This document shows positions 1-64,000 of a stretch of 64,000 nt of DNA, in pieces; the stretch's first letter is position 1; every line of letters begins with the position of its first letter. The stretch lies in IMG/VR virus record IMGVR_UViG_3300010371_000030, positions 1-64,000 of that record; one strand, written 5' to 3'. Under the pieces are notes generated by a model. That model was not told the origin of the DNA. It did not search any database and saw only the letters and a list, made by a program, of their open reading frames with translations. The stretch comes from a virus. Made by a program: the position numbers and the translations under genes.

Positions 1-80
1 CCCCCCCCCCCCCCCCCCCCTACGTTGGCGCCTGTTATCCTACCTCATACTACCTTGGGTGCCTGGGTAGGAGAAACAAC

Positions 81-112
81 GACGCCCGCGTCGGAGGTCC
101 GACGCGGGCGTC
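81..112 (-). terminator. Intrinsic terminator-like hairpin
   Basis: Perfect 15-bp inverted repeat GACGCCCGCGTCGGA-gg-TCCGACGCGGGCGTC about 25 nt downstream of the 137..1201 stop, followed on the minus strand by GTTGTTTCTCC. Confidence 0.75.
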
Positions 113-136
113 TGAGGTAGGTGGAAGGGCGGAAGG

Positions 137-1201
137 CTACGCCTTGAGAGCGTCGACAACGTCAGTGACGTCGGGAGCGAGCGCGGCACCGAGGAAAGAG
201 ATGTCCACGCCCTTGATCCCCCTGAAACGCTTCTCCGCCACGGGGATGGGGCTGGCGAAACGAATGAAGGAGCCGTGGACCTCGGTGCCATCGGGCTCCA
301 CGAGCCCCTTCTCCACGAGCTCATCGAGCGCCTTGTGCGCAGCCTTCGGAGCGCCCTCGGAGGTGGTCACGACGTACACCCCGCCCGGCCGACGCTTGCC
401 GCACTTGCGCTTCTTTTCCACCACGAGCGCTTCCGGCCCCACCGGGGCGAAGTCCTTGACCGCCTCCAGCTTCTCTTCGTCTTCCTCGCCGGACATGATG
501 TACTCGATGCGCTCCGGCACGAAGACACCGAACACCTGGGCGTTGGGCATCTCGCCCGTTCCGCCGCACGCGGGGCACATGTGCTTCTCCACCACCAGAT
601 CTGGATCGAACTTGGTCGGCTGGTGGAGCCAGTAGTTGTAGCGCCTGTAGTCCCAGACGTCGTCATCGACCAGCAGGACGTGTCCGCCCGTGCCCGTCTC
701 GACGGACGCCCGCCCCTCACAGATGACGCACGCGGCGTCTCGCTCGTCCAACGTCCTGATCTTGGCCTCGCGCAGCGCGACGTAGCGCCTGTCGCCCTCG
801 GGCGCCATCAGCTCCCATCCGGCGAAGCCAGCCGCCTCGGGCGCGTGGCGCTTGCGAACGCTGTCGATGGCCTCCTGGAGGGCGATACGCTCCACCGCGC
901 GCTTCCGACACTCGGGGCACTCGACGGGGCCGATGCAATGGGCGCAGGCGGTGGTCTCGCCCTCGTCATGGGCCACGAAGATGGCGACGCCCGGCCGCAT
1001 GAGCGCCTTCCCGGCATCGACCGACGGAAGGCGCTTGGAGATGCCCATCTCCACGGCTTCGTCGGTCCAGTCGCCGATGCCGGGGTAACTGTCGCTGCCG
1101 ATCCACATCAGGTAGGCGCTCGTGATGGCCGGCTCGGGCGGCGGCGCGGGCTTCCTCTTGGTCTTGACGGGCTTGGGTGCGACGCTGGTCGTGGTGTCCA
1201 T
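137..1201 (-). CDS. Hypothetical protein with several CxxC / CxxCxGxG Zn-binding motifs
   Basis: 354-aa ORF with GAGGAG RBS; motifs CAHC, CPEC, CVICEGR, CPACGGTG. Confidence 0.75.
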   Translation of the reverse strand: MDTTTSVAPKPVKTKRKPAPPPEPAITSAYLMWIGSDSYPGIGDWTDEAVEMGISKRLPSVDAGKALMRPGVAIFVAHDEGETTACAHCIGPVECPECRKRAVERIALQEAIDSVRKRHAPEAAGFAGWELMAPEGDRRYVALREAKIRTLDERDAACVICEGRASVETGTGGHVLLVDDDVWDYRRYNYWLHQPTKFDPDLVVEKHMCPACGGTGEMPNAQVFGVFVPERIEYIMSGEEDEEKLEAVKDFAPVGPEALVVEKKRKCGKRRPGGVYVVTTSEGAPKAAHKALDELVEKGLVEPDGTEVHGSFIRFASPIPVAEKRFRGIKGVDISFLGAALAPDVTDVVDALKA

Positions 1202-1226
1202 GGCTGGTCTCCTCGCTTCCAGGGAG

Positions 1227-1255
1227 AGCGTAGCGCGTCCGCTTCCACCCGTCTA
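1227..1255 (-). promoter_or_regulatory. Putative sigma70-like promoter TAGACG-N17-TACGCT
   Basis: Intergenic, 17-nt spacing, -10 matches the TAnnCT seen at other module starts. Confidence 0.45.
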
Positions 1256-1300
1256 GTGGGACGGCCAAAGAACACTGATAACTGTCGTCGGAGGTGGAAG

Positions 1301-1918
1301 CTACTCGGCAGCAGCTTCCTCGGGCTCGCCCTCGGTCGTGAACTTCACGAGCCCGAGGCGTTCCAGGTCGAATTCGTCGATGAGAGCATTGGCACCGACG
1401 TGGCAGCCCAGCTCCTGGTTGAGGATGGCGAGGGTTAGCCCGATGGCCGCGGGCGAGCGCCCGGCGGTCACCTTCTCCAGGATGGTCTTGATCCGAGCAC
1501 GGGCCACCACCACGGCCACGGGCTCGCCTTCCTCGGCCGGCTGGGCTGCCTCGGGCTCCACGATAGCGTTCTTGATCGTGGTCTCCTCGGCCAAGTCGAC
1601 CGTCGGCGGCGGAGGGGGCGGCACTTCCCCGGCCGGAGCGGAGCGCCGAAACCTCCGAACAGGCGGAGGCGCGGCCGGAGGCGGAGGGGCAGCAGGCTCT
1701 GGCAGCTCGGTGGCAGGCTCGGGCTCCTCGGCCGTCGCCTCCGCCTCGGACTCCACGGCGGTCTCTTCGGTCGCGTCCCTGTAGCCGTACTGGGGGCAGT
1801 CGGGATTGCGACAGAAGGCGTACGGGTCCTCAGGCCGGACCTTGGCGCCCTTCTCCATCGACTTGTAGAGCGCGCGGGCGCAGTCGGCGCACTTGGGGTG
1901 GGCGGCATGGACGGTCAT
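1301..1918 (-). CDS. Hypothetical protein, N-terminal Zn-ribbon (CxxC...CxNPxC) and acidic/Pro-rich linker
   Basis: 205-aa ORF packed in tandem with its neighbours. Confidence 0.7.
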   Translation of the reverse strand: MTVHAAHPKCADCARALYKSMEKGAKVRPEDPYAFCRNPDCPQYGYRDATEETAVESEAEATAEEPEPATELPEPAAPPPPAAPPPVRRFRRSAPAGEVPPPPPPTVDLAEETTIKNAIVEPEAAQPAEEGEPVAVVVARARIKTILEKVTAGRSPAAIGLTLAILNQELGCHVGANALIDEFDLERLGLVKFTTEGEPEEAAAE

Positions 1919-1922
1919 GGCG

Positions 1923-2201
1923 TCACCTGAGCTCGATGGCGATCACGGTCATGAGCGGGATGGTGTCCGACGGATCGCCATTGAGCTCGATGTCCGTGAT
2001 GACGTTCTGCTTACGGTTGTTGTACCTGATCTCACGCATGTGGATCGCAGTCAGCTTACCGCCGCGCACCACACCGTCGGACGTCTCCAGGTTCACGTAC
2101 TTGCCGACGCCGTTGGCGATGTCGTTGAGCCAGCCGGCCACGTTCGGGTCCGGGCGGGCGACGGACACGCTTGCGCCCGCCTGGTGGTTATTCGCTGCCA
2201 T
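1923..2201 (-). CDS. Hypothetical protein
   Basis: Likely start MAANNH at 2201 inside track ORF 1923..2270, overlapping the end of the upstream ORF. Confidence 0.65.
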   Translation of the reverse strand: MAANNHQAGASVSVARPDPNVAGWLNDIANGVGKYVNLETSDGVVRGGKLTAIHMREIRYNNRKQNVITDIELNGDPSDTIPLMTVIAIELR

Positions 2202-2397
2202 CGTCTTTCCCCTGTTTCTTCCAGCACTCTTCCGAGCAGTGCGACTTATGTTTTGGAACCCAGTTACCACACGGGCACTGGGACTGTCGGAAGATGGAGA
2301 GCCCGTCCTTGACTCTGTTGAACAGAGTGCGCTCCGCCCCCGTCATGTAGGGCAGCTCCGGATTGAGCTTGAGCCACGAAGTGTGAATGATTCCCAT
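2188..2397 (-). CDS. Small hypothetical protein with Zn-finger-like CPCG...HCSEEC motif
   Basis: 69-aa ORF directly after a putative promoter. Confidence 0.6.
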   Translation of the reverse strand: MGIIHTSWLKLNPELPYMTGAERTLFNRVKDGLSIFRQSQCPCGNWVPKHKSHCSEECWKKQGKDDGSE

Positions 2398-2423
2398 CGT
2401 CCAAACGTCCCAATCGCCCCAAT

Positions 2424-2452
2424 AGGGTAACGCGCGATTGGCGCGGACGGAA
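2424..2452 (-). promoter_or_regulatory. Putative promoter TTCCGT-N17-TACCCT
   Basis: Intergenic, 17-nt spacing. Confidence 0.45.
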
Positions 2453-2471
2453 GGTCAAACGGGGCAACCGA

Positions 2472-3443
2472 CTACGATTGCCCCATAGACATCAAAGCGT
2501 ACAGTTCCGCAGGCGCCGCCAGCGACTGGAACTTGTACTTGCGAAGATGTTCCAGAACATCTCTCTGGCTCGCCTTCCCCGGAAGGCGCTCCACAGGAAG
2601 GTCGGTGCGTACCTGCGACACCTTGTAGTACAGAATCACATCGAGCGCGGCGGCGGCGACGAGCGCACGGAGGCGTGGCGTCAGCGGCCATCCTTCATCC
2701 TCGTTGATCGCCGCACGAAGCACCTTGTTCAGGCTACCATAGTGGTTGACGAGAGTCACGCCGGACTTCTTGCCAATGCCGTGGACGCCAGGCAAGTTAT
2801 CCTTGCCTCCGACGAGCGCCTTGAGCGCCGCCATCTGTTCCGGGGCGACGCCATGCTTGGCGATGACTTCCTCCGGCGTGTAGATGTGGTCGCTGACGCC
2901 CTTGCTCTTGCCGCCACCCTTGAACTTCTGCTCCGGAGCGACCACGGACACCGAGCCTTCACGCACCAGTTGGCGAAGGTCGGAGTCACCGCTGTAGATG
3001 TAGACCGTCTCGCCTTTGCCCGCCCACTTCGTCGCAAGGTGGCCAACCACGTCGTCGCCTTCACACCCCACGCCCATGTACTGCTCGACGCCCATCGACA
3101 CGAGCACCTGCTTGAGACGCTCCTCCTGGCCGATCATCTCGCGGATGAACTCCAGACGCTCTGCGTCCATCTCTTCGTCCTTGCCCTTGTATGACGGGTA
3201 CAAATCGAATCGGAAGTTGCGAGGGCGTGGGCGACCGTCGGCGCGCTTGCCGTGTTGCCCCTCCCAAGTCACGGCGACCCTGCCGCCGTACTTGGCGTGG
3301 ACTCGAATGGCGACGCTGAGGAAGCCATACATGCCTCCGGTCGGAACATCCTCGCCATCCAGCTCCACGGACAAGTCCGAGTGCGCGTCAGCTGTACGCC
3401 ATAGCAAGTGGCGGCCATCGATGATGAGACGGTTACACCTCAT
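2472..3443 (-). CDS. 5'-3' exonuclease / flap endonuclease (PolA N-terminal / T4 RNase H family)
   Basis: LIIDGRHLLWR, FRFDLYPSYKG, EGDDVVG, SGDSDLRQL, and the H3TH motif DNLPGVHGIGKK. Confidence 0.92.
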   Translation of the reverse strand: MRCNRLIIDGRHLLWRTADAHSDLSVELDGEDVPTGGMYGFLSVAIRVHAKYGGRVAVTWEGQHGKRADGRPRPRNFRFDLYPSYKGKDEEMDAERLEFIREMIGQEERLKQVLVSMGVEQYMGVGCEGDDVVGHLATKWAGKGETVYIYSGDSDLRQLVREGSVSVVAPEQKFKGGGKSKGVSDHIYTPEEVIAKHGVAPEQMAALKALVGGKDNLPGVHGIGKKSGVTLVNHYGSLNKVLRAAINEDEGWPLTPRLRALVAAAALDVILYYKVSQVRTDLPVERLPGKASQRDVLEHLRKYKFQSLAAPAELYALMSMGQS

Positions 3444-3792
3444 GGCGCTTGTCTCCGGGCAGCGGAACGTAGTGGGCGATGCCGTGGATCTCCTCCCTCC
3501 ACCACCGCTTCCCTCGGTTGTTCTCGCTGTACCATCGTTGACGCTCGATAGGGCACGCCGGAGCCTCGCCCCGGGCGCGCCACTTGGCCTCGATACGGAA
3601 CCACTCCGCCAGCGCCGGATTGGCAGGCGCCTTCGGGTCGCAGCCGGGGCACCCGAGCCGGTGGTGAATGTCGTCCACCAGCCCGTGTGTGTAATACATG
3701 AACTCCAGCTGGCCCATCTTGGCCATGTCGTCGGTGTACTCGGTGATCCCGATGGCCGACGAGTGCTTGCTGACGGGCTTGTCCGAGTGCAT
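3433..3792 (-). CDS. Hypothetical protein
   Basis: Start MHSDKP overlaps the upstream stop (TGATG); contains CPGC. Confidence 0.55.
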   Translation of the reverse strand: MHSDKPVSKHSSAIGITEYTDDMAKMGQLEFMYYTHGLVDDIHHRLGCPGCDPKAPANPALAEWFRIEAKWRARGEAPACPIERQRWYSENNRGKRWWREEIHGIAHYVPLPGDKRHEV

Positions 3793-4103
3793 CAGCTTGC
3801 CCGTCGGCGGATGTCCAGCGGCGACCGCCTCTTGGCCTTGGCCAGAGCGGGTCCGCCCGGCTTCTTTTCGGGCTCCATCGTGCTGCCGCACTTCAGACAT
3901 CGGTCTAGCCTCTCAGGGTTTCGATGGTGGGAACAGCTAGCCTGGATCGTCTGAATCTCGATCAGCAGGCGTTGGACTTCGCCCTCTTCACGCTCGATGT
4001 CTCGGTGGCTGGCTTGCCCGAGTGGAAGCAGACGCCGCGCCTCCGCCAAGCGTCGCTCCGCCAGTCCAAGATCACGAACCAACTCCCAAGTGTTCGCCGC
4101 CAT
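3792..4103 (-). CDS. Hypothetical protein (coiled coil plus CxH...CxxCG Zn-ribbon)
   Basis: 103-aa ORF with AGGAG RBS. Confidence 0.6.
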   Translation of the reverse strand: MAANTWELVRDLGLAERRLAEARRLLPLGQASHRDIEREEGEVQRLLIEIQTIQASCSHHRNPERLDRCLKCGSTMEPEKKPGGPALAKAKRRSPLDIRRRAS

Positions 4104-4148
4104 CGGAAGTCTCCTGGGCTTCCGTAACGGACGGACTCAAGGGCGCTG

Positions 4149-4871
4149 TCAAGTCTCGCGGCAGATCCACTCACGCGAGAGAAGCGACGTTGGATATGTC
4201 GCCGTAACTCGGTTGAACACCTGGATCTCTTTCGGCTGGAGCTGGTCCAGGCGGATGATGCCGAAGCGCAGCAACACCTCCGTCCAGACGAGCACGGCGA
4301 TGGTGTACGCGTCGGCCAAGTCTTCCGACGTCCGCCGGGATGGATGCTTGCCCGTCTGAGGACCGTTGTATGCTCCGAAGTCCCACCCCCAACGGTCGGC
4401 AACGGCGGCTTCGATTGCGTCCTTGGGCGCTCCGCCGTTGAACGTCGCGAACATCTTCACGCTTACCGGATCGTGCAGCCGGAAGTGAACGCCCCTCTTC
4501 CACAGGAGCATCCTCGCCATGCCACCCACTTCACCGAGCTGATGAGCGCCTTGCCCTTCGTGCAACGCATAGTCTTCCACGCCCACGTAGTCAGGACCGG
4601 AAGCGAGCGGGACGCTGTCGAGCCACTCTTCAATCCACGCCAGACGCTTCATCGCCTTGGTGTGCTTGTCCGCCTTGCCGTCCAACGTCAATCGGTAGCC
4701 GATGCCATGGCACCTGCTAGCAGAGCCGGCTTGGTCGGTGTAGTACCAGAAGGTGTCGAGCGCTCCGTTGCGAAGTTGAACGACGGCTCCGTGGTTGAGA
4801 GATAGGTCCATGCCTTGGACTACAACGTCGCCGTCAACGTCGATGGCGGTCACGTTCAGGACTTCGCTCAC
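4149..4871 (-). CDS. ruvC: RuvC-like Holliday junction resolvase
   Basis: GMDLSLNHGA, VGVEDYA, LGEVGG, PVSVKMFATFNGGAPKD and EDLADAY motifs. Confidence 0.85.
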   Translation of the reverse strand: MSEVLNVTAIDVDGDVVVQGMDLSLNHGAVVQLRNGALDTFWYYTDQAGSASRCHGIGYRLTLDGKADKHTKAMKRLAWIEEWLDSVPLASGPDYVGVEDYALHEGQGAHQLGEVGGMARMLLWKRGVHFRLHDPVSVKMFATFNGGAPKDAIEAAVADRWGWDFGAYNGPQTGKHPSRRTSEDLADAYTIAVLVWTEVLLRFGIIRLDQLQPKEIQVFNRVTATYPTSLLSREWICRET

Positions 4872-5038
4872 AGGTCATTCTCCGGGCAAGCGGGGTTGAG
4901 GCACTCATACGTGACGATGTCGGCGTCGCTCTCTCCATCTCCGCTTACGGCACCGTTGGGATGCTCGTCATCGAGCGTGACGCTGATCTCTCGCGTGATC
5001 GTCTCGTTGAGCACTTGCCCGCACGTCTCGCAACGCAT
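4868..5038 (-). CDS. Small Zn-ribbon protein (56 aa, absent from the ORF track)
   Basis: Translated by hand: MRCETCGQVLNETITREISVTLDDEHPNGAVSGDGESDADIVTYECLNPACPENDL; start overlaps the SbcC stop and stop overlaps the RuvC start. Confidence 0.7.
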   Translation of the reverse strand: MRCETCGQVLNETITREISVTLDDEHPNGAVSGDGESDADIVTYECLNPACPENDL

Positions 5039-6933
5039 CACGCCACCTCCAGCGTTGACACGCCATCCTTCTTCACGACTGTGATCGCTCGCTCGAACAC
5101 CTCAGCAACGTCTTGCTCGTGGCTGACGACGAAGATGGAGCCACGACGCGAACGAAGCGAGTGAAGCAAGTGGAGTACGCGCTGACGCCCCTCGGCATCG
5201 AGTCCGTCAAGACACTCATCGAGGCAAAGCAAGTCGATGAACGCACCTTCACGAGAGCAAGCGAGATCCATCAGCGCGAAGTCAGTAGCCACGGACATCT
5301 TCTTGAACTGCCCTCCGCTCGGAGGATAACCGTCCACTCCCTCGATGCTCCAGTTGATGCCGATCTCATCTCGATACTCGCCCTTGGCCTTGAGCTCTCG
5401 TTGGGTGCTGAACGTCATCGTGATGTCGCCATCGGCGAGCACTTCCAAGTAGTGGTTCGCGCGCTCGGTGAGATACGGCATCCACTTGTCGAGTGCGAAC
5501 GAGGGCAACCCAGTCGGGCCGAAGCCGCGCATCCAGAACTCAAAGTGAGCTCGTCTGTTCGTGACGGCATCCAACTCCGCTTGCGTCGTCTCGATGAGCG
5601 CGTTGAGCTCATCGACGCGAGCACGCGCGGTCTCCAACCGAGACGTATGTGGATTGGTCTCTGCCGCGATGGACTTCGCTTCATCCAACTTCGCTCTTGC
5701 CGAGGCGGCGACGACATCGACACGACGGCCGTGATCGCGACCTTCGTTCAACTCATCAAGAGCGTTGGCGATCAAGTCATCGTGACGTCTGACTTCGCGT
5801 GAGGCTCGCCGGGCTGCGTCGCGCCTCTTGAACTCATCGGCAAGTGACGCGCGAGCAACGCTCAACCGCTTGCTCGCGTCATGCCACTCATCGGTCTTGG
5901 TCTCAAAGTCAGCGCGCATCTGAACGACGTGCTCATGCGCCGTGCTACCCTCCGCGAGAGAGCTGGAGCAAGTCGGGCACGTGCTCTCGCCCTCCAACGC
6001 AGCCAGACGTTCATCGATGCTCTGCGCCTCACGCTCTGCCGTGCGCACTTCCACGTCGATGTCGTTGACTCGCTCCTGGAGCGTAGTGATCGAAGCCTCG
6101 ATGGCGTCGATGCCCGATGCTGACTTGGAGCGCTCCGCACGCTCGCTTCGGAGCGAAGCCAATCGCGTCTCGATGTCGTCCAAGTCGGGCGCACTCGCGC
6201 GGAGCGTCTTAGCTTCCGTCAGGAAGGCACGAGCGCTCTCCCGGGCGGCGACCACTCGGTCACGACGTTCATCGTCCCAGGCGCTGGTCTCTGCCTCCAG
6301 CCCATCCAAGTCGATCTCATCGACACGAGCCCGATACGTCGCGAGGGTTGCCGACAGCGATGACTCCGACCGTTTGAGGTCAAGGTTCTGCTCCTTGGTC
6401 CACGCGTGGCAGACACCGTAGATGTTCGTGCGGAGGATGCGTTGAAGAACTTCCTTGCGCTGGGCGTCAGTCACTTCCGGCTCTGCGAAGCGCTTGTTGT
6501 CGCGCTGAGCATACATGGAGGTGTTCCTGAACGCTTGGAAGTCGATTCCAAGCAGCTCGTTGATTCGCGCTTGAAGCTCGGTCCTGCTCCCGTCTTGTAG
6601 AGCACCGTCACGGTAGAGCCGGAGGCGAGGCGCGCCCTTTCGACGATCACGCTCCCATCGCCACGACGTCTCTCCGTCCGTCGCCTCTACCTTCGCGCTC
6701 GCGCACTTGGTACCCAAGCGGATGATCTTGTCAGGGTCCTCATCGTCGATAGTCTCACCGTACAACGCCCACGTGATGACCTTGAAGACGTTGGACTTGC
6801 CTGAGCCGTTGCTCTTGGCCGCCTCGGAGTCACAGTTGTGACCGCCGATCCATACCAGCCCCTGGCGATGGAGAGGCATCTCCAGTCGCTCGAATGAGCA
6901 GGCGTTAGTCGCGGTGACCGAAAGCAGATCCAT
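5038..6933 (-). CDS. sbcC: SbcC/Rad50 (T4 gp46-like) recombination ATPase
   Basis: Walker A NGSGKS, coiled coil, Zn-hook CPTC, signature SGGQ, Walker B LDECLDGLD, H-loop VSH. Confidence 0.93.
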   Translation of the reverse strand: MDLLSVTATNACSFERLEMPLHRQGLVWIGGHNCDSEAAKSNGSGKSNVFKVITWALYGETIDDEDPDKIIRLGTKCASAKVEATDGETSWRWERDRRKGAPRLRLYRDGALQDGSRTELQARINELLGIDFQAFRNTSMYAQRDNKRFAEPEVTDAQRKEVLQRILRTNIYGVCHAWTKEQNLDLKRSESSLSATLATYRARVDEIDLDGLEAETSAWDDERRDRVVAARESARAFLTEAKTLRASAPDLDDIETRLASLRSERAERSKSASGIDAIEASITTLQERVNDIDVEVRTAEREAQSIDERLAALEGESTCPTCSSSLAEGSTAHEHVVQMRADFETKTDEWHDASKRLSVARASLADEFKRRDAARRASREVRRHDDLIANALDELNEGRDHGRRVDVVAASARAKLDEAKSIAAETNPHTSRLETARARVDELNALIETTQAELDAVTNRRAHFEFWMRGFGPTGLPSFALDKWMPYLTERANHYLEVLADGDITMTFSTQRELKAKGEYRDEIGINWSIEGVDGYPPSGGQFKKMSVATDFALMDLACSREGAFIDLLCLDECLDGLDAEGRQRVLHLLHSLRSRRGSIFVVSHEQDVAEVFERAITVVKKDGVSTLEVA

Positions 6934-7498
6934 ACGCACCCACCTGGATGACTTCACGTCCGGAGATGACGGCGCTGCGATGACGTGACTTCTGTTCCTC
7001 AACCCACATCGCGTCGGTGACGTTGAATTGGAAGTCAGCCCTGGTGGCTCGCAGCGAGATGTTGAGAGCACGACCCTTCATTGGGTCGACTCCATAGGCT
7101 CGCTCGATGTCACGTGACCACAGCGTGATGATCTGTGCGAGGCGGTTCTTCAGCTGGTTCCACGATGGAGACGTGGGGTGGAAAAACTCCGTTGGAAAGA
7201 CGATGCTGCCGTTGATCTCCTTCAGCACGGACTTAACATCCACGAGCAACGGGCCCGCGTGTGACATCAGCTTCCAAAGGCTCGGGTCCATCGACGCTTC
7301 AAGAGCGTCGTACTCATCGGCGCGGCGTCTGTATTCCTCCTCACGCTCAGCTGCCGTCGTGAACCTTGCCGCGAACGTCGTTGTCTCGGTCGGCAGCCGC
7401 AGCGACGGCTCCCGAACGAACAGCACCGGGGAAGAGGCGCCCGGACTCGCGATGTCTGGCCCCCGCTCGAAACGTCGGCGCATCTCATCGAGCTTCAT
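6905..7498 (-). CDS. Hypothetical protein
   Basis: 197-aa ORF coupled between sbcD and sbcC. Confidence 0.7.
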   Translation of the reverse strand: MKLDEMRRRFERGPDIASPGASSPVLFVREPSLRLPTETTTFAARFTTAAEREEEYRRRADEYDALEASMDPSLWKLMSHAGPLLVDVKSVLKEINGSIVFPTEFFHPTSPSWNQLKNRLAQIITLWSRDIERAYGVDPMKGRALNISLRATRADFQFNVTDAMWVEEQKSRHRSAVISGREVIQVGAYGSAFGHRD

Positions 7499-8625
7499 GC
7501 CATCCTCCGGCGTGCCTCTTCCAGCGCCTGACGACCGATGCTCTTGAGCAAGTCGACGTCCAAACCATTCGTGTCAACGTCAGCGGAAGCAACGTAAGCA
7601 TCCGCCATCGCCTCCGGCGTCATCGACGTCTCGACGGACGATGCGACCAGACGCTCTGAATGGTGGTAGATGGGACGATGTTTGGCCGAGGCTCGGATGC
7701 CTTCGCCCTTCAAACGTTCGATGTACTCATACACGGCCGGACGGACCGCCACCCACTCGGGCTGAGTGGCCTCGACGGTGACACGTAGGTAGTCGCCGGG
7801 GCGCGCCTCGTGCCGAGTCTTGGCCGCGCTTCCCCGCCACGCAGCGCTCCACATTAGCGGCGCACCGCCGTCCACGAACGTCTCGTCACGTTGCCCGTCG
7901 GAAGTGAAGTCCACGAGCCAGTACCCCGCGGCACGTCCCTCGTCATCCATGCGATGGTGCATGGGCGCTCCGAGGTATCGGCCCTTGTCGTCAGGGCCGA
8001 ACATCTGCGGCGTATGGAAGTGCCCGCTGAGCACGTGGTCGAATCCATCACAGACTTCGTTCGCATCGAGCCCATCGTCGCATGTCCATCCGAGGTGCGT
8101 ACACCCGAGGATGCTATGGTGTAGCAGCAGAACGTTGACGGGGCGTTCCGCCACATTCGCGGAACGGATGGCGCCCAACGCTCGCTCGGTGTGGCTGTAC
8201 TCGACGGGATGGAAGCGCAACCAATCGTCGATATCGATGTACGCAGCAGCACTTCTCGCACCGATGTACTGGACGTCTCGACGCCCCATCTTGCCGAACG
8301 CTTCCACCGTAAACCGCCCGCCCGACGTCGACACCGCGTCGTGGTTGCCCGGCAGGATGTACTTGGGCCCAGGCAGCGACGTAATTGCCTCGACGGTAGC
8401 TGTAAGCGTCACCGCGTCGACCAGCGACTTGTCGAACAGGTCACCTAGAATGTAGGTGGCAGCGGGCTTCGCCTCCTTCACGGTCTGTTCCACGCGCGAC
8501 CACAACGCCAGTTGGTCGTTGAGTCGGTCGGTCACGCCATCGGCGACCAGCTGCGCTTGAGGCAGCTTGTTCGACATATGGATGTCCGAGATGAACAGAG
8601 CACGATAGGAGTGAACCCGGGGCAT
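7495..8625 (-). CDS. sbcD: SbcD/Mre11 (T4 gp47-like) metallophosphoesterase nuclease
   Basis: SDIH, GDLFD, PGNHD, LHH and SGHFH motifs. Confidence 0.92.
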   Translation of the reverse strand: MPRVHSYRALFISDIHMSNKLPQAQLVADGVTDRLNDQLALWSRVEQTVKEAKPAATYILGDLFDKSLVDAVTLTATVEAITSLPGPKYILPGNHDAVSTSGGRFTVEAFGKMGRRDVQYIGARSAAAYIDIDDWLRFHPVEYSHTERALGAIRSANVAERPVNVLLLHHSILGCTHLGWTCDDGLDANEVCDGFDHVLSGHFHTPQMFGPDDKGRYLGAPMHHRMDDEGRAAGYWLVDFTSDGQRDETFVDGGAPLMWSAAWRGSAAKTRHEARPGDYLRVTVEATQPEWVAVRPAVYEYIERLKGEGIRASAKHRPIYHHSERLVASSVETSMTPEAMADAYVASADVDTNGLDVDLLKSIGRQALEEARRRMA

Positions 8626-8633
8626 CGTTCGCC

Positions 8634-9860
8634 TCACAGCCCGTACGCCGGGCAACCCTCGATACAGTCGCCCGGCGAGGCCAGGCAATCGTCGCTGTGG
8701 TGGATGACCTCGCCCGACTCTGCTGCCGCCTCCGCTTCCTCCACCCAGCCCATCTTGCTCCGGAGTGCCCAGTTGATGTCGGCCGTCATCGTCGCGTTGG
8801 CGGCAAGAGCCTTGGCCGCGGCGATGGCGCCGTTGCCGATGCGCTCATCGTTGTAGGAGAACCATCCGCCCGTCTTGACGACAATCTTCTGGGCGACTGC
8901 CGTCATGAGCAGGGAATAGTGGAAGTCGATGCCTTGGCCGTAGCGAACAAGGAAGCCTGCCTTGCGGAAGGGCGGGGCCACCTTGTTCTTCTTGGCCTGG
9001 GCCTCGCACATGTAACCGACCTTGATGGCGTCTTGGTCGTCGCCCGTCGTCGCGGCGCCATCCGCGGACTCTCGCGATGCCCCCGTGGGCGTGAGCTTGA
9101 GGATGATGCTGGCGTAGAATTTGGGCGCCTCGCCACCGGCAATCTCGTCAGGATCGCCGAACATGACGTTGAGCTTCTTGCGCACCTGGCTGATGAAGAT
9201 CAGCGCCACATCCTCCTTGTAGCAGGCCGCGCAGAGCTTGGGCAACTCCGCGGACCAGATGCGCGCCTCCGGCGCCACGTGTGCGTCGCCGGGCTGCCCG
9301 TCGATGCGACACTTGGCGATGGCCGCGTTGATCGAGTCCAAGACGATGACGATGGGGACGCGACGCCCCAGACGCTGTCGGTGTGCAGCCGCCAAGTCGA
9401 TGATCTTGTACATCATCTTGACGATGTCTTCCAGCGTACCGTCTTGGCTGATGATCAGACGGTTCACGTCCACGCCGATGGCAGCAGCGTACTCCGGATC
9501 CAGAGTGTGCTCCTTGTCGATGTAGACGGCCAAGCCGCCCTCTTGCTGACATTGGGCGACGATGTGTAGCGCCAGCGTCGTCTTCCCGCAACCCTCCTTG
9601 CCGTGGAGGATGGTCAACCGAGCGAGCGGGACGCCCCCACGTCCCAACGCGACGTCCAGACCAGGGCATTGCGTCGAGATGACACCCCTGATCTTGAACG
9701 CCATGGCATCCGAACCCACGAACATAGCGACGTCATCGCCGCCGCAGGCCGCTCGGATTCCTCCGAGGACCTCAACGGCGATGTCGTCATCTGCGAACGC
9801 GGGGGATGCGGCCGTGGCAGCGTCCGTGGCGGACGCTTTGGACTTCTTTTTGGCCGCCAT
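8634..9860 (-). CDS. recA: RecA/UvsX recombinase
   Basis: LDVALGRGGVP, GKEGCGKTT, YIDKEHTLD, IVLDS, GGEAPKFYAS and KKNKVAPPFR. Confidence 0.96.
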   Translation of the reverse strand: MAAKKKSKASATDAATAASPAFADDDIAVEVLGGIRAACGGDDVAMFVGSDAMAFKIRGVISTQCPGLDVALGRGGVPLARLTILHGKEGCGKTTLALHIVAQCQQEGGLAVYIDKEHTLDPEYAAAIGVDVNRLIISQDGTLEDIVKMMYKIIDLAAAHRQRLGRRVPIVIVLDSINAAIAKCRIDGQPGDAHVAPEARIWSAELPKLCAACYKEDVALIFISQVRKKLNVMFGDPDEIAGGEAPKFYASIILKLTPTGASRESADGAATTGDDQDAIKVGYMCEAQAKKNKVAPPFRKAGFLVRYGQGIDFHYSLLMTAVAQKIVVKTGGWFSYNDERIGNGAIAAAKALAANATMTADINWALRSKMGWVEEAEAAAESGEVIHHSDDCLASPGDCIEGCPAYGL

Positions 9861-9869
9861 GGGTGTGGA

Positions 9870-11495
9870 CTACTTCTTGGCGACGATGGCGGGCTTGGCG
9901 GCGGGCTTGGCAGGAACGGCCGGCTTGGCCGCGGCAGGCTTCGCGGCGACGGGAGCGGGCTTCGCCGGAGCCGGGGCGGGCGTCGCCGCCGCCGCGGGCT
10001 TCGCCGCCGCGACGGCCGGCTTGGCGGCTGCCTTGGGCGGAGCGGTCATGCCCTTGAGCTCCGCCTCCAGCTCTTCCAGGCCCAGATCTTCGTCGGCCGG
10101 AGGCGCGGCCGGCTTGGCCGCGGGCTTGGCAGCCGCGGCTGCTGCCGGCTTCGCGGCGGGCGTCGCCTTGGCGGCGACGGCCGGCTTGGCAGGAGCAGGC
10201 GCCGGCTTGGCAGCGGCCGGCTTCGCCGGAGCCGGGGCGGGCTTCGGCGCGGGCTTGGCGGACGCCACCGCCTTCTTGGGCGGAGGGGGCGGAGGCTCCT
10301 CGGGCTCCTCGGCCACCTCTTCCTCCGCTTCTGCTTCTGCCTCCACCTCGGCCGTCTCCTCGGCCACCTCTTCCTCCGCCTCCGCGGGCTCCTCGGGCGT
10401 CTCCTCGGCTGCCTCTTCCTCCGCGGCGGCTTCCTCCGCCTCGGGCTCCGCCTCGGCCGCCGCCTGCTCGGCCAAGTAGATGGCCACGGGGCAGTCTTCC
10501 ACGCAATCCTCGCCACCCGCCTCGATGCACTCCTGGGAGTGCTCGATGGTCTCCTGCTCCGCCTCCGCCTCGGCCGGCTCCTCGGACTCGCCAGCTGCCT
10601 CTGCCTCCAGCTCTGCTTCGTCGTCGGGCACCACTTCCTCGGGCTCGGGCGCCGGGGCAGCGCGCTTGGGGGCGGGCTTCGCCGCCGCCGTGCGCTTGGC
10701 CGGAGCCGGCGCGTCATCGTCGAATTCGGCCGCGTCACCGGACACCGCCGCTCCGGAGAGCAGGGCCTCCACCTCTGCGGGCGTCTTGAGGAAGTTGCCG
10801 ACGATGCGCCACAGGTCACAGTCGCCGCCCACCTTCATCGCGTCGGCCAGCTTGGCGCGCAGGCCCTTCGACAGCACCATCGCCTTCTTGGCCGTCTCGG
10901 TGTGTACCTTGCCTTCGTACTTGGTGTTGCGGTCCTTGCCGGACTTGATGAGGCGGACCAGGATCGCCGCGTTCGGGTCCGTGATGTCGCCGTAGTCGAA
11001 GAACACGCCGGTGATGCCGTCGTACACCTGCTTGCCGCCGAAGTACACGCCCGGCTTCGGATTGGCCTCCATGCTCCAGAGAGACTTGGAATCCTTCCGG
11101 AAGCCCAGGACGGTCATGCCGAACATGAAGCGCGTCTGCGGGCGCATGTCGTCGATCTCGTCGTCCGTCAGCGTGCCGGAGGCCAGCGCCTCCGCCATCG
11201 GGCACACTTCGGGGATGCGGATCTTCTTGGCCTTGAACGCCTCCTTCAGGAAGGGATGGGCGATGACGGGGTTTTTCTCCTTGTCCAGGGAGACCACCAT
11301 GGACTTGGACTTGCCGACGCCGTAGTGGACGGTCACCGGAATGTACGGCAACCCGGTCGTCGGGGCGAACGTGTCGTTGTCGCGGCACGGCGGGTGGATG
11401 TACACCAGCGTTTCGCCGTTCTCCAGCTGGATGAAGTCACCACCCCTCTGGTGTGACTCCGCATCCTCCCTCATCTTGTTGACATCTACACCCAT
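9870..11495 (-). CDS. Probable single-stranded DNA-binding protein (gp32-like) with acidic and then Pro/Ala/Lys-rich tail
   Basis: N-terminal domain (VCPMAE...DYGDITDP...SGKDRNTKY) resembles phage gp32-like SSBs; sits between the UvsY-like gene and recA. Confidence 0.65.
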   Translation of the reverse strand: MGVDVNKMREDAESHQRGGDFIQLENGETLVYIHPPCRDNDTFAPTTGLPYIPVTVHYGVGKSKSMVVSLDKEKNPVIAHPFLKEAFKAKKIRIPEVCPMAEALASGTLTDDEIDDMRPQTRFMFGMTVLGFRKDSKSLWSMEANPKPGVYFGGKQVYDGITGVFFDYGDITDPNAAILVRLIKSGKDRNTKYEGKVHTETAKKAMVLSKGLRAKLADAMKVGGDCDLWRIVGNFLKTPAEVEALLSGAAVSGDAAEFDDDAPAPAKRTAAAKPAPKRAAPAPEPEEVVPDDEAELEAEAAGESEEPAEAEAEQETIEHSQECIEAGGEDCVEDCPVAIYLAEQAAAEAEPEAEEAAAEEEAAEETPEEPAEAEEEVAEETAEVEAEAEAEEEVAEEPEEPPPPPPKKAVASAKPAPKPAPAPAKPAAAKPAPAPAKPAVAAKATPAAKPAAAAAAKPAAKPAAPPADEDLGLEELEAELKGMTAPPKAAAKPAVAAAKPAAAATPAPAPAKPAPVAAKPAAAKPAVPAKPAAKPAIVAKK

Positions 11496-11506
11496 CGCAT
11501 CCTCCT

Positions 11507-12043
11507 TCAATCGTCCGACATCTTGTGGTGCTTCGCCATCGGCCCTTCCCGACGCGGGCGTGGCTCTGAATCTACGTCACCGGAGCCAGCGCGCGCTGAC
11601 CGAGCCGGCCGGGGCGCTGCTGGCGTGTGGAGTCCAATCGTCTCCACCTCCGAACGCACGTTTGCTCCCTTGGATTGGAGCACATTCGCCTTCTTGGCGA
11701 AGGCATCGAACATGCCGCGAGCGGTGGCGATGTTTCCCTCGCAGCGGGCGATGTCAGCCTTGTGCTTCCTGAACTCGGCATCTCCATCGATGGCCGCCTT
11801 GACGCGCCACTCGGCCAGCGTCGCCGGGAGCCCCCCGACCTTGCGCGAGCGGAACGCCCTGTATGCGGCGTCCACCTCGATGAGCTCACGCTCCGCCTCG
11901 CCCATGACGCTCGCCCACCACGCCATCTGCGAGGCGACTTGAGTCATGTCGTTGCTGATGTCACTGATCACCAAGTCGGCGGTGTTCACCTCGACTTGTG
12001 TCCCCGCGACGACGATGATACGCTTGTTGAAGTCGACAGGCAT
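11507..12043 (-). CDS. UvsY-like recombination mediator (helical)
   Basis: Helical protein (AEWRVKAAIDGD...DAFAKKANVLQSKGANVR); position next to SSB and RecA. Confidence 0.5.
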   Translation of the reverse strand: MPVDFNKRIIVVAGTQVEVNTADLVISDISNDMTQVASQMAWWASVMGEAERELIEVDAAYRAFRSRKVGGLPATLAEWRVKAAIDGDAEFRKHKADIARCEGNIATARGMFDAFAKKANVLQSKGANVRSEVETIGLHTPAAPRPARSARAGSGDVDSEPRPRREGPMAKHHKMSDD

Positions 12044-12045
12044 CG

Positions 12046-12408
12046 TCAGCCCTCCTTGGTCGGCACGGCGGTGGCCTTCTTTCGCGGCGGGCGCTCCAAA
12101 AGGTTCTTGGCCGCCGTGGCTCGTCCCTTCTTGTATGACGCCATGTTCGCCAGCTTCTTTTTGACGAATGGAGCCGGCTTGAACATGATCGACAGCTGGT
12201 CTGAGAACGTCACGGGCTCGCCGCCCTGGATGACAGGACTCTGGACCGTTCGCCCCGGGATACGCTTGACCCTGAAGGAGCCGAAGTTGGGGATGGTGAC
12301 GTGAGTCTCGTTGTCGTCGGCCAAGAGACCGAGGATGGTCGAGAACAGGCTCTTGGCGTCCTTCAGACTGATGTTCGCCTTCTTGGCCAACTCGTTCAAC
12401 CCAGACAT
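12046..12408 (-). CDS. hup: HU/IHF family DNA-binding protein
   Basis: ELAKKANISLKDAK...VTIPNFGSFRVKR...IMFKPA. Confidence 0.9.
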   Translation of the reverse strand: MSGLNELAKKANISLKDAKSLFSTILGLLADDNETHVTIPNFGSFRVKRIPGRTVQSPVIQGGEPVTFSDQLSIMFKPAPFVKKKLANMASYKKGRATAAKNLLERPPRKKATAVPTKEG

Positions 12409-12429
12409 GACTTCCTCCGAGGGAAGGCC

Positions 12430-15400
12430 CTACGCCGTCCCGCCTGCGCCCGATGAAGCGTCCACATCCAACTCGCCGCCATCCAGCACCTCGGCTCTCT
12501 TCAGCCACTCGACGCGACCGCCCGTGTACAGATACGACCATCCCCGCCGCTTGTCCGGCTGTCGCTCCAGTTCCAGCTTCAGGAGCCGCCCAGCCTTGAA
12601 CACGCGCTTGGCATCGACCCACACAGAAGCGAAGATGACCACCTCAATGTACCGAAGGTCGCCGCTGATCATACCGGCATACGCCATCAGACCGCCTTTA
12701 CGGTCGTACTTGAGCTTGACGTTGGTCACCAGTCCACAGAACACACCGCCGCCCTGTGAATGCCAGAACGCCTCGTTGGTGATGCGCAGGTTCGCCTTCC
12801 GCTCGTCGGGCCAAGGGTAGGTTACGGCCGGATGCTGGCCGCTGATCACGCGCTCCCACATCGTCATCGCCTCGCCGGAGCGAACGCGCGTGCGGAAGCC
12901 CTCCATGTCGACCGCGAACTGGACGCGTAGGGTGCCGGTGAAGTTGCTGGCCGTCGCGTGGACGAGAATGGCGGAGCCAACGCCTAGATCGATGATGGGA
13001 CGCAAGTCATCAAAGACATCGATGTCAAACTTGAATCTGTTCTGCTTACCACTCTTGTCTTCGATGTTGACGTTGGCGTACCGGGCGCCCCAGAACTGAC
13101 GCTTGCGCTCCAGCTCGGACGGGAGTTCACCGGTGTGGAAGTCGCCGATCTGGTTGTACTTGACTTCCACGACAACGCCAGCGACGAAACATCCCTTGTT
13201 GTCATAGTCCTTGAAGAAGTTCTCATCGCCCATGTCGGCAAGCTCGACACGCACCTGCTCTTCCATGAAGAGCTTGTAGGCGTCGATGGGGTGGTTGCCG
13301 AAGGCGAGCGGGTTGACCGATGAGGTCACAAACTGTCGCTCCTCATCGGTGTAGTCAGGAACGCTCTGTGCCTCTTCCAGCATCGCATCCAGAGCGTCCA
13401 CGGACTTCTGGCTGCGCGGCTTCGTCAACGTCCCCCAGTATCGCTCCATGTTATCCACGAGCCATCGGATGTTCGGGAACATGTCATCGAGTGCGCCTGC
13501 CTTGGCGAGCGCCGCGACGGCACCCCGGTTGCACTGACGTCGATCAACCCTGTCCGCAAAGTCGACGATGTCCGTGTACGGCTGCGCGGCGATGACCGCG
13601 GCTGCTGCCTTCTCGCCCACACCCTTGATGTCGACCAGCGAACCGCGAATGGCTCCAAGCCCGTCATCGATGCTGAACTGCTGATTGGACACCGAGACGT
13701 GCGGAGGGAGGAGCGGGATGCCATGGCGTTTGGCGTCCTTGGCGATCTGCTGGACGCGAATGCGGTCTGGCTCGTTACGCATCAACGCCCAGTAAAACTC
13801 CAACGGATAGTACACCTTGAGCCACATACACCAGTAGGCGATCATCCCATAGGCCGTAGCGTGGGACTTGTTGAAGCCGTACGACCCAAAGAAGGTGATG
13901 GCATCCATGATACGGTTCGCCACGTCCTTGGTCATCCCGGGCGTATGCTTGAGCGCCCCCTCCACGAAGGCTTCGCGCTCCCGTCCCAGCGTCTCGTCGC
14001 CGATCTTCTTGGCGATGGTCTTGCGCAGAGAGTCGGCGGTGCCCGGGGCGAAGCCCGCGATCTCAGTGAAGATGCGGATGACGTGTTCTTGGTACACGAG
14101 GATGCCGAGCGTATCCTTGGTGATCTCGGACACCATCGGATGGAAGTCGACCTTGGCCACCAGCGCTGGATTCTTCTTGCGCTCCACGTACTTGGTCGCC
14201 AGGCCGGAGCGCGACGTGCCCGGCCGGTTGAGAGCCGTCATCGCGGCGACGTCCTCAAACGTGTCGAAGTTGACGCCCATACACACCTTGTCGGCACTGG
14301 GCGTGTCGTACTGGAAGATGCCGCCGTAATCATGTGCCGTGAACGCTCCCAACACCCTCTGGTCTTGGAGGTCCACGTCCGCCACGCTCTCCATGTCGAT
14401 GACGCGGCCGTGTCGCTCCTCAATCGCCGTCAGGGCGTCGTGGATGACAGAGAGCGTTCGGAGCCCGAGGATGTCGAACTTGACGAGACCCACGGCGGCG
14501 ACTGCATACATGTCCGTAGCAGACACCACGACGTCGGCGCCATCGTGCTTCCGGACTTCCAGGGGGATGACGTCGGTGAGCGGCACCGACGAAGCGATGA
14601 CGCCGGCTGCGTGGATGCCCAGATTCTTGGCCATGCCCTCCAGGTGCTGAGCGTGATACAGCACCTTGGGATAGTCCTCATTGAACTTCTTACAGACATC
14701 GAAGTCCTTGAAGGAGTCCACGATGGTCTGGCTCGCTCGCTCGTCGCCGCTAGACCGCTCGATGATCGAGCTAGTCACTTGTCGCACCCTCATGAGCGGG
14801 ACGTCAAGCACCCGGGAGACGTCGATGAGACACTGCTTGCCGCTGAGCTTGCCGATGGTCGCGATCTGGCACACCTTGTCATCGCCATACGTCCGTCGGA
14901 TGTACTCGATGATCTCGTGTCGACGTCTGTCTTCAAAGTCCATATCGCAGTCGGGCATGTCGATGCGATGGGGGTTGATGAAGCGCTCAAAGATGAGCCC
15001 GTGCTCGATGGGGTCGATGGCCGTGATGCCGAGGAGATACGCCACGAGCGAGCCGGCCACAGAGCCTCGCCCCGGCCCCAGGACGTGACGCTGCTCCCGA
15101 GCGAAGGCGTAGATGTCGCGCACAATCAGGAAGTAGTTGACGAAGCCCTGGCGCTTGAGAGCGCCCATCTCGTGCTTCAGGCGCGCCGTGTAGCGCTGGG
15201 TGGCCTCGTTCATGTCGATGCCTTCGCGCGCAGCGTATGCGGCGACGCGTTGGGGCATATCACGCCATGCCCACCCCGTCAGACATAGATGCTTCAGATA
15301 CGCAAACGTGTCGTGGCCAAACGACTCCGGGATGCCCGGCTCCGGGAGAAGCGCCTTGCGCCAGTCCACGACCACCTTGGCCGTACATTGATCTGCGAAG

Positions 15401-16323
15401 GCGAGCGTGTTGTCCAGCGCCTTCTTGACGAGGTGGGAGGGCATGAACTCGTGGTGACGCGCGAAGGCTTCCGCCATCTCCTTGCGCCGCCTGAAGTGGA
15501 ACTCATTGCCATCGAACTTGAACCTGTTCGGGTCGTCCAAATTCGAGCCTGTACCAATACACAATAGAATCTCGTGGTGCTCCCAATCGGACTGCTCGAT
15601 ATAATGCGCATCCTGCGTGGCCAGGAGTCGGTCGGTGCCTCCGTAGCGTTCCGCGAGCTTGAGCATCAGGGCGTTGGCAACGCGTTGATCCGCGATGGCG
15701 TGAGGTTGAACCTCAAACCACAGGCGGTCTGCGAAGATGCCGTGAAGCCGGTCTGCGTACTCCAGCGCCTGGCGCCGCTTGCCGGCATTCCAGCTGTCGT
15801 TGACCGGACTCGACAGGCACCCCGTCGAGATCATCACGCCTTCGCTGTACTTCTCCAGCTCGTTGACGTCGATGCGAGGCTTGTAGTAGAAGCCCTCCAT
15901 GAAAGCGGCCGACGACAGCTTGTACAGATTCCGAAGCCCGACGTCATCCCGGGCCCACGCGCAGATGTGCCACCGATCGCGGATGCCCATCCGCTCCTCG
16001 TGGTTCTTGATCGCATCCTTGCACTCTGCCTTCTTGAGCCCCTTGGTGACCTCTGCCTTCTCTTCGTCCGTAAGCCCACGTCGGCGCATGTCCGGAGACA
16101 CGTAGAATTCGATGCCGTAGATGGGCTTGATCCCGTGCTCCTCGGTCGCCTCGTGGAGCTTCATGTAGCCACGCATCGTACCGTGGTCGGTGATGGCGAT
16201 AGCGCGATGGCCGCGCTCCTTGGCCGCCTTGACATAGCCTCCGATGGTCCCGCAACCATCGAGCTGGCTCATGTCGCTGTGTGTGTGTAGCGTTACAAAG
16301 TCATCGACTTCAGCCACGGCCAC
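12430..16323 (-). CDS. dnaE: DNA polymerase III alpha subunit (family C)
   Basis: PHP domain (LHTHS, AITDHG, YYKPRID), GPGRGSVAGSL, MPDCDMDF, HAAGV, KFDILGL and YGFNKSHA. Confidence 0.97.
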   Translation of the reverse strand: MAVAEVDDFVTLHTHSDMSQLDGCGTIGGYVKAAKERGHRAIAITDHGTMRGYMKLHEATEEHGIKPIYGIEFYVSPDMRRRGLTDEEKAEVTKGLKKAECKDAIKNHEERMGIRDRWHICAWARDDVGLRNLYKLSSAAFMEGFYYKPRIDVNELEKYSEGVMISTGCLSSPVNDSWNAGKRRQALEYADRLHGIFADRLWFEVQPHAIADQRVANALMLKLAERYGGTDRLLATQDAHYIEQSDWEHHEILLCIGTGSNLDDPNRFKFDGNEFHFRRRKEMAEAFARHHEFMPSHLVKKALDNTLAFADQCTAKVVVDWRKALLPEPGIPESFGHDTFAYLKHLCLTGWAWRDMPQRVAAYAAREGIDMNEATQRYTARLKHEMGALKRQGFVNYFLIVRDIYAFAREQRHVLGPGRGSVAGSLVAYLLGITAIDPIEHGLIFERFINPHRIDMPDCDMDFEDRRRHEIIEYIRRTYGDDKVCQIATIGKLSGKQCLIDVSRVLDVPLMRVRQVTSSIIERSSGDERASQTIVDSFKDFDVCKKFNEDYPKVLYHAQHLEGMAKNLGIHAAGVIASSVPLTDVIPLEVRKHDGADVVVSATDMYAVAAVGLVKFDILGLRTLSVIHDALTAIEERHGRVIDMESVADVDLQDQRVLGAFTAHDYGGIFQYDTPSADKVCMGVNFDTFEDVAAMTALNRPGTSRSGLATKYVERKKNPALVAKVDFHPMVSEITKDTLGILVYQEHVIRIFTEIAGFAPGTADSLRKTIAKKIGDETLGREREAFVEGALKHTPGMTKDVANRIMDAITFFGSYGFNKSHATAYGMIAYWCMWLKVYYPLEFYWALMRNEPDRIRVQQIAKDAKRHGIPLLPPHVSVSNQQFSIDDGLGAIRGSLVDIKGVGEKAAAAVIAAQPYTDIVDFADRVDRRQCNRGAVAALAKAGALDDMFPNIRWLVDNMERYWGTLTKPRSQKSVDALDAMLEEAQSVPDYTDEERQFVTSSVNPLAFGNHPIDAYKLFMEEQVRVELADMGDENFFKDYDNKGCFVAGVVVEVKYNQIGDFHTGELPSELERKRQFWGARYANVNIEDKSGKQNRFKFDIDVFDDLRPIIDLGVGSAILVHATASNFTGTLRVQFAVDMEGFRTRVRSGEAMTMWERVISGQHPAVTYPWPDERKANLRITNEAFWHSQGGGVFCGLVTNVKLKYDRKGGLMAYAGMISGDLRYIEVVIFASVWVDAKRVFKAGRLLKLELERQPDKRRGWSYLYTGGRVEWLKRAEVLDGGELDVDASSGAGGTA

Positions 16324-17161
16324 GCCTCGCCTTCAGCGCCTCTACATTGGCACGAACGTACTTGACTACATCGATCAGATCTTTGGGCCAGTCGCCGCCC
16401 GACTTGGACATCCAATCCAGGTAGCCGCCATCTTCCAGAACGATGTCGCTCAGCGACTTGCCCTTGTGCTTGCCGACGTTCATCACGGCGTCGGTGCCAT
16501 CCACAGACAGCGTATACCGCTTGTCCTTGGGGAACACAATCGTCGTGGGTGGAAGCGGCGCCGGGGGAGGGCCGAGGGGAACACCTCGGGACACGGCGGC
16601 AGCCTTGATAGCGTCTCGCTTGATCCTTGTGCGATCCTTCGACATAGCGCCGAGATCCACCCCGCCCGGCCGAGGCGAGTCAGGCGAGCGCGACGTGGGC
16701 GGCGGCACTTCCTCGCTGGCCTCGCTGGCGAACAAGGCAGACATCTCTTCATCGGACATCTCGCGCGACGGCAACGAAACCTTGGCAACTGCGACCAGGC
16801 CAATCTTCACAGCCGCGGCCTTGATCCGATTCACAGCCACCGGCACTTGCAGCGACGCTCGTTGCTTCGCCACGTCCACGCTCGGCTTGAATGGATGTGC
16901 GTACTTGACCGCATCTTCCAGCGCGGCGCTCACCTCGGGTCGCACGCTCCAGTCGCGCCCGCAGTAGGTGACGCAGCCTCTTAGGGTATGTTTGTTTGCG
17001 CTGCCCAGTTGCTCCGTTACACCGTCGAGAATGACAGTCATAACGGCGTGTCTGTAGAATGATTCCAGAGAATCGACGGACACGCCCGAAGGCGATTCGG
17101 GCTCGGACACAGATGCCGCTCCGGGCGCGAAGCGGCGGCGCATCTCTTCCAAGGAGGGCAT
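16310..17161 (-). CDS. Hypothetical protein with C-terminal small domain (GKHKGKSLSDI...GYLDWM; exonuclease X C-terminal/DUF3820-like)
   Basis: 283-aa ORF overlapping the dnaE start; C-terminal motif recognised by eye. Confidence 0.7.
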   Translation of the reverse strand: MPSLEEMRRRFAPGAASVSEPESPSGVSVDSLESFYRHAVMTVILDGVTEQLGSANKHTLRGCVTYCGRDWSVRPEVSAALEDAVKYAHPFKPSVDVAKQRASLQVPVAVNRIKAAAVKIGLVAVAKVSLPSREMSDEEMSALFASEASEEVPPPTSRSPDSPRPGGVDLGAMSKDRTRIKRDAIKAAAVSRGVPLGPPPAPLPPTTIVFPKDKRYTLSVDGTDAVMNVGKHKGKSLSDIVLEDGGYLDWMSKSGGDWPKDLIDVVKYVRANVEALKARRGRG

Positions 17162-17174
17162 CTGTGTCCGAGCC
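17100..17174. repeat. Perfect 18-bp inverted repeat (GGCTCGGACACAGATGCC) with a 39-nt spacer
   Basis: Arms at 17100..17117 and 17157..17174; the right arm contains the ATG of 16310..17161. Confidence 0.9.
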
Positions 17175-17183
17175 TCGGTGCTG

Positions 17184-18248
17184 CTACTGGATCACGCGGA
17201 GGCGACGCCCGCTCCACGGGTCACGACCCCAGAACAGCTTCCGCTTGTCGGCGTGCTCGCCCATCGCACGCGCCGTCGCCTGGTTGTCGGCGAGTGTGCG
17301 TTGCTCGGGCGTGGCCTCGTGCGTGTAGTGGAGAGAGCACGGCGGCAGCTTGTCCTCGCCCGTGTAGCGGCGCCTGTTCTCCTCCATGAAACGGCACCCC
17401 ACCCACTCGGTCGGAGGCGTCGCCGTCGTGCCGTCGTACAAGCTCGGCGGGCCCTCCTTGCCCGACAGGCACGGAGGCGTCACCAGCGAGCTGAACACGG
17501 GATCCACCTTCTCCACCAGCTCCGCGATCATCCCCTCGATGATCGGCCCCCAGATGCCGAGCTGAAGAATCCAGCACCCACGCTCGCCCACGATGTGGCG
17601 GAGAGACTGGATGTTGAGGCTCCAGCTCATGCGGTGCTGCATCGCGATGGGGATCAGCTCGCGCGCATCCTCCATCGGGATGCCTTCCGCCACCATCTCG
17701 TTGTAGAGCGCCTCGGTCACCTCCATGTGGTGCGTCCACTTGGAAAGCAGCTCCGCCATCTTGGGGTGCTCCAGAATCGACTGCGGCACCCGATAGGCGT
17801 TGTCGCGCGCGAACGTGCCCATGTCCAAGATACGCGCCGACTGCGACCAGAAGCTGGACGTGGCCCGGTCCGGGATGATGTCGATGACCGTGTCGGCTCC
17901 GGAGCGCTCCGGCGAAGGCGAGACGCCGATGCGATGTCTCACCGCGTGCTCACGCCAGCTGACGCTGATGTTCTCGAACATGAACACGAAGTTGACGTGC
18001 TCGCCGATGGGGATGCCCTGGCGGATGACGGCCAGGAAGAGCTTGCGCACTTCGTCGGGGTGTACTTCGGCCTTGATCTGCTGCGGCGTACGCAGCGGCT
18101 TGTCCGTCTTGGACGCCTCCCAGATGGCGTACACCACCTCCATCGGGTCGCTGGTCCACGACATCAACGTGACCTTGGGCGTCTTGATCACGGGCTCCGG
18201 CTGTTCGTTGCTATCGAACACCACGGGCTTCTTCACTCTATCCGACAT
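17184..18248 (-). CDS. thyX: ThyX-like flavin-dependent thymidylate synthase homologue (divergent)
   Basis: EHVNFVFMFENISVSWREHAVRHR...SFWSQSAR, EDARELIP and NIQSLRHIVGERGC. Confidence 0.8.
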   Translation of the reverse strand: MSDRVKKPVVFDSNEQPEPVIKTPKVTLMSWTSDPMEVVYAIWEASKTDKPLRTPQQIKAEVHPDEVRKLFLAVIRQGIPIGEHVNFVFMFENISVSWREHAVRHRIGVSPSPERSGADTVIDIIPDRATSSFWSQSARILDMGTFARDNAYRVPQSILEHPKMAELLSKWTHHMEVTEALYNEMVAEGIPMEDARELIPIAMQHRMSWSLNIQSLRHIVGERGCWILQLGIWGPIIEGMIAELVEKVDPVFSSLVTPPCLSGKEGPPSLYDGTTATPPTEWVGCRFMEENRRRYTGEDKLPPCSLHYTHEATPEQRTLADNQATARAMGEHADKRKLFWGRDPWSGRRLRVIQ

Positions 18249-18267
18249 GGCTGATCTCCTTGCTCTG

Positions 18268-19425
18268 CTACTGTCCGACGGCTGCGAGCGCTTCCCGCAG
18301 TCGCTTCAACCCCTCTTCCAGTTCGTCAGGACTGATGTTGAGGGGAGGAGTGATCTTGATGACGCCGACACCGCGCCGGAAGGCGCCGATGATCAGGCCT
18401 CTCTTCATGGCTTCGTTGGCCACATCGAAGATGCTTACATCGCAGTCGAAAGCGACCATGGCGCCGACGCGACGAATGGCGCCCACGTGCGGCATGCCCT
18501 CGATTCCCTTGGCGATGATCTGGCCCACGGTCTCCGGAACGCCTCGGTGGAGGTCCAGCCAATCCATCATCCCATCGATGGCGAGCATTCCGAGTCCGGA
18601 GCCACCGAACGTGGAGAAGTGGGTGCCAGGAGTGAATGCCTGGCTGTACGGCATCTCGGCCACGACCGCGGCCACCGGGAAGCCCATGCCCAGCCCCTTG
18701 GCGAACACGGAGATGTTCGGCCGGAAGTCGCCCCGGAACCTGTCAGCGTAGCTCATCGTGCCGGAGCGCCCCGCACCCGTCTGAACCTCGTCCCAGATCA
18801 CGGGCGCTCCGAGAGCGAAGGCACGACGGTGAACGGAGCGGAGCCACTGCTGATCATACGGGCGAACGTCGTTGGAGCACGCGACCGGCGACAGGAGCAC
18901 GGCGGCGCAATCTTCCCCGATGCCCCTGGGCTCGGTGAAGCGCTGGAATCCCTCCGGCAGCGGGCCATAGCCGTCCGTGTGATACGACGGGCAATCGCCG
19001 CTCGCCATCGAGGCGTACGTGCGCCCGTGATACGCCCCGGCGACCGTGTAGATGGTCGTACGCGCGTTCTGCTTGTCGATGTCCCATTGCCATCGTCGGG
19101 CGAGCTTGATCGCAGTCTCGATGCCTTCTGTCCCCGACGTACAGAAGAACACGTGGTCCATCTCCAACTTGGAGCAGAGGCGCGCCGCCAGCTTCTCCCG
19201 GAACGGCCAGTTGAAGATACACGGCACGTGGAACGGAACACTCACAGTTCCAGTCGCCGCACGATTGAGCATCTGCGAGTGCTCTGTCGAGTTGTATCCC
19301 AGCGATGCCGCTCCGCTATCGGCAAAGAAGTCGATGAACGCGCGACCATCCTGCGCATACAGAGTAGCGCCGCTGGCGTCCACGAAGGGAACGTCACGAA
19401 CGGTCACTGTGGACATCAGATGCAT
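18268..19425 (-). CDS. Class-III PLP-dependent aminotransferase (ArgD/ornithine aminotransferase-like), copy 2
   Basis: SGTEGIETAIKLAR, AYHGRT, WDEVQTGAGRSG, FAKGLG (PLP Lys) and HFSTFGG. Confidence 0.92.
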   Translation of the reverse strand: MHLMSTVTVRDVPFVDASGATLYAQDGRAFIDFFADSGAASLGYNSTEHSQMLNRAATGTVSVPFHVPCIFNWPFREKLAARLCSKLEMDHVFFCTSGTEGIETAIKLARRWQWDIDKQNARTTIYTVAGAYHGRTYASMASGDCPSYHTDGYGPLPEGFQRFTEPRGIGEDCAAVLLSPVACSNDVRPYDQQWLRSVHRRAFALGAPVIWDEVQTGAGRSGTMSYADRFRGDFRPNISVFAKGLGMGFPVAAVVAEMPYSQAFTPGTHFSTFGGSGLGMLAIDGMMDWLDLHRGVPETVGQIIAKGIEGMPHVGAIRRVGAMVAFDCDVSIFDVANEAMKRGLIIGAFRRGVGVIKITPPLNISPDELEEGLKRLREALAAVGQ

Positions 19426-19973
19426 TTCCAGATCTCCTGGTTGGCTCGCTTCAAGACGTCGGCCGGGGCGAGCGCTCCGGTGGGGATACGGCAAGGCATC
19501 CCAAACAGATGGTAGGACCAGTGTAGAATAGCATCCTGTAGCTGGTCATGACGAACGCGCATCATTCGACGCTCCGGGGCGAGCCTCGCGCTGGCGGTCT
19601 CGTGACTCACGGTCAGCACGATAGGAACGATGGTTACGCCCTCCAGTAGGCGCAACCAAACGCGGCACATGTCCGCTCCGATGCTCGGCGGGGTGCCGGC
19701 GTATGCCAGCCCCGACGGCAGCGAGCGGTCCAGGATGAACGACTGCCGCGCTGACAGCGCGCTGACAGCATCCGCGATGAACAGGTCCTCTACTGGCGAG
19801 TTGAAGGGCACGCGCAGACGCCGCAGAAGCTCATCGCCGCTGCCATTGTTCCCCCAGTGGCCCTTCCTGAAGGCTTGGAACGGCTTGAGCTCCACCAAGT
19901 CGTGTTGTTCCTTGAGGGCAGTGACCAGCGTGGACTTGCCGCCGCCGTTGACACCTTCAACGACCACGAGCAC
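19416..19973 (-). CDS. Thymidylate/dNMP kinase-like P-loop kinase
   Basis: VVVEGVNGGGKST and ILDRSLPSGLAY. Confidence 0.85.
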   Translation of the reverse strand: MLVVVEGVNGGGKSTLVTALKEQHDLVELKPFQAFRKGHWGNNGSGDELLRRLRVPFNSPVEDLFIADAVSALSARQSFILDRSLPSGLAYAGTPPSIGADMCRVWLRLLEGVTIVPIVLTVSHETASARLAPERRMMRVRHDQLQDAILHWSYHLFGMPCRIPTGALAPADVLKRANQEIWKCI

Positions 19974-21093
19974 CGGACATCTCCCTGGCTGCTTCGTTCA
20001 TGATCGCCAACCCGTGCTCCAGCTCCGCGCGAACGATGTTGAGAGGCGGGGCAATCTTGACCGGGTTGGGCCGCCACGCTCCGAGGATGAGACCACGCTC
20101 GCCACAGAGCCGGGCGAACGATCGCGCGTCTCCTCGGATGTCGAAGGCGATCATCAGGCCAACGCCACGGACCGCCCGAACCCAGGAGCTGCGCTCCAGA
20201 TGCTCACGAAGCCATTCGCCATTCTCGTGAATGCTCTTCAGCAGCGACGGCGTGAGAGCATCGATCATGGCGTTGATGAACACCATCTGAATAGGATTGC
20301 CTCCGAACGTGGAGAAGTGCGTACCAGGGGTGAACGTGTCCGCCAACTTCTCGTTGGCGAGCGTCGCGCCGACAGGGATGCCCATGCCCAGCCCCTTGGC
20401 CAAGCATACGATGTCAGGACGCGGGCGCAGGTGGTTCCATGCTCCGGCGCGACCAGACCCGCTCTGGACCTCATCGAAGATGAGCACGATATCGTTGGCG
20501 TCTGCGTACGTTCGGAGCGCCTTCAGGAAGGCACGGCTGAGCACTCGGACGTCGTGGTGGCCGAACACAGGCGCCAGGAGGATGGCCGCGGCGTCGCGCG
20601 GAATCTCCTCCAGCTCGTTGAACTTGTAGAAGCCCTCCGGCATCGGGCCGAAGCCGTCCGTGTGGTATGGCGGCCCATCGCCCGCTGCGACCGTTGCCAG
20701 CGAACGTCCGTGGAAACCTCCCGCCATGGCGTAGATGTCCGACCGTCCGGTGCCGCGCTTGTGGTGCCATAGACGAGCGAGCTTGATAGCGGCCTCCACG
20801 GACTCCGCGCCGCTGCTACTGAAGAACACCTTGGACATGCCTGTCGTCGCGCAGAGACGACGGGCCGCCAAGTCGCGCTCCGGAAACGGGCAGATGTTCG
20901 GCACATGGACCGGGATGCCTTCCCTCACGATACGCACCATGGCCGCCGTGGCTTCCGTCGAGTTGTACCCCATCGAAGCGGTGCCCGTGTCGGTGAAGAA
21001 GTCCAGATGCTTCCGTCCACCATCGTCGATCAGGTATGGCCCTTCGCCGCCCACGAACAGATTCGGCTTGTATTCGACCGTCGACATCAGCAT
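19957..21093 (-). CDS. Class-III PLP-dependent aminotransferase, copy 1
   Basis: SGAESVEAAIKLAR, GFHGRS, FDEVQSGSGRAG, LAKGLG and HFSTFGGNP. Confidence 0.92.
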   Translation of the reverse strand: MLMSTVEYKPNLFVGGEGPYLIDDGGRKHLDFFTDTGTASMGYNSTEATAAMVRIVREGIPVHVPNICPFPERDLAARRLCATTGMSKVFFSSSGAESVEAAIKLARLWHHKRGTGRSDIYAMAGGFHGRSLATVAAGDGPPYHTDGFGPMPEGFYKFNELEEIPRDAAAILLAPVFGHHDVRVLSRAFLKALRTYADANDIVLIFDEVQSGSGRAGAWNHLRPRPDIVCLAKGLGMGIPVGATLANEKLADTFTPGTHFSTFGGNPIQMVFINAMIDALTPSLLKSIHENGEWLREHLERSSWVRAVRGVGLMIAFDIRGDARSFARLCGERGLILGAWRPNPVKIAPPLNIVRAELEHGLAIMNEAAREMSGARGR

Positions 21094-21096
21094 GGT

Positions 21097-21993
21097 TTAG
21101 ATCCCCAACCAGGCCAGAACGGCCTGCCAGTCGTTGACGCGAGTGATGTTGGCTTGTTCGGGCATATCTCGATTGCGAGGAGTGTCGAACAGGAGTACAG
21201 GCACCCCGATGGCAGCCAAGGCAGTGGCGTTACGCGTGTGGTCCTCCACGAACGCCCGCGGCCAAGCGGGTTGGATATGGTGATAAACCGCCTCGCACTT
21301 GTCCTTATTGAAGAGCAGCAGATCGTAGGGCACATCGTGGCGCGTCAGCCAATCCATCGTATCGCCCTGAAGACGACGATACTGCCACTGGGGTCGCGCC
21401 GTGACGACCGCGATGGTGTACCCGTGCGCCTTGACCTTCCGGAGCGCTTCCGGCGCGCCTCGGACAGGAGGGCACCGGAGGAAGCCGCCCGATCTGTTCC
21501 ACTCGTCTTTGAACGCTTCCTCGTTGGCCTGGATCGCAGCCGGAGTGGCACCGTCGATGGCTTCCAGCAGGGCGCGCCATTCGCTAATGTCCACCACGAC
21601 GTCATCGAGATCCACGCACAGAAGCTTGGTAGTCGCTTCCAGACTCGTGCGCTCCGCCTCGGCTCGCGCCGTCGTGATCGCGGTCTTGCGACGGAACGCG
21701 TCCATCAGTTGTTCGGCGGTGATGCCGTTCAACTGTGCCCAAGCCAGAGCGCACTTGAATACATCGGCAACATCTTCCGCCGCGTCCATCTGAACGACGG
21801 CCGGCATACGCAGGAGGTGTCGCTTGTAGCCCGGAACGTGTCGCCCCAGGTCGGTGACTTCCTCGTGTGCTTGGGCCACTAGCTCGGTGGCGACGGTTCG
21901 CCGTTCGGCATCATTCAGCCCGGCCGGATCCAGCCCCAGTGCTTCCTGCTGCTCGCGTTGAAGCGTGTACATCTCTGACAGGCGATCACGCAT
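21097..21993 (-). CDS. Fusion of an all-alpha NTP pyrophosphatase (MazG/dimeric dUTPase-like) and a HAD 5'(3')-nucleotidase
   Basis: N-terminal HEEVTDL...YKRH...EDVADVF; C-terminal HAD motifs CVDLDDV, VVTARP, K and FVEDH. Confidence 0.8.
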   Translation of the reverse strand: MRDRLSEMYTLQREQQEALGLDPAGLNDAERRTVATELVAQAHEEVTDLGRHVPGYKRHLLRMPAVVQMDAAEDVADVFKCALAWAQLNGITAEQLMDAFRRKTAITTARAEAERTSLEATTKLLCVDLDDVVVDISEWRALLEAIDGATPAAIQANEEAFKDEWNRSGGFLRCPPVRGAPEALRKVKAHGYTIAVVTARPQWQYRRLQGDTMDWLTRHDVPYDLLLFNKDKCEAVYHHIQPAWPRAFVEDHTRNATALAAIGVPVLLFDTPRNRDMPEQANITRVNDWQAVLAWLGI

Positions 21994-23029
21994 AACGTTG
22001 CCAACCCCACTCGGAGCACATCGCGTACGCTCGCTCCAGAACGACATCCGCCGTTGCCCTTGGATCCCACTGCGCGAACCGACCGAGCGGCTGGATGTGC
22101 GCCGGCCAGGCGGGCTCTCTCTCCAGAGGCAGCAGATGCCCATTCAGCCCCTTGGCCACACGTCGGATGGCCCATCCGTTCGGGAACAGGAAGTTGAGAT
22201 CGCTAGTGAGACCGACGGTGATCCGCTCGTCGCCCTCGGGCCACGCTCCGTTGAACTCACACGCATACCCATCCTCAAACGGATAGATGCGGTGGATGAG
22301 CCCGTCCGGTGTATATGGCGTGTAGATGTAGTCCCACTGGCTGTACGGATCCTTGAGGGCGCCTGGAACCTTCTCACCGCCGCCAGCCACGATCTTGTGC
22401 GGCTCGATGTACACCACGTTGAGACGGATTGCGAGCGCATCCGGGAGCCGGAAGAACATCGCCCGCTGCGCCGCCCAGAGCGGCGCCGTCCAGATCAGGT
22501 AATCATATGGATACACCGCTCCAGAAGTGGCGGTGATCTCGGCGGGCTCCACCTTCGCCACGGCATCTCGCTGTACGAAGGCCTGCCGTTGTAGACGCTC
22601 CACGACGTCCGAAGCATCGCACCGGAGGGCGAGCCGAGCGCCCGTGGCTTCAGGATCGTTCATGGACTTGCCGCTGAACGACGGATCAGGCTCGGTCTGC
22701 CGTGTCTTCCTGTAGTGGTCTTGCTGGATGCGCTTGGCCGCTTCCGTTGGCATCCCGCGGAGCACATCCGGATACGCCTCCACCTTCCCCCGGAGATGGA
22801 TGCCGCCCATCACCGTGTACTGGGTGAATACACCGCCGATGTCGATGATCATCGACTTCATCTCATCGGACGCGTGGAGGTAGCGCAGACCGCCCGAGAG
22901 CCATTCGCCGCCGACGCGCCCTGGCTCCAGGACGATGGGCGACGTATGTTTGTGCTGCTTCGCCACGTAGTTGGCGATCAACCCCGCTACGCCAGCACCG
23001 ATGATGACCACTCTCATCTTGTCAGCCAC
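21986..23029 (-). CDS. FAD/NAD(P)-binding oxidoreductase (UDP-galactopyranose mutase / amine oxidase superfamily)
   Basis: Rossmann motif VIIGAGVAG...LE...VGG, GLRYLH, YDYLIWTAP and C-terminal LGRFAQW; GTG start after GGAGG. Confidence 0.82.
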   Translation of the reverse strand: MADKMRVVIIGAGVAGLIANYVAKQHKHTSPIVLEPGRVGGEWLSGGLRYLHASDEMKSMIIDIGGVFTQYTVMGGIHLRGKVEAYPDVLRGMPTEAAKRIQQDHYRKTRQTEPDPSFSGKSMNDPEATGARLALRCDASDVVERLQRQAFVQRDAVAKVEPAEITATSGAVYPYDYLIWTAPLWAAQRAMFFRLPDALAIRLNVVYIEPHKIVAGGGEKVPGALKDPYSQWDYIYTPYTPDGLIHRIYPFEDGYACEFNGAWPEGDERITVGLTSDLNFLFPNGWAIRRVAKGLNGHLLPLEREPAWPAHIQPLGRFAQWDPRATADVVLERAYAMCSEWGWQRYA

Positions 23030-23041
23030 GTTCGCCTCCAC

Positions 23042-23115
23042 GAGAAAAGCGGAAGGGCCCAACACGCTCCGCGGAGAGATCAGCCAGATCACGCGGCGGC
23101 ACGTTGGGCCCTTCC
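23042..23115 (-). terminator. Long stem-loop followed by a U-rich tract (terminator/attenuator or processing site)
   Basis: 13-bp perfect arms GGAAGGGCCCAAC (23051..23063) / GTTGGGCCCTTCC (23103..23115), inner pairing, then GCTTTTCTC on the minus strand. Confidence 0.6.
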
Positions 23116-23122
23116 TCCACGG

Positions 23123-24043
23123 TCACTCCAGGTGACGGCCGTTTGCGACCGTGGACAAGTCGAGAATACCTGCTCTCACGGCGCGGTCTAGCGCCTCAGC
23201 CACGAGAGCTGCCCCGCCTTTGTCAAGGCGGTGGAATCGAACCTTGAACGCTCCGTCCCTGCCCGTGTAGTCTTCCGGACTCAAACGAGCCCTGTTCTGG
23301 AGGGAGAACATGCCGATGAATGATTTGTAGTCACAGGCGACACGCACCTCCAGCACGCCGTTGTTCGGACGGAAGTACATGGAAGTGACTGCCATACGTC
23401 CACCGTCGTCTGTCTTCATGTACAGTGAGCAGTATCCGCTCCGTGCGCGACGGTCGACCATGAAGAACTGCCCCGGCTCCGCCTCGCCCTGGCTCGTGGC
23501 CATGGTCCGGGCGAGGCGCGACAGGACGTTCTGCTGGTAGTGGTCGCCAATCTCCTCCACGATTCGGCGACCTTCGACGTTGGGCACGAGCTTGCCACGG
23601 GAAGCGCCCGGCTTCTTCACGACGAGCGGAGCCTTGCTCACGACCGACTTGACAGCAGAGCTGACAACGGCGGTGGCAGGACGGATGCCGCCTTGCGTTA
23701 CCAGCGGGGCGTGCGCCGCTACACCGTCCTTGATCTTGCAGCGAGCGATCGTGGTCGACACGGCTTTCTGTAGCTCGTCATCATCGCCAGCGGCGATAGC
23801 GTACGACGACACATGCCCGTCGGCGCCTCGGGCTCGCACAATCTGGATGAGCTGCGACCGCTCCAGCCGGTTGGAACGTCCGTAGATGCCGGTGGCGACG
23901 CATCGGTCACGATACACGCATGGCATCCGGTCCGCCTCCGTCTCGCCGGAGGGGGCGCCGTCGCACTGCTCATCGCCTCGGTGGTACGTGGCGACGCACA
24001 GCGGCATCAGCGTCTTGTTCCCCTTGTACGGTTGCTCACCCAT
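23123..24043 (-). CDS. Hypothetical protein with Cys-rich N-terminus
   Basis: Likely start MGEQPY overlaps the end of the sigma-factor gene. Confidence 0.7.
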   Translation of the reverse strand: MGEQPYKGNKTLMPLCVATYHRGDEQCDGAPSGETEADRMPCVYRDRCVATGIYGRSNRLERSQLIQIVRARGADGHVSSYAIAAGDDDELQKAVSTTIARCKIKDGVAAHAPLVTQGGIRPATAVVSSAVKSVVSKAPLVVKKPGASRGKLVPNVEGRRIVEEIGDHYQQNVLSRLARTMATSQGEAEPGQFFMVDRRARSGYCSLYMKTDDGGRMAVTSMYFRPNNGVLEVRVACDYKSFIGMFSLQNRARLSPEDYTGRDGAFKVRFHRLDKGGAALVAEALDRAVRAGILDLSTVANGRHLE

Positions 24044-25058
24044 CTTGCACCTCGGCCGTATGCTTCCGCTTGGCGAGCGCCTTGTTGAGCTCGCCATACC
24101 AAGGCAAGTAGTCCGACACCTGTTTCCAGTGGCCAGCGACGCCGATGACTTCGCCCGTCCTGTGGTTGAACCGTCCCTCCAGCAGGAGCGTCGCTTGGCG
24201 CTCATCATCGAGCCGCAGGTGCACGATGGAGCCCCATTCGTAGTGCTCGATGATCCTGTGGATGTCGCCGTCCGACGTCGCATCGACAGCGGCACAAGGG
24301 CGTGCGTCCAGCTGTCGAGCGTCGATGAGCGTCTGGATGAACAGGACGTCGGCGGCCATGTCGCTCTTATACACCATCGGCCAGCGCCCGTCGCGCATCG
24401 ACGCCTCGATGATGTCGATGTATTCGGACTCCTCCAGGATGATGGTGAACAGTCGCTTGATCTTGTGTACAGACCAGTCGATCTCATTCTTGTTCAGCCC
24501 GAGGAAGCCACCGATGGCGTCGATGGTCGGACTCTCAATGCCCCTGTTCCTCATGTAGATCAGGAACGCTTCCGAGGGCTGCGATTGGCACTCGAACACG
24601 TCACGCTCCCGGCCAGACAGGGACATCATCAGCCGGAGGCGGAGCAGCCGGATGCGCTCGTCTGCTTCCGCGTGGAGGTACTCCGACTCTGGGCAGCCCT
24701 CGTCAGGCGGGTCAAGCAGAGGGTGCGACTCCATCGACTCCACGCTGTAGCGCAGCAGACGCTCGGAGCCGTCGGGAGACGTCACCACCACGTGCGGAGC
24801 CCTCATCTGCGCCGTCGCTGCGTACATCAGCCCGCACATCGCGTTCCTGATCACCCTTCGGGCGTAGGCTTTGATGCCGCCGCGGCTCTTGGCGTAATCG
24901 TAGTGCGGGAGCGACATCAGCAGAGCGATGCGCGCTTCCTGCTCAGCATCATCTCTGTCAACACCGAGCGCGCGGTGGAAGCGCTCCGACTCATCGCGGA
25001 TGACCCCCTCCACGTGCGGTACCAGCTCTTGGTACAGAGTGTCAAATGTAACGTTCAT
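24036..25058 (-). CDS. Sigma-70 family RNA polymerase sigma factor-like protein
   Basis: Region 2-like DRDDAEQEARIALLMSLPHYDYAKS...KAYARRVIRN; region 4-like LSGRERDVF...TIDAIGGFLGL. Confidence 0.75.
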   Translation of the reverse strand: MNVTFDTLYQELVPHVEGVIRDESERFHRALGVDRDDAEQEARIALLMSLPHYDYAKSRGGIKAYARRVIRNAMCGLMYAATAQMRAPHVVVTSPDGSERLLRYSVESMESHPLLDPPDEGCPESEYLHAEADERIRLLRLRLMMSLSGRERDVFECQSQPSEAFLIYMRNRGIESPTIDAIGGFLGLNKNEIDWSVHKIKRLFTIILEESEYIDIIEASMRDGRWPMVYKSDMAADVLFIQTLIDARQLDARPCAAVDATSDGDIHRIIEHYEWGSIVHLRLDDERQATLLLEGRFNHRTGEVIGVAGHWKQVSDYLPWYGELNKALAKRKHTAEVQDG

Positions 25059-27778
25059 CACGCTGCCCTCACGACCAGACGCTGCCCGAGCGCCGCGAAC
25101 AGCGTAGGGGCGAGCTTGTTCAGGTCCCTGATGATGATGTTCTTGGCGCCTGTGCGCTCGTTGTAGTAACTCCGGGGCGCCTCGGTCCCTGCGCCGATGC
25201 CCCACACCTCGATGCCAGCAGAGGTGATGGTGGAGACCGTCTGGATCAGATGCCGCTCCAACGTCGACCGGCTGATGCCTGGATGGCAAGGCTGGCCGTC
25301 CGAGATGACCACGAGGATGCGCCGCGCCTCGCGCCGCCCGGCGACACGACGGGCGGCGGCCATGACCGCCTCGCCATCGGCGTTCTGCTCGTAACCATGG
25401 ATGGCGACGAAGCGGTCACGGCACTGGGACAGGCGCTCATTCCAACCCTTGAAGATGGGGAACACCAGCGGCGCTCGGGACACATAGCCCTCGGGCGCTC
25501 GCTCCCAATCGCCGCCCGTCGGATGCGGGCGAGACTCGTGGTTGTAGAAACCGATGATCTCATACGGCACGCGGATGGCTTCCCACGCCTCGGCCAGCGC
25601 GATGGCGGTGCGCTTGGCGTAGTACGCGCAGCACTGGGAGTTGACGCGCGGATCACCGATGGGGTCAGACGGGCCCATCGAGCCGCTGAGGTCAATAAGC
25701 ACCTCGATGGCCGTGTCAATGGCCATCTTCTTGGAGATGTCCGTGAACACGTTCCGGTCGCCCATCCGGACGTTGGCGAGCGCATCGTCATCGAGGCGCC
25801 CAGCGTCGAGTCCGGGCAGAACGCGCCGCCGCGTCATCGTCTGGAGCTGCGACTGCTGCTTGCCCCGAAGCGCTCCGATCTGCGAGCTGACGTCGTCGTA
25901 CGCCTTGCTGTAGTTGTCCAGCGCCTTGTTCTTGTCCGCACAGTACGGCGATGACGCCTGCTCGAATCGGTCCAGCTTCTGTGCCTCGGGATTGGGAACG
26001 TAGCGATGGTGCCGGTCCACATCCTCCTGGATAGTCCGCTCCATCTCTTCCTTGGCGATGTCAAACAGATCATCCGTGGTGACGTCGTCGCCCAGCGCGT
26101 GCTCCGCCTCGGGCGCCAGCTCCAGACGCGGGATGTCCAGCGCGTCATCGCCCGTTCCAGGCGCCTCGCTCGCTTCGCCCGGCTCCATCGGCATGTCCAC
26201 GTCGCCATCGGGTCCATCCGGCTCACCTTCGGACGCCTCGGGATCGCTCGCCCCTTCCTCGCCCTCGCCCGGCTCGCCCGCGGACATCTCCGCTCCACCT
26301 TCCGTGCCTTCGCCGTCCGCCTCCATCGCATCGCCCATCTCAGGGTCGCGCACGTCGTCGGCGGCAGCTTCCTCACTGTCCCCGTCGCCTTCGGGCTCGC
26401 CATCCTCGCTCGGCTCCGGCTCCGCCTCGGCAGGTTCGCCTTCCGTGCTCTCCTCGCCATCTGCGGGCTGGTCCTCGCCTTCGATGGCCTCCGGCTCCTC
26501 GCTCATCTCCGACGGCTCGCCTGCCTCTTCGCCCTCGGCCGGCTCGGAATCTTCGCCCGGCTCCGGCTCACCCTCGGCCGGTTGCTCGTCGCTGTCACCG
26601 TCTTGCTCACCTTGGACAGCTTCCCCCTCCTCACCATCCCCCGGTCCATCGGCATCGTCGCTCGTTGCTTCGCTGCCATCGTCTGCGTCAGCGTCGCCAT
26701 CGGCGCCTTCCGTGTCCTCATCGGCAGCCTCATCGCTGCCTTCGGCCGGCTCCTCGGAGGCTTCCGGGGCGCCCTCGGCCGACTCATCGCCGGTCTCAGC
26801 ATCCGCATCGCCCTCGGGCTCCGCGGTCTCCTCGCTGACAGACTCGCCATCCGAGTCATCCCCGCCGTCACTGCCTTCGGACGCCTCAACAGCCTCCTCG
26901 GCCGGCTCCTCGCCCTCACCATCGGCTTGTACGGCGTCACCGTCGGGCGTCTCCATCTCCTCGCCGGACGCCTCGGGCTCGCCATCCTCGCTCGGCTCCG
27001 GCTCGCCTTCATCGCGGCCATCGTCGGATTCCGGCGATGCCGGAGGCTCCTCGGACTCCGGTGCCGCTTCCGGCTCGGGCGGCGGTGCGGGCTTCTCTGC
27101 CTCTTCCTTCGCCGCCTTGGCCGCCTCCGACACCTTGTCGAAGGTACGCCGGGCGAGCGCTTCGCAGTCCTGGACCCACAACGCCTTCGCCACATCGGCG
27201 ATCTCATCGGCGACCAGATCCACGTACGGCTGAACGTCCGAGCGGACCCAGCCGACGTCCAAGCCGTCGGCGCGGCAAATGATCGCACAACCCAGCTCCA
27301 TCCAGAAGCTAGTGCGCGACTTCTCCTTGGCCGTCCGAGCCCGGAACGCCTGGATGAGCTCCACGTTCTTGGCAGCCAGGTTCTCGCCCATGCCAGGGTA
27401 GCGCGCGCCGTACTTGCGCTCAATCCGGATGTCCTCGTAAGCATTCGTCAGCATCGAGACGATGCGCGCCATCCGCGTGTTCGGCGAGCGGATGCGCTTG
27501 AGCGCGCTGATGGGCGTCTCGCGTCCGACTTCCTCGTGCGCTCGCTCCTCCATCACGTGCGACAGCTCGTGGTCGAGATGCCCATGAAGCTTCTGGCGCT
27601 TGTCCTCGGGCAGATGGTCGGCCGTGAACGGGATCCAGATGCGCTTGCCGTCTGTCTGGCACTTCATGCCGCTGGGGATGATCTCGACGTTCCAGTTGCC
27701 CGACATGACACGGGCAATCTTCCCGAAGGGACCGGCGAGGCCCAGCAGCTCGGGCGCGATGGTAGTGGAGCGAGACAT
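25058..27778 (-). CDS. cobT: CobT-like protein: HExxH peptidase-like N-domain, long acidic linker, C-terminal VWA/MIDAS domain
   Basis: DHELSH...NAYEDIRIE; GRLD; LIDLSGSM; ISDGQP; adjacent to a CobS-like AAA+ gene. Confidence 0.8.
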   Translation of the reverse strand: MSRSTTIAPELLGLAGPFGKIARVMSGNWNVEIIPSGMKCQTDGKRIWIPFTADHLPEDKRQKLHGHLDHELSHVMEERAHEEVGRETPISALKRIRSPNTRMARIVSMLTNAYEDIRIERKYGARYPGMGENLAAKNVELIQAFRARTAKEKSRTSFWMELGCAIICRADGLDVGWVRSDVQPYVDLVADEIADVAKALWVQDCEALARRTFDKVSEAAKAAKEEAEKPAPPPEPEAAPESEEPPASPESDDGRDEGEPEPSEDGEPEASGEEMETPDGDAVQADGEGEEPAEEAVEASEGSDGGDDSDGESVSEETAEPEGDADAETGDESAEGAPEASEEPAEGSDEAADEDTEGADGDADADDGSEATSDDADGPGDGEEGEAVQGEQDGDSDEQPAEGEPEPGEDSEPAEGEEAGEPSEMSEEPEAIEGEDQPADGEESTEGEPAEAEPEPSEDGEPEGDGDSEEAAADDVRDPEMGDAMEADGEGTEGGAEMSAGEPGEGEEGASDPEASEGEPDGPDGDVDMPMEPGEASEAPGTGDDALDIPRLELAPEAEHALGDDVTTDDLFDIAKEEMERTIQEDVDRHHRYVPNPEAQKLDRFEQASSPYCADKNKALDNYSKAYDDVSSQIGALRGKQQSQLQTMTRRRVLPGLDAGRLDDDALANVRMGDRNVFTDISKKMAIDTAIEVLIDLSGSMGPSDPIGDPRVNSQCCAYYAKRTAIALAEAWEAIRVPYEIIGFYNHESRPHPTGGDWERAPEGYVSRAPLVFPIFKGWNERLSQCRDRFVAIHGYEQNADGEAVMAAARRVAGRREARRILVVISDGQPCHPGISRSTLERHLIQTVSTITSAGIEVWGIGAGTEAPRSYYNERTGAKNIIIRDLNKLAPTLFAALGQRLVVRAA

Positions 27779-27780
27779 GT

Positions 27781-28935
27781 TCAGACCGTCCCTCCAAAGT
27801 GACGCTGGATGATCGCCGCGATGGCCTTGGAGTCATCATCCGGTAGCTTGTTGAGGATAGTGATCTTGGCGGCACGGCTAACATTGGAGAAGCGGACCGC
27901 CTTGCGCGCCCAAGCGATGAGGCGCCGAGGCGAGAGAGACACCATCGTCTGCTGGTTACGTTGCGCCTCGCGCACCTTCATCGCCACCTGGACCATCTGC
28001 TCGGCCCACGACTGTCGAAGCCCTGGTGCCTTGGACATCAGGATCTTCTGTTCCGCATCGGGCTCGGGATAGTCCATCCGGATGACGGTCTGAAACCGAT
28101 CCAGCAGCGCCTCGTTCATCGGCCCCGTTCCAGCGTACAGGCCGGAGTCGTCGCCGTAGCCGAGCGTGTTGGCCGTGGCGATGAAGCGGAAGTGCTCATG
28201 GAACGACACCTCGGTGCCGCCCGCCCGATCCATCAGCATCAGCTGGCGATGCTCCTCCAGCACAGGATGTAGAACGAAGGTGACCGTGGGTGGCGCGGCG
28301 TCGAATTCGTCAGCCAGGAACCAGTGCCCGCGTTGCGCCGAGTCCGGCAGCGGACCGTCGGTCCAGGAAGTGATCGCCTGTCCGCTCGCTTCGTCCACGC
28401 GCAGGTCCTTGCCTCCCACGAGGCTTCCGAGCCGCATCTCACCGTTGAAGGGACAGCGTCGGAGCGGCTGATCCACGATGGCCGCCAACTCGCGCACGAG
28501 GGTGGTCTTGCCGAGACCGGGCGGCCCCACGATCAGGACATTCTCCTTGTCCTGGACCGCCAACGCCAGCTCCTCCAGCGCCGCCGTTTCGTTGGGACCC
28601 ATCTCCCACTGCTCGTCGTGGATGGGGATGTATGCCCTGTCGTATCCGTCCAGATCCTCACGCCGCGCAAGCGTCGCGACGCCGAACTTGAAGACGTTCC
28701 CAGGAGAGGCCACGGCCACGGGCGTCTCAACGTCCGGCGCGGAGGCGGCCTTGGCGTTGGCCTTGCCCGTCTCGGAAGCGAGCGGAGCACCAGGGTACTT
28801 CTTCAAGTACGCCCTGGTGTTCATCTTGTGGACGGAGGACAAGTGCGCGTCCAGGCGGTGGTACCACAAGTTACACTCGCGGCACTGGACCTTCTCTCGC
28901 CCGGCGCTGTCCCGTCTGTCGTGTGCGTCGCCCAT
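27781..28935 (-). CDS. cobS: CobS/MoxR-like AAA+ ATPase with N-terminal C2H2 (MucR-like) Zn finger
   Basis: CRECNLWYHRLDAHLSSVH; GPPGLGKT; LADEFD; FIATANT; NEALLDRF; LSPRRL. Confidence 0.88.
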   Translation of the reverse strand: MGDAHDRRDSAGREKVQCRECNLWYHRLDAHLSSVHKMNTRAYLKKYPGAPLASETGKANAKAASAPDVETPVAVASPGNVFKFGVATLARREDLDGYDRAYIPIHDEQWEMGPNETAALEELALAVQDKENVLIVGPPGLGKTTLVRELAAIVDQPLRRCPFNGEMRLGSLVGGKDLRVDEASGQAITSWTDGPLPDSAQRGHWFLADEFDAAPPTVTFVLHPVLEEHRQLMLMDRAGGTEVSFHEHFRFIATANTLGYGDDSGLYAGTGPMNEALLDRFQTVIRMDYPEPDAEQKILMSKAPGLRQSWAEQMVQVAMKVREAQRNQQTMVSLSPRRLIAWARKAVRFSNVSRAAKITILNKLPDDDSKAIAAIIQRHFGGTV

Positions 28936-29007
28936 CGTCTGTCTCCTCAGTGTTTCTCGTTGTCGCTTGCCATCCGTCCGTCAACGAAGGGCGAGCAGGG
29001 AGCCGAT

Positions 29008-29046
29008 AGCTTAACCGCTACTTGGGCATCCAGGAAGAGTTTTTTT
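29008..29046 (-). promoter_or_regulatory. Putative promoter TTCCTG-N17-TAAGCT with upstream A-tract
   Basis: Intergenic; A7 tract (UP element-like) is unusual in this high-GC DNA. Confidence 0.55.
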
Positions 29047-29067
29047 GTCCAAGCACCCATGGCGTCC

Positions 29068-30189
29068 TCAAGACCACCTGGAAGCGCCAGCCCGTTTGGC
29101 GGCTGCCAACTTCGCTTGGAGCCGGGGAAGGCGCGCCCCAGTCCAACGCTTGGCGTTGTCGATGGCGGCATACGCTTCCTTGGTGGTGCTGTTACCAGGG
29201 TCCAACTTGCCTCTGTCGTCAGACCCATCGATGGGAGCGAGCAAGGCGATGTAGACATCCGTGAAGTGGACCGCCAAACGCGTCGCGACCTTGATCGGCG
29301 CTTCCATCTCTTCGGGGTCCAGCATCACGGTCATCGATGTACTCGACGGCAACGACATGAGCATAGACATCTGCTCGTCGTGAAGCTCCTTGCCGCCGAG
29401 AGAGAGCGCGCTGATGGAGTGCTGATACAGCTTCACCGCGTCCAGCGGACCTTCGCACAGAACGACATCGCCAGTGAGCCGGGCCAGGTTCCAGCCGATG
29501 AGCAACCGTCGGAAGTCCGTGCCGGTCGGGTTGAGGTACTTCGGGATCTGGTCGCCAAGCATATCACGAGCCGTGTGGCTTCGTCCGTTGGGACACTCCA
29601 CCGGGATGACGAGGCGCCCCGAGTAGCGCCGTGCGCAGAGTGGCGTGCATTTCTCGCCTTCCCATCCAGGGCAGCCCCTGGAATGCTTGGATCCTTTGGC
29701 TACGAATCCCATGCCCCAAGCACGAGCGGTCGCGCTCTTGATCCCGCGCTCCTTCAGGTACGCGGGCAGCTGCCATACGTCCTTGCCCGCTTTGCTGGCG
29801 TAGCAGGGCCGGAAACCGTCCGGCAGAGCGTCGTCCACGAAGGTGACTTCTGCCACCTCCTGCCCAGCGTGCGGGCGGAGCGCTTGGAGCCGCTCCCGAA
29901 GGCTGACGCTGGTCTCGCGTCGCCGCATCTCCACCGACTGACGGAAGATGAAGCCGTTGGCCTCCGCCTCTGAGATGTCCTCGATGATCGCGATGAGACC
30001 GGCGATACGGCGACCGGCGAGCCCGCACTTGTTGCAGAGATACGCTCCGCTGTCCGTGTTTGCATAGAATCCACCATACCGACGGCACGATGGAGAAGGG
30101 CACACGCCGGTGACCTCCGAGCCGGCCGACGGCCGGAAGCGTTCCAGGTGCTCCTCCATGTAAGCACGGATGTCGAAGCGTCGCGACAC
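29068..30189 (-). CDS. DNA primase (Zn-binding plus TOPRIM domain)
   Basis: CPSPSC...CNKCG, GRLVIP, ARD...PKYLN, LCEGPLDA and MLDP. Confidence 0.9.
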   Translation of the reverse strand: MSRRFDIRAYMEEHLERFRPSAGSEVTGVCPSPSCRRYGGFYANTDSGAYLCNKCGLAGRRIAGLIAIIEDISEAEANGFIFRQSVEMRRRETSVSLRERLQALRPHAGQEVAEVTFVDDALPDGFRPCYASKAGKDVWQLPAYLKERGIKSATARAWGMGFVAKGSKHSRGCPGWEGEKCTPLCARRYSGRLVIPVECPNGRSHTARDMLGDQIPKYLNPTGTDFRRLLIGWNLARLTGDVVLCEGPLDAVKLYQHSISALSLGGKELHDEQMSMLMSLPSSTSMTVMLDPEEMEAPIKVATRLAVHFTDVYIALLAPIDGSDDRGKLDPGNSTTKEAYAAIDNAKRWTGARLPRLQAKLAAAKRAGASRWS

Positions 30190-30471
30190 TTACACCCCCA
30201 CCGGGCGCGGAATCTCACGCACCTTGCAGCCCATCCTGATCAGCTCGCCCGTCGCCTTGGACCAGTCGGAATCTTCCACCGCACACTCACACGTGAACGT
30301 GTACTGGTACGTGTAGATGCTGGTACGCTCGATGCTGATCGTGGTACGCAGGAACTTTGGATCGCCATAGACCATGTTGGAGATAGCGCCCATGACTACC
30401 TTCTGTAGCGCTTCGCCCTGGCCAACGGCAATCTCTTTGCTGTTCTCCACGATCATGTAACGTAGTTTCAT
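30190..30471 (-). CDS. Hypothetical protein
   Basis: 93-aa ORF coupled (ATGA) to the methyltransferase stop. Confidence 0.65.
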   Translation of the reverse strand: MKLRYMIVENSKEIAVGQGEALQKVVMGAISNMVYGDPKFLRTTISIERTSIYTYQYTFTCECAVEDSDWSKATGELIRMGCKVREIPRPVGV

Positions 30472-31220
30472 GCTGCCATCCCTTCCACAAGCCGAGCGTC
30501 ATCCAGTTCCTTCCAGCAGCGCGCTCGGCTACGCGCCACGGCATCCTCGACCACATCGAAGCCCAACCACAACCGACCGGACGCCAGCGCCGCCTCGCCG
30601 GAGGCGCCCGAGCCCGCGAACGGGTCCAGAACTAGCTCGCCCGGCTGGGTGGAGTTCAGGATCAACCGCTCGAATACTTCGGCCGGTTTCTCAGTTGGAT
30701 ACAAGTCCTTGCCTTGAAGCCTCTTACACTCGATGACGTTCGGCCACCCTAGCTCGTTGAGACGCCGCTTGCCCTTCTCCAGGAACAAGATGAACTCGGT
30801 GCGCTTCCTCCAATGGTAGCCCATCCCGATGGTCTTCTTATCCCAGATGAGCCGGTCCCACACCTTGAAACCCACCGCTTTGGCCATTGGCTTGACGATG
30901 TCGCTCGTCTCATCGTCGCACAGAATGTAAGCGTGTCGGTCGCGCCGGAGTACACGATACATCTGCGCCAGCAGCTCCGGGAAGCGCTCGTTGGCGAAGA
31001 TTGGAAACCAGTCGTTGGACGACATCTTGGAGTGCGACAGACGCGTAGTCGTGCCCGAGGCTCGGTGCTTCTCCAGCGATTCGTAGGCTGGATCCGTCGC
31101 CACCAAGTCGACGCTCTGGGCGGGCATCGCCGCCAGCATATCCACGGCATCGCGGCGGAGCACCGCAAACCCATCGCGGCTCACGACGTCCATGGCAACG
31201 CTGTAGTCAGCGACGCTCAT
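30468..31220 (-). CDS. DNA methyltransferase, N6-adenine/N4-cytosine, beta class
   Basis: Catalytic TDPAY precedes YPTEKP and the SAM-binding LDPFAGSG. Confidence 0.92.
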   Translation of the reverse strand: MSVADYSVAMDVVSRDGFAVLRRDAVDMLAAMPAQSVDLVATDPAYESLEKHRASGTTTRLSHSKMSSNDWFPIFANERFPELLAQMYRVLRRDRHAYILCDDETSDIVKPMAKAVGFKVWDRLIWDKKTIGMGYHWRKRTEFILFLEKGKRRLNELGWPNVIECKRLQGKDLYPTEKPAEVFERLILNSTQPGELVLDPFAGSGASGEAALASGRLWLGFDVVEDAVARSRARCWKELDDARLVEGMAA

Positions 31221-32656
31221 GCCGCCTCCGCTTCCTCGTCGCCCGCGCCGGTCGCTTCCTTCATCAGCATACGTGTGAAGTCGCAGTCCAGCTTGATCTT
31301 GAGTCTCGACACGCCGTCGCGATACTTGGCGAGGAACAACTCCATCTGGCGTCGCCCCTCTTCATCGGAATCGAAACCGCTGACCTCGCCAGGCTCCTCA
31401 CCGACATCTTCATCGTCGGTCACCACCTCGACGGTCTTGTGCCGACGATGAATGTCCTTGGCATTCGGGTCGTTGATCGACAGGATGATGTCCGCGATGC
31501 GCGCCTTGTCGTAGCTTTCGCTGGTGGCTTCTGCCGTGGCGATCTGGACGGCCCACTCCCTACCTGCGTGCACCGTCGACCACACCATAATGCCCAGCTC
31601 CTCAGCCAGCTCCTTCAGGTCCCAATACACCGCCGCCTGCTGAAGCCGGAAGCTGTCCAGCGACTGGTCGACCGACTTGAGGTGATCGCCCGAGTCCATG
31701 GTGAGGAAGTCGGGAGTGAAGTCGTACTCATCCTTGAGCTCATCGAGCGCGGCGCGGATGGTCCGGATGTCGGCGCTGCGGACGGGCATGCTCAGGATGT
31801 GGAGCATGTTGGCGTACTTCTTTGCCGCCTTCTTGTATCGCTCCTCCAGCTCGCGCAGCTCACTGGGCTTGAAGTCAAACCCTTTGAATTGGTCGTACTT
31901 CATCCCGGACCACCGAGCGTCTTGCCGGGTGGCTACCTGTCGCGCCGGCATCTCCAAGGCGAAGTACACGCCGCGATGCCCTCTGGAGATGCCAGTGTGG
32001 GTGAAGTTGGAGCCCAGAATCGACTTTCCACGGCCCGTGGTACCCATGATGAGTCCCACCTCGCCCTTCCGGCCGCCACCGCCCAACGCCTTGTCGAGGC
32101 GAGCGATGCCGGTGGGGATGACCCTGAACTCGTCGGGGTGTTCCTTCTCATACTTGCGAGCGGCCTGTCGCTCGCCAAACTCCTCACTCCATCGAATGTG
32201 CGTCCAAGTACGCTCCACGGAGACACCCCGGGAGACGCCCGCCAGCGCCTTGTCCGCGGCGTCGAGGTCATTCTTGGACAGCGCCTCCGCTCCGCGCTCC
32301 ATGGCCAGTTGTAGCGTGACGTACCGAACAAACTTGGTCAGTTGTTCGAGCGCCGCTTTGGGGCCTGCCGGCTTGGTCTTCAGGAGGCGATGGACGAAGG
32401 TGAGATGTAGCGCACGCTCCTCATCCTTCTTGAAGTCGGTCCGAGCCCGAGCGATGATGAGCTTGGCGTTTGGACGCTCCCGGTACTTGGCCCACGTCTC
32501 GGCTGTCACCTTCCATAGCCAAGCACGCTCCTTGGTCCCGAAGTGGTGCGCACTACAGATGCGCGACGCCGTGCGCAGGTACGAATCGTCACGAAGACAC
32601 TGCCCCAAGACAGCATCTTCAAACTCGGCATCGAACGTCGCTTCAGGCTCACTCAT
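31217..32656 (-). CDS. dnaB: Replicative DnaB-like (SF4) helicase
   Basis: IPTGIARLD, GTTGRGKS, FALEM and LAKYRDG. Confidence 0.9.
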   Translation of the reverse strand: MSEPEATFDAEFEDAVLGQCLRDDSYLRTASRICSAHHFGTKERAWLWKVTAETWAKYRERPNAKLIIARARTDFKKDEERALHLTFVHRLLKTKPAGPKAALEQLTKFVRYVTLQLAMERGAEALSKNDLDAADKALAGVSRGVSVERTWTHIRWSEEFGERQAARKYEKEHPDEFRVIPTGIARLDKALGGGGRKGEVGLIMGTTGRGKSILGSNFTHTGISRGHRGVYFALEMPARQVATRQDARWSGMKYDQFKGFDFKPSELRELEERYKKAAKKYANMLHILSMPVRSADIRTIRAALDELKDEYDFTPDFLTMDSGDHLKSVDQSLDSFRLQQAAVYWDLKELAEELGIMVWSTVHAGREWAVQIATAEATSESYDKARIADIILSINDPNAKDIHRRHKTVEVVTDDEDVGEEPGEVSGFDSDEEGRRQMELFLAKYRDGVSRLKIKLDCDFTRMLMKEATGAGDEEAEAA

Positions 32657-33327
32657 TGGATGCCCAGTTCCTTCTTCATCCTGGCCTTGGCCGCCTTGCG
32701 GAAGTCGCCCGCCTCCAGAGGCACCACTGTGTACTTCCCCTCCAGCATCGACTCGATGCTCGACCCATACATCTTGGTCAGAGCGGCATACGACAGATTG
32801 GTGGCGAGGAGAACAGGATCGCCATCGTCATACCGACGCTTGAGAAGCAACTCCAACTGCGTCGTCAGCCACGAGTCCGCCTTGTAGTGCTCCTTGCCTA
32901 GCTCGTCAATGGCCACGAAGTCCGAGTCCAGCAAGAACGCCAAGCGCCGATCAGAGTCCGGGCTGTGGAAGCCTCGCTTGATGTCGGCATCCAGTTGTGC
33001 CAGCGTGGTGTAGTAGGCCGTGCGCCCTCGCCGCAGGGCCTGTGTGAGCACGAACGACATGAAGATGGTCTTGCCCGCTCCGTTGTCACCGCTGAACAGC
33101 AGCGAGTAGCCACGGACCATCGCCACCTTCATTCGAGCCGTGTACTTCAACACACACGCATCGAAGGCAGCCCGATTGTACTTGATGTCGCCACTCCCGA
33201 CGTTCCAGAACGTCTTGGGGATACACGCTTCATAGCATCGCGTGTAATACAGCGCTCGTGTATCGTCGTCACCGAAGCGCTCCGCCATGGACGCTTGGAA
33301 GATGGAGACTTGTTCCGGCGTTCTCAT
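32653..33327 (-). CDS. DnaC/IstB-like helicase loader ATPase
   Basis: LFSGDNGAGKT, IDELGKE, RRYDD, LATN; lies between the initiator and dnaB. Confidence 0.88.
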   Translation of the reverse strand: MRTPEQVSIFQASMAERFGDDDTRALYYTRCYEACIPKTFWNVGSGDIKYNRAAFDACVLKYTARMKVAMVRGYSLLFSGDNGAGKTIFMSFVLTQALRRGRTAYYTTLAQLDADIKRGFHSPDSDRRLAFLLDSDFVAIDELGKEHYKADSWLTTQLELLLKRRYDDGDPVLLATNLSYAALTKMYGSSIESMLEGKYTVVPLEAGDFRKAAKARMKKELGIQ

Positions 33328-34943
33328 GGCGTGAACAACACCTCCGCGACAAACTCCGCCATCTCTTTGGCCTTACCAGCTGCCATGAACACCTTCGTTC
33401 CTTTGGCCAGCAGTTCTGCGTTGTGCTGTAGAGTCAGCAGATACCTGTCGTTGTACGCTTGCGTCTTGAAGCCGCCCTGTTCCAACGTCTTCCGCAACTC
33501 CGGATGGAGTTGCCCCATAGCCGTGTAGCTGTTGCCCGCCGGTGGCTTCGGGCTTTCTGCCGACACGGCGGCCGACGTCGGCGCCGGGGCGGACATGGAC
33601 GAGCACGCTACGCGGTCGATGTTGGCAGGAGACTTCAGGAAGCTAAGCGGCGGCAGAACCATGTCACGTTGTGCGAAGTTGCCGATGTTGGCGTCCCAGT
33701 ACTGGAGAAGCTGGCGTGGTGTGACGCCCTTCCGAAGGCACATGATGCCCGCCTCTTCAGCGTATCGTCGCTCCTCGGCAGAGACGTTGTACGTGCTGAC
33801 CAGCTTGCGACGCCGCTCCGCCTCGCGCCGATATCGTGTGTAGATGCGGCTGAACTCGGTCGCAATCTTGTCCACGAGAGCTTGGCGTGACTTGTCGCTC
33901 TTGGGTCTGTCGAGAATGGCCAGGAACAGCGGATGTCTCCGGGAGCCGGGGTCAAAGGTGAGCACCGGGTCCTCATACCTATCCAGCTGTACCCAATCAA
34001 TAGTACCGGGAACGCGCCCTTGAATCTTTTGTGCTGTGGCGTGGTTCTTGCCGTTGGCAGCGCGCGCCTCGCTTCGCTCGGCTCTAAGCCTCTGTCGATC
34101 CGCTCCGATCCTTTCGACCATAGAAAGGGATCCGATCTTAGGCCCAGCAGCAAGAGGCTCCTTGTAGGCACCTTCGGACACGAATTTGACACGCTCTCCA
34201 TCGCCATCAAAGGCGATCTTGGTGGCAGCAAGAATGCTTTGTACACAGGCGGCCTGGAAGTCGGTCGACATCGCCGAAACTCCAGCGCCGATGGTCATCG
34301 AAAGGGCTTGCTGGGAAAGTCCGACTGGACCCCTGGGAAAGTCCGAATCCTGGCCTGGGAAAGTCCGACTGAAGCCCTGGGAAAGTCCGACTGACACAGT
34401 AAACGTGTCGGTTCCGACGTGAGTCACGCGAGGCTCCGCCCTGTCGAGGGCTGCGACGGCGACGTCTGCGAGACGCGCGAAATGGTGCGCGCGAGCATTG
34501 ATCAGAGCACGACGCTCGATGATGACGCGCGTCGGCCGACCGCCCCCGACGGTGTCAAATGAGATGTAGCCCTTGAGATGGAGCTCACGGAGAACTTCGT
34601 TGCTCCGGCGTTCAGAATACTTGAGCAGCTTGGCGAGTTTGCCACGACCAGAAGCCAGCTCATCATCCGTCGCGACGATGAGACGCATCCAAACGGCGAA
34701 TCCTTCGCTGGTCAGCTCATCAAAGGCAGTAGAGATGCGGGCGGGCCCTACTCCGGGGTGCGAGACTGGCGTTGCCTTCTGCCGTCTTACGATTGGATCC
34801 ATCGTTTGGATTCCTTCCATTGTGCCCACGTCCGTCTGGGTCGGAAACCGCTGTATCCCTCTGCTTAAAAGCAAACGGCCGACATCCCGTTGGAGGATTG
34901 TCGGCCGTCTCTGCTCACGAAGCAAGCGCCCGAGCGCGCCCAC
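33324..34943 (-). CDS. Putative replication initiator with N-terminal winged HTH (start uncertain)
   Basis: GRGKLAKLLKYSERRSNEVLRELHLKGYISF; internal iteron array; upstream of the DnaC-like gene and dnaB. Confidence 0.65.
   Translation of the reverse strand: MGALGRLLREQRRPTILQRDVGRLLLSRGIQRFPTQTDVGTMEGIQTMDPIVRRQKATPVSHPGVGPARISTAFDELTSEGFAVWMRLIVATDDELASGRGKLAKLLKYSERRSNEVLRELHLKGYISFDTVGGGRPTRVIIERRALINARAHHFARLADVAVAALDRAEPRVTHVGTDTFTVSVGLSQGFSRTFPGQDSDFPRGPVGLSQQALSMTIGAGVSAMSTDFQAACVQSILAATKIAFDGDGERVKFVSEGAYKEPLAAGPKIGSLSMVERIGADRQRLRAERSEARAANGKNHATAQKIQGRVPGTIDWVQLDRYEDPVLTFDPGSRRHPLFLAILDRPKSDKSRQALVDKIATEFSRIYTRYRREAERRRKLVSTYNVSAEERRYAEEAGIMCLRKGVTPRQLLQYWDANIGNFAQRDMVLPPLSFLKSPANIDRVACSSMSAPAPTSAAVSAESPKPPAGNSYTAMGQLHPELRKTLEQGGFKTQAYNDRYLLTLQHNAELLAKGTKVFMAAGKAKEMAEFVAEVLFTP
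34311..34392. repeat. Four direct repeats CTGGGAAAGTCCGA at 22-bp period (iterons; putative replication origin)
   Basis: Copies start at 34311, 34333, 34355 and 34377. Confidence 0.9.
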
Positions 34944-34986
34944 CGTCCGCCGCTCGTCCGTCCCTACGTCAAGCAGCGTAGGGAGA

Positions 34987-35024
34987 AGCCTAACCGGCGA
35001 ACGTCCGGAGCGAAAGCGTTTTTT
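34987..35024 (-). promoter_or_regulatory. Putative promoter TTTCGC-N17-TAGGCT with upstream A-tract
   Basis: Same layout as 29008..29046: A-tract and CGGT immediately before the -10. Confidence 0.55.
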
Positions 35025-35035
35025 CGCCCAGTCGG

Positions 35036-36496
35036 CTAATTCCTGACTTCGACAAGAAACGCTGGCTCAGACTGGTACGCTTCCAACCGAGCTTGGGAGT
35101 GCTCCTCCAAGTAATGGTTGGTTTCGTCCATAAAGTCGATGAACAAGGCTACACGCTTGCCCTCGGCCATCGTCAGGTTACGCTGTCGCTGGATGGCTCT
35201 CTTGATATCCCTGCCACCTTCCGCGTTGATGACACACTCGACGGCCGGGATGTCCACGCCCTCGCCCAGGACTGTGCCAATAAGCACGTTGAACTCACCA
35301 GACAGCATACGCTCGATGAGCGCGCGGCGTTTATCCTTCCGCTCCCGCCCCGTGATCTTCTCGTTGGGCACACCCACGGAGTCGAGCCATCGACGAAGCG
35401 TGTTAATGTGCTCCAACTCACGCGCGAGGATGAGCACCTTCATGCCCATATCCACACTCGCCTTCCGGGCGAGCCGAGCGATCATGCTATTGCGCTTGTC
35501 GTTGTTCGTAAGACACATCGAGCGCATCATATCGCTCCACCCCGCAGTCTTGAAGCCGGTCGGTGTGGTAATGCGATACATCTTGACGTTCTGGCGCATC
35601 AGGTAGCCAGCTTCAATCAAGTCCGACATGGACAAGTCGGTTCTGACGGGCCCAAACACACCCTTGAGCCAGATGATGCCGCGCTCCGCTTCCTTCACAT
35701 CGTCCAGGAAGACGGTGGCAGAGAGCGCGACCTTGAACATGGCATCGAAGTCGTATGGAATCTTGTACCACTCGCCCTCGCCCCGGATGTGGTGCGCTTC
35801 GTCGCAGATGAACACGTCCCGCGTGTGAATCAGTTCCTTGTAACGTGGATCCATCGGGCGTCCATTCTTCTTGCCTGGGTCCGAACGTTTGCCGCGCCAA
35901 CGCGCGAGCGATTGAAGCATCGCCACGATGAAGAAGCCATCCTTGTACTCGGAGTCCCCAATGTATCCAATGTCGAGTCCGGGCAAGGACTCCCGCAGGG
36001 AGGCAACCGTCTGCTCCAACAGCATCTGGCTCGGCACGCCGAACACCCCGGGGCGCCCGATTCGACGGATGACTTCAGCCGCTGTCTTGGTCTTGCCCGA
36101 GCGGATGGGCATCTTGAGAATGCCCAGTCCTGGCATCTGGCAATTGAAGATGGAGTCGACCGCCGCCAGCTGGTAGGGACGCAACTGGATGTCTGGATTC
36201 CACGCGATGTCCACGCGTTCGTGGTGGGCATATCGCTCATTCACGACCTTGTAGGGCAGCTTCATCCGCTTGAGCTCTCTGGCGATGTCGATGGCCAGGC
36301 CTGCGGGCGCGAAGTACCCTTCTGGCTCTGCGTACTGAAGCAGATGCTCCTTGCCGTCCCATCGTTTGGCCCGGAAGGCGGGTGAGAAGTGCGAGCCCGC
36401 GATCTTGTAGCTGGTCAATCTTCCAATGGCTCGTGTCACCTTGAGCGAGGCGCCCGAGATGACCACGTGACGATTGGTGACCCGAAGGGTGATCAT
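35036..36496 (-). CDS. SF2 DEAH-box helicase (UvsW-like)
   Basis: LRPYQ, PIRSGKT, CDEAHH, LSAT and EGVDIP. Confidence 0.92.
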   Translation of the reverse strand: MITLRVTNRHVVISGASLKVTRAIGRLTSYKIAGSHFSPAFRAKRWDGKEHLLQYAEPEGYFAPAGLAIDIARELKRMKLPYKVVNERYAHHERVDIAWNPDIQLRPYQLAAVDSIFNCQMPGLGILKMPIRSGKTKTAAEVIRRIGRPGVFGVPSQMLLEQTVASLRESLPGLDIGYIGDSEYKDGFFIVAMLQSLARWRGKRSDPGKKNGRPMDPRYKELIHTRDVFICDEAHHIRGEGEWYKIPYDFDAMFKVALSATVFLDDVKEAERGIIWLKGVFGPVRTDLSMSDLIEAGYLMRQNVKMYRITTPTGFKTAGWSDMMRSMCLTNNDKRNSMIARLARKASVDMGMKVLILARELEHINTLRRWLDSVGVPNEKITGRERKDKRRALIERMLSGEFNVLIGTVLGEGVDIPAVECVINAEGGRDIKRAIQRQRNLTMAEGKRVALFIDFMDETNHYLEEHSQARLEAYQSEPAFLVEVRN

Positions 36497-36535
36497 GGCG
36501 CCGTACGATACCTGGCGCCGTGTCAACGCGCTGTC

Positions 36536-36564
36536 AGCTTATGCTGCGGGGAGGGCGACGTCTG
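36536..36564 (-). promoter_or_regulatory. Putative promoter CAGACG-N17-TAAGCT at the start of the replication module
   Basis: Intergenic at the structural/replication boundary. Confidence 0.45.
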
Positions 36565-36592
36565 GGCCGACGTATGCGGGCGAACGTCGGCC
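36565..36592 (-). terminator. Hairpin at the end of the structural operon
   Basis: 9-bp arms GGCCGACGT / ACGTCGGCC just after the 36601 stop; no U-tract. Confidence 0.35.
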
Positions 36593-36600
36593 TGCCAGGT

Positions 36601-37359
36601 TCAGGCAGCGGCGTGGAGCGGGTGCGCGGAGAGGGGCAGCCGCGGCGGGCGAGGCGGAGTCAGCAGACGCTGGACGTGGCGCGCGGTGGGATGGCACCTG
36701 TCGAAACCGTGCTTGGCGCACTTCGGGCACGCGCCACCCGGCCTGGTCCGCTCTGCCGGGATCTGGCTCGTCTGCCCGTTGATCATCACCATCATGTAGC
36801 CGCCCATGGCCGTGTCGACGGACCAAGGCGACGTCAGCACCTTCATGAAGTCCACCGGGTGCCCGACCGGCGAAGCGTCGTTGAAGTAGTCGGGCGTCAC
36901 GAAGTCCGACATGGCCACGTTGTTGATGCGGTAGATGCGCCCTTCGCACGGGTCGCTGAGCTCGTCGGCCACGTGCATCTTCTTGGCCTCTGACCACCAC
37001 CAGTTGTTGACGCCAGGATCCTTGAGAGCCTCGGCCGCTTCGTGACTCACCGTGGAAGTGATGTCGTCCAGGCTCATGCCGTCGGTGAAGATGTACCCGA
37101 TGGGCATCCCGTTCTGGTCGGTGGTGTGATATCCGGCCGCCCCGGACACGTCGGACGCTCGGGCCAGCCGAAGCTGGGTTGAGCCGGGCGGAGCGGCGCC
37201 CGGCTCGCTGACGGCGGTGACCGACGGAGCGACTAGCCCCCAGATCGGGCAGACGTCGCGCGCCAGCTGGATCTGGAGCGCTGCGCCCACCTCGCTGAGC
37301 TGCGCGAGGGTGATCGCCGGAGAGCCCGCGACCAGGCAGAACTGCTTGATCGCAATCAC
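36601..37359 (-). CDS. Putative zincin-like metallopeptidase
   Basis: AAGYH...VSHEAAEALKDP...ELSDPCE...SDFVTPDYF. Confidence 0.6.
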   Translation of the reverse strand: MIAIKQFCLVAGSPAITLAQLSEVGAALQIQLARDVCPIWGLVAPSVTAVSEPGAAPPGSTQLRLARASDVSGAAGYHTTDQNGMPIGYIFTDGMSLDDITSTVSHEAAEALKDPGVNNWWWSEAKKMHVADELSDPCEGRIYRINNVAMSDFVTPDYFNDASPVGHPVDFMKVLTSPWSVDTAMGGYMMVMINGQTSQIPAERTRPGGACPKCAKHGFDRCHPTARHVQRLLTPPRPPRLPLSAHPLHAAA

Positions 37360-37766
37360 TGCTGCACCTGCGCCTTCACGCCCTTGTCGGCGAGCTGCGC
37401 CACGAGCGCGCTGGCAGCGTCCGGCCGGAGCACGCCCACGAGGCGTCCGCTGTCGGACAAGCGCACCTCCTTGAAGCCGGTGGCGGTCGCGGCACCCTTG
37501 CGGACGGCCTGGCTGGCGACGTTGAGCCCTCCGCCGATGAGCTGGAGCACCTCCTGGCAGATGGTGCCGGCCGTCGGATCGTCCGCCACCGCGGACACCC
37601 AGGAGCAGCCGGGCCCAGCTACCGTGTTGGTGACGTTGCCCGCCGTCTGAAGGTCGGACTTGACCGTGGACGTCGGAACGTTGCAGCCGACGGATGCGCC
37701 GGGAAGCGCCGCCGCGAGCACGGACGCGAGGATGATGTTGGCGAACAATTGTTTGACGGTGAGCAT
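37356..37766 (-). CDS. Putative lipoprotein / exported protein
   Basis: GAGGAGG RBS; basic residue plus hydrophobic stretch ending in lipobox-like SVGC. Confidence 0.6.
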   Translation of the reverse strand: MLTVKQLFANIILASVLAAALPGASVGCNVPTSTVKSDLQTAGNVTNTVAGPGCSWVSAVADDPTAGTICQEVLQLIGGGLNVASQAVRKGAATATGFKEVRLSDSGRLVGVLRPDAASALVAQLADKGVKAQVQQ

Positions 37767-37785
37767 CGTGAACCTCCTCAAGAGG

Positions 37786-40700
37786 TCAGGTGTAGGACAG
37801 CAGGTTACAGACAAGCGAAGTGTTGCTGCCGCTGAAGGTAGTAGTCACGAACGTGGACGTGACACCGCTGTTCGAAGCACGTCCGATGATCGTAGAAGAC
37901 ACCCCATCTGAAGCGTCAAAGTTGATGGCCGAATAAGTAGTGTTGTTCCAGTAAATGAAGCCATTCATGATCATGTGTTGCCGCCCGTTAAGCGTAGAGG
38001 TGTGCCCGGTGAGGTTGATCACCGGGTTTCCGTCGGTCAGCTGGGTGCACTCGATGCGGAAGTCATTCACGAACAAGCGATTGCACTCGTCCCCATAGAT
38101 GACCGGACAATGGTTCTGCCCCATCCATCGCAGATAGAGACCACGGATGGCCACGCTGTCGCTCGATGAAGGAACATAGATGAAGGCGAGCGAACCAGGC
38201 CCCGCAGAAGCCGCGTTGGGCGAGGCAGGACCGTTGGAGCAGTTGAGCAACTGGCAGCTATTGCCCAGACGGACAACTCCATCGGTGCAAGACACAGCGC
38301 CGTAGCCTCCGCCTCCGCCGCGCGCTTCCAGCATCACGCCGTCCAGCTGAACGCAATCGTCCAAGTACAGGCCATACTGCCATCGATTGGAACCGTCGCC
38401 GCCAGCGCCGAAGTCGATGTGTACGTCGCTGTGCTTGGTCACAGGGCTGATGAACGCCACTTGGTAGGTGGAAAGGACTCCGACGGGCGATCCCAGGTTG
38501 CCGACCTTGAAACGGTGGCCGCGCGTCTTGTTCATGGCGATCATCGCCGGGAAGCCCGCCGCCAGGCTGTCGTTGCTGGTCGTACGCGTCAGACCGTTGT
38601 AGTCCACCTGGATGTTGTTGAACGTGCACGAGGCGACGTTGTTACCAACGCAGTACAGCGTCGGGCCGTTGTGGATGTTGATGCCCGAGCCCGTGGTGTA
38701 GAAAACGTACAGTCCATCCACGTGCATGATACCCGTCTGGCCGTCGTCGCCAAAGCGGATCAGCGGGTTTTGGGCTCCAGTCGGACGGGCCGCCGCGCTT
38801 CCGATGAGCACCAAGTTGTTTTTCCACGTGAACTTGCCGCCGTTCGCCGGGGTGGCCCAGATGAACTTCGGGTCTGCCAGCGTATGCGGCGACGACAAAT
38901 CCTGTCCATCGGCTACAAAGATGCAGTCTTCCACAGTCCCCGTGCACCCCGGCGCGTAGAGCGCTTGCCCCTCGGCCGTGAAGATGTAGCAGTTTCGCAG
39001 GTGGATGTCGGCCCCGTTTCGAGCGCTGATGACGGGCGAGTACACGCCCGGCGTGGCGAGAAACACGCAGTTGTCGAAGGTGTACTTGTGAGTGCCGTTG
39101 AGAAACACGGCAGGCACGTCCGCCGAATTGACCCAGAAGATGCAGTTGCGGAAGGTCACAGGCGTGATGATCTCATCGCCAATCGTCGGACCGCCCGTCA
39201 AGTCCGACCTGAATGCCGCGGTGGCAGACAGCGATGAGGCGTCGGGCCCATAGATGACCACGTTCTCGATGGTGCCGAACGACAGGTTGTTACCGCCCGT
39301 AGCATGGGCGATGCCGAGCGATTCGGAGTTGGGCGCGTTGTCTCCGGTCTGTGGCTTGATGATGCCGTTGCGGAGATGATACGGCTGAAGGCGGAGGACA
39401 TTGTGATCCAGCAAGCCGACGTAGCCCGCCCGGATGCCGAAGTCTTCCATGATCACGTTGTTGCCGTTGACAGGATCGCCCAACGCAATCGAGCCGGTGC
39501 TGGTCGGGTCAGCATCGAGATAGCACCGCATGAACGTGCCACGGTAGATGGCAGAGCCCGTGACAGGTCCGCTCGTCGTGATCCACGTCCGGACGGAGGG
39601 ATCGGCGCCGGATGGATCGGACACCTCGCCCAGCACGAACGATTGATTGGCCCCCGTATCGCCGCCTGGAGCGATCATGTACTTGTTTGCCGGATTGGCA
39701 ACACGCTTGAGGTAGTACAGCCCCGAAGTCTGGAACTGAGTGGCGAATTCCGTATTGGAGTAGTCGCCGATGAAACCAGAGCCTTGGTCTCCGAACGTGG
39801 CCGTGACGCTCCGGGCGCGGCGGAGTTGCGTGTCAGGCCCTTTCAACAGGAACGTCTGGAGAGTGTCGGTGGACGGATTGAACGTCCCGTCCGTCACGTT
39901 GCCCAGACCACCCGCGGGCTGCGCCGCCATGGGCTTCCTGGGAGTGAACGCCGTCATGTCCACGCCCAGACGCGAGACGCCCGAGGGGATTGCGGTGGAC
40001 GCCAGAACATCGACCACCTGCTGGAAGCCTTCTTGGACCGTTCCGGCCGTGATCCACTTGTACGTGGTGAGCAGAATCTGGCTGGCATCCTCGAACGTCT
40101 TGAGGACTCTCTGGTTGGAGTTGTCGAAGCTGACTGGGGTGTTCCCGGTGCCGACTCCGAGCACGGTGCCGAGGAAGCACACCGTGGGCGTGAACTGTAG
40201 ATTGATCGTTTTGGTGATGATCGGACCTTCCAGGCACACCGTGTAGTCGGCTGCGTTGGTGTCGACGCTGTTCTGGCCCAGATTGCCGGCGGTGATGATG
40301 TAGTTGTGCGTCCCGTCCCACTGGCACGTCTGGGACTCGATTGCGATGGCCGCCGTCGTGGCCTCCTGCGCCGGAACGTTCATCCACACTTGGAACGTTC
40401 GGCCAGCATACGACGTGCCTGACTCCACCACGGCGTCGACCACGATCTTGATCGTGCCATTGCCCAGGTCGGTGATGCTCGTGGGAGCGCCGGAGCGCCC
40501 GATCTGGTCGATCATCCCGCGATACTGCGGCCTGCCCGTGCGCGGATTGATGGTGATCTCGTTTGGAATCTGCGTGTGCGTCAGACCGACATAGTACAGG
40601 ACCCCCAGGTTGTTCTCGAAGAACATCTGCTGTCCTCCGATGGCCTGGGTGATGTCCATGATGTGGCCCTCGCCGTCCGTCGCGAGGCTCGTGCCCGTCA

Positions 40701-40887
40701 CATGGACGGTGTTTGGCACCGAGGAATCGAGCACCAGGAGCGTATCGAACACGCCGTCCAGATTCCAGTGCGTCTTGATGGACTCGATGACCTGCGCCTG
40801 GAGGTACTGGACCACGCGCACGGCGAAGTCCTGGAATCCCAGGATCATCTTGTCTTGGAGGTTGGCCTGTTCGAGCCCGGTGGTCAT
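37786..40887 (-). CDS. Tail fibre/tailspike with C-terminal right-handed beta-helix (pectate lyase-like)
   Basis: 1033 aa after the baseplate genes; repeats TFRNCIF, TFDNCVF, LRNCYIF, VEDCIF. Confidence 0.75.
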   Translation of the reverse strand: MTTGLEQANLQDKMILGFQDFAVRVVQYLQAQVIESIKTHWNLDGVFDTLLVLDSSVPNTVHVTGTSLATDGEGHIMDITQAIGGQQMFFENNLGVLYYVGLTHTQIPNEITINPRTGRPQYRGMIDQIGRSGAPTSITDLGNGTIKIVVDAVVESGTSYAGRTFQVWMNVPAQEATTAAIAIESQTCQWDGTHNYIITAGNLGQNSVDTNAADYTVCLEGPIITKTINLQFTPTVCFLGTVLGVGTGNTPVSFDNSNQRVLKTFEDASQILLTTYKWITAGTVQEGFQQVVDVLASTAIPSGVSRLGVDMTAFTPRKPMAAQPAGGLGNVTDGTFNPSTDTLQTFLLKGPDTQLRRARSVTATFGDQGSGFIGDYSNTEFATQFQTSGLYYLKRVANPANKYMIAPGGDTGANQSFVLGEVSDPSGADPSVRTWITTSGPVTGSAIYRGTFMRCYLDADPTSTGSIALGDPVNGNNVIMEDFGIRAGYVGLLDHNVLRLQPYHLRNGIIKPQTGDNAPNSESLGIAHATGGNNLSFGTIENVVIYGPDASSLSATAAFRSDLTGGPTIGDEIITPVTFRNCIFWVNSADVPAVFLNGTHKYTFDNCVFLATPGVYSPVISARNGADIHLRNCYIFTAEGQALYAPGCTGTVEDCIFVADGQDLSSPHTLADPKFIWATPANGGKFTWKNNLVLIGSAAARPTGAQNPLIRFGDDGQTGIMHVDGLYVFYTTGSGINIHNGPTLYCVGNNVASCTFNNIQVDYNGLTRTTSNDSLAAGFPAMIAMNKTRGHRFKVGNLGSPVGVLSTYQVAFISPVTKHSDVHIDFGAGGDGSNRWQYGLYLDDCVQLDGVMLEARGGGGGYGAVSCTDGVVRLGNSCQLLNCSNGPASPNAASAGPGSLAFIYVPSSSDSVAIRGLYLRWMGQNHCPVIYGDECNRLFVNDFRIECTQLTDGNPVINLTGHTSTLNGRQHMIMNGFIYWNNTTYSAINFDASDGVSSTIIGRASNSGVTSTFVTTTFSGSNTSLVCNLLSYT

Positions 40888-40890
40888 CTG

Positions 40891-43335
40891 TCAGTCTCCC
40901 GGATTGATGTCGATGAAGTCGGTCGTCATCGGGTTGAGGAACATCTCCACCTCGGACAGCTCCATCGTTCCGCCCGAGTAGTGGCCAACGGCCATCGTGC
41001 CGTGGTCCAGAGTCGAATCTGTAGCCGAGATCACCAAGTCTGCCTCCCAAAACACCTGTAGGTTGTTCTGTACGCTTCCCGGAAGCGTCGGCGTGACCGT
41101 GATTCGGAAGGTATAGAAGATGTTGGCAACCAACAACTCCGTGCCATGTACGTTGTGCGGCGGTCCGGGATAGTACGTCCCCAACGTCGTGGCGACGCCG
41201 GCCGACAGCGCCTTGAGCGTGATGCTATTGTTGGCGATGTCGATCTCCATCCGATAGGCGTCTGCTCCGCCAGGCACATCCGAGCGGTACACGTCCATGT
41301 AGTACACGCCTGTGCCTCGGATTCGGAACGTGGCCGTGAGATCAGACCAGTCGTCGGAGATGTTCACACCGTTGTTCGTGTACGTCTCGGTGTCCTCGTC
41401 AATCACCGTGTCGAGCAGGTGAAGCATCTGCCCGGACACCGTCGAGGTGCCCGATTGATCGTGCCACTGCGTCTTAATGTTGTCAGTCGGGAACAGGTCG
41501 CTGAACGTGACGTAATCCACCTCCACGCGCTCGCCGCACGGCCGCGTGAGCTTGAGGATGTGACGGATCATGTCATAGTCCAGCGTGCCGTTGTCGACGA
41601 TACGAACGGCATACGTCTGCGAGTCCGGACCTTCCCCGGGACTAGAGAGCAGCCACGGGTCGATTCCCAGATGGTCCTCGCCAAGCGCCGTCTCGCCCAG
41701 GATCCACCGATACCAGAACCAGTTGAGCACCCGAACCTGGGTGCCCGTGATCATACGCAGGATGTCCTCGATGATGTCTTCCACGCCGCGCTGCTTCCAG
41801 AAGGTCACGGACACGCTGATCAGACGGCGAAGCGAGTCCGGATCCAGCTTGGAAGTGATCGGGTTGTATCTGTCAGTCCATCCAACGATGTTCTTGACGT
41901 ATACCAGCAGTTGATCGGGCACGGCGTCCAGATTCCAGATGTTCGGGATCTCCAACGCCAGCTGCGTAGTCTGCTCCCACATCTGCTGCGGACCGCCGAA
42001 CAAACGCTGAATGAACTGCCCTCCATTCGCTTGATCCTCGTCACGGATGCTCTGAAGGATGAAGCGATACATGTCCAGAACTTGCGCCGGAGCCGGGAGC
42101 GGCGACGCCGTGAATCCGAGCATGGCCACCATATACGGCTGTGCGAGCAAGTTGCCCACCAGATCACGGATCGTCGCGCCGTTGATCGTCAGCTGATACA
42201 GCTCGCCCTCGGTCTGGTCGGACGTTGAGAGGATGATCGTGTCCGACTCCACTTGCATGATCTTGGTGGTCGTCAGTCCGTTGTCCCACGTGAAGTTGGA
42301 CACGTCCAGGGACAACAGCTTGGAGTCGGTCGCGATGGGCTCGCTGAAGTAGATGGAGACCGTGTTCGCATCGGTCGCGATGACCATCTTGACGAACGGC
42401 TTGACCCCCACGCCATAGAACGCGGCCGCATCCTTTGACACCGGGTTGCCAAAGGAAGTGATCAGGGAGCCCGAGGATGAACCGTACCCAAAGACGGGCT
42501 GCGCAATCACCTCCGTCCACCAGCCCTCGGCCGTCCCGGCAGGGTCGTACACGATGAACTCGAACCACCCCGGACCTTCGGGCAGGTAGAACAACGCCGT
42601 GTTGCCGTTGCTAGGCAATACATCGTTCCAAGTCCCGGGAGCAGGGGGCGAGCTATCCTGCCAGATGACTACGGGCGGACCGCCTACCGGCCTGTACTGG
42701 ACGATGAAGTTGGGCGCGAACGCGTTCTGGTACTTGGCCTGGATTTGATAGCACTGCCCGTATCCGGCATTGTACTGCTGGAAGATGCCGCCCTGTTTGC
42801 CCGATACAGTCGTCTGTGCCTGGATGTAGTTGAACGTCCCATCGAAGCCGGTCAGGAGCGTGGCGAAGCCCGCAATGGACCAGTACGTGCCAATCGTGCC
42901 CACCTGGGACATGTCGCTGTCCAGGAACGCGTCGGCGCCGATGAGAAGCTGCTCGCTGTTCACCGTGAGCAGATACGCCGCGCTGTCGAGCATCGGAGAC
43001 ACGATCACGATCACGTACTTGGTCGTGGTGCCAGCCGAGGAAGGAACCTCCACGGCCAGCACGGCAGGCGTCGACAACTCCGCATCGTTGAACCCGTACA
43101 TGTTCCAGTTGTCCGGGTTGACGAGCGCCGCATTGTTATCGACGGGCGCAGTGAAGTCGACGCGAATGCGCGTGTTCGACGTGGGCTTGGCTCGCTTGAT
43201 CCGAGTGATCTTCTGTAGATCGCCCGTCATCGTCAGCGACAGCGCCATCGTCTCGGACGATGACATATGTTCGGTGCCTTCGCCGAACAGCTTCAGCTTG
43301 AGCGCGACGGTCGCCGATGACGAGATGAAGGCCAT
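40891..43335 (-). CDS. Baseplate wedge / P2 gpI-like tail protein with added beta-sandwich domains
   Basis: DAVPDQLLVYVKNIVGW...LRRLISVSVTFWKQRG...LTRPCGE; Ig-like segments. Confidence 0.65.
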   Translation of the reverse strand: MAFISSSATVALKLKLFGEGTEHMSSSETMALSLTMTGDLQKITRIKRAKPTSNTRIRVDFTAPVDNNAALVNPDNWNMYGFNDAELSTPAVLAVEVPSSAGTTTKYVIVIVSPMLDSAAYLLTVNSEQLLIGADAFLDSDMSQVGTIGTYWSIAGFATLLTGFDGTFNYIQAQTTVSGKQGGIFQQYNAGYGQCYQIQAKYQNAFAPNFIVQYRPVGGPPVVIWQDSSPPAPGTWNDVLPSNGNTALFYLPEGPGWFEFIVYDPAGTAEGWWTEVIAQPVFGYGSSSGSLITSFGNPVSKDAAAFYGVGVKPFVKMVIATDANTVSIYFSEPIATDSKLLSLDVSNFTWDNGLTTTKIMQVESDTIILSTSDQTEGELYQLTINGATIRDLVGNLLAQPYMVAMLGFTASPLPAPAQVLDMYRFILQSIRDEDQANGGQFIQRLFGGPQQMWEQTTQLALEIPNIWNLDAVPDQLLVYVKNIVGWTDRYNPITSKLDPDSLRRLISVSVTFWKQRGVEDIIEDILRMITGTQVRVLNWFWYRWILGETALGEDHLGIDPWLLSSPGEGPDSQTYAVRIVDNGTLDYDMIRHILKLTRPCGERVEVDYVTFSDLFPTDNIKTQWHDQSGTSTVSGQMLHLLDTVIDEDTETYTNNGVNISDDWSDLTATFRIRGTGVYYMDVYRSDVPGGADAYRMEIDIANNSITLKALSAGVATTLGTYYPGPPHNVHGTELLVANIFYTFRITVTPTLPGSVQNNLQVFWEADLVISATDSTLDHGTMAVGHYSGGTMELSEVEMFLNPMTTDFIDINPGD

Positions 43336-43348
43336 GTCAGACTCGCGA

Positions 43349-43765
43349 TCAGATGGTGATGGTCAGCGGAGTGACGCCGGCCTGGAACCTGTACACGTCC
43401 GTATCCAGCACGGTCCGAGGATTGGCCAGCGGGTCGGCCGTCAGCAGGTTGCCACCCGATGGCGCATCGAAGATGCCCACCCAGGTAATCAGCCCCCACG
43501 GACCGCCCGAGGCGGCAGGGAACACGATGTCAGCCGCGTGAGACTTGGCTCGCCCGGCTGCGGCGGGCCAATGCCCTGCATCGTTCGTCACGGCCACACG
43601 CGCGTAGTTGTTCCCGGACGGCTCGACAACGCCTGTGCCATCGCTGTTGGGAGCGGCGGTCATGAGACCCACGTACACGGTCGCCGGGAAGATGCTCGTG
43701 GAGCCGAGGAGCGAGTCCAGCACCTCGTTTGCGTACAGATCGATCAGCCCATTCGCAATAGCCAT
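43349..43765 (-). CDS. Small tail/baseplate-associated virion protein
   Basis: TVYVGLMTAAP...EPSGNNYARVAV...WGLITWVGIFDAPSGGNLL, a common phage tail-associated pattern. Confidence 0.7.
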   Translation of the reverse strand: MAIANGLIDLYANEVLDSLLGSTSIFPATVYVGLMTAAPNSDGTGVVEPSGNNYARVAVTNDAGHWPAAAGRAKSHAADIVFPAASGGPWGLITWVGIFDAPSGGNLLTADPLANPRTVLDTDVYRFQAGVTPLTITI

Positions 43766-43772
43766 GACGCGC

Positions 43773-45941
43773 TCAGCTGTGGATGGTGATGGTGAAGTTT
43801 CCCGCCGTCGGAAGCTGGCGCGAAGTCAGGGTGATATCTGCCCATCCGTTCAGAACCACCTTGGTAATCGTCGGATCCACGGAGTGGATCTGGAAGTCGA
43901 TGAAGCTGAGAGCAATCACGCCCCCGAAAGACCACAGGAACGTCACGCCGTCCGGCCCCAGCGCTTCCGGTTGGAGGACCGCCGCCAACTGGTTGATGAT
44001 CATCTGGCTGGTCACCTCCACAGGCGCCCAGACGTCGGCATTGATGTTCACGGCCAACGGGCTGTAGTTGGTCGCGACCACCTGCTGATTCGCGACAAGG
44101 CGCTTGCGGACCGGCGGCACCACGGTCTTGTCGCCATTGAAGTAGGTGGACAGGTTTCCGAGCTGAAGTGCCGTCGCGAGCCCTCCGCCCTTCGCCACAC
44201 AGATGAGCTCAACCGTCTTGGGTCCGAATCCCTCTTCCACCGAGAAAGCGCGGCTGAACGGACTAGCGCCGGTGGAGTCGACGTAGTTGAGCGTCATGTC
44301 CGCGAGGTCATCCGGACCCAGCGCCACGTCACGATCACGGAGCGACGCGGGCCCTTCCTGCTTCGCTTGGGCGAGGCTCGCCGCGCTAGCGCTCTGCGCT
44401 TCTGCCCACCCGCTGGCCACGCGCGGATTCCAGAACTTGTTGATGAACGTCATTCCGGTCTTGTCGACCGAGATGGCCAGCGCGCCGACGTTTCCGTTGT
44501 CGTCGGCGCCATAGCGATAGTTGACCTGGATATTGCCCTGCCCGATGTCCGGGATGGCGCCGTTTTTGCCATCTCCGAACACGAACTGCGCCACGTTATC
44601 CGGTCCGAGCTGGACGCGGTACACCAGGTCTGCTCCGGCCGACGTCAGTAGCTGTAGAACATTCGTCCACGGTACGGCGTCGACCGTCAGCGCGTCGCTA
44701 TTGAGGATGAAGCCAGTCTGCGATGACGTAAACATCTGTCCGGGCGCACCCGTGGAGCTGCCCAACGTCTCGCCCAGCACCGACTTGCCCTGTACCACCT
44801 GCCCAATGACGTACTGCTTGCCTTGGTCGATGCGGATACGGCCGAACGTTCGGCCAGGCGTGGGCGAGCCCGAGACCGACACGACGCGAATGCGAAGCCA
44901 GAACGCCTTGATACCATTCACCGTGAATGGATTCCAGTCGTGCGTCAGGTCCTGAGGGAGCGTGTACCCCCACTGCGTCTCGGACTGCGAGACGGTGAAC
45001 GGCAACTCGCGCCAATCGGTCCCAATACCATAGTCAGATACATTGGTCGACGGCACCGACTGCCCGAGGAGTCCCGTGGTGACGATGTTGGTAGTGCCGT
45101 TCCAAGTGCTGACCACATCCTGATACGACGCGTTGGTCTGGAGCTGAACACGCACAGTCGCGCCGGCTCGGTTGTTCGGACCGAGGAGCGACGTGACATC
45201 GAACTGGAGCTGGCCACCGCCGATGTTGGTAACGGAAGTGGGCTGCGCGTTCTGGAAGTCTCCATCGTAATACTCCAGGATCTCAATGGAGACAGCAGGT
45301 CCTGTAGTAACGCTGCCCGTTCCGGCCACGAGATTGACCTGGTCCCACATGACCGTGCTATGGCCGATGTAGAGCATGTCGCCAGCCTTCTCGGTGCCAA
45401 TCCAGTTCCAGTTGGCACCGCCGATGGCGTTGGCGTTCGTAGTATTGTCTGTATACGTGAGCGCCGTTCCATCGAACGTGAGCACGCTCGTAAGCTGATC
45501 GGAACGGTCGATGGTGATGCCGGCCAAGCACTCGTATGGAACGGCCGGAGTGGTGCCCGACTGCTGCGTGGCGACTTGAGCGAGCTGCGGCACGACGGTC
45601 GTGGAAGTGTTGAACGGACGCGTGAGCTGGAACACGACGTCGGCCTGCGCCGGTGTCGCCGGGCGCATCTCGTAACCGATCAGCCGCAGCATGTTGCGGA
45701 TGGTCTCGGGCAGCTGCGCGGTCGGCAGCGTGCACTCGTTGGCGATCATGTCGATCAGCGTGTTGTTCAGATGCCCGACGAGTGCGGCCGCGCGCAGGAA
45801 CTGGATGAAGGGTTCAAAGTCGGATTCGTCGGTCAGCTCCGGCAGGTTCTCCCTCTTGTAGAGGATGAGCGCCTCCAGAATCTCACCATAGTAGAACACC
45901 GACCAGTTGAACGACGGGACCTTGATCACATTGGCAGCCAT
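43773..45941 (-). CDS. Baseplate J / gp6-like wedge protein
   Basis: PELTDESDFEP, LPTAQLPETIR..LRLIGY, FGDGKNGAIP and RDRDVALGPDD. Confidence 0.85.
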   Translation of the reverse strand: MAANVIKVPSFNWSVFYYGEILEALILYKRENLPELTDESDFEPFIQFLRAAALVGHLNNTLIDMIANECTLPTAQLPETIRNMLRLIGYEMRPATPAQADVVFQLTRPFNTSTTVVPQLAQVATQQSGTTPAVPYECLAGITIDRSDQLTSVLTFDGTALTYTDNTTNANAIGGANWNWIGTEKAGDMLYIGHSTVMWDQVNLVAGTGSVTTGPAVSIEILEYYDGDFQNAQPTSVTNIGGGQLQFDVTSLLGPNNRAGATVRVQLQTNASYQDVVSTWNGTTNIVTTGLLGQSVPSTNVSDYGIGTDWRELPFTVSQSETQWGYTLPQDLTHDWNPFTVNGIKAFWLRIRVVSVSGSPTPGRTFGRIRIDQGKQYVIGQVVQGKSVLGETLGSSTGAPGQMFTSSQTGFILNSDALTVDAVPWTNVLQLLTSAGADLVYRVQLGPDNVAQFVFGDGKNGAIPDIGQGNIQVNYRYGADDNGNVGALAISVDKTGMTFINKFWNPRVASGWAEAQSASAASLAQAKQEGPASLRDRDVALGPDDLADMTLNYVDSTGASPFSRAFSVEEGFGPKTVELICVAKGGGLATALQLGNLSTYFNGDKTVVPPVRKRLVANQQVVATNYSPLAVNINADVWAPVEVTSQMIINQLAAVLQPEALGPDGVTFLWSFGGVIALSFIDFQIHSVDPTITKVVLNGWADITLTSRQLPTAGNFTITIHS

Positions 45942-45942
45942 G

Positions 45943-46347
45943 TCACACCGTCCCAGTCGTCGTCGTGGTCGAGATGGTTTGTGGGAAGCTCATCTCAAAG
46001 TCCCGTTCGTTATCAGACTCCATGTTCCAGTACACGAACGAAAGCACCAGTTCGCCCGCGGTAGTCGTCGCCCAGTTCACGGAGCCTTGGACGAGCTTGT
46101 ATCGCTTCTGCGCCTCAAAGCTCTGGAAGATGGTCACCAGCCTCGACATGATCCTGGACTTCGACACGGTGTCTGAGATGGTGAAGATTGGAGTCAATCC
46201 CAAGCCTGGATTCTGCTGGAAGGCGTTGTCGTTACTATCGTCCAGCATGGCCGTGCGAATGATCTTCCGGTCGTTGTCATCGCCAGAAACCATCGCGGCC
46301 CCGCCACCGGGACCGACGCCAACAGGGATTGCCAATCCAGTCGCCAT
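45943..46347 (-). CDS. Baseplate wedge gp25/gpW-like protein
   Basis: 134 aa immediately before baseplate J; size and position fit. Confidence 0.65.
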   Translation of the reverse strand: MATGLAIPVGVGPGGGAAMVSGDDNDRKIIRTAMLDDSNDNAFQQNPGLGLTPIFTISDTVSKSRIMSRLVTIFQSFEAQKRYKLVQGSVNWATTTAGELVLSFVYWNMESDNERDFEMSFPQTISTTTTTGTV

Positions 46348-46350
46348 GTA

Positions 46351-46767
46351 TCACCGAGGCAGGCCAGGGTTGGAGCCGCCCGAGCCGGGGATGGAGCCCA
46401 TGGACGAGCGATGCGGGCCGGTCGCCTCCACGTCAGAGCAGCGGCACATATCCAGGCCACGAGGCTTCTCGTCCTGCTCGCCGAACCATCCGCCGCACTC
46501 CTCGCACAGGAGCACTTGCGGCGCGAGCCGTCGGAGCGCGCGACGGATACGAACCAGCTGGCCAGGGATGGTATCCACCACAGTATTGGTTTCTTGGTGG
46601 ATACGCATCGCGTCCTGTAGGATGGGCAGAAGCTGTCTTGTGATGGAAGCCTGCTCTTCCAGAGTCTGTACGTGCTTGTTCGTGATGACCTTGATCGCCC
46701 ACACGATGGCAGCGGCGACGGTCATGATCGCACTGGCGGCGGCGGCATCGGGGAATGTAATCGTCAT
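46351..46767 (-). CDS. Hypothetical membrane protein (single N-terminal TM, C-terminal Cys motifs)
   Basis: AAAASAIMTVAAAIVWAI; CEECG...CRC. Confidence 0.55.
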   Translation of the reverse strand: MTITFPDAAAASAIMTVAAAIVWAIKVITNKHVQTLEEQASITRQLLPILQDAMRIHQETNTVVDTIPGQLVRIRRALRRLAPQVLLCEECGGWFGEQDEKPRGLDMCRCSDVEATGPHRSSMGSIPGSGGSNPGLPR

Positions 46768-46788
46768 GGTGCTTCCTATCCTACGATG

Positions 46789-47688
46789 TCACCCGCATTT
46801 CACCACGGTCGACTCCAGCCCGGAAGGCGGAGTGATTGGCGGCCCCGTAGGCGAGCCCGGACCCGAGGTGGAGTGGGTATGGTTGGTGAGGTAATTGGTG
46901 ATCTCATCGCCAAGTCCTACGCCGTGCGCGTTGCCTCCCAGGTCCACCTCGTCGGCATTCACGACGCATTTGGCGCCGCTGGCGACGTTGACCGTGACTC
47001 CGCTGCTATCCAGCGTGACGGTGTTTCCGTTCTTGTCGGTAACGGTGATGCCGTTCTCATCGAGCTTGATGGAGTTTTGGTTCTGATCGGTGACCGTGAT
47101 AGCAGGCGTGCTATCCATCACGATGCTGTTCTGGTTTTCGTCGGACACCGTCAGCTGCTTTTGATCGGCATCCATGGTGACTGTCGCCCCGTTCTTGTTC
47201 GTGAGCGACACGGAACCATTCTGGTCCACCTGAAGGCTCGCCTGGTCGCCGCCTTTGTTCTGCCACTGAACGGTGAGCGCCTCTTGCCCCTCGGTGTCAT
47301 CGAACCAAATGATATGGCCTACGGGCGTGGCGAAGCCACGTCGCTTGCCGTAGTTGGTCAGGAACGGCGACGGAACAGGGGTTGGCGTGTCGCCGTCGGT
47401 ATTGCCCCATAGACGCGTACCGCGCCACCGAAGGTTCATGCTCACGATGGAGACGGTGCCGGGCTGCTCGTCGTCGCTCGCCCCGGTCACGGCGACAATC
47501 TCCACCAGCTCGCCCACATCCGGTACCACAAACCATCCCCACGGAAGGTACGGCTTGATCCATTGGGGCAGGTCCTGGTCCTCGCCATCGAGTAGCGCCT
47601 GGCACGCTACCCTGATCTGCCCGAGCTGATCAGGGTCCTCATTGGCAGTAACGACGGCCAGATGGCACTCTTCAACAACTACAGACAT
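46789..47688 (-). CDS. Baseplate spike (gpV / gp5-VgrG-like)
   Basis: NEDPDQLGQIRV, FVVPDVGE, TPVGHIIWFDD, beta-repeats T(V)TDxNxN and C-terminal HTH (HxH) motif. Confidence 0.88.
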   Translation of the reverse strand: MSVVVEECHLAVVTANEDPDQLGQIRVACQALLDGEDQDLPQWIKPYLPWGWFVVPDVGELVEIVAVTGASDDEQPGTVSIVSMNLRWRGTRLWGNTDGDTPTPVPSPFLTNYGKRRGFATPVGHIIWFDDTEGQEALTVQWQNKGGDQASLQVDQNGSVSLTNKNGATVTMDADQKQLTVSDENQNSIVMDSTPAITVTDQNQNSIKLDENGITVTDKNGNTVTLDSSGVTVNVASGAKCVVNADEVDLGGNAHGVGLGDEITNYLTNHTHSTSGPGSPTGPPITPPSGLESTVVKCG

Positions 47689-47690
47689 GG

Positions 47691-49028
47691 CTAGCTGGTC
47701 TCCCCAAACACGCTGTTCGCAGGCGATTGAACCTGAGTCGCCGACACATCCGGGAGCGAGGGGACCACACGCCGTGCGCTGAAGTCCAGCTCATATCCGC
47801 TCCCTGGATTCATGATGTGGCGAACGCGGGTGAAGTAGTACGACCCATCGAACAAGGTTCCAAGGCCGTGCAGATTGTGAGTCTGGCGCGCCATGATATC
47901 CTCGATGCCGATGATTCGCCCGTTGCCGATGATGAACAGCTCCCGATAGCGCCTGAACCAGTTGTTCGCCCAGAGGGCGAGCGCTTGCGGGCTGTCGAAA
48001 AAGCGGTTGGTCTTGACCTCAAAGCTGTACTCTTCCAAGAACAGCTTGACGGTTGAGCCGGAGCCGGCCGCCGTGAGAATCTCGTTGCCTTGTGGCACGA
48101 GGGTGGCAGGCGCCGACTTGTTCGCAGACGGATTGGGAGTCGTCGGATCCACGAACACGTCGGGGGAATCGTCGTTTTCCTCTTCCAAGACGGCCGTGAT
48201 CAGCTTTCCAGTCTTCCAGTCCTTGGTCTCAGCCTTCATCTTGGTGACGGCGTGCTGGATGGCCAGCTCGGCGTCGAAGGACATGAGCGTGCTGTAGTCC
48301 TGCTGGTTGTACTCGAATGTATACACCTTGTCTTGGACGTCGGACTGCTGGAGCTTGTCTGGGTCCTTGAAATGGAGCGTCCAGTTGCCTTGGTCGTCGC
48401 CGTCTACCCAGAACAGGAAGCCACACAGATTGGCGAGCCCGCGCACAAAGTCATAGTCCTTCATGTGCGCCTTCTGGATGAAGTCGCTGGGCGGGTCTGG
48501 CGTCTGGTCGATGTCGAGGATGAAGCCATAGTCGGCTGCGCGAGCAGACACAGCGTCGCTGTACGTGAACTGCTTGAACCGACGTCCAGCCTTGGACTTG
48601 ACCACCTTGAGCTTTGGATTCTTCTTTCCGACCACCTTCTGGTCCTTCAGATTCTCCGGCGCGGTATCGGACATCATCGAGTCCTTGGTGTACGCGATGA
48701 CTTCCATCGACGGAAGCGCGTTGGCCGGGAAGCTGGGCCGGATGCGGCGGATGATCGCCCGTCCGATGTGGTTCAGCATCGGTCCGTAACCCAGCCAGAG
48801 GTCCAGCTCGTTGCCAGGTACGAACAACTTGCTGTCCCGGACAAGGAGCCGGCCAGTGCTGTCCGTCTGCGGGTCAGAAACTGTCAGCTTGAGCTGATCG
48901 TGCATTCCATCTGCGGATTCGTACTCCAGCGACTGAATACACGCCCTGATACCGTCTGCGATTCGGTTGCCGTTGACAGCCAAATCGAAGTTGGGGGCAT
49001 TGACTCCGAGGTCAGAAGGGCCCGGCAT
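47691..49028 (-). CDS. Baseplate hub (gpD / late control D-like)
   Basis: LDLWLGYG, KDYDFVRGLA and GLGTLFDGSYYFTRVRH. Confidence 0.82.
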   Translation of the reverse strand: MPGPSDLGVNAPNFDLAVNGNRIADGIRACIQSLEYESADGMHDQLKLTVSDPQTDSTGRLLVRDSKLFVPGNELDLWLGYGPMLNHIGRAIIRRIRPSFPANALPSMEVIAYTKDSMMSDTAPENLKDQKVVGKKNPKLKVVKSKAGRRFKQFTYSDAVSARAADYGFILDIDQTPDPPSDFIQKAHMKDYDFVRGLANLCGFLFWVDGDDQGNWTLHFKDPDKLQQSDVQDKVYTFEYNQQDYSTLMSFDAELAIQHAVTKMKAETKDWKTGKLITAVLEEENDDSPDVFVDPTTPNPSANKSAPATLVPQGNEILTAAGSGSTVKLFLEEYSFEVKTNRFFDSPQALALWANNWFRRYRELFIIGNGRIIGIEDIMARQTHNLHGLGTLFDGSYYFTRVRHIMNPGSGYELDFSARRVVPSLPDVSATQVQSPANSVFGETS

Positions 49029-49031
49029 GGT

Positions 49032-49859
49032 TCACTCGCCGCTCCGAGGAGTGATGTTGACCACGAAGGATGTATATGGCGTGCTACGAAGCTTGAACCA
49101 GGCAATGCGATGGTCTCGCGTGTCGCTCTGCTTCCGGCCGAAGGCTCCCGCGAGCTGGATGGACTGCTGCTGTGGCACCGACGTTCGGATGCCCTCGATG
49201 GAGGGCAGCACGACGATGTCACCGGTACCAATCAGCGGCACGTTGATACTCCGCTGCCGGAGTACCACACCCAGCATTGGGTTGCCATACTCTTGCTGCG
49301 CGAGCAGCTCATAGTAGTCGCCCTCTTTCGCTCGGGCGTAGCGCGTGTCCGTGTTCTGCGTATCATCGACGCTGAACGGCACATACACGATCATGTTCAT
49401 CGTGAACGTGACGTGCCGGACGTCGCCCAGGAACGTTGGCTGGTTGTATTCGATGTCGGTGACGGACTCGATGATCACCTGCTTGGTCAGGCTGCTCGAC
49501 GTTCCAAGCATGAACAAGCACACGGGCGGCCGACGCACGATGCTATCGAGCTGGGACCAACTCACCAGCTTGTCGACCTTCGCGGCCGGGTCCGACGACG
49601 TGATGTCGCGCATGTAAAAGCGCGACTTGAGCGACAGCGTCTCTTCCTTGCCGTTCAGGAACTGGAGGATGGGATTCTGGCGATTGAGCGACGTAGTGCG
49701 CGAGATGTTGCTGCCAGTGTTCCGGGTGAAGCCGTCGTGCGGGAAGTCACCGATGAACACCTCGCCAGTTTCGGTGTTGGTGATCGTCCACGTCGCCGTC
49801 TTGAGCAACGCCTCCAGAACGGTTGCGCCGACGCCAATTGCTGCCGCTGCGACTCCCAT
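49032..49859 (-). CDS. Tail tube initiator / gpU-gpX (LysM-like) protein
   Basis: PILQFLNG...RPPVCLF; C-terminal KEGDYYELLAQQEYGNP; position after the tape measure gene. Confidence 0.7.
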   Translation of the reverse strand: MGVAAAAIGVGATVLEALLKTATWTITNTETGEVFIGDFPHDGFTRNTGSNISRTTSLNRQNPILQFLNGKEETLSLKSRFYMRDITSSDPAAKVDKLVSWSQLDSIVRRPPVCLFMLGTSSSLTKQVIIESVTDIEYNQPTFLGDVRHVTFTMNMIVYVPFSVDDTQNTDTRYARAKEGDYYELLAQQEYGNPMLGVVLRQRSINVPLIGTGDIVVLPSIEGIRTSVPQQQSIQLAGAFGRKQSDTRDHRIAWFKLRSTPYTSFVVNITPRSGE

Positions 49860-49861
49860 GG

Positions 49862-52342
49862 CTACATCGTCCCCAATCCACCGACCGGGACAGCTCCCTG
49901 CTCGGCAATCGCGCGCCGCTGCCACGGCGTCGTTTTGAAGCCATTACGCTCGTGGATCTCTTGGGTGTGCTTGGCGCTGGCCAGAGCCACCTCGCGCCCG
50001 TCGATCTTGGTACAAGCGTTGACATCGATCTTGCGCTTGTCTTCCAAGTTGACCTTCACATCGACGTTGGGCGTCTTGTTCTTGTCCGCCTCCTTGTCGG
50101 CGAACGCCTGCTGGATCTTGTCGAGGAAGCTGCCCTTGTCGTCCTTGGCAACCGAAGGCTGCTTGCCCAGAGCGTTGAAGTCGGCGCTCGCCACCTGGTC
50201 TTGGATGCTGAAGCTCCCTTGTGCGGCGAATTCTCGGAAGCCCTTTGGCACCCAATCGCTCTTGCCCACGGCATCGGCGAGCATCACCATCGCTTTCACC
50301 GTCTCGTGGATGTTGTTCACCACGTTTTCGATGATCCATAGAGCGATGGACTTGATCAGACGAAACACCGGAGTCAGCGCGTCCAGCAGCATATCGAAGG
50401 CGACGATGGCCTTGGATACGAACCAACCAACGATGGAGCCCAGTACGCTGAACAGACCCTTCATGAAGGGTGTGAGGAAGCGGAACGCCTCGATGACTCC
50501 GCCGATGGCCTGTGCGGCAATCTCTCGGAACGTAGTCATGAACGTCTTGAGTTTCTCCCACGCATACATGGCATAGGGCAGCACGTAGTCGATGAAGGAC
50601 TTGGCGAACGGCTGGATGGCCGTATCATATACCCAGTTGATCAAGTCGCCGATGGCGTTGAAGATGCGCTTGAACGTGTCCCAGACGCTCTCTCCCTGGT
50701 TCCGGAAAAGCAGGAAGACCGCCACGGCGATCAGCCCCCATCCGGTCATCGCGGTGGCGATGAACTCGATAACAGTAGCGATGGCGCTAACGGCCGGGAT
50801 GACGACCGAGGTTACGAACGCGGCGACGCCCGCGAAGGCGATGAGAATGGGCGCGATGAGCCCGCCGACGAGCACGAGGATGGTCACGACCTTGGCGATG
50901 GAACGAACAATCTCCGGGCTGGCCGTGCCCGCCACCTGCTGCATGAAGGCCATGAACTCCGCCTTCACTTCGCCGATGGTCGTGATCACCCAGTCGAATC
51001 CATCCTTGATCCCGACGGCGACGTTGAACGTCGTGGCACCATACTTCTTGATGAGCGCTTCGTCAGTCTCCGTCTTGGAGTTGAGCGCTTGCATCACGAG
51101 GATGACGTTGTTGAGCGCGTCGGTGATGATGTCGAACGTGCCCGACATCGGCTTGAGGAAGGCACCAAACGCCTCGATGAAGAACACCTGGACCGACGAC
51201 GCAAGGAGCGTCATACGCCCGGCCAGGTTGTCGAGGCGCCGTTTGGCCATCTGGTCGGCCGTCCCCTCCGCGTGGGACAGCTGGTCAAACAGCTTGTCGA
51301 TCTTGCCGGACTCGATGCCCGCCTGGAAGGCGTTGAACGCCTTCATGCCACGGTCGCCGAACAGCTCTTGTGCCAGAGCGGCTTTCTTGACCACGTCCGT
51401 CTCGCCGGACATGGCCTTGTCGATCTGCTTGACGACATTGATGATGTCCAGACCGCCATCCGCGGTCTTGGCCATCTCGATGTTGTGCGCCTTGAGCCAG
51501 TGAGTTGCCTCCTGCGACGGCTTGGCCAGCTTCTTGAGCATGGCGGCAAACGAAGTACCGCCCACAGAGCCTCGGTTGCCCGCGTCGGCGGCAAGACCGA
51601 GCATGGTCGCCGTGGTCGCCAGATCAATCTTCATGATCCGAGCGTTGGCGGAGGCGTATTTGAACGCCTCGCCCAGGGAGACCATGTCCGTGTTGGTCTT
51701 GGTGCTGGTCATCGCGAGCACGTCAGACACAGAGCTGGCTTCCTTGAAGTCCATGCCCATGCCACGGATGACCTTAGAAACGATGTCCGCCGACGTCGCC
51801 AGGTCGATGGAGCCGGCCGCCGCCGCGTCGAGCACGCCCTTGATGCCAGACATGGTCTCCGGGACCGTCGCGCCCGCTCGGGCCATATTCTCCATGGCCT
51901 GGCCGACCGACGTGGCAGAGAACACAGTCTCGACACCGAGCTGCTTGGCTTTGTTCGTCAGCGTCGTCATGTCGGTGGCAGAGGCAAGCGAGACGGCGCC
52001 CACGGCGCTCATCTGCTTCTCAAAGTCCATTGCGTCTTTGATGCCAAGACCAAAGCCCGCGGACAGCGGAGCGAGCGCCATGCCGAGGGAGCCCGCGATG
52101 CCACCTACCTTGCTCACGGCGTTGCTGATCGACGCGGTGGCGCTCTCGGTCTGCCGCCCGGCTGCGGCAGCTTTCTTGCCAAGAGCGTCCACCGCGTCAC
52201 CAGCCTGCTGCGCCTTCGGGGGAAGCTGTTCAGTCGCCTGGCTCAGGAACTGCGACGCTTGACCGGCCTGTCCCATCCCCTGGACGGCCTGATTGACGTC
52301 CATCGTCATCACCGCACCCAGGCCCATCTTGTCAAGCGCCAT
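49862..52342 (-). CDS. Tail tape measure protein (TP901 family core)
   Basis: AMDFEKQMSAVGAV, TVFSATSVGQAMENMARAG and GTADQMAKRRLDNL; hydrophobic segments. Confidence 0.93.
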   Translation of the reverse strand: MALDKMGLGAVMTMDVNQAVQGMGQAGQASQFLSQATEQLPPKAQQAGDAVDALGKKAAAAGRQTESATASISNAVSKVGGIAGSLGMALAPLSAGFGLGIKDAMDFEKQMSAVGAVSLASATDMTTLTNKAKQLGVETVFSATSVGQAMENMARAGATVPETMSGIKGVLDAAAAGSIDLATSADIVSKVIRGMGMDFKEASSVSDVLAMTSTKTNTDMVSLGEAFKYASANARIMKIDLATTATMLGLAADAGNRGSVGGTSFAAMLKKLAKPSQEATHWLKAHNIEMAKTADGGLDIINVVKQIDKAMSGETDVVKKAALAQELFGDRGMKAFNAFQAGIESGKIDKLFDQLSHAEGTADQMAKRRLDNLAGRMTLLASSVQVFFIEAFGAFLKPMSGTFDIITDALNNVILVMQALNSKTETDEALIKKYGATTFNVAVGIKDGFDWVITTIGEVKAEFMAFMQQVAGTASPEIVRSIAKVVTILVLVGGLIAPILIAFAGVAAFVTSVVIPAVSAIATVIEFIATAMTGWGLIAVAVFLLFRNQGESVWDTFKRIFNAIGDLINWVYDTAIQPFAKSFIDYVLPYAMYAWEKLKTFMTTFREIAAQAIGGVIEAFRFLTPFMKGLFSVLGSIVGWFVSKAIVAFDMLLDALTPVFRLIKSIALWIIENVVNNIHETVKAMVMLADAVGKSDWVPKGFREFAAQGSFSIQDQVASADFNALGKQPSVAKDDKGSFLDKIQQAFADKEADKNKTPNVDVKVNLEDKRKIDVNACTKIDGREVALASAKHTQEIHERNGFKTTPWQRRAIAEQGAVPVGGLGTM

Positions 52343-52348
52343 GACCGT

Positions 52349-52567
52349 TCACCTTCTCTTGCGCCGGGCGCGCTCGTTGGCGGCTTTCTCCGCCTTCTGT
52401 TCCTTCTCCAGCTGTTGCCCGAGACGTTGGATGTACCACGCTCGCTCAGCCGAGTCCATGTTCATGACGTCCGTCCAGTTGAATGCTCCCTTCGAACAGT
52501 ACGTCAGGGTGAAGATGTCTTCCCGCAGCTCCTTGAGGTCTGCTAGCGGGAAGAATTGGAGAAAAAA
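52349..52567 (-). CDS. -1 frameshift extension of the tail assembly chaperone (GT / E+E' type)
   Basis: Open -1 frame FFLQFFPLADLKELREDIFTLTYCSKGAFNWTDVMNMDSAERAWYIQRL...RKRR after the slippery T TTT TTC at 52561..52567. Confidence 0.8.
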   Translation of the reverse strand, partial: FFLQFFPLADLKELREDIFTLTYCSKGAFNWTDVMNMDSAERAWYIQRLGQQLEKEQKAEKAANERARRKRR

Positions 52568-53550
52568 GCGTCATATCTCCAATCGATGGGCTGGAGAGAT
52601 TCCTTCTCACACCGCTCGCACGTCAGCTCCAGCGCCATCTTCGGGCCCACGTTCATGTCGTCCACCGCGGACACGAGCCCCTCCAGGTCGCGCTTGTGGA
52701 TGTAGTCCATATCAGCCTCGGTCATGGCGGTGTTCTGCGGGTTGTCGACGAAGCCGACGATGGCCCCGCGAAGGACAGCCAGCTTGGACGTCGCGTCGGT
52801 GATCACGCCGGTGGCAGCCATCTCGACGGAGTGCCACGGGGTCGGCCCCATCCGGAAGCCGGTGACCTTCTTGCCCCGGATGTCGACGGGGCGCTGGAGC
52901 GTGTACGTCCAGTACAGAGCATCGGGATGCTCGACGGTGATCACCTCCAGCGTGTCCAGGTCGGCCGGGAAGAGCCACTTGTGCTGGCAGAACGGGCACT
53001 GGACGTTCATCTTGATGATGTTGCCCATAGCCTCGCGACGCAGGTAGCAGTAGGCGTAAAGCACGTCGCCCATCGACATCTGAGCGAGCTGGACGCGCCG
53101 CTCGGTGACGTCGCTCTGCTTCGCCGGCATGTCCGGCCACGTGAGCGCACCGAATTCCGAACACATGCACGCGACCACGAGCGTGACGTGCTGGGCCATG
53201 TTGTCGCCCTTTTTCTTGAACTTGGCGATGGCCTTCTCCTCCAGCGTACGCCAGGGCCGCGCGTCGATGCGCTTGACCAACGGCTCGCCCGACGTCGCGA
53301 CGATACCGCCGACGGTCGTGGTGCCTCCGGCGTGGACGATGGAGCCGACCGGAAGGCGCGGCCCCAGCTGCCCGAGGGTGGTCTTGCCGCGCGTCTTCTT
53401 GGTGTCTTCGGCCGGCTTGTCGCCGTCGCCCTCGGGCTTGGCCGGAGGGGCGAAGACAGCGCGCCCCGGAAGCGGGGCGGCGGTCGTGGTCGGAGCGTCT
53501 TTCTTGGTATCGGTCTTGTCGGTCGGCATGATGTTTTCGGTCGCCTCCAA
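52543..53550 (-). CDS. Tail assembly chaperone (T4 gp26-like, two CxxC motifs)
   Basis: Between tube and tape measure; CPFC and CERC; ends DAFFSNSSR (true start may be 53529). Confidence 0.75.
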   Translation of the reverse strand: MEATENIMPTDKTDTKKDAPTTTAAPLPGRAVFAPPAKPEGDGDKPAEDTKKTRGKTTLGQLGPRLPVGSIVHAGGTTTVGGIVATSGEPLVKRIDARPWRTLEEKAIAKFKKKGDNMAQHVTLVVACMCSEFGALTWPDMPAKQSDVTERRVQLAQMSMGDVLYAYCYLRREAMGNIIKMNVQCPFCQHKWLFPADLDTLEVITVEHPDALYWTYTLQRPVDIRGKKVTGFRMGPTPWHSVEMAATGVITDATSKLAVLRGAIVGFVDNPQNTAMTEADMDYIHKRDLEGLVSAVDDMNVGPKMALELTCERCEKESLQPIDWRYDAFFSNSSR

Positions 53551-53593
53551 TTGGCTTTCGCCTTGTTAGGCCCACCTGGTGGATTGGTGTCGA

Positions 53594-54031
53594 TCAGAGC
53601 GGGATGATGTCGTCGATGGAGATGGGGAACGTGATCACCTGCATGTTGCCTTCGTCGCCCATCTTCATGCCGGGGATGCCGCGGCCGGTGACCCAGACGC
53701 CCACGAGCGTGTAGGAGCGGCCTGCCGCGCCGGAGAGCCGCGGCATGACGAGGGTGCAGGGAATCTTGTACGTCGGCAGCACGGGGTCCTGCCCCGACTT
53801 GTACCACAGCTCCATCGCGATGATGTCGGCATCGTGGTGTGCGGGGATGCTGATCTCCGTGGTCGTCGGGGGACGGACGCCGCCAGTGGCCGCCGTACGG
53901 TCGGGCAGCTCGATGCGAGTGAGCTCTTCTTTCAGCTCGCCAATCTCGACGGCAGTGATGGGCGCGATGCCCACCGGCAGGAACTGGAACTGGTTGTCTG
54001 CGATGTGGTCGGGTTGGATCGCGCCCTTCAT
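53594..54031 (-). CDS. Tail tube protein
   Basis: 145 aa downstream of the sheath; size, position and beta-rich pattern; GAGAGG RBS. Confidence 0.7.
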   Translation of the reverse strand: MKGAIQPDHIADNQFQFLPVGIAPITAVEIGELKEELTRIELPDRTAATGGVRPPTTTEISIPAHHDADIIAMELWYKSGQDPVLPTYKIPCTLVMPRLSGAAGRSYTLVGVWVTGRGIPGMKMGDEGNMQVITFPISIDDIIPL

Positions 54032-54056
54032 GGCCTCTCCTCCATCCTTCTGGCTT

Positions 54057-54124
54057 GATGCGAGATGCTGGCCCCTGCGTGCCGCCGGAAGGGCGACGAG
54101 CTAGGGGCCAGCACGGGACGCATC
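54057..54124. other. Long intergenic stem-loop upstream of the tail tube gene
   Basis: Nested arms GATGCG/CGCATC and TGCTGGCCCCT/AGGGGCCAGCA. Confidence 0.6.
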
Positions 54125-54149
54125 GGTCATTCCTCGTGTCAGCGGCGTG

Positions 54150-54854
54150 TCAGGGCGCCGTGGGCTTCACCTTCGTGTAGAAGAACAGGAGCGAGTTCAC
54201 CAGCGCGTCGTCGGTGCCCAGCGTCCCGTTGTGGGGCTGCAGCGACACGGTGGCGGTGGCGGGGCCGCCGTTGGTGGGCAGGGCGAACGTTCCGCCCTCC
54301 ACCGACACCAAGACGTCCTGGATCGTGTTGGCGGTGGCGGTGGCGTTGAAGGCATTGGTCGTGCCCGAGAACGTGGGGCCGGCGCCGTCGGCGTCGCCCG
54401 GCAGCTGCTCCCACACCGAGATGTCGAAGGTGGTCGCGTCGCCCATCGTGGCGCCGGTCTTGGATCCGCGCACGAGGAAGCCGGCCGGCTGCGTGACGTC
54501 CATGTCGGCGGGAAGCAGCAGATCCATGAAGATGGCCGTCTGGGTGGCGGCATCGTTCCACCTGACGGCCATGTTCTTGCCGCCGTTCACCACCAGACCG
54601 GGGCTGCTCGTCGCCTGGTCGGTGAACTTGGCGAGCGGGGTGCCGTCCGCCAGGAGCGCTCCGCGGAGCCCGACCTTGAGCAGCGAGCCCGACAGATACA
54701 GCGCATCGATTGCCTCCACGACTGCGCCCAGAAACTCCTTGAGCGGCGATTCGCCCGTGTGGCTGTAGTCGTTGCCGGCGCCCGCCTCGCCGATGTCGTC
54801 CGGAACCTGGAGCCCGGAGGTGCCCGCGATGTTCGTCTCACCCTGATCCAGCAT
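54150..54854 (-). CDS. Hypothetical probable virion protein
   Basis: 234-aa T/G/A-rich ORF between sheath and tube. Confidence 0.7.
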   Translation of the reverse strand: MLDQGETNIAGTSGLQVPDDIGEAGAGNDYSHTGESPLKEFLGAVVEAIDALYLSGSLLKVGLRGALLADGTPLAKFTDQATSSPGLVVNGGKNMAVRWNDAATQTAIFMDLLLPADMDVTQPAGFLVRGSKTGATMGDATTFDISVWEQLPGDADGAGPTFSGTTNAFNATATANTIQDVLVSVEGGTFALPTNGGPATATVSLQPHNGTLGTDDALVNSLLFFYTKVKPTAP

Positions 54855-54913
54855 GTCTCTTCCACCCTGTCGAGGCGCCTATGGCGCGTTGAATGCCGAT
54901 GTTCCCTTGGCGC

Positions 54914-57250
54914 TCACGAAGCCGGCGCCGTGAAGATGCCCTGCTTGCCGATGCGGATGATGAGGCGCTCGGTGGTGTCGGCCAGCCACAGCGTCACCGA
55001 AGCGATCTTGTTCCCCGCGGCGCGCACGGCAGGCGTGTTGAGCTCGCTGTCGACCTTGATCACGGCAGCGTCGGTGAACTTGGTCCCCTGGAGAGCCCGC
55101 TTGTTCCACTCCGGGAGAAAGAAGTTGTTGAGCGCCGTCTTGACGGAGTTGTCCGACTGGCTGTCGTTGATGGCGAACACGATCCAGTCGAAGTTCTCCA
55201 GGAACACGTGTTCGTAGTACGACATCTGCTCACGCTGATGCTTCCACGTCCACGTCGTGTCGATGCAGATGGTACGGTCACCCCAGAGCACGTAGTTGCC
55301 GGCGGACTTCTTGATGATGCCGATGCCGACCGGGTTCAGGTCTTCCTCGTCCAGCTTCCGCGTGCCGGTGGGGAGCCTCAGAAGCCGGGGCAACGTCGCG
55401 TCCTGGCCCGCCTCTGCCTTGTGGTAGCCCTGCCAGTTGGCGGCCATCGACGCCTCGCGACCGTGGATCATGCCGGTGAGCGAGATGAGCTTCATCTTGC
55501 CTGCGTTGGCAGCGATGGGGTCCGGATCGGGCACGTAACCATACGACGGGTGCGTCACCACGCCCATGTCGCTACGCCCGAGCGTATCGTTGATGTACTC
55601 GATGACCTGGAAGTCGTCGTTCACGCCGATGTTGGACGGCACCTCGACTCTGTACTGGTAATTCTTGGCCTCGCAGTACGCCTTGCCCGCGTTCTGCACG
55701 GTGGTCGAGGTGATGCCCGGCGTGGCCATCTTCACGAGACCCAGATTCAGCCCGATCAGGTCGTTGTAGGGCGAAGCGTTGGTGTCCCACGGCACGGAGG
55801 TGTACGCCGCGTCGGAGATGTCCGCGTTGCCGTCGCGACCGCCGGTGAACTCCTGCGGCGCGACCACCATGAACTCGGTCGCCTCCGAGCCGGCGTTGCC
55901 GGTCATGGTCATGTCGTTGCCGCCCGCGATGGTGATGGTGTTGTGATCGTTGGCGACGATGCGGAATTTGGTGCGCTTGGCGTTCACCTTGTCGGGGTAC
56001 AGGTAGCCGCCCACGAGAGTGTTCGCCATGAGCGGCTTGAACACGATGGTGATCGTGTCGTTGGCGGCGAGCGCCGTGCCTCCGGCGGTGAGCGTGAACG
56101 GAGGCGCCCACGCGACATCCGGAGTGAAGAGTGTGCCCAGGTGGAGCGTTCCGGTGAAGGATCCATAGCGGTCGGACTTGACCGTGCCCTGGGTGGCGCT
56201 GGTCATCGTCACCGTGATGATCTGCGGCAGGTGGGCATCGGTGACGGTGCCGAGCGCGAAGGTGGGATCACCGCCGCCGACGCTGTTGACGCTGAACTCG
56301 TTGATGACCGCCGTGAGCACCGTCGGCTGCGACAGCGCGGCGGTCGTCATGCCGTACACGTTCGCCGGACGGACCGACGGCGTGTAAGCACCAGTCCACT
56401 CGTCGGTGACCGTGATCTCGTCGTTGCCCTGGTCGTTGTTGATGACGTTGACCCAGTAGTTGGGGGACGATGGATCGCAGTTCAGGTTGTCGTAGTTGTC
56501 CACGAGAGAACCATCGACGTACACCTGGAAGCTGAACTCTCCATCGCTGTCGTTCTGCCCATCTGCGATTGCGAGCGACAGCGCCTTGCTTCCGGTGAAG
56601 TTGGCCGCTTGCCCGTCGGTGTTATCCAACGTCAGGTAGTACCGCAGATCGGTCTGGGTGGCCATCGCAGTGGCCATCGTCGAATCGGCGGACACCGTGA
56701 TGACGCCTGCCGAAGTGTTGCCCACGATGGCGAACTTGGCGTTGGGGAGCGCATCGAAGATGAGCCAACCGCCCTTCCACTCGTCGGTCTTCCACGCGTT
56801 GGTGAGGTTGGTCGTGAGCGTGGTCTGTGCCACCTGGGAGAGATTGCTGATCTTGGCGGTCCAGCGCTTCCACTTGCCACCCCATCGGCCGCCGTTCGCG
56901 GCTTGCACGAGGCCCATCACGGTCTGCGTACCGGCGATGCGCGCGTACAGCACCATCTGTGCCGGCACCTCGTTGCCGTCCGTGACACGAACGGTGGCGA
57001 TGCCGCCCGCTCCGTTGGCCAGGTTGTAGAAGTCCTGCGCGGCGTCGGGCAGCAGCGACTCCGGGATGATCCCGCCATGTCGCTTCGCCCACAGCGTGCT
57101 CGTCGCGCAGATGGACAGCTTGTTGACGGGGCCCTTCTCCAGCAGGCCGGTGTAGCCGACCCAACCGAGCGCGGCCGGCGTGATGCCGGCGCCGTCGCTC
57201 TGTTCCTCCACCCGGACGCCTGCGGCACGGACTGCTCCAAACGTTCTCAT
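54914..57250 (-). CDS. Contractile tail sheath protein
   Basis: AGVRVEE, GLLEKGP, FTGGRDG, YHKAEAG, LNPVGI, YVLWGDRT and WIVFAIND. Confidence 0.95.
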   Translation of the reverse strand: MRTFGAVRAAGVRVEEQSDGAGITPAALGWVGYTGLLEKGPVNKLSICATSTLWAKRHGGIIPESLLPDAAQDFYNLANGAGGIATVRVTDGNEVPAQMVLYARIAGTQTVMGLVQAANGGRWGGKWKRWTAKISNLSQVAQTTLTTNLTNAWKTDEWKGGWLIFDALPNAKFAIVGNTSAGVITVSADSTMATAMATQTDLRYYLTLDNTDGQAANFTGSKALSLAIADGQNDSDGEFSFQVYVDGSLVDNYDNLNCDPSSPNYWVNVINNDQGNDEITVTDEWTGAYTPSVRPANVYGMTTAALSQPTVLTAVINEFSVNSVGGGDPTFALGTVTDAHLPQIITVTMTSATQGTVKSDRYGSFTGTLHLGTLFTPDVAWAPPFTLTAGGTALAANDTITIVFKPLMANTLVGGYLYPDKVNAKRTKFRIVANDHNTITIAGGNDMTMTGNAGSEATEFMVVAPQEFTGGRDGNADISDAAYTSVPWDTNASPYNDLIGLNLGLVKMATPGITSTTVQNAGKAYCEAKNYQYRVEVPSNIGVNDDFQVIEYINDTLGRSDMGVVTHPSYGYVPDPDPIAANAGKMKLISLTGMIHGREASMAANWQGYHKAEAGQDATLPRLLRLPTGTRKLDEEDLNPVGIGIIKKSAGNYVLWGDRTICIDTTWTWKHQREQMSYYEHVFLENFDWIVFAINDSQSDNSVKTALNNFFLPEWNKRALQGTKFTDAAVIKVDSELNTPAVRAAGNKIASVTLWLADTTERLIIRIGKQGIFTAPAS

Positions 57251-57268
57251 GGCCTGTTAACTCCTCTG

Positions 57269-58537
57269 TCAGCCTGGAATCTTGAGGTTGCCCGAGCCAC
57301 CGAATTGAAGTGGGTTGATCGTGGCGAACACCTGCTCAGCTTCTACCAAGTAGAATACTGCGTTGGTGATTCGGACAGCGACCCGCGCACCATGAAGACC
57401 AGCGGCGCTCGGGACAGTTTTCTGCTCGACGTCTCGATCAACGATCATGGTGAACTCTTCATCGAGACCCACGACCGTCAGAAGCGTGTTGTTCCAGAAG
57501 AATGAAGTGAATGCCTCCGCCATCCGCTGTGCATCCTTCTCCTTGTCCGTGATCATGCGGATGTCCATCGCCAAATCGACTTGGGTGCCCAACGGCAACT
57601 TCCAGCCCGCCCCCGTCGCCCGATTGAAGCACGTGTCCGAACCAAGAATGTAACGCATGTTTTCTTGGTTGACGTTCTCAATGTTGAGCGCCGGGAGCCG
57701 CGCGACCTGGCTGAACTCTTGGTCCGTCGTCAGCGACACGACAGGACTGTAGATGAACCTCACATGGAGACGGTCGCCCACGCTTCCTGGCGTCGTCAGA
57801 GCGACCGTCATCGTGGTCGGATTCCACGCGCCCGAGATGTCCGTGAGCATCGTCGGGTCCGTGGTCAGGTTATACACGGAATCGATGCCAGTAATGACGT
57901 ACTTCGTGGGCGTTTTGATGGTTACTTGGCCAAGATTGTCACTCTGCTGGAGCGCGTAGGTGTAGTCAGCGATAGGCTGGACTCCGGCCTGGAGCGCAGG
58001 CATGAAGGACCTGACCACATAGCTCTCGATGTATTCGATGTCAGAGAGCCACAGGACCTTGATCCAGAACACCTGCGGGGTGTACGCCGGATTGGTCGTG
58101 GACAGATTGATGACCACTTGGATGCCGCCGTTGGCCATCGGAAACGAGGCGATGTTGTTCGCCACGTCCGCCTCGGTGTTCCACTCGCCCGTATTCGCCG
58201 CGCGCCAGCTCGCTCCGTCCCAATAGAGTTCATCGGTGCCATCGGTAGACAGCCTGAACTTAGCGAATGTAACCTGTGCCTTGTTCACCGTGAACTGATT
58301 GTCATTGAGCTCAAATCCAATACACTGCTTCATCGTCGTGGGACGCACGAGACGCGTCTTCACATACAAGCCGGAGGTGGTCGGGAACACCCCGGGCGCC
58401 GTCGGGACCAGCTCCAGGCGCGGCTGCGACAGCGGATCATCGGCGTTCAACCGAGTATTCGGCCCCAGCGTGAGCTTGGGCAAGCTGTTCGGATTGAACG
58501 TGTGGGTGGTGATCAGCTTCTTGAGTCGCCTGCTCAT
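57269..58537 (-). CDS. Probable tail terminator / neck protein with N-terminal extension
   Basis: Position immediately upstream of the sheath gene. Confidence 0.5.
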   Translation of the reverse strand: MSRRLKKLITTHTFNPNSLPKLTLGPNTRLNADDPLSQPRLELVPTAPGVFPTTSGLYVKTRLVRPTTMKQCIGFELNDNQFTVNKAQVTFAKFRLSTDGTDELYWDGASWRAANTGEWNTEADVANNIASFPMANGGIQVVINLSTTNPAYTPQVFWIKVLWLSDIEYIESYVVRSFMPALQAGVQPIADYTYALQQSDNLGQVTIKTPTKYVITGIDSVYNLTTDPTMLTDISGAWNPTTMTVALTTPGSVGDRLHVRFIYSPVVSLTTDQEFSQVARLPALNIENVNQENMRYILGSDTCFNRATGAGWKLPLGTQVDLAMDIRMITDKEKDAQRMAEAFTSFFWNNTLLTVVGLDEEFTMIVDRDVEQKTVPSAAGLHGARVAVRITNAVFYLVEAEQVFATINPLQFGGSGNLKIPG

Positions 58538-59400
58538 TTGAACGCCTTGCGGATGGAACGATTGACCACCTTAGTCACGCGACGACCGACCTTCTTGCCC
58601 GTACGCGTGACGGTCCTGTTGGCTCTCTTGCCGAACTTTGCCACCGACTTGCCCGCCTTCTTGGCGCGCCTGGCTAGAGTCCTGCGGAGACCGCGCGTGC
58701 TGCGCTCTAGGCGCTTCGCCGTCTTGGCTGCCTTCTTGGCGGCCTTGATCGCTTTGCCAACGATGGTCTTGTCGGCGGCTCTACCGGCCAGCTCGGCAAA
58801 CACGGCTTCGATGGCCTGCTCCCAATTGAGCATGATCTTAGCCTTGAAACTGGCATCGTTGAGTGTAATTGACACCCAAGGACGGCCAGGAGTGGTGATA
58901 ACGGTCGTGCCATCTTCCAGCGGATACCAACCGCCGGGGCGACGATTCCACAACTCCGCGGCTCGCCCGGTCAGCTGGTCCGGGCGAATGGCCCCCGTGC
59001 TCGCCTTCCAGAGGTAGAAGAACATGCCGCGCATCGCAGGCGTGACCTTTGTTTGGAATCCATCGTGGAGCGCCTGTGCGAGATTGAAGCCTTCCTCGTC
59101 TTGCTTGAGGACTCCGGCAAACACCGTGTACTCGTCAACCACTTCGTACGTCTGGCTACCGTACAGATCGGCGAAGTCCACGAGCGGCTTGCTGGAGCCC
59201 TTGATAAACACCGTCAATGCCGCGTTCGCGGCCATCCCCCTGCTCGTCGCGATGGTCTCTCGGAGCGCCTTGGCCGCGGTCATTCCATTGAGCTCGGTGG
59301 CTTTGGCCATGTGCCTCTTGAGCACACGCTCGAATCGCCGCGGATCGCACGCTGCTTGGTACTCCTTGAACCCAAACTTCACCACCCGAGCGGGCATCAC
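58534..59400 (-). CDS. Neck / tail-completion (virion morphogenesis-like) protein with a very basic C-terminal tail
   Basis: KGSSKPLVD, LHDG, ITTPGRPW; K/R-rich last ~75 aa. Confidence 0.6.
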   Translation of the reverse strand: MMPARVVKFGFKEYQAACDPRRFERVLKRHMAKATELNGMTAAKALRETIATSRGMAANAALTVFIKGSSKPLVDFADLYGSQTYEVVDEYTVFAGVLKQDEEGFNLAQALHDGFQTKVTPAMRGMFFYLWKASTGAIRPDQLTGRAAELWNRRPGGWYPLEDGTTVITTPGRPWVSITLNDASFKAKIMLNWEQAIEAVFAELAGRAADKTIVGKAIKAAKKAAKTAKRLERSTRGLRRTLARRAKKAGKSVAKFGKRANRTVTRTGKKVGRRVTKVVNRSIRKAFK

Positions 59401-59810
59401 GTGCCTCGGACGGGTTGGCGATCCTTGAAGAATGCCTTGACCATGGCCGCTCCGAACGCACTGGGATAGTGCGCCATCGGCTCCAGCCGGGCGATGTACA
59501 CCTCGCGCGTCACCATGTTGGGCCCATCCCCGAAGGTGACAAAACGATCGTCAATGTGTAGGGTGATGTTCAGGAAGCGCAGATCCAGCGTACGAAAGAC
59601 CACATAGCCGTCGGAATCGTCCTGCGTACCAATACGAGTGATGTCCAGACCGGCTTCCGTTCCCCAGAACACCTGTCCTTGGCAGTAGACCGTGTCGCCG
59701 AACGTCCCGCCCTGGACGGGCTCCCGATAGCCAGGATCTTCCTCGGCCACGCCCCTCTGAAAGGACTGGATGCCAATTCGGACGGGGTGCTGAAGGTTGG
59801 GCGAGGTCAT
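59397..59810 (-). CDS. Probable head closure protein
   Basis: Start MTSPNL coupled (ATGA) to the adaptor stop; size and position. Confidence 0.55.
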   Translation of the reverse strand: MTSPNLQHPVRIGIQSFQRGVAEEDPGYREPVQGGTFGDTVYCQGQVFWGTEAGLDITRIGTQDDSDGYVVFRTLDLRFLNITLHIDDRFVTFGDGPNMVTREVYIARLEPMAHYPSAFGAAMVKAFFKDRQPVRGT

Positions 59811-60604
59811 CGGATGTAACTGACGTTGGCTGGCGCGGCCATCGCGATGGGCGAACGGTAAGCCTTCATCGTGAGGAGCACCTCTGGATTGTTCGTCCAC
59901 CCGGCCCATGCCGACGGCCGGACAGTCTTGGTGTTCCCACCGGCGAGCACATACTTGATGTAGTGCCCATCGGTCCCTTCCTCCTGGATGTTCCCGAGCA
60001 CCGGAGGAAGGGGCGGAGCGGGGCTGGCCGGATTCACGTACACCGGGGTGAGCAGTTTCTCCAGCGTCAGAAGCAGCATCGCACGCTTGATGGGCTCGGG
60101 CACAGAGCCGTCCGGCTCTGTGTAGCCGAAGGTGCCATTGACCACCTGGTTCTGACGCCCTTTGCGGAACAGCATCCGACCAATCTGCATCGGCGCGACA
60201 TAGATGTCCATGTCGCCGTGCCTATTGTCGAGCAGCTTGATCCGCGGGTTGTCCCGGTCTGCAGGGTTGTTGTACACTCGATAGTACATGCGATCCAGCG
60301 GGCATTCGCCCGGCACGTCCCACATCGAGTTGAGCCAGAGTTGGTCGACAGAGATGATCGCGACGGGCAGATGAAGCGCGTCGCTGTCAGTCCCATCGAA
60401 CACCATCTGAAGTCGCTGTGGATAGAACCACTGGCGAGTCGCGCGCTCGATGTACGCCTGCGCCAGGCGAATGGCGCCCACGATCTGTAGGTCGGTGACC
60501 GTGTCCGGAATGCCCACCGCCCGTACATCCGACACATCGATGTACGGGAGCGGCGGAAACGGCGCCGGAGCGGGCGGAGGGAACGGAGGCACGGACCCGC
60601 TCAT
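59807..60604 (-). CDS. Head-tail adaptor protein
   Basis: YIDVSDVR, AQAYIERATRQWF and TFGY...VPEPIKRA. Confidence 0.75.
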   Translation of the reverse strand: MSGSVPPFPPPAPAPFPPLPYIDVSDVRAVGIPDTVTDLQIVGAIRLAQAYIERATRQWFYPQRLQMVFDGTDSDALHLPVAIISVDQLWLNSMWDVPGECPLDRMYYRVYNNPADRDNPRIKLLDNRHGDMDIYVAPMQIGRMLFRKGRQNQVVNGTFGYTEPDGSVPEPIKRAMLLLTLEKLLTPVYVNPASPAPPLPPVLGNIQEEGTDGHYIKYVLAGGNTKTVRPSAWAGWTNNPEVLLTMKAYRSPIAMAAPANVSYIR

Positions 60605-60607
60605 GGC

Positions 60608-61078
60608 TCAGAGCACTCCGGACCAGAGCGCCTTGTTCACCGGCGCCCAACCATCGGCGCCCTGCCCCGGGATGGGCTCCGCGTGCTCCACGGGGCCGCC
60701 TTTGCCCTTGTACGTCTTGACGACCGTCTTGGGCTTGTAAGTGGTGACGCGCTGAACTTCGGACAGGTTGCTGAAGGTGAACACGCCCGTTTCGGCGTCG
60801 CGTTCGTACGTAGCGGCGCTGTACATGTACTTGCCGCGCTTGTCCTCGCTCTTGCTGTAGATGTTGACGCTGAGGACGACCACCGAGGAATACACGTCCA
60901 CCACGTACGCGTAATCCTGCTTGGGGTCCATCTTCAGCTGATCCATCACCCACTTGCGCGCGGCGTCGCTCATCGCCTGGGTGAAGTCCTGAACGGACTC
61001 CCCTGTCACGAGCGGGATGTTGGCCTTGTGGACCACCGTCTCGTGCGTTACCTGCTTCTGTTCACCTTGGTCGCTCAT
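60608..61078 (-). CDS. Hypothetical head-region protein ending PVNKALWSGVL
   Basis: 156-aa ORF with its own putative promoter. Confidence 0.75.
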   Translation of the reverse strand: MSDQGEQKQVTHETVVHKANIPLVTGESVQDFTQAMSDAARKWVMDQLKMDPKQDYAYVVDVYSSVVVLSVNIYSKSEDKRGKYMYSAATYERDAETGVFTFSNLSEVQRVTTYKPKTVVKTYKGKGGPVEHAEPIPGQGADGWAPVNKALWSGVL

Positions 61079-61100
61079 GGTCGCTTCCCTTCGCTTGTCG

Positions 61101-61129
61101 ATTGTCGCCTAAACAGTGGCGACGGACAA
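61101..61129 (-). promoter_or_regulatory. Putative promoter TTGTCC-N17-GACAAT overlapped by an inverted repeat
   Basis: Intergenic; GTCGCC-N8-GGCGAC dyad with outer CTTGTC/GACAAG arms. Confidence 0.45.
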
Positions 61130-61151
61130 GCCGCGGAGCGCCGGGAGCGAG

Positions 61152-61490
61152 CTAGCGCGGGCGACCTACACGAGACATGGCGATGCGCATGGACGCGCAA
61201 TTCTTGTGAGACATGACTACCAACTTGACGCCATTGGCAACGATGGTCAATCGTTCGCCGCCGTTCTGCCCGACGTCAGGCGCTACACACTCCATCCGAA
61301 TAGACGGGTGATCGAAGCCAACGGGGCGAATGATGCTGGCTTGGTATCCGTGTGGTGACACCATCGTTACGGCCGTCAACGACAGCTGTACTTCAGAACG
61401 CGCGAGCTTTGGAAGCCACTCGCGCGCCTGATCCTCGCTGGCTAGGTCGACCGCTACGGTGCGGCCATCGTCGTGGTGGAGCTTGAACAT
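61152..61490 (-). CDS. Hypothetical protein
   Basis: 112-aa ORF in gene order. Confidence 0.55.
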   Translation of the reverse strand: MFKLHHDDGRTVAVDLASEDQAREWLPKLARSEVQLSLTAVTMVSPHGYQASIIRPVGFDHPSIRMECVAPDVGQNGGERLTIVANGVKLVVMSHKNCASMRIAMSRVGRPR

Positions 61491-61515
61491 CGCGCAACCG
61501 GATGCGCGCGGCGAG

Positions 61516-62073
61516 TCACTTCTTGTGGAACGGGTTGCCGTCCGACTTGGCCTCCGGCGCAGTCGGCGAAGCGGCGACCGGGGCAGGCGTCGAGACGGCC
61601 GGAGCGGGCTCGGGCTGCGCCGGAGGCGTGGCGGGAGCGACTGCGGTGGACTCGGGCTTGGCCGCGGCGGCCGGACCGCCGGACTGCGCCGGAGGCGTGG
61701 CGGGACGCACGATGTCGAGGATCACGACCTGCTTGGCCATGCCCGGCGCCTTCTGGAGCAGGTTCAGCTCGTCCTTGGTCACGGTGCGCGTGGAGTTGGG
61801 CTGAACGTGAAAGGCGCCAGTCCGCCCCTCCGCCCGCTTGATCTTCGCCGGCATCTCCACCTGGATCACCGGCGCCGTCGGGCGGAACTGGATGTGATAC
61901 AGCTGGTCGGGCGTGTGGTCCGCGGCCACGCGCGACACGCGCTCCATCACCGGCCTGTGACGACCGCCGCCGCCGCTCATCGTGTAGGTTCCACCACCGC
62001 TCTCCTGTACGACGTCGACACCATCGACGCACAGGACCGCACCCACCGCCACGCTGTTCACGTTCGCCGACAT
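61516..62073 (-). CDS. Hypothetical protein with Pro/Ala-rich tail
   Basis: 185-aa ORF with GAGGGG RBS. Confidence 0.7.
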   Translation of the reverse strand: MSANVNSVAVGAVLCVDGVDVVQESGGGTYTMSGGGGRHRPVMERVSRVAADHTPDQLYHIQFRPTAPVIQVEMPAKIKRAEGRTGAFHVQPNSTRTVTKDELNLLQKAPGMAKQVVILDIVRPATPPAQSGGPAAAAKPESTAVAPATPPAQPEPAPAVSTPAPVAASPTAPEAKSDGNPFHKK

Positions 62074-62079
62074 GGCCCC

Positions 62080-62613
62080 TCACTCCTCGGCCGGAGTCAC
62101 CGCCGCCATCATGGCGTCGATGATGGCCGTCTTGGTCATGCTGAGGTTGATCTTGACGCCCATGGCGGGCAACCCGTCCGCCTGGGCTCGCTGGATGAGT
62201 TGGCTCTTGTTGAGCACTTCCAGCTCCGCGCGAGCGTACGACGGCAGCGCCGTGGGCTCGCCCTCCGTGGTCTCCTCGGCCGGCTCCTCGCCCTCGGACG
62301 CCTCGGGCTCTCCCTCGGCCGGCTCCTCGGACTCGTCTGCTGCCTCGGTGCCACCCTCCTGCTCCTCGGAATCGGGCGCGGCTTCGTCGGCCTGCTCGAC
62401 AGGCTCGGGCGCCTTCGTGCTGGCAGCGCGCGCGTCGAGGGAGCCCGACAGGATCGTGATCTCCACGCACCCACAGGACATGTAATGCCTGATCTCGGCG
62501 GGGTTGGCGGAGATGATGGACGAGCCCTTGAGGAGGGTGCGCCCATTGCTGGTGAACGACTGCGGGCCCGTCTCCTTGATCTGGATACGGGCGCTGAGAG
62601 GTGCATGTGCCAT
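62080..62613 (-). CDS. Hypothetical protein with acidic linker and C-terminal HeH/Rho-N-like domain
   Basis: ELEVLNKSQLIQRAQADG...SMTKTAIIDAM; such proteins commonly follow the capsid gene. Confidence 0.7.
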   Translation of the reverse strand: MAHAPLSARIQIKETGPQSFTSNGRTLLKGSSIISANPAEIRHYMSCGCVEITILSGSLDARAASTKAPEPVEQADEAAPDSEEQEGGTEAADESEEPAEGEPEASEGEEPAEETTEGEPTALPSYARAELEVLNKSQLIQRAQADGLPAMGVKINLSMTKTAIIDAMMAAVTPAEE

Positions 62614-62630
62614 GGCTGATCTCCCGGGGC

Positions 62631-62677
62631 GCTCGGGCGACGCCCCGCCATTACGTCAGCGGGGCGCCGTCGCGAGC
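62631..62677 (-). terminator. GC-rich hairpin after the major capsid gene
   Basis: CGCCCCGC/GCGGGGCG arms with outer GCTCG/CGAGC; no clear U-tract. Confidence 0.45.
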
Positions 62678-62685
62678 AGCGGAGG

Positions 62686-63891
62686 CTACAGGTTGAGACC
62701 GATGTTGTGCCCGTAGGCCACGGCGTCGACTTCCTCCAGCTGGACGTCGACCTTGGTGGTGATGGCGTACTGGTTCACGCCCTTGAAGATGTCGCGATCC
62801 TTCTCGATGCGGACGTCGCGACCGATGCCGATGATCATGTTGTCCTTGTGGGTCAGCATGATCGTCGGGTTGGACTGGTAGGTGACCTTGACGGTCGCCC
62901 CGCTGCTGATGCCGCCGCCGACGCGCGTGATGCCGCCGCCGCTGTAGTCCACCGTGTAGTCGGTGTTCTCCACGTACGGCGTGACGGGCGTGTTCCCGAG
63001 CGTCACGGGGGTGACGACCACGTTGGTCACGGGCCCGTGGAGGAGCGACGTCTTGGTGGTGCCGGTGAGGACGATGTGCTCCACGACGATGGGCTGGAGC
63101 GCCCAGAGCGGGACGGGCACCGCCTTGATCCCGAACGGGCCCTGGAGCTGATCGGGCGTCTGGGTGGCCGCGTCGTCACCGAGCTTGCCGATGCGCGTGG
63201 CCATCTTCTCCTGGAACATCTGCCACAGGTCCGGGCTGAGGAACCAGCGCAGGTCCTGGAGGCGCCGACGGAACTTGATCGGCAGAGCGCGCATGATCTT
63301 GCCGAACACGCTCAGACCGATGTTCTGCCCCTGGAGGTCCACGACGTGGCCGGTCATGCCCAGCTTCTGCCAACCGTCGACCAGCGCCACGAAGGTGTCC
63401 TTGATGTAGCGCGTGCTGTCGCCGCCGTCGATGAGGTCGGACTCCAGGCGAGCGGGACCGAGCTTGTTGCCGGTGATGTACTGCTCCTCCAGGTCGTTGC
63501 CCGTCTGGGTCGCCATGAGGCGCACGATGGTGTCTTCGACATCGCGCCCCTCGATGTTGATCTCCGCGAAGATGTCGCTGATCTCGAAAGGCGTCATGAC
63601 CTCGTGCGGCTGGAGGGTCACCTTGGAGGTGGTGACGCCGCGACGGCGGCGCGGATCGGTCGCCTCCGACTTGGCCATGGCCGCGCGCTTCCCGACGCCG
63701 ATCTTGTCGATCTCCAACGTCTCGTTGGTGAAGCGCACCACGCGAGCGTTGTTGCGAAGGATGGTGATGTCGATGACGTAATCGATGAACTTGTTCGACT
63801 GCGCCGGGTTGAGCTTGCCTGCCGTGGCCAGCGCGTCGGTGGTGACCACCGCCTTGTTGACCAACTCTTCGTTCGTGACGCCCGTGCTCAT
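62686..63891 (-). CDS. Major capsid protein (HK97 fold)
   Basis: GKLNPAQSNKFID, EIDKIGVG, EINIEG, GNDLEE, IIGIGRDVRIEKDRD and DVQLEEVDAV. Confidence 0.92.
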   Translation of the reverse strand: MSTGVTNEELVNKAVVTTDALATAGKLNPAQSNKFIDYVIDITILRNNARVVRFTNETLEIDKIGVGKRAAMAKSEATDPRRRRGVTTSKVTLQPHEVMTPFEISDIFAEINIEGRDVEDTIVRLMATQTGNDLEEQYITGNKLGPARLESDLIDGGDSTRYIKDTFVALVDGWQKLGMTGHVVDLQGQNIGLSVFGKIMRALPIKFRRRLQDLRWFLSPDLWQMFQEKMATRIGKLGDDAATQTPDQLQGPFGIKAVPVPLWALQPIVVEHIVLTGTTKTSLLHGPVTNVVVTPVTLGNTPVTPYVENTDYTVDYSGGGITRVGGGISSGATVKVTYQSNPTIMLTHKDNMIIGIGRDVRIEKDRDIFKGVNQYAITTKVDVQLEEVDAVAYGHNIGLNL

Positions 63892-63946
63892 GATCGGTCT
63901 CTCCTCTTGGTCTATCGTCCTGTGTCCGCTGCCCCTGGTCGCCTGG

Positions 63947-64000
63947 TTACAGGACGCCGTTCCAGAGGGACTTCTTCACCGGCGTGGCGCCGCCCTCGCC
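63947..64000 (-). CDS. C-terminal stub of a probable prohead protease/scaffold (partial)
   Basis: Translates GEGGATPVKKSLWNGVL*, directly upstream of the capsid gene. Confidence 0.6.
   Translation of the reverse strand, partial: GEGGATPVKKSLWNGVL

Follow-up and report, generated by a model that had tools for sequence, protein, structure and literature searches.

A candidate metal-binding mini-domain common to the acidic tails of a viral RecA recombinase and its neighbouring single-stranded-DNA-binding protein

The RecA/UvsX-like recombinase and the gp32-type single-stranded-DNA-binding protein (SSB) encoded by the virus recorded as IMGVR_UViG_3300010371_000030 each contain one copy of an autonomous mini-domain of ~22-25 residues, with one His and three Cys as its hallmark. 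We propose that this is probably a portable metal-binding docking module placed in acidic tails, with an iron-sulfur (Fe-S) cluster favoured over zinc. The window analysed comprises the first 64,000 nucleotides of this record, and motif scans covered all 105,832 bp of the genome.

The two genes are adjacent on the minus strand (8634..9860 and 9870..11510). The 408-residue recombinase (8634..9860) matches Pfam RecA (E 1e-58), RecA_C (E 3e-11) and the UvsX-like PHROG 97 (E 3e-60), with its ATPase core (PF00154, 199 bits) and C-terminal domain (PF21096, 43.8 bits) both exceeding the cut-off. These domains stop near residue 370, and residues 371-408 form an acidic extension that ends in the module (25 residues, 8637..8711, minus strand), which reads I-H-H-S-x2-C-x6-C-x3-C-P and is followed by four residues and the stop codon. 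The tail is absent from RecA relatives, making the module atypical for the family, as had been supposed from the sequence at the outset. Residues 300-408, searched against 5.8 billion proteins, retrieved themselves and no relative, and the module is known on a RecA tail from this one genome.

The SSB gene (9870..11495, minus strand) was delimited from its open reading frame and its homologues, with which the ATG at 11495 agrees; the frame stays open as far as a TTG at 11510 (9870..11510). The full-length protein has no Pfam or PHROG match; the Pfam gp32 family (PF08804) is not matched by the SSB of the window, and a homologue (P0004) scores 15.6 bits with it, short of the cut-off of 26.8. A profile of the core gave only noise against PDB sequences, so that a fold search was required. 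In Foldseek, the AF2 model of the 260-residue core (10716..11495, minus strand; pLDDT 84.6) placed RB69/T4 gp32 cores on top (E 8e-7 to 1e-4, prob 1.00, TM 0.43-0.59), and the core also matched the SSB family PHROG 1192 (E 1.7e-5). Judged from this predicted structure, the label SSB is correct and the core has a T4 gp32-like fold. Beyond the core lie a long acidic linker, an Ala/Pro/Lys-rich region, a conserved acidic peptide and a basic end.

The second copy of the module sits in this linker (29 residues, 10467..10553, minus strand; T-I-E-H-S-x-E-C-I-x6-C-V-E-x-C-P-V-A-I-Y), and thus both copies occupy a tail or a linker, as first described. A homologue with 58% identity (P0002) keeps the module as a conserved island within an otherwise unalignable linker. 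Most gp32-like relatives have the acidic linker alone, with no HC3 module, which confirms that the module is atypical for this family also. In a further clade of this SSB family the linker has a different, four-Cys (C4) module, indicating that Cys modules recur at this position; the two are unrelated by hhalign (probability 0.3%), and a profile of the C4 module matched nothing in the PDB. Near the SSB C-terminus, every relative, whether or not it has a Cys module, shares the acidic peptide D-E-D-L-G-L-x-x-L-x-x-E-L (10056..10094, minus strand, found by alignment; these coordinates, like those of the primase insertion below, were worked out by hand from alignments), which is probably a general partner-binding tip.

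The original prediction had pointed to the pattern H-S-x2-C-x6/7-C-x3-C in RecA, SSB and primase and proposed comparing its frequency with chance. All three peptides are present, and a six-frame scan of the genome found exactly these sites, all on the minus strand, at 8652..8699 (RecA; 16 residues ahead of the stop), 10491..10541 (SSB) and 29635..29685 (primase). The chance expectation is ~0.0002-0.001 per proteome by iid and shuffle estimates, figures to be taken as orders of magnitude only, since the gene sets used for shuffling were poor (greedy prediction in a high-GC genome); three sites thus stand against about 0.001 expected. The RecA and SSB copies agree well beyond the pattern, with Ile before the His, an acidic residue before the first Cys, I/L after it, Gly before the second Cys, D-C-[IV]-E and C-P. 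The primase copy shares with them only the His, the Ser, the three Cys and one Gly, and the view that RecA and SSB form the strongest pair is borne out.

Profile searches provide further evidence that the two copies belong together. When a profile was made solely from P0008 and P0010, which belong to another protein family on other contigs and are independent of the RecA and SSB copies, it picked out from 1104 six-frame ORFs just the SSB (E 1e-10) and the RecA tail (E 4.5e-5), and with a profile of the RecA and SSB copies a search of 1.84 billion proteins gave P0008 at E 7e-7. Five residues identical in the RecA and SSB copies use different codons (e.g. Ser AGC vs TCC), and DNA identity over the aligned codons is ~59% by hand count, which argues against a recent DNA copy. 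On these profile and codon grounds, the RecA and SSB copies are one real module under selection rather than a product of chance. An antisense ORF at 3698..3940 (plus strand) also gave a weak match to the module profile, and was judged spurious because it lies opposite real genes.

The module is portable across phage proteins. It sits at the C-terminus of the small protein P0008, and P0010 has two tandem copies, one of them without the middle Cys; the phage genome's own homologue of this small family lacks the module. A 66-residue stand-alone protein (L035) from an unrelated 42%-GC phage consists mostly of the module (29 bits), and a 33%-GC phage provides a weaker candidate of 51 residues. The spacing between the first two Cys is x7 in SSB, P0008 and L035 and x6 in RecA and P0002, followed in all by x3-C-P, and His, Ser and the three Cys are invariant across five instances. 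The consensus spans ~22-25 residues, I-[EHQ]-H-S-x-[ED]-C-[IL]-x3-G-x1-2-C-[IV]-[ED]-x-C-P-[VA]. The suggestion of a tiny mobile coding module therefore holds for reuse, given the small family and the stand-alone mini-protein elsewhere, and fails for recent mobility of the DNA, given the differing codons.

Wider searches returned little. P0008 retrieved only itself from 5.8 billion proteins and nothing from IMG/VR, where L035 found only itself; in the ESM Atlas L035 gave only scores of 0.83 or less. A strict DNA pattern yielded one real match in its x7 form and none in its x6 form, the remainder being chance matches in tiny frames; the x6 form of a pattern anchored on I-x-H-S gave chance matches only, and a pattern scan of 185,579 species genomes a single chance match. 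The tail of P0010 is modelled by AF2 from a three-sequence alignment at pLDDT below 50. With no Pfam or PHROG match above threshold, the module constitutes an unannotated mini-domain family present in several unrelated phage lineages, and a literature search turned up no phage SSB or RecA described as having an Fe-S or Cys module in its tail.

The His and three Cys would most likely act as metal ligands. An Fe-S cluster is preferred to zinc, itself a serious contender, because the spacing and flanking residues mirror the 7Fe ferredoxin motif in its first half (C-x7-C-x3-C-P-V). The signature of 7Fe-8S ferredoxins starts CX7CX3CP, with a first motif of the form CX3-10CX3CP (PMC8928951). The module has the Cys spacing CX3-10CX3C followed by Pro, and it resembles these ferredoxins (Thermus 1H98, Sulfolobus 1XER, Acidianus 2VKR; Fer4 clan) in the C-x6/7-C-x3-C-P spacing, in I/L after the first Cys, in [IV]-[ED] after the second and in P-V-x-x-aromatic after the third. 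In Pfam, the SSB piece matched only Fer4_20 (E 0.0086, 16.3 bits, cut-off 25.8) and Fer4_10 (E 0.027, 14.8 bits, cut-off 25.5), and by phmmer against the PDB only NfnB and the Thermus 7Fe ferredoxin; the five-instance profile had no PDB matches other than the 7Fe ferredoxins of Sulfolobus (E 0.023) and Acidianus (E 0.076), in alignments that fall on the Cys-poor first ferredoxin motif. No curated Fer4 gathering score was reached, the RecA tail, P0008 and P0010 had no Fer4 match, and the second half-motif, CX2CX2CX3CP, is absent from RecA, SSB and any credible gene of the genome. The resemblance nevertheless suggests Fe-S, as evidence additional to that behind the original prediction, whose proposal of a metal site, either Fe-S or zinc, is the natural reading and now leans towards Fe-S, with metal binding as such still inferred.

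The principal competitor sees in the module a purely structural Zn(His)(Cys)3 knuckle without Fe-S chemistry, by which a short part of the tail would be stiffened into a docking surface; we consider this possible, if distinctly less probable than the reading we prefer. One His with three Cys is a classic zinc set, the ligands are invariant in all five instances, and small zinc modules are frequent in phage replication proteins, the primase encoded here having its own C4 ribbon. The tails are exposed and the proteins come from apparently aerobic habitats, with related fragments deriving from soil metagenomes, and an Fe-S cluster exposed in a disordered tail would be expected to be oxygen-labile. 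However, with spacings of 4, 6-7 and 3 the usual CxxC/CxxH knuckles are missing, the sequence continues as in ferredoxins (C-P-V-x-[IW]-Y), and all matches of the SSB copy and of the five-instance profile in Pfam and the PDB are ferredoxin-type, with no zinc-finger family or structure among them or for the RecA tail. Whole-protein scans of the other instances added two sub-threshold matches of non-ferredoxin type: residues 84-105 of P0008, just upstream of the module, with a TRAFD1/XAF1 zinc finger (E 0.029, 14.7 bits against a cut-off of 27), and L035 with DUF7091 (E 0.083), the latter dropped as DUF7091 had no match to the phage genome.

Whether the tag extends to the primase, as originally claimed, is doubtful. 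The gene (29068..30189, minus strand, 373 residues) encodes a DnaG-type enzyme (PHROG 47 DNA primase, E 3e-30; weak Pfam DNAG_N/Toprim_2) with a normal C4 zinc ribbon at its N-terminus, and the motif falls in a lineage-specific loop insertion of ~21 residues (29629..29691, minus strand). Were this a genuine divergent third copy, three replication and recombination proteins would carry the same tag, and the loop does contain all five invariant residues with x7 spacing and Gly before the second Cys, in a surface position and in a pattern expected so rarely per proteome. Against this, the module profile gives it only 5.2-5.5 bits (E ~1), it is not among the profile matches listed up to E 100 when the genome was scanned, and it lacks the I-x-H-S start, I/L after the first Cys, D-C-[IV]-[ED] and C-P. 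Its closest relative (53% identity) has a shorter homologous insertion with one Cys, three other related primases have none, and the pattern was defined post hoc and shaped to take in the primase. The claim of a third copy is hence not upheld. Nor is a coordinating role for the replisome supported.

For RecA and SSB, the module would most probably serve as a metal-dependent docking tag conferring one binding specificity on both proteins, with a target that may be the other protein, through module-module pairing, or one common partner. Docking is favoured because the module lies in acidic disordered segments; in gp32 and RecA such tails are the regulatory parts, which control DNA binding and recruit partners. 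A more specific version, which we regard as unlikely, takes the two modules to be natural half-ferredoxins that pair in trans and bridge RecA and SSB through an Fe-S cluster. One chain would then supply the first and second Cys to the cluster and the other chain the Cys-Pro, His perhaps being the fourth ligand, and the resulting RecA-SSB (or SSB-SSB, or RecA-RecA) contact would tether the recombinase to SSB-coated ssDNA. Such a bridge would replace a UvsY/RecO-type mediator and make loading of the presynaptic filament dependent on iron and redox state, while the stand-alone mini-proteins of other phages could compete for this contact in free form or act as adaptors for it.

It is very unlikely that the Cys form a metal-free, reversible disulfide switch altering tail conformation under oxidative stress, a reading compatible with the redox sensor of the original prediction: three close Cys in a flexible acidic segment would suit this, but the cytoplasm is reducing, the ferredoxin-type similarity indicates metal ligation, and the invariant His-Ser and Cys-Pro would be left unexplained. 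Coincidence, or a functionless recent duplication of short DNA between adjacent genes, can scarcely account for the data, as although short acidic low-complexity regions are easily aligned, the differing codons, the independent profile scores and the retention of the module in P0002 and in the unrelated 42%-GC phage all oppose it.

Displacement of, and cooperation with, SSB by the recombinase on ssDNA is a central problem, for which mediators (UvsY, RecFOR) and acidic SSB tips are the known solutions; a metal-binding module on both proteins would, if true, be a new way to couple them. Should Fe-S be bound, SSB and RecA tails would join the DNA-metabolism proteins with iron-sulfur clusters, and the module would be a half-ferredoxin that occurs naturally in fused form; even the modest reading yields an unannotated mini-domain family across several unrelated phage lineages.

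Compared with T4/RB69 gp32 and E. coli RecA, the SSB core is gp32-like, the RecA core canonical and the tails similarly disordered and acidic; to our knowledge, however, Cys modules are absent from the tails of both T4 gp32 and bacterial RecA, and the Zn site of gp32 is located in the core. The Rad50/SbcC zinc hook, a CxxC motif in a coiled coil divided between two chains, is likewise a tiny Cys motif joining two DNA-repair proteins through one metal, but it differs in both motif and coiled-coil setting, and the parallel is a functional analogy only. The phage's own SbcC has a C-P-T-C hook. Unlike the 7Fe-8S ferredoxins, the module is a single half-motif of ~22 residues without the second motif or the beta-alpha-beta fold, lies within the acidic, disordered tails of proteins acting in DNA metabolism, and has an invariant His-Ser, four residues upstream, that is not a ferredoxin ligand. 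Designed and natural half-ferredoxins ("semidoxins"; PMC12648291), for which homodimerisation around clusters has been shown with designs, have full CxxCxxCxxxCP motifs and carry electrons in anaerobes as free proteins, whereas the module lacks the middle Cys and is fused to RecA or SSB. The likeness lies in there being one ferredoxin half, whose clusters are complete only once another half joins it, and a putative pairing of this kind would find a parallel in P0010, with two tandem copies, and in RecA and SSB, with one each.

The original prediction placed the pattern H-S-x2-C-x6/7-C-x3-C in RecA, SSB and primase, and all three peptides were confirmed where it had located them, each on the minus strand. 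The RecA ORF (8634..9860, minus) terminates in H-S-x2-C-x6-C-x3-C-P plus four residues, the SSB ORF, the adjacent upstream gene on the same strand (9870..11510, minus), holds H-S-x2-C-x7-C-x3-C-P in its acidic linker, and the primase ORF (29068..30189, minus) contains H-S-x2-C-x7-C-x3-C. The window is the initial 64 kb of one 105,832-bp virus record, and a six-frame scan of the entire record found the pattern at these three sites only, compared with approximately 0.0002-0.001 matches per proteome expected by chance (iid composition). RecA is canonical (Pfam RecA, 199 bits, and RecA_C, 44 bits; PHROG UvsX-like); as its domains end near residue 370, residues 371-408 constitute an acidic extension with the His-Cys3 (HC3) module at its end. 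Pfam and PHROG searches with the full-length SSB gave no match; however, the AF2 model of residues 1-260 (pLDDT 84.6, input alignment of 19 sequences) has as its sole significant fold matches the RB69 and T4 gp32 cores (E 8e-7 to 1e-4, probability 1.00), and the core matches PHROG 1192, "SSB" (E 1.7e-5), identifying the protein as a gp32-type SSB, in keeping with its first labelling. The primase is of DnaG type (PHROG 47, E 3e-30). The gene order SSB, RecA, SbcD, SbcC is kept in related IMG/VR and metagenome contigs, including viral contigs of 80-116 kb; here the genes immediately after RecA (5038-8625, minus) encode SbcC-like and SbcD-like nucleases, the SbcC-like protein having a C-P-T-C zinc hook. 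A C-x2-C-x5-C-x2-C cluster occurs in a 371-aa ORF at 140-1252 (minus).

The RecA and SSB copies have approximately 12 of 18 positions in common, with approximately 59% identity in DNA (hand count). Identical residues are specified by unlike codons (Ser by AGC versus TCC, Cys by TGT versus TGC), arguing against a recent copy, and no overlapping gene constrains the module region of the RecA tail, since SbcD begins (ATG at 8625) only beyond the RecA stop. A profile of these two copies gave seven matches among 1.84 billion representative proteins, i.e. the SSB itself (P0001), two new proteins, P0008 (E 7e-7) and P0010, and four repeat proteins that we judged to be noise. A profile of P0008 and P0010 only, searched against the 1104 six-frame ORFs of this genome, matched just SSB (E 1e-10) and the RecA tail (E 4.5e-5). 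The module is also retained in P0002, a 58%-identical homologue and the sole close one whose SSB linker is complete, amid an otherwise unalignable acidic linker. These reciprocal matches, the common positions and the retention in P0002 establish the likeness originally noted as real; at the level of sequence, the RecA and SSB copies are a single module, maintained by selection. The primase copy, grouped with them in the original prediction, lies within a loop insertion of approximately 21 residues and has all five invariant residues, yet scores only approximately 5 bits with the module profile; the insertion is missing in three related primases and is shorter, with one Cys, in the closest (53% identity). 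The motif is present; its kinship with the module is possible but doubtful.

P0008 (149 aa) carries the module at its C-terminal end, preceded by an acidic stretch, and in its homologue P0010 (154 aa) the module occurs twice in tandem, the middle Cys being absent from the second copy. This genome's own member of the family, an ORF of approximately 72 aa outside the window (75062..75280 of the record, minus; locus L034:1063-1281), shares homology with P0008 and P0010 over their N-terminal domain, lacks the module and has no PHROG match. Degenerate DNA-pattern scans of IMG/VR yielded a 66-aa protein that is hardly more than the module (29 bits; L035, a 42%-GC phage, 6080..6277, minus) and a weaker 51-aa candidate (11 bits; L055, a 33%-GC phage, 552..707, minus). 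The module accounts for most of either mini-protein, and both have small early-type genes as neighbours. A prokaryote scan (one genome per species, 185,579 species) gave a chance match only, and no Pfam or PHROG family covers the module. The earlier suggestion of a reusable coding module is borne out by the P0008 and P0010 fusions and the L035 mini-protein, and the module is, overall, a rare, phage-borne, autonomous mini-domain, borne as a fusion by at least three unrelated proteins and existing almost by itself as well.

Across 27 SSB-related loci (some repeating one record) and four database homologues, most linkers are acidic without a Cys module, and the HC3 module is restricted to this genome and P0002. 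One distant clade within the same gp32-like family has a different, four-Cys (C4) linker module with consensus C-[FY]-G-x-D-x5-8-C-x2-C-x5-C, found in L007 (10796-10906), L008/L025 (L008:10787-10897), L019-L021 (L019:986-1090, L021:1908-2012), L024 (1109-1219), L026 (10760-10867) and the database proteins P0003-P0005. Its C-x2-C-x5-C ending recalls the EndoIII/AddB/WhiB Fe-S motif; it had no PDB match and, for the two instances scanned (L008 and L026 pieces), no Pfam match. Compared as profiles, the C4 and HC3 modules show no relationship. No RecA of any relative fetched has a Cys tail and no protein among 5.8 billion shares residues 300-408, so the RecA copy is known from this genome alone; phage RecA matches end by residue 371. 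A 1269-bp soil-metagenome fragment (L023, Ga0134128_10563375) encodes SSB residues 1-88 at 91% identity and stops short of the linker; this phage therefore has a very close relative. Besides the module, the gp32-like family separately retains an acidic peptide near the SSB C-terminus (D-E-D-L-G-L-x-x-L-x-x-E-L; 10056-10094, minus), conserved family-wide with or without Cys modules and probably a general partner-binding tip.

The acidic disordered parts of gp32 and RecA serve regulation and partner recruitment. Since the module sits in such parts, we read it, whether as a half-ferredoxin or as a Zn knuckle, as a metal-dependent docking tag, which would be an addition giving recombinase and SSB a common specificity. 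No description of such a module was found in the literature searched.

As to the putative metal site, a search of 24,736 Pfam models with the SSB piece returned two families and no others, Fer4_20 (E 0.0086) and Fer4_10 (E 0.027), both below threshold; among all PDB sequences it matched only an NfnB Fe-S domain and, from Thermus, a 7Fe ferredoxin. In the PDB, a profile of five module instances retrieved two 7Fe ferredoxins and nothing else, those of Sulfolobus and Acidianus (E 0.023 and 0.076); the alignment covers the first Cys motif of these proteins, in which another residue takes the place of the middle Cys, and runs on through C-P-V and an aromatic residue. The 7Fe-8S ferredoxin signature is CX3-10CX3CP then CX2CX2CX3CP, with CX7CX3CP the commonest first part (PMC8928951). 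Scanned singly, the other instances had no match at ferredoxin level: the RecA tail matched no Pfam family and, in the PDB, weak collagen IV chains followed by a very weak FwdG polyferredoxin (E 8.4), P0008 had a sub-threshold TRAFD1/XAF1 zinc-finger match upstream of the module, and the L035 mini-protein a weak DUF7091 match. For the SSB copy and the five-instance profile, the resemblance is specific, though its scores are weak.

The main alternative to a ferredoxin-like site is a monomeric Zn(His)(Cys)3 knuckle. Neither a zinc-finger family nor a zinc-finger structure came up in the SSB-piece Pfam and PDB searches or the five-instance PDB search. In ferredoxin structures a motif serves both clusters, its first Cys residues binding one and its Cys-Pro the other, and a lone half consequently cannot close its own site in this geometry but needs a second half. 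The modules may accordingly pair as half-ferredoxins, one on RecA with one on SSB, or as the tandem pair on P0010, and the copy numbers in these three proteins are compatible with, though not proof of, such pairing. Designed half-ferredoxins homodimerise around clusters (PMC12648291). Compared with ferredoxins themselves, the module falls short of full motif membership, in that it lacks the second motif and scores below threshold, and it is further distinguished by an additional invariant His-Ser.

Follow-up and report, generated by a model that had tools for sequence, protein, structure and literature searches.

A conserved gene module beside the DNA polymerase of uncultivated phages and its possible role in making a C5-modified deoxyuridylate

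Known routes and the gene content of this phage

Bacillus phages of the SPO1/SP8/phi-e type make hydroxymethyluracil pre-replicatively, using a dUMP hydroxymethylase, a dTTPase-dUTPase, a dTMP nucleotidase, an hmdUMP kinase and a dCMP deaminase. In the phages M6, PaMx11, ViI, SP10, PhiW-14 and SH-Ab 15599 modification is post-replicative and is performed by 5-HMUDK and aGPT-Pplase/AADT, followed by a PLP decarboxylase, a radical SAM enzyme, an FAD lyase or an acetyltransferase; the end products are amine-bearing C5 thymidines, with 5-aminomethyl-dU a known intermediate (PMC8989533, PMC13458397). The tRNA nucleosides cmnm5U, nm5U and mnm5U are made by MnmEG and MnmC: uracil is alkylated at C5 using flavin and CH2-THF with an amine nucleophile, and FAD-dependent cleavage by MnmC to the aminomethyl group is followed by SAM methylation (PMC10723064; PMC8989533).

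The window analysed here is a stretch of 64,000 nucleotides (positions 1 to 64,000 of IMG/VR record IMGVR_UViG_3300010371_000030). It carries a module with a core of five proteins: a flavoprotein, a MazG-HAD fusion, an aminotransferase, a ThyX homologue and a kinase. The logic of the SPO1/SP8/phi-e type is matched by a thymidylate-synthase homologue (dUMP), a dedicated dNMP kinase, a dCMP deaminase and the phage's own polymerase, and the pyrophosphatase and nucleotidase of the module could remove dTTP and dTMP. In contrast to those phages, the synthase is of the ThyX and not the ThyA family, the pyrophosphatase and nucleotidase are fused, and a class-III transaminase and a flavoprotein of UDP-galactopyranose-mutase (UGM)/amine-oxidase fold are additional.

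A flavoprotein (gp47 in PaMx11), PLP enzymes and tailoring genes that vary between phages are common to this module and the M6/PaMx11-type systems. Their defining kinase and transferase are, however, absent here, the PLP enzyme is of class III and ArgD-like, and the genes present suggest that the chemistry takes place on free nucleotides rather than on DNA. A tblastn search of the genome for the post-replicative thymidine-hypermodification toolkit (5-HMUDK, aGPT-Pplase/AADT, M6-type PLP enzyme and radical SAM enzyme) gave no match; ThyA, PurZ and a class I/II ribonucleotide reductase (Ribonuc_red_lgC) were likewise not found in the genome. A literature search returned no description of a ThyX-plus-transaminase route or of such a module. 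These results agree with an earlier note on this DNA, which had set the locus apart from the known amine-bearing thymidine systems as these start from ThyA-family hydroxymethylases and are completed on DNA.

MnmEG and MnmC are mirrored by ThyX, the flavoprotein and an accessory methyltransferase, the last found in relatives, but their substrate is tRNA and not a dNMP, and that pathway has no transaminase. No homology of MnmG or MnmC to the module proteins was detected by any search run.

Organization of the cluster and predicted proteins

Six tightly packed genes were located on the minus strand (17184-23017), with neighbours overlapping or at most 22 nt apart; a scan of the cluster found no minus-strand terminator-like site within it. 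All six ORFs described in the earlier note were recovered with their family matches, one gene away from the phage DnaE (12430-16323, minus strand; DNA_pol3_alpha, PHP, finger and HHH domains). The intervening gene (16310-17161, 283 aa) lies between DnaE and the ThyX-like gene and, as judged from the gene layout, would couple the module translationally to DnaE.

This position bears on a very improbable reading in which the product is not destined for phage DNA. It would instead be a nucleoside analogue or antimetabolite directed against the host or competing phages, or a precursor attached post-replicatively to DNA or another target by an unrecognised transferase. Such a pool-level product needs no recognisable DNA transferase, the cassette is dispensable, and the combination of ThyX, aminotransferase and HAD loosely recalls nucleoside-antibiotic pathways. 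The coupling to DnaE among replication genes speaks against this reading, as does the dedicated dNMP kinase, which suggests a triphosphate end product; export, resistance or transferase genes were not seen in the module.

The ThyX-like protein (17184..18248, minus strand, 354 aa) matches Pfam Thy1 (8.7e-20) and was aligned by Foldseek to ThyX with a TMt of 0.70, whereas its TIGR02170 score (53 bits) is below the cut-off of 87.9; it is a divergent member of the ThyX family, as noted earlier. More than 260 homologues were found. The fold is that of Thermotoga maritima ThyX (TM0449), to which it is ~19% identical, and all alignable canonical dUMP-binding residues are kept (equivalents of RHR, S88, R90, E144, R147 and R174). 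It differs from canonical ThyX in an insertion of ~25 aa between RHR and the S-x-R element (the substrate loop), which splits the RHRx7S signature, in the replacement of Tyr91 by Ile, in a C-terminal extension of ~100 aa and in four Cys residues invariant in the family (alignment A1). C225 lies two residues after the R174 equivalent, and C260, C285 and C304 are in the extension.

Since the dUMP-binding residues are kept, the protein could simply make dTMP. This leads to a serious rival, although one we consider rather unlikely, in which the genes form a canonical thymidylate-supply cassette and the DNA is canonical. dUTP would be converted to dUMP by the MazG/dUTPase-like domain, dUMP to dTMP by ThyX and dTMP to dTDP by the kinase. 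The transaminase and flavoprotein would be accessory, for example in the supply or recycling of glycine/glyoxylate, glutamate/2-oxoglutarate or polyamine, or in maintaining the ThyX flavin, or a possible metal centre, in the reduced state. In line with this, the genome has no thymidylate-synthase-like gene other than ThyX, and a predicted dCMP deaminase, encoded outside the window, would feed dUMP. Related ThyX genes also adjoin polymerase genes in other phages without an aminotransferase: homologues ~40% identical occur in PolA-type phages with no aminotransferase, kinase or flavoprotein homologues nearby, and homologues ~25% identical adjoin DnaQ-DnaE in Pbunavirus and Wifcevirus.

Two class-III aminotransferases are present, as noted earlier, but the pair is not general. 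Aminotransferase 2 (AT2; 19957..21093, minus strand, 378 aa; Aminotran_3 1.9e-68) is the orthologue-like, ArgD-like PLP copy on a short branch of the tree; its closest solved structure is acetylornithine aminotransferase (2eh6, 1e-62). It keeps PLP Lys233, Asp207 and Arg130, and its EPIQGEGG loop is replaced. Aminotransferase 1 (AT1; 18268..19425, minus strand; Aminotran_3 5.8e-54; alternative start M27 at 19416) is 44% identical to AT2 and has the longer branch (1.77 versus 0.83). Both match one and the same single gene in every related locus, and by sequence AT1 is a divergent paralogue found in this phage only among the contigs examined. The cluster thus comprises five components and one lineage-specific duplicate. 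ArgD/AstC and ornithine aminotransferase are the best sequence relatives, with the PLP Lys, the Asp and the HGR(T/S) Arg kept. The phage enzymes nevertheless fall below every NCBIfam cut-off for ArgD/AstC/OAT (222-273 bits versus 372-410), the gate loop EPIQGEGG is replaced across the clade by an APVxGNNxV-type consensus, in this phage Lys stands in place of the C-terminal Arg, and the genes stand in a nucleotide-metabolism operon and not an arginine operon.

The interconversion of omega-amines and aldehydes is natural for class-III enzymes. In a further reading, which we regard as improbable, the transaminase forms an aldehyde from an omega-amine (putrescine, ornithine or GABA) and ThyX uses it in place of CH2-THF/formaldehyde as carbon donor on the reduced flavin, giving a C-C-linked 5-(aminoalkyl)- or 5-(carboxyalkyl)-dUMP. 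ThyX structures have been solved with an N5-carbinolamine flavin and for ThyX-FADH2 soaked with formaldehyde (7ndz, 7ndw). The remodelled substrate/folate region of ThyX (insertion, loss of Y91, C-terminal extension) and the adjacency of ThyX and aminotransferase in all arrangements, a split one included, would also fit. This reading is, however, purely inferential and leaves the flavoprotein with no clear role, and we know of no ThyX that accepts a larger aldehyde.

The kinase (19416..19973, minus strand, 185 aa) refines the dNMP kinase of the earlier note to a dTMP-kinase-like P-loop nucleoside-monophosphate kinase. Its Thymidylate_kin (1e-5) and TIGR00041 (6e-7) matches are weak and below cut-off; the GxxGxGK P-loop and a D82-R83-S motif are invariant in 20 orthologues. 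It has the P-loop alone in common with the M6 5-hmdU DNA kinase.

The proposed NTP-pyrophosphatase/HAD nucleotidase fusion (21097..21993, minus strand) was also recovered. Its all-alpha N-terminus (residues ~1-115) is a MazG/dimeric-dUTPase-like NTP pyrophosphatase domain that matches MazG (8/21), dUTPase_2 (6/21) and PRA-PH (11/21) in orthologues only, not in the copy of this phage. The HAD domain exceeds the Pfam cut-off for NT5C-type 5'(3')-deoxyribonucleotidase (3.3e-9; range 3-5e-9) and by sequence belongs with the pyrimidine 5'(3')-deoxyribonucleotidases. Its DxD, T, K and ED motifs are all preserved; D128, D130 and K232 are invariant and T198, E250 and D251 nearly so (alignment A3).

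The flavoprotein (21986..23017, minus strand) has 343 aa counted from M26, after which the FAD Rossmann motif GxGxxG follows; the ORF extends to 23092. Its AlphaFold model (pLDDT 90) gave VIA-align Z scores of 26 with UGM (4dsg), 23.7 with protoporphyrinogen oxidase (PPO) and ~20 with amine oxidases, and the predicted fold is that of the UGM/PPO/amine-oxidase superfamily. An FAD flavoprotein is thus present as claimed, but a DAO-type enzyme is ruled out by this fold. The DAO family is implied for the M6/PaMx11 enzyme by gene annotation in the paper, whereas the Pfam DAO match here is marginal (5e-4). Homologues were found only in phage-like contigs or viral clusters, and the family shows invariant residues (alignment A2).

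Conservation and probable loss of the module

Gene-neighbourhood analysis found the five core genes side by side, in an order that varies, in ~30 contigs (~100 kb each) of uncultivated phages, where ThyX is 37-56% identical to that of the window and the set is never dispersed; the co-occurrence of ThyX, aminotransferase-III, kinase and MazG-HAD raised in the earlier note was thereby observed. DnaE and the module are syntenic in all clade members. The recurrence of the set in these contigs shows that its arrangement is not due to chance; the genes are conserved and inherited together as a unit next to the phage polymerase. Since much of the co-occurrence is within one viral lineage, it is partly inherited synteny. 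The record of the module consists entirely of assembled soil-metagenome contigs.

All five proteins were also found in a complete phage of 101 kb that has terminal repeats and whose architecture differs. ThyX, aminotransferase and kinase are at one locus, and the flavoprotein homologue and MazG-HAD are ~24 kb away. In every arrangement, this one included, the aminotransferase gene is a direct neighbour of ThyX. A supply cassette leaves unexplained why no other gene is linked to ThyX as tightly as the transaminase, even where the genome background is unrelated, and why every member has, fused to the pyrophosphatase, a pyrimidine deoxyribonucleotidase-type HAD, which would drain dUMP/dTMP.

ThyX, Aminotran_3 and MazG-HAD are absent genome-wide from two complete or near-complete relatives; one of the two lacks the kinase too, and the only candidate for it in the other is a weak kinase-like match at a different place. 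The DnaE tree puts these genomes in two distinct positions (one placement with a support of only 88), and within the clade at least two losses of the MazG-HAD/aminotransferase/ThyX/kinase block are probable. The cassette is therefore dispensable, as auxiliary nucleotide-supply genes usually are, and a modified dNTP is no requirement for the DnaE of the clade. The flavoprotein left in the cassette-less genomes has lost otherwise-invariant residues, including a Gly of the Rossmann motif; the supply reading does not account for this change.

In relatives the module includes or adjoins variable genes, namely a methyltransferase-like family of 260 aa, a class-I methyltransferase and a sulfotransferase; a supply cassette offers no explanation for these either. 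Variable tailoring genes are typical of hypermodification clusters (PMC8989533).

Proposed pathway

The reading we favour, tentatively and at a little short of an even chance, is that the five-component nucleotide-pool module makes a non-canonical C5-substituted deoxyuridylate pre-replicatively, which replaces or dilutes thymidylate in the phage DNA, the substituent being most likely of aminomethyl type. We infer every step of the proposed flow. dUMP would come from the phage dCMP deaminase, and the remodelled ThyX would place a one-carbon unit on C5 via its flavin and skip the usual final reduction, giving an adduct of hydroxymethyl or amino-acid type. Flavoprotein and ArgD-like transaminase together would then turn the substituent into a primary amine, either by oxidation to the aldehyde and transamination or by an oxidative C-N cleavage like that of MnmC or PaMx11 gp47, with the transaminase recycling the 2-oxo acid. 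The modified dNMP would be phosphorylated by the dTMP-kinase-like enzyme, the competing canonical nucleotide removed by the MazG-HAD fusion (dNTP to dNMP to nucleoside) and the product incorporated by DnaE. In relatives, the accessory methyltransferase-like or sulfotransferase genes would further tailor the group.

We count in favour of this modified deoxyuridylate the contiguity of the shuffled set, its presence in the 101-kb phage, the probable block losses with residue loss in the surviving flavoprotein, and the nucleotide-level logic (dTMP-kinase motifs, MazG/dUTPase-NT5C fusion, remodelled ThyX and dCMP deaminase). The sub-threshold transaminases with their replaced gate loop, the tailoring genes of relatives and the missing post-replicative toolkit are counted likewise. 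Against it we count the canonical ThyX catalytic residues and the ~40% identical homologues of PolA-type phages, the resemblance of a dUTPase-like domain, thymidylate synthase and dTMP kinase to a canonical dTTP-supply cassette, and the dispensability of the cassette. Class-III transaminases with nucleotide substrates are rare. Typical functions of the UGM/PPO/amine-oxidase fold are C-N or C-C oxidation and the UGM reaction, and to our knowledge the oxidation of a hydroxymethyl group (an alcohol) has no precedent in it; the step from hydroxymethyl to carbonyl is therefore without precedent in this fold. The pre-replicative, amine-bearing C5-modified dU first proposed for the locus is plausible and has partial support: the co-inherited unit, the absence of the toolkit, ThyA and PurZ, the presence of a dCMP deaminase and the lack of a described ThyX-plus-transaminase route in the literature searched speak for it, whereas the canonical ThyX residues and this carbonyl step are its weak points.

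If the favoured reading is true, the module would be a previously undescribed way of making a modified DNA building block of thymidine type. The likely gain for the phage would be protection against restriction or other DNA-targeting defences.

Locus and genome content

The full viral record (105,832 bp) is complete (CheckV 100%), and the window covers its first 64 kb at a GC content of ~62%. The source DNA was from soil metagenomes (three DNA runs, present as contigs). Tape-measure and baseplate genes identify a tailed phage, which encodes its own replication set: a DnaB-like helicase, a primase-like protein, RecA, SbcCD-like proteins, a 5'-3' exonuclease, a CobS/CobT-like pair and DnaE.

The module consists of six minus-strand genes placed between the CobT-like (VWA) and CobS-like (AAA+ MoxR) pair (25058-28935, minus strand) and DnaE (12430-16323, minus strand). 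They encode a flavoprotein (21986-23017), a fusion of a MazG-like domain with a HAD nucleotidase domain (MazG-HAD; 21097-21993), the class-III aminotransferase AT2 (19957-21093), a kinase (19416-19973), a second class-III aminotransferase, AT1 (18268-19425), and a ThyX-like protein (17184-18248). The six tightly packed genes, one gene away from DnaE, that had been described in an earlier note were confirmed by the ORF coordinates, adjacent genes overlapping or being separated by at most 22 nt; the by-eye family assignments also proved right in Pfam and NCBIfam searches. No terminator-like site was found on the minus strand within the cluster. Across the related loci of the clade that were examined, the CobT/CobS-like pair mostly keeps this position upstream of the module.

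The gene separating ThyX from DnaE (16310-17161, minus strand) encodes 283 aa in the window phage and 107-159 aa in relatives, an ExoX-like C-terminal motif being the sole part common to these versions; DnaQ takes this position in Pbunavirus and Wifcevirus. An ORF of 454 aa that lies upstream of the flavoprotein gene (23123-24487, minus strand) was considered as a pathway member and rejected. Its conservation is restricted to the last ~300 aa (the true start is likely to be M148), which gave no Pfam match, carry no enzyme signature and are syntenic across the clade. This conserved part begins with four invariant cysteines (zinc-ribbon-like) and continues with a basic linker; a role of the product in DNA binding or regulation is probable.

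The cluster gave no megablast match among GenBank phages, and the DnaE of the nearest cultured phage is at most 35% identical. The complete genome was also searched for known pathways. A dCMP deaminase is encoded beyond the window (73470-73802 of the genome), and neither ThyA nor a class I/II ribonucleotide reductase large subunit was found; the ThyX-like protein is thus the sole enzyme of thymidylate-synthase type, with dUMP supplied to it by the deaminase. PurZ (PF00709), diagnostic of the 2-aminoadenine (dZ) pathway, gave no match. From phage M6, which hypermodifies thymidine at the DNA level, gp51, gp52, gp53 and gp54 were compared with the whole 105.8-kb genome by tblastn (best E 0.19); at this BLAST level no homologue of the M6 aGPT-Pplase2, PLP decarboxylase, radical SAM isomerase or 5-HMUDK was found. 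Judged by these searches, the known post-replicative hypermodification toolkit is missing from the genome.

Enzymes of the module

The ThyX-like protein passes the Pfam Thy1 cutoff (71.7 versus 24.8 bits) and fails that of the equivalog family TIGR02170 (53.4 versus 87.9 bits). A ThyX fold is seen in its AlphaFold model (pLDDT 80), for which Foldseek matched Thermotoga maritima ThyX at TMt 0.70 and E 1e-7. Residues were paired with those of the T. maritima enzyme by HMM profile alignment and not by structural superposition: R78/H79/R80 correspond to R104/H105/R106, S88 to S137, R90 to R139, E144 to E193, R147 to R196 and R174 to R223. All of these catalytic and dUMP-site equivalents are invariant in the ThyX alignment, and Tyr91 is replaced by Ile140. 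The compact RHRx7S signature is missing, because an insertion of ~25 aa parts RHR (104-106) from S137-x-R139 in 29/29 aligned members. Beyond the ThyX core the protein is extended C-terminally by ~100 aa. Four cysteines are invariant in the same 29 sequences, C225 two residues past the R174 equivalent and C260, C285 and C304 in the extension. Given its conserved dUMP-site and catalytic residues, ThyX fold and insertion, this is apparently an active flavin-dependent C5-transferase that binds dUMP and whose substrate loop has been altered. The presence of all dUMP-binding and dUMP-activating residues would also suit a canonical thymidylate-supply cassette, a reading that we consider a serious, if less probable, rival. 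The 'thymidylate synthase' of M6 (gp58) has no significant similarity to the window ThyX.

The kinase retains the P-loop and an invariant D82-R83-S, as in dTMP kinases, at scores below the family cutoffs (Thymidylate_kin, PF02223, 25.7 versus 27 bits; TIGR00041, 29.4 versus 83 bits). It has the P-loop alone in common with the 5-hmdU DNA kinase of M6 (gp54).

In the MazG-HAD fusion, the HAD domain matches NT5C (PF06941) at 37.3 bits (cutoff 24.8), as it does in 19/21 orthologues. Its catalytic motifs are intact, D128, D130 and K232 being invariant and T198, E250 and D251 nearly so. The N-terminal domain of the window protein gave no Pfam match; among the 21 orthologues this domain matched MazG in eight (best 1.3e-6), dUTPase_2 in six and PRA-PH in 11, and acidic EE...E/D motifs are conserved in it. 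A dUTPase-like domain, a ThyX and a dTMP kinase would together form a normal dTTP-supply set, but the nucleotidase domain would drain dUMP or dTMP, which canonical supply leaves unexplained. One relative's orthologue (G007:C1:3620-4522) contains a single in-frame TGA, for which a sequencing error, a pseudogene or recoding is possible.

Both aminotransferases belong to Aminotran_3 (AT2, 1.9e-68; AT1, 5.8e-54) and are ArgD-like, with 2eh6 as the nearest solved structure (1e-62). Their top NCBIfam scores (273 and 222 bits) are far below every ArgD/AstC/OAT cutoff (372-410). Alignment with Salmonella ArgD showed the PLP lysine, the Asp of DEVQ, the Arg of HGR(T/S) and the phosphate-binding Thr to be retained in AT1 and AT2; K233 (the PLP lysine), D207 and R130 do not vary across 22 phage members plus Salmonella ArgD. 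The ArgD gate loop EPIQGEGG is, in contrast, changed to the consensus APVxGNNxV throughout the phage clade. At the R-x-x-PPL motif the window phage has Lys in place of the C-terminal Arg that other phages carry. Each relative has one aminotransferase, AT1 being a fast-evolving extra copy of the window phage; the aminotransferase tree itself had little resolution for the most part. GenBank phage records yielded no genuine relatives, the matches being bacterial contigs filed as phage. The obligatory transaminase is left unexplained by canonical thymidylate supply.

Sequence matches of the flavoprotein are limited to its N-terminal Rossmann segment, and its fold was assigned from a confident model (pLDDT 90). 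This predicts the two-domain FAD fold of the superfamily of UDP-galactopyranose mutase (UGM), protoporphyrinogen oxidase (PPO) and flavin amine oxidases, with the best match to UGM 4dsg (Z 26.1, 325 aligned residues, rmsd 3.6), followed by PPO 2ivd (Z 23.7) and putrescine/amine oxidases (Z ~20); the three families are separated by 2-6 Z units. All of the homologues found were on phage-like contigs or in viral clusters.

Conservation, variation and loss among relatives

More than 260 ThyX homologues were found at 48-70% identity, many of them on contigs of 90-116 kb. A scan of IMG/VR with the single ThyX sequence found nothing, whereas a ThyX profile returned 39 loci and a DnaE profile 80 further loci. 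In ~30 of these loci the flavoprotein, MazG-HAD, one aminotransferase, ThyX (down to 37% identical to that of the window) and the kinase are contiguous beside DnaE, which bears out the gene-neighbourhood co-occurrence put forward for checking in the earlier note. The order is shuffled, with the aminotransferase before or after ThyX and the kinase before ThyX in one locus, and the five-gene set is never split up among these ~30 loci. In the related locus L034, single-sequence hhalign of a 295-aa ORF against the MazG-HAD profile and of a 149-aa ORF against the kinase profile gave nothing; a kinase-profile search of the whole record placed a kinase homologue in the frame of the 295-aa ORF. No module was found near DnaE in L047, a DnaE relative (34% identity).

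One further phage, of 101,277 bp, is complete and has terminal repeats; its genome is organised differently, encoding an SNF2 helicase and lacking a DnaE in the vicinity of the module. Its ThyX, aminotransferase and kinase homologue share one locus, and a 271-aa flavoprotein homologue (hhalign 96%) and MazG-HAD lie ~24 kb away. All five components are also present in two other divergent records, with very distant flavoprotein forms.

Fused, longer forms of ThyX were searched for and no Rosetta-stone fusion was found; the single find was an intein-containing homologue, P0170 (871 aa), with Hint, HNH and intein-splicing domains. The DnaE ORFs of seven related loci (L001, L005, L007, L011, L013, L015 and L016) are 1545-1990 aa long, 250-700 aa above that of the window. 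This suggests inteins in both replication-linked genes, ThyX and DnaE, among relatives.

Additional genes are found inside or next to the modules of several relatives. Five lineages have, within the module, a member of a methyltransferase-like family of 260-aa proteins (e.g. L001:9207-10019) that show a GxG SAM-type motif and match TRM5/TYW2 weakly, nothing in Pfam exceeding the threshold. A class-I SAM methyltransferase has a similar place in another relative (L009:180-1070); in a further one a sulfotransferase gene comes immediately after the kinase (L033:12485-13258), and in one more an MT-A70 methyltransferase gene follows the kinase (L008:12827-13411). Tailoring genes that vary between phages characterise hypermodification clusters (PMC8989533), and canonical supply leaves those of the relatives unexplained.

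Other ThyX contexts agree better with canonical supply. A second phage group with a family-A DNA polymerase (PolA-type; L018, L026-L030, L035 and L039) has a ThyX homologue ~40% identical to that of the window, in the order nucleoside 2-deoxyribosyltransferase-like protein and HD YfbR-like 5'-deoxynucleotidase, ThyX, polymerase (e.g. L029:8555-12837). The neighbourhood of this ThyX yielded no homologue of the aminotransferase, the kinase or the flavoprotein, and the locus may be another nucleotide-pool reshaping module. More distant ThyX-like genes, putative 'thymidylate synthases', precede DnaQ-DnaE in Wifcevirus WFC (L043:4998-5801) and Pbunavirus KPP22 (L044:4998-5915); their products have RTR in place of RHR and a similar C-terminal Cys pattern. 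The genes adjoining them (KPP22 ORF047 and WFC_00067) were tried as flavoprotein homologues and rejected (hhalign probability <1%).

Four clade members (L048, L049, L060 and L063) keep the synteny CobS-CobT-zinc-ribbon gene-flavoprotein-DnaE, with the flavoprotein gene directly preceding DnaE and the other four genes, the cassette, missing at the locus. For two of them the records reach 98% and 100% completeness, and no ThyX, class-III aminotransferase, MazG-HAD or ThyA was found anywhere in these two; a kinase homologue is absent from one, and the other has a weak kinase-like match elsewhere. In a tree of the DnaE N-terminal region, the cassette-less genomes are nested among cassette-bearing ones at two separate places (supports 99/98 and 88), which suggests that the block was lost on two or more occasions within the clade. 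The cassette is therefore dispensable, as canonical supply would allow. That reading does not explain the flavoprotein changes after cassette loss, which affect residues invariant in all cassette-bearing phages. The GxGxxG glycine is altered in two of the four cassette-less flavoproteins (G9D), N120 and R320 are also altered, and the GGL motif has become PAH, PIF or GEN in all four, with changes that differ between the two lineages. Such changes would be expected if the flavoprotein's original job was tied to the cassette. The phage of different background, the cassette-less relatives and the flavoprotein changes are evidence beyond inherited synteny.

Candidate pathway and implications

In pre-replicative base replacement a modified dNMP is made and phosphorylated and the competing canonical nucleotide is destroyed. 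The module matches this classical scheme in its dTMP-kinase-like enzyme, its fused pyrophosphatase and nucleotidase and its coupling to DnaE, and would on this reading belong with such pathways. We give slightly less than an even chance to its making a non-canonical, thymidine-replacing nucleotide, a reading in which we infer every chemical step; an aminomethyl-type product specifically is distinctly doubtful.

A transaminase requires a carbonyl or a primary amine, and a flavoprotein fold of the UGM/PPO/amine-oxidase type is suited to C-N oxidation. Two chemically reasonable routes would both lead to a 5-aminomethyl-type dUMP. The first, from the earlier note, would run from hydroxymethyl through formyl to aminomethyl; its weak point is the alcohol oxidation, for which we know of no precedent in this flavoprotein fold. 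In the second, ThyX would trap the exocyclic methylene with an amino acid, like MnmEG on tRNA, and the flavoprotein would cleave the adduct, like MnmC and gp47 of the hypermodifying phage PaMx11 (PMC8989533, PMC10723064). The transaminase would remake the amino acid from the released 2-oxo acid, and the relatives' accessory methyltransferase would parallel the methyltransferase half of MnmC.

A ThyX working without CH2-THF is highly improbable in our estimate. Its reduced flavin would take an amino- or carboxy-aldehyde made by the transaminase and reductively alkylate C5 of dUMP, and DnaE would incorporate the product, a C-C-linked aminoalkyl or carboxyalkyl deoxyuridine. If true, this would reveal a novel enzymology for building long C5 side chains on DNA bases and could account for orphan bases, e.g. 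the dihydroxypentyluracil of phage SP-15, for which we know of no described biosynthesis.

To our knowledge, every amine-bearing thymidine hypermodification characterised begins with a ThyA-type hydroxymethylase and is completed at the DNA level by 5-HMUDK and aGPT-Pplase. A route on free nucleotides through ThyX, a transaminase and a flavoprotein would, if true, be a second, independent solution and, as far as we know, the first description of a phage ThyX put to a new use. In the full-text literature searched, which comprised few subscription journals, we found no account of a phage module combining ThyX with a class-III transaminase; the relevant recent papers deal with ThyA-derived or DNA-level routes (PMC8989533, PMC13458397, PMC13326640). 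The module could, if this reading is true, provide enzymes for amine-functionalised dNTPs in DNA labelling and aptamer chemistry.

The natural cassette-less relatives are ready-made controls. Many members of a large clade of ~100-kb soil phages, for which no close cultured relative was found, carry the module, and the DNA of these phages may therefore be systematically modified. Such modification would bear on restriction and CRISPR evasion and on metagenomic sequencing bias.
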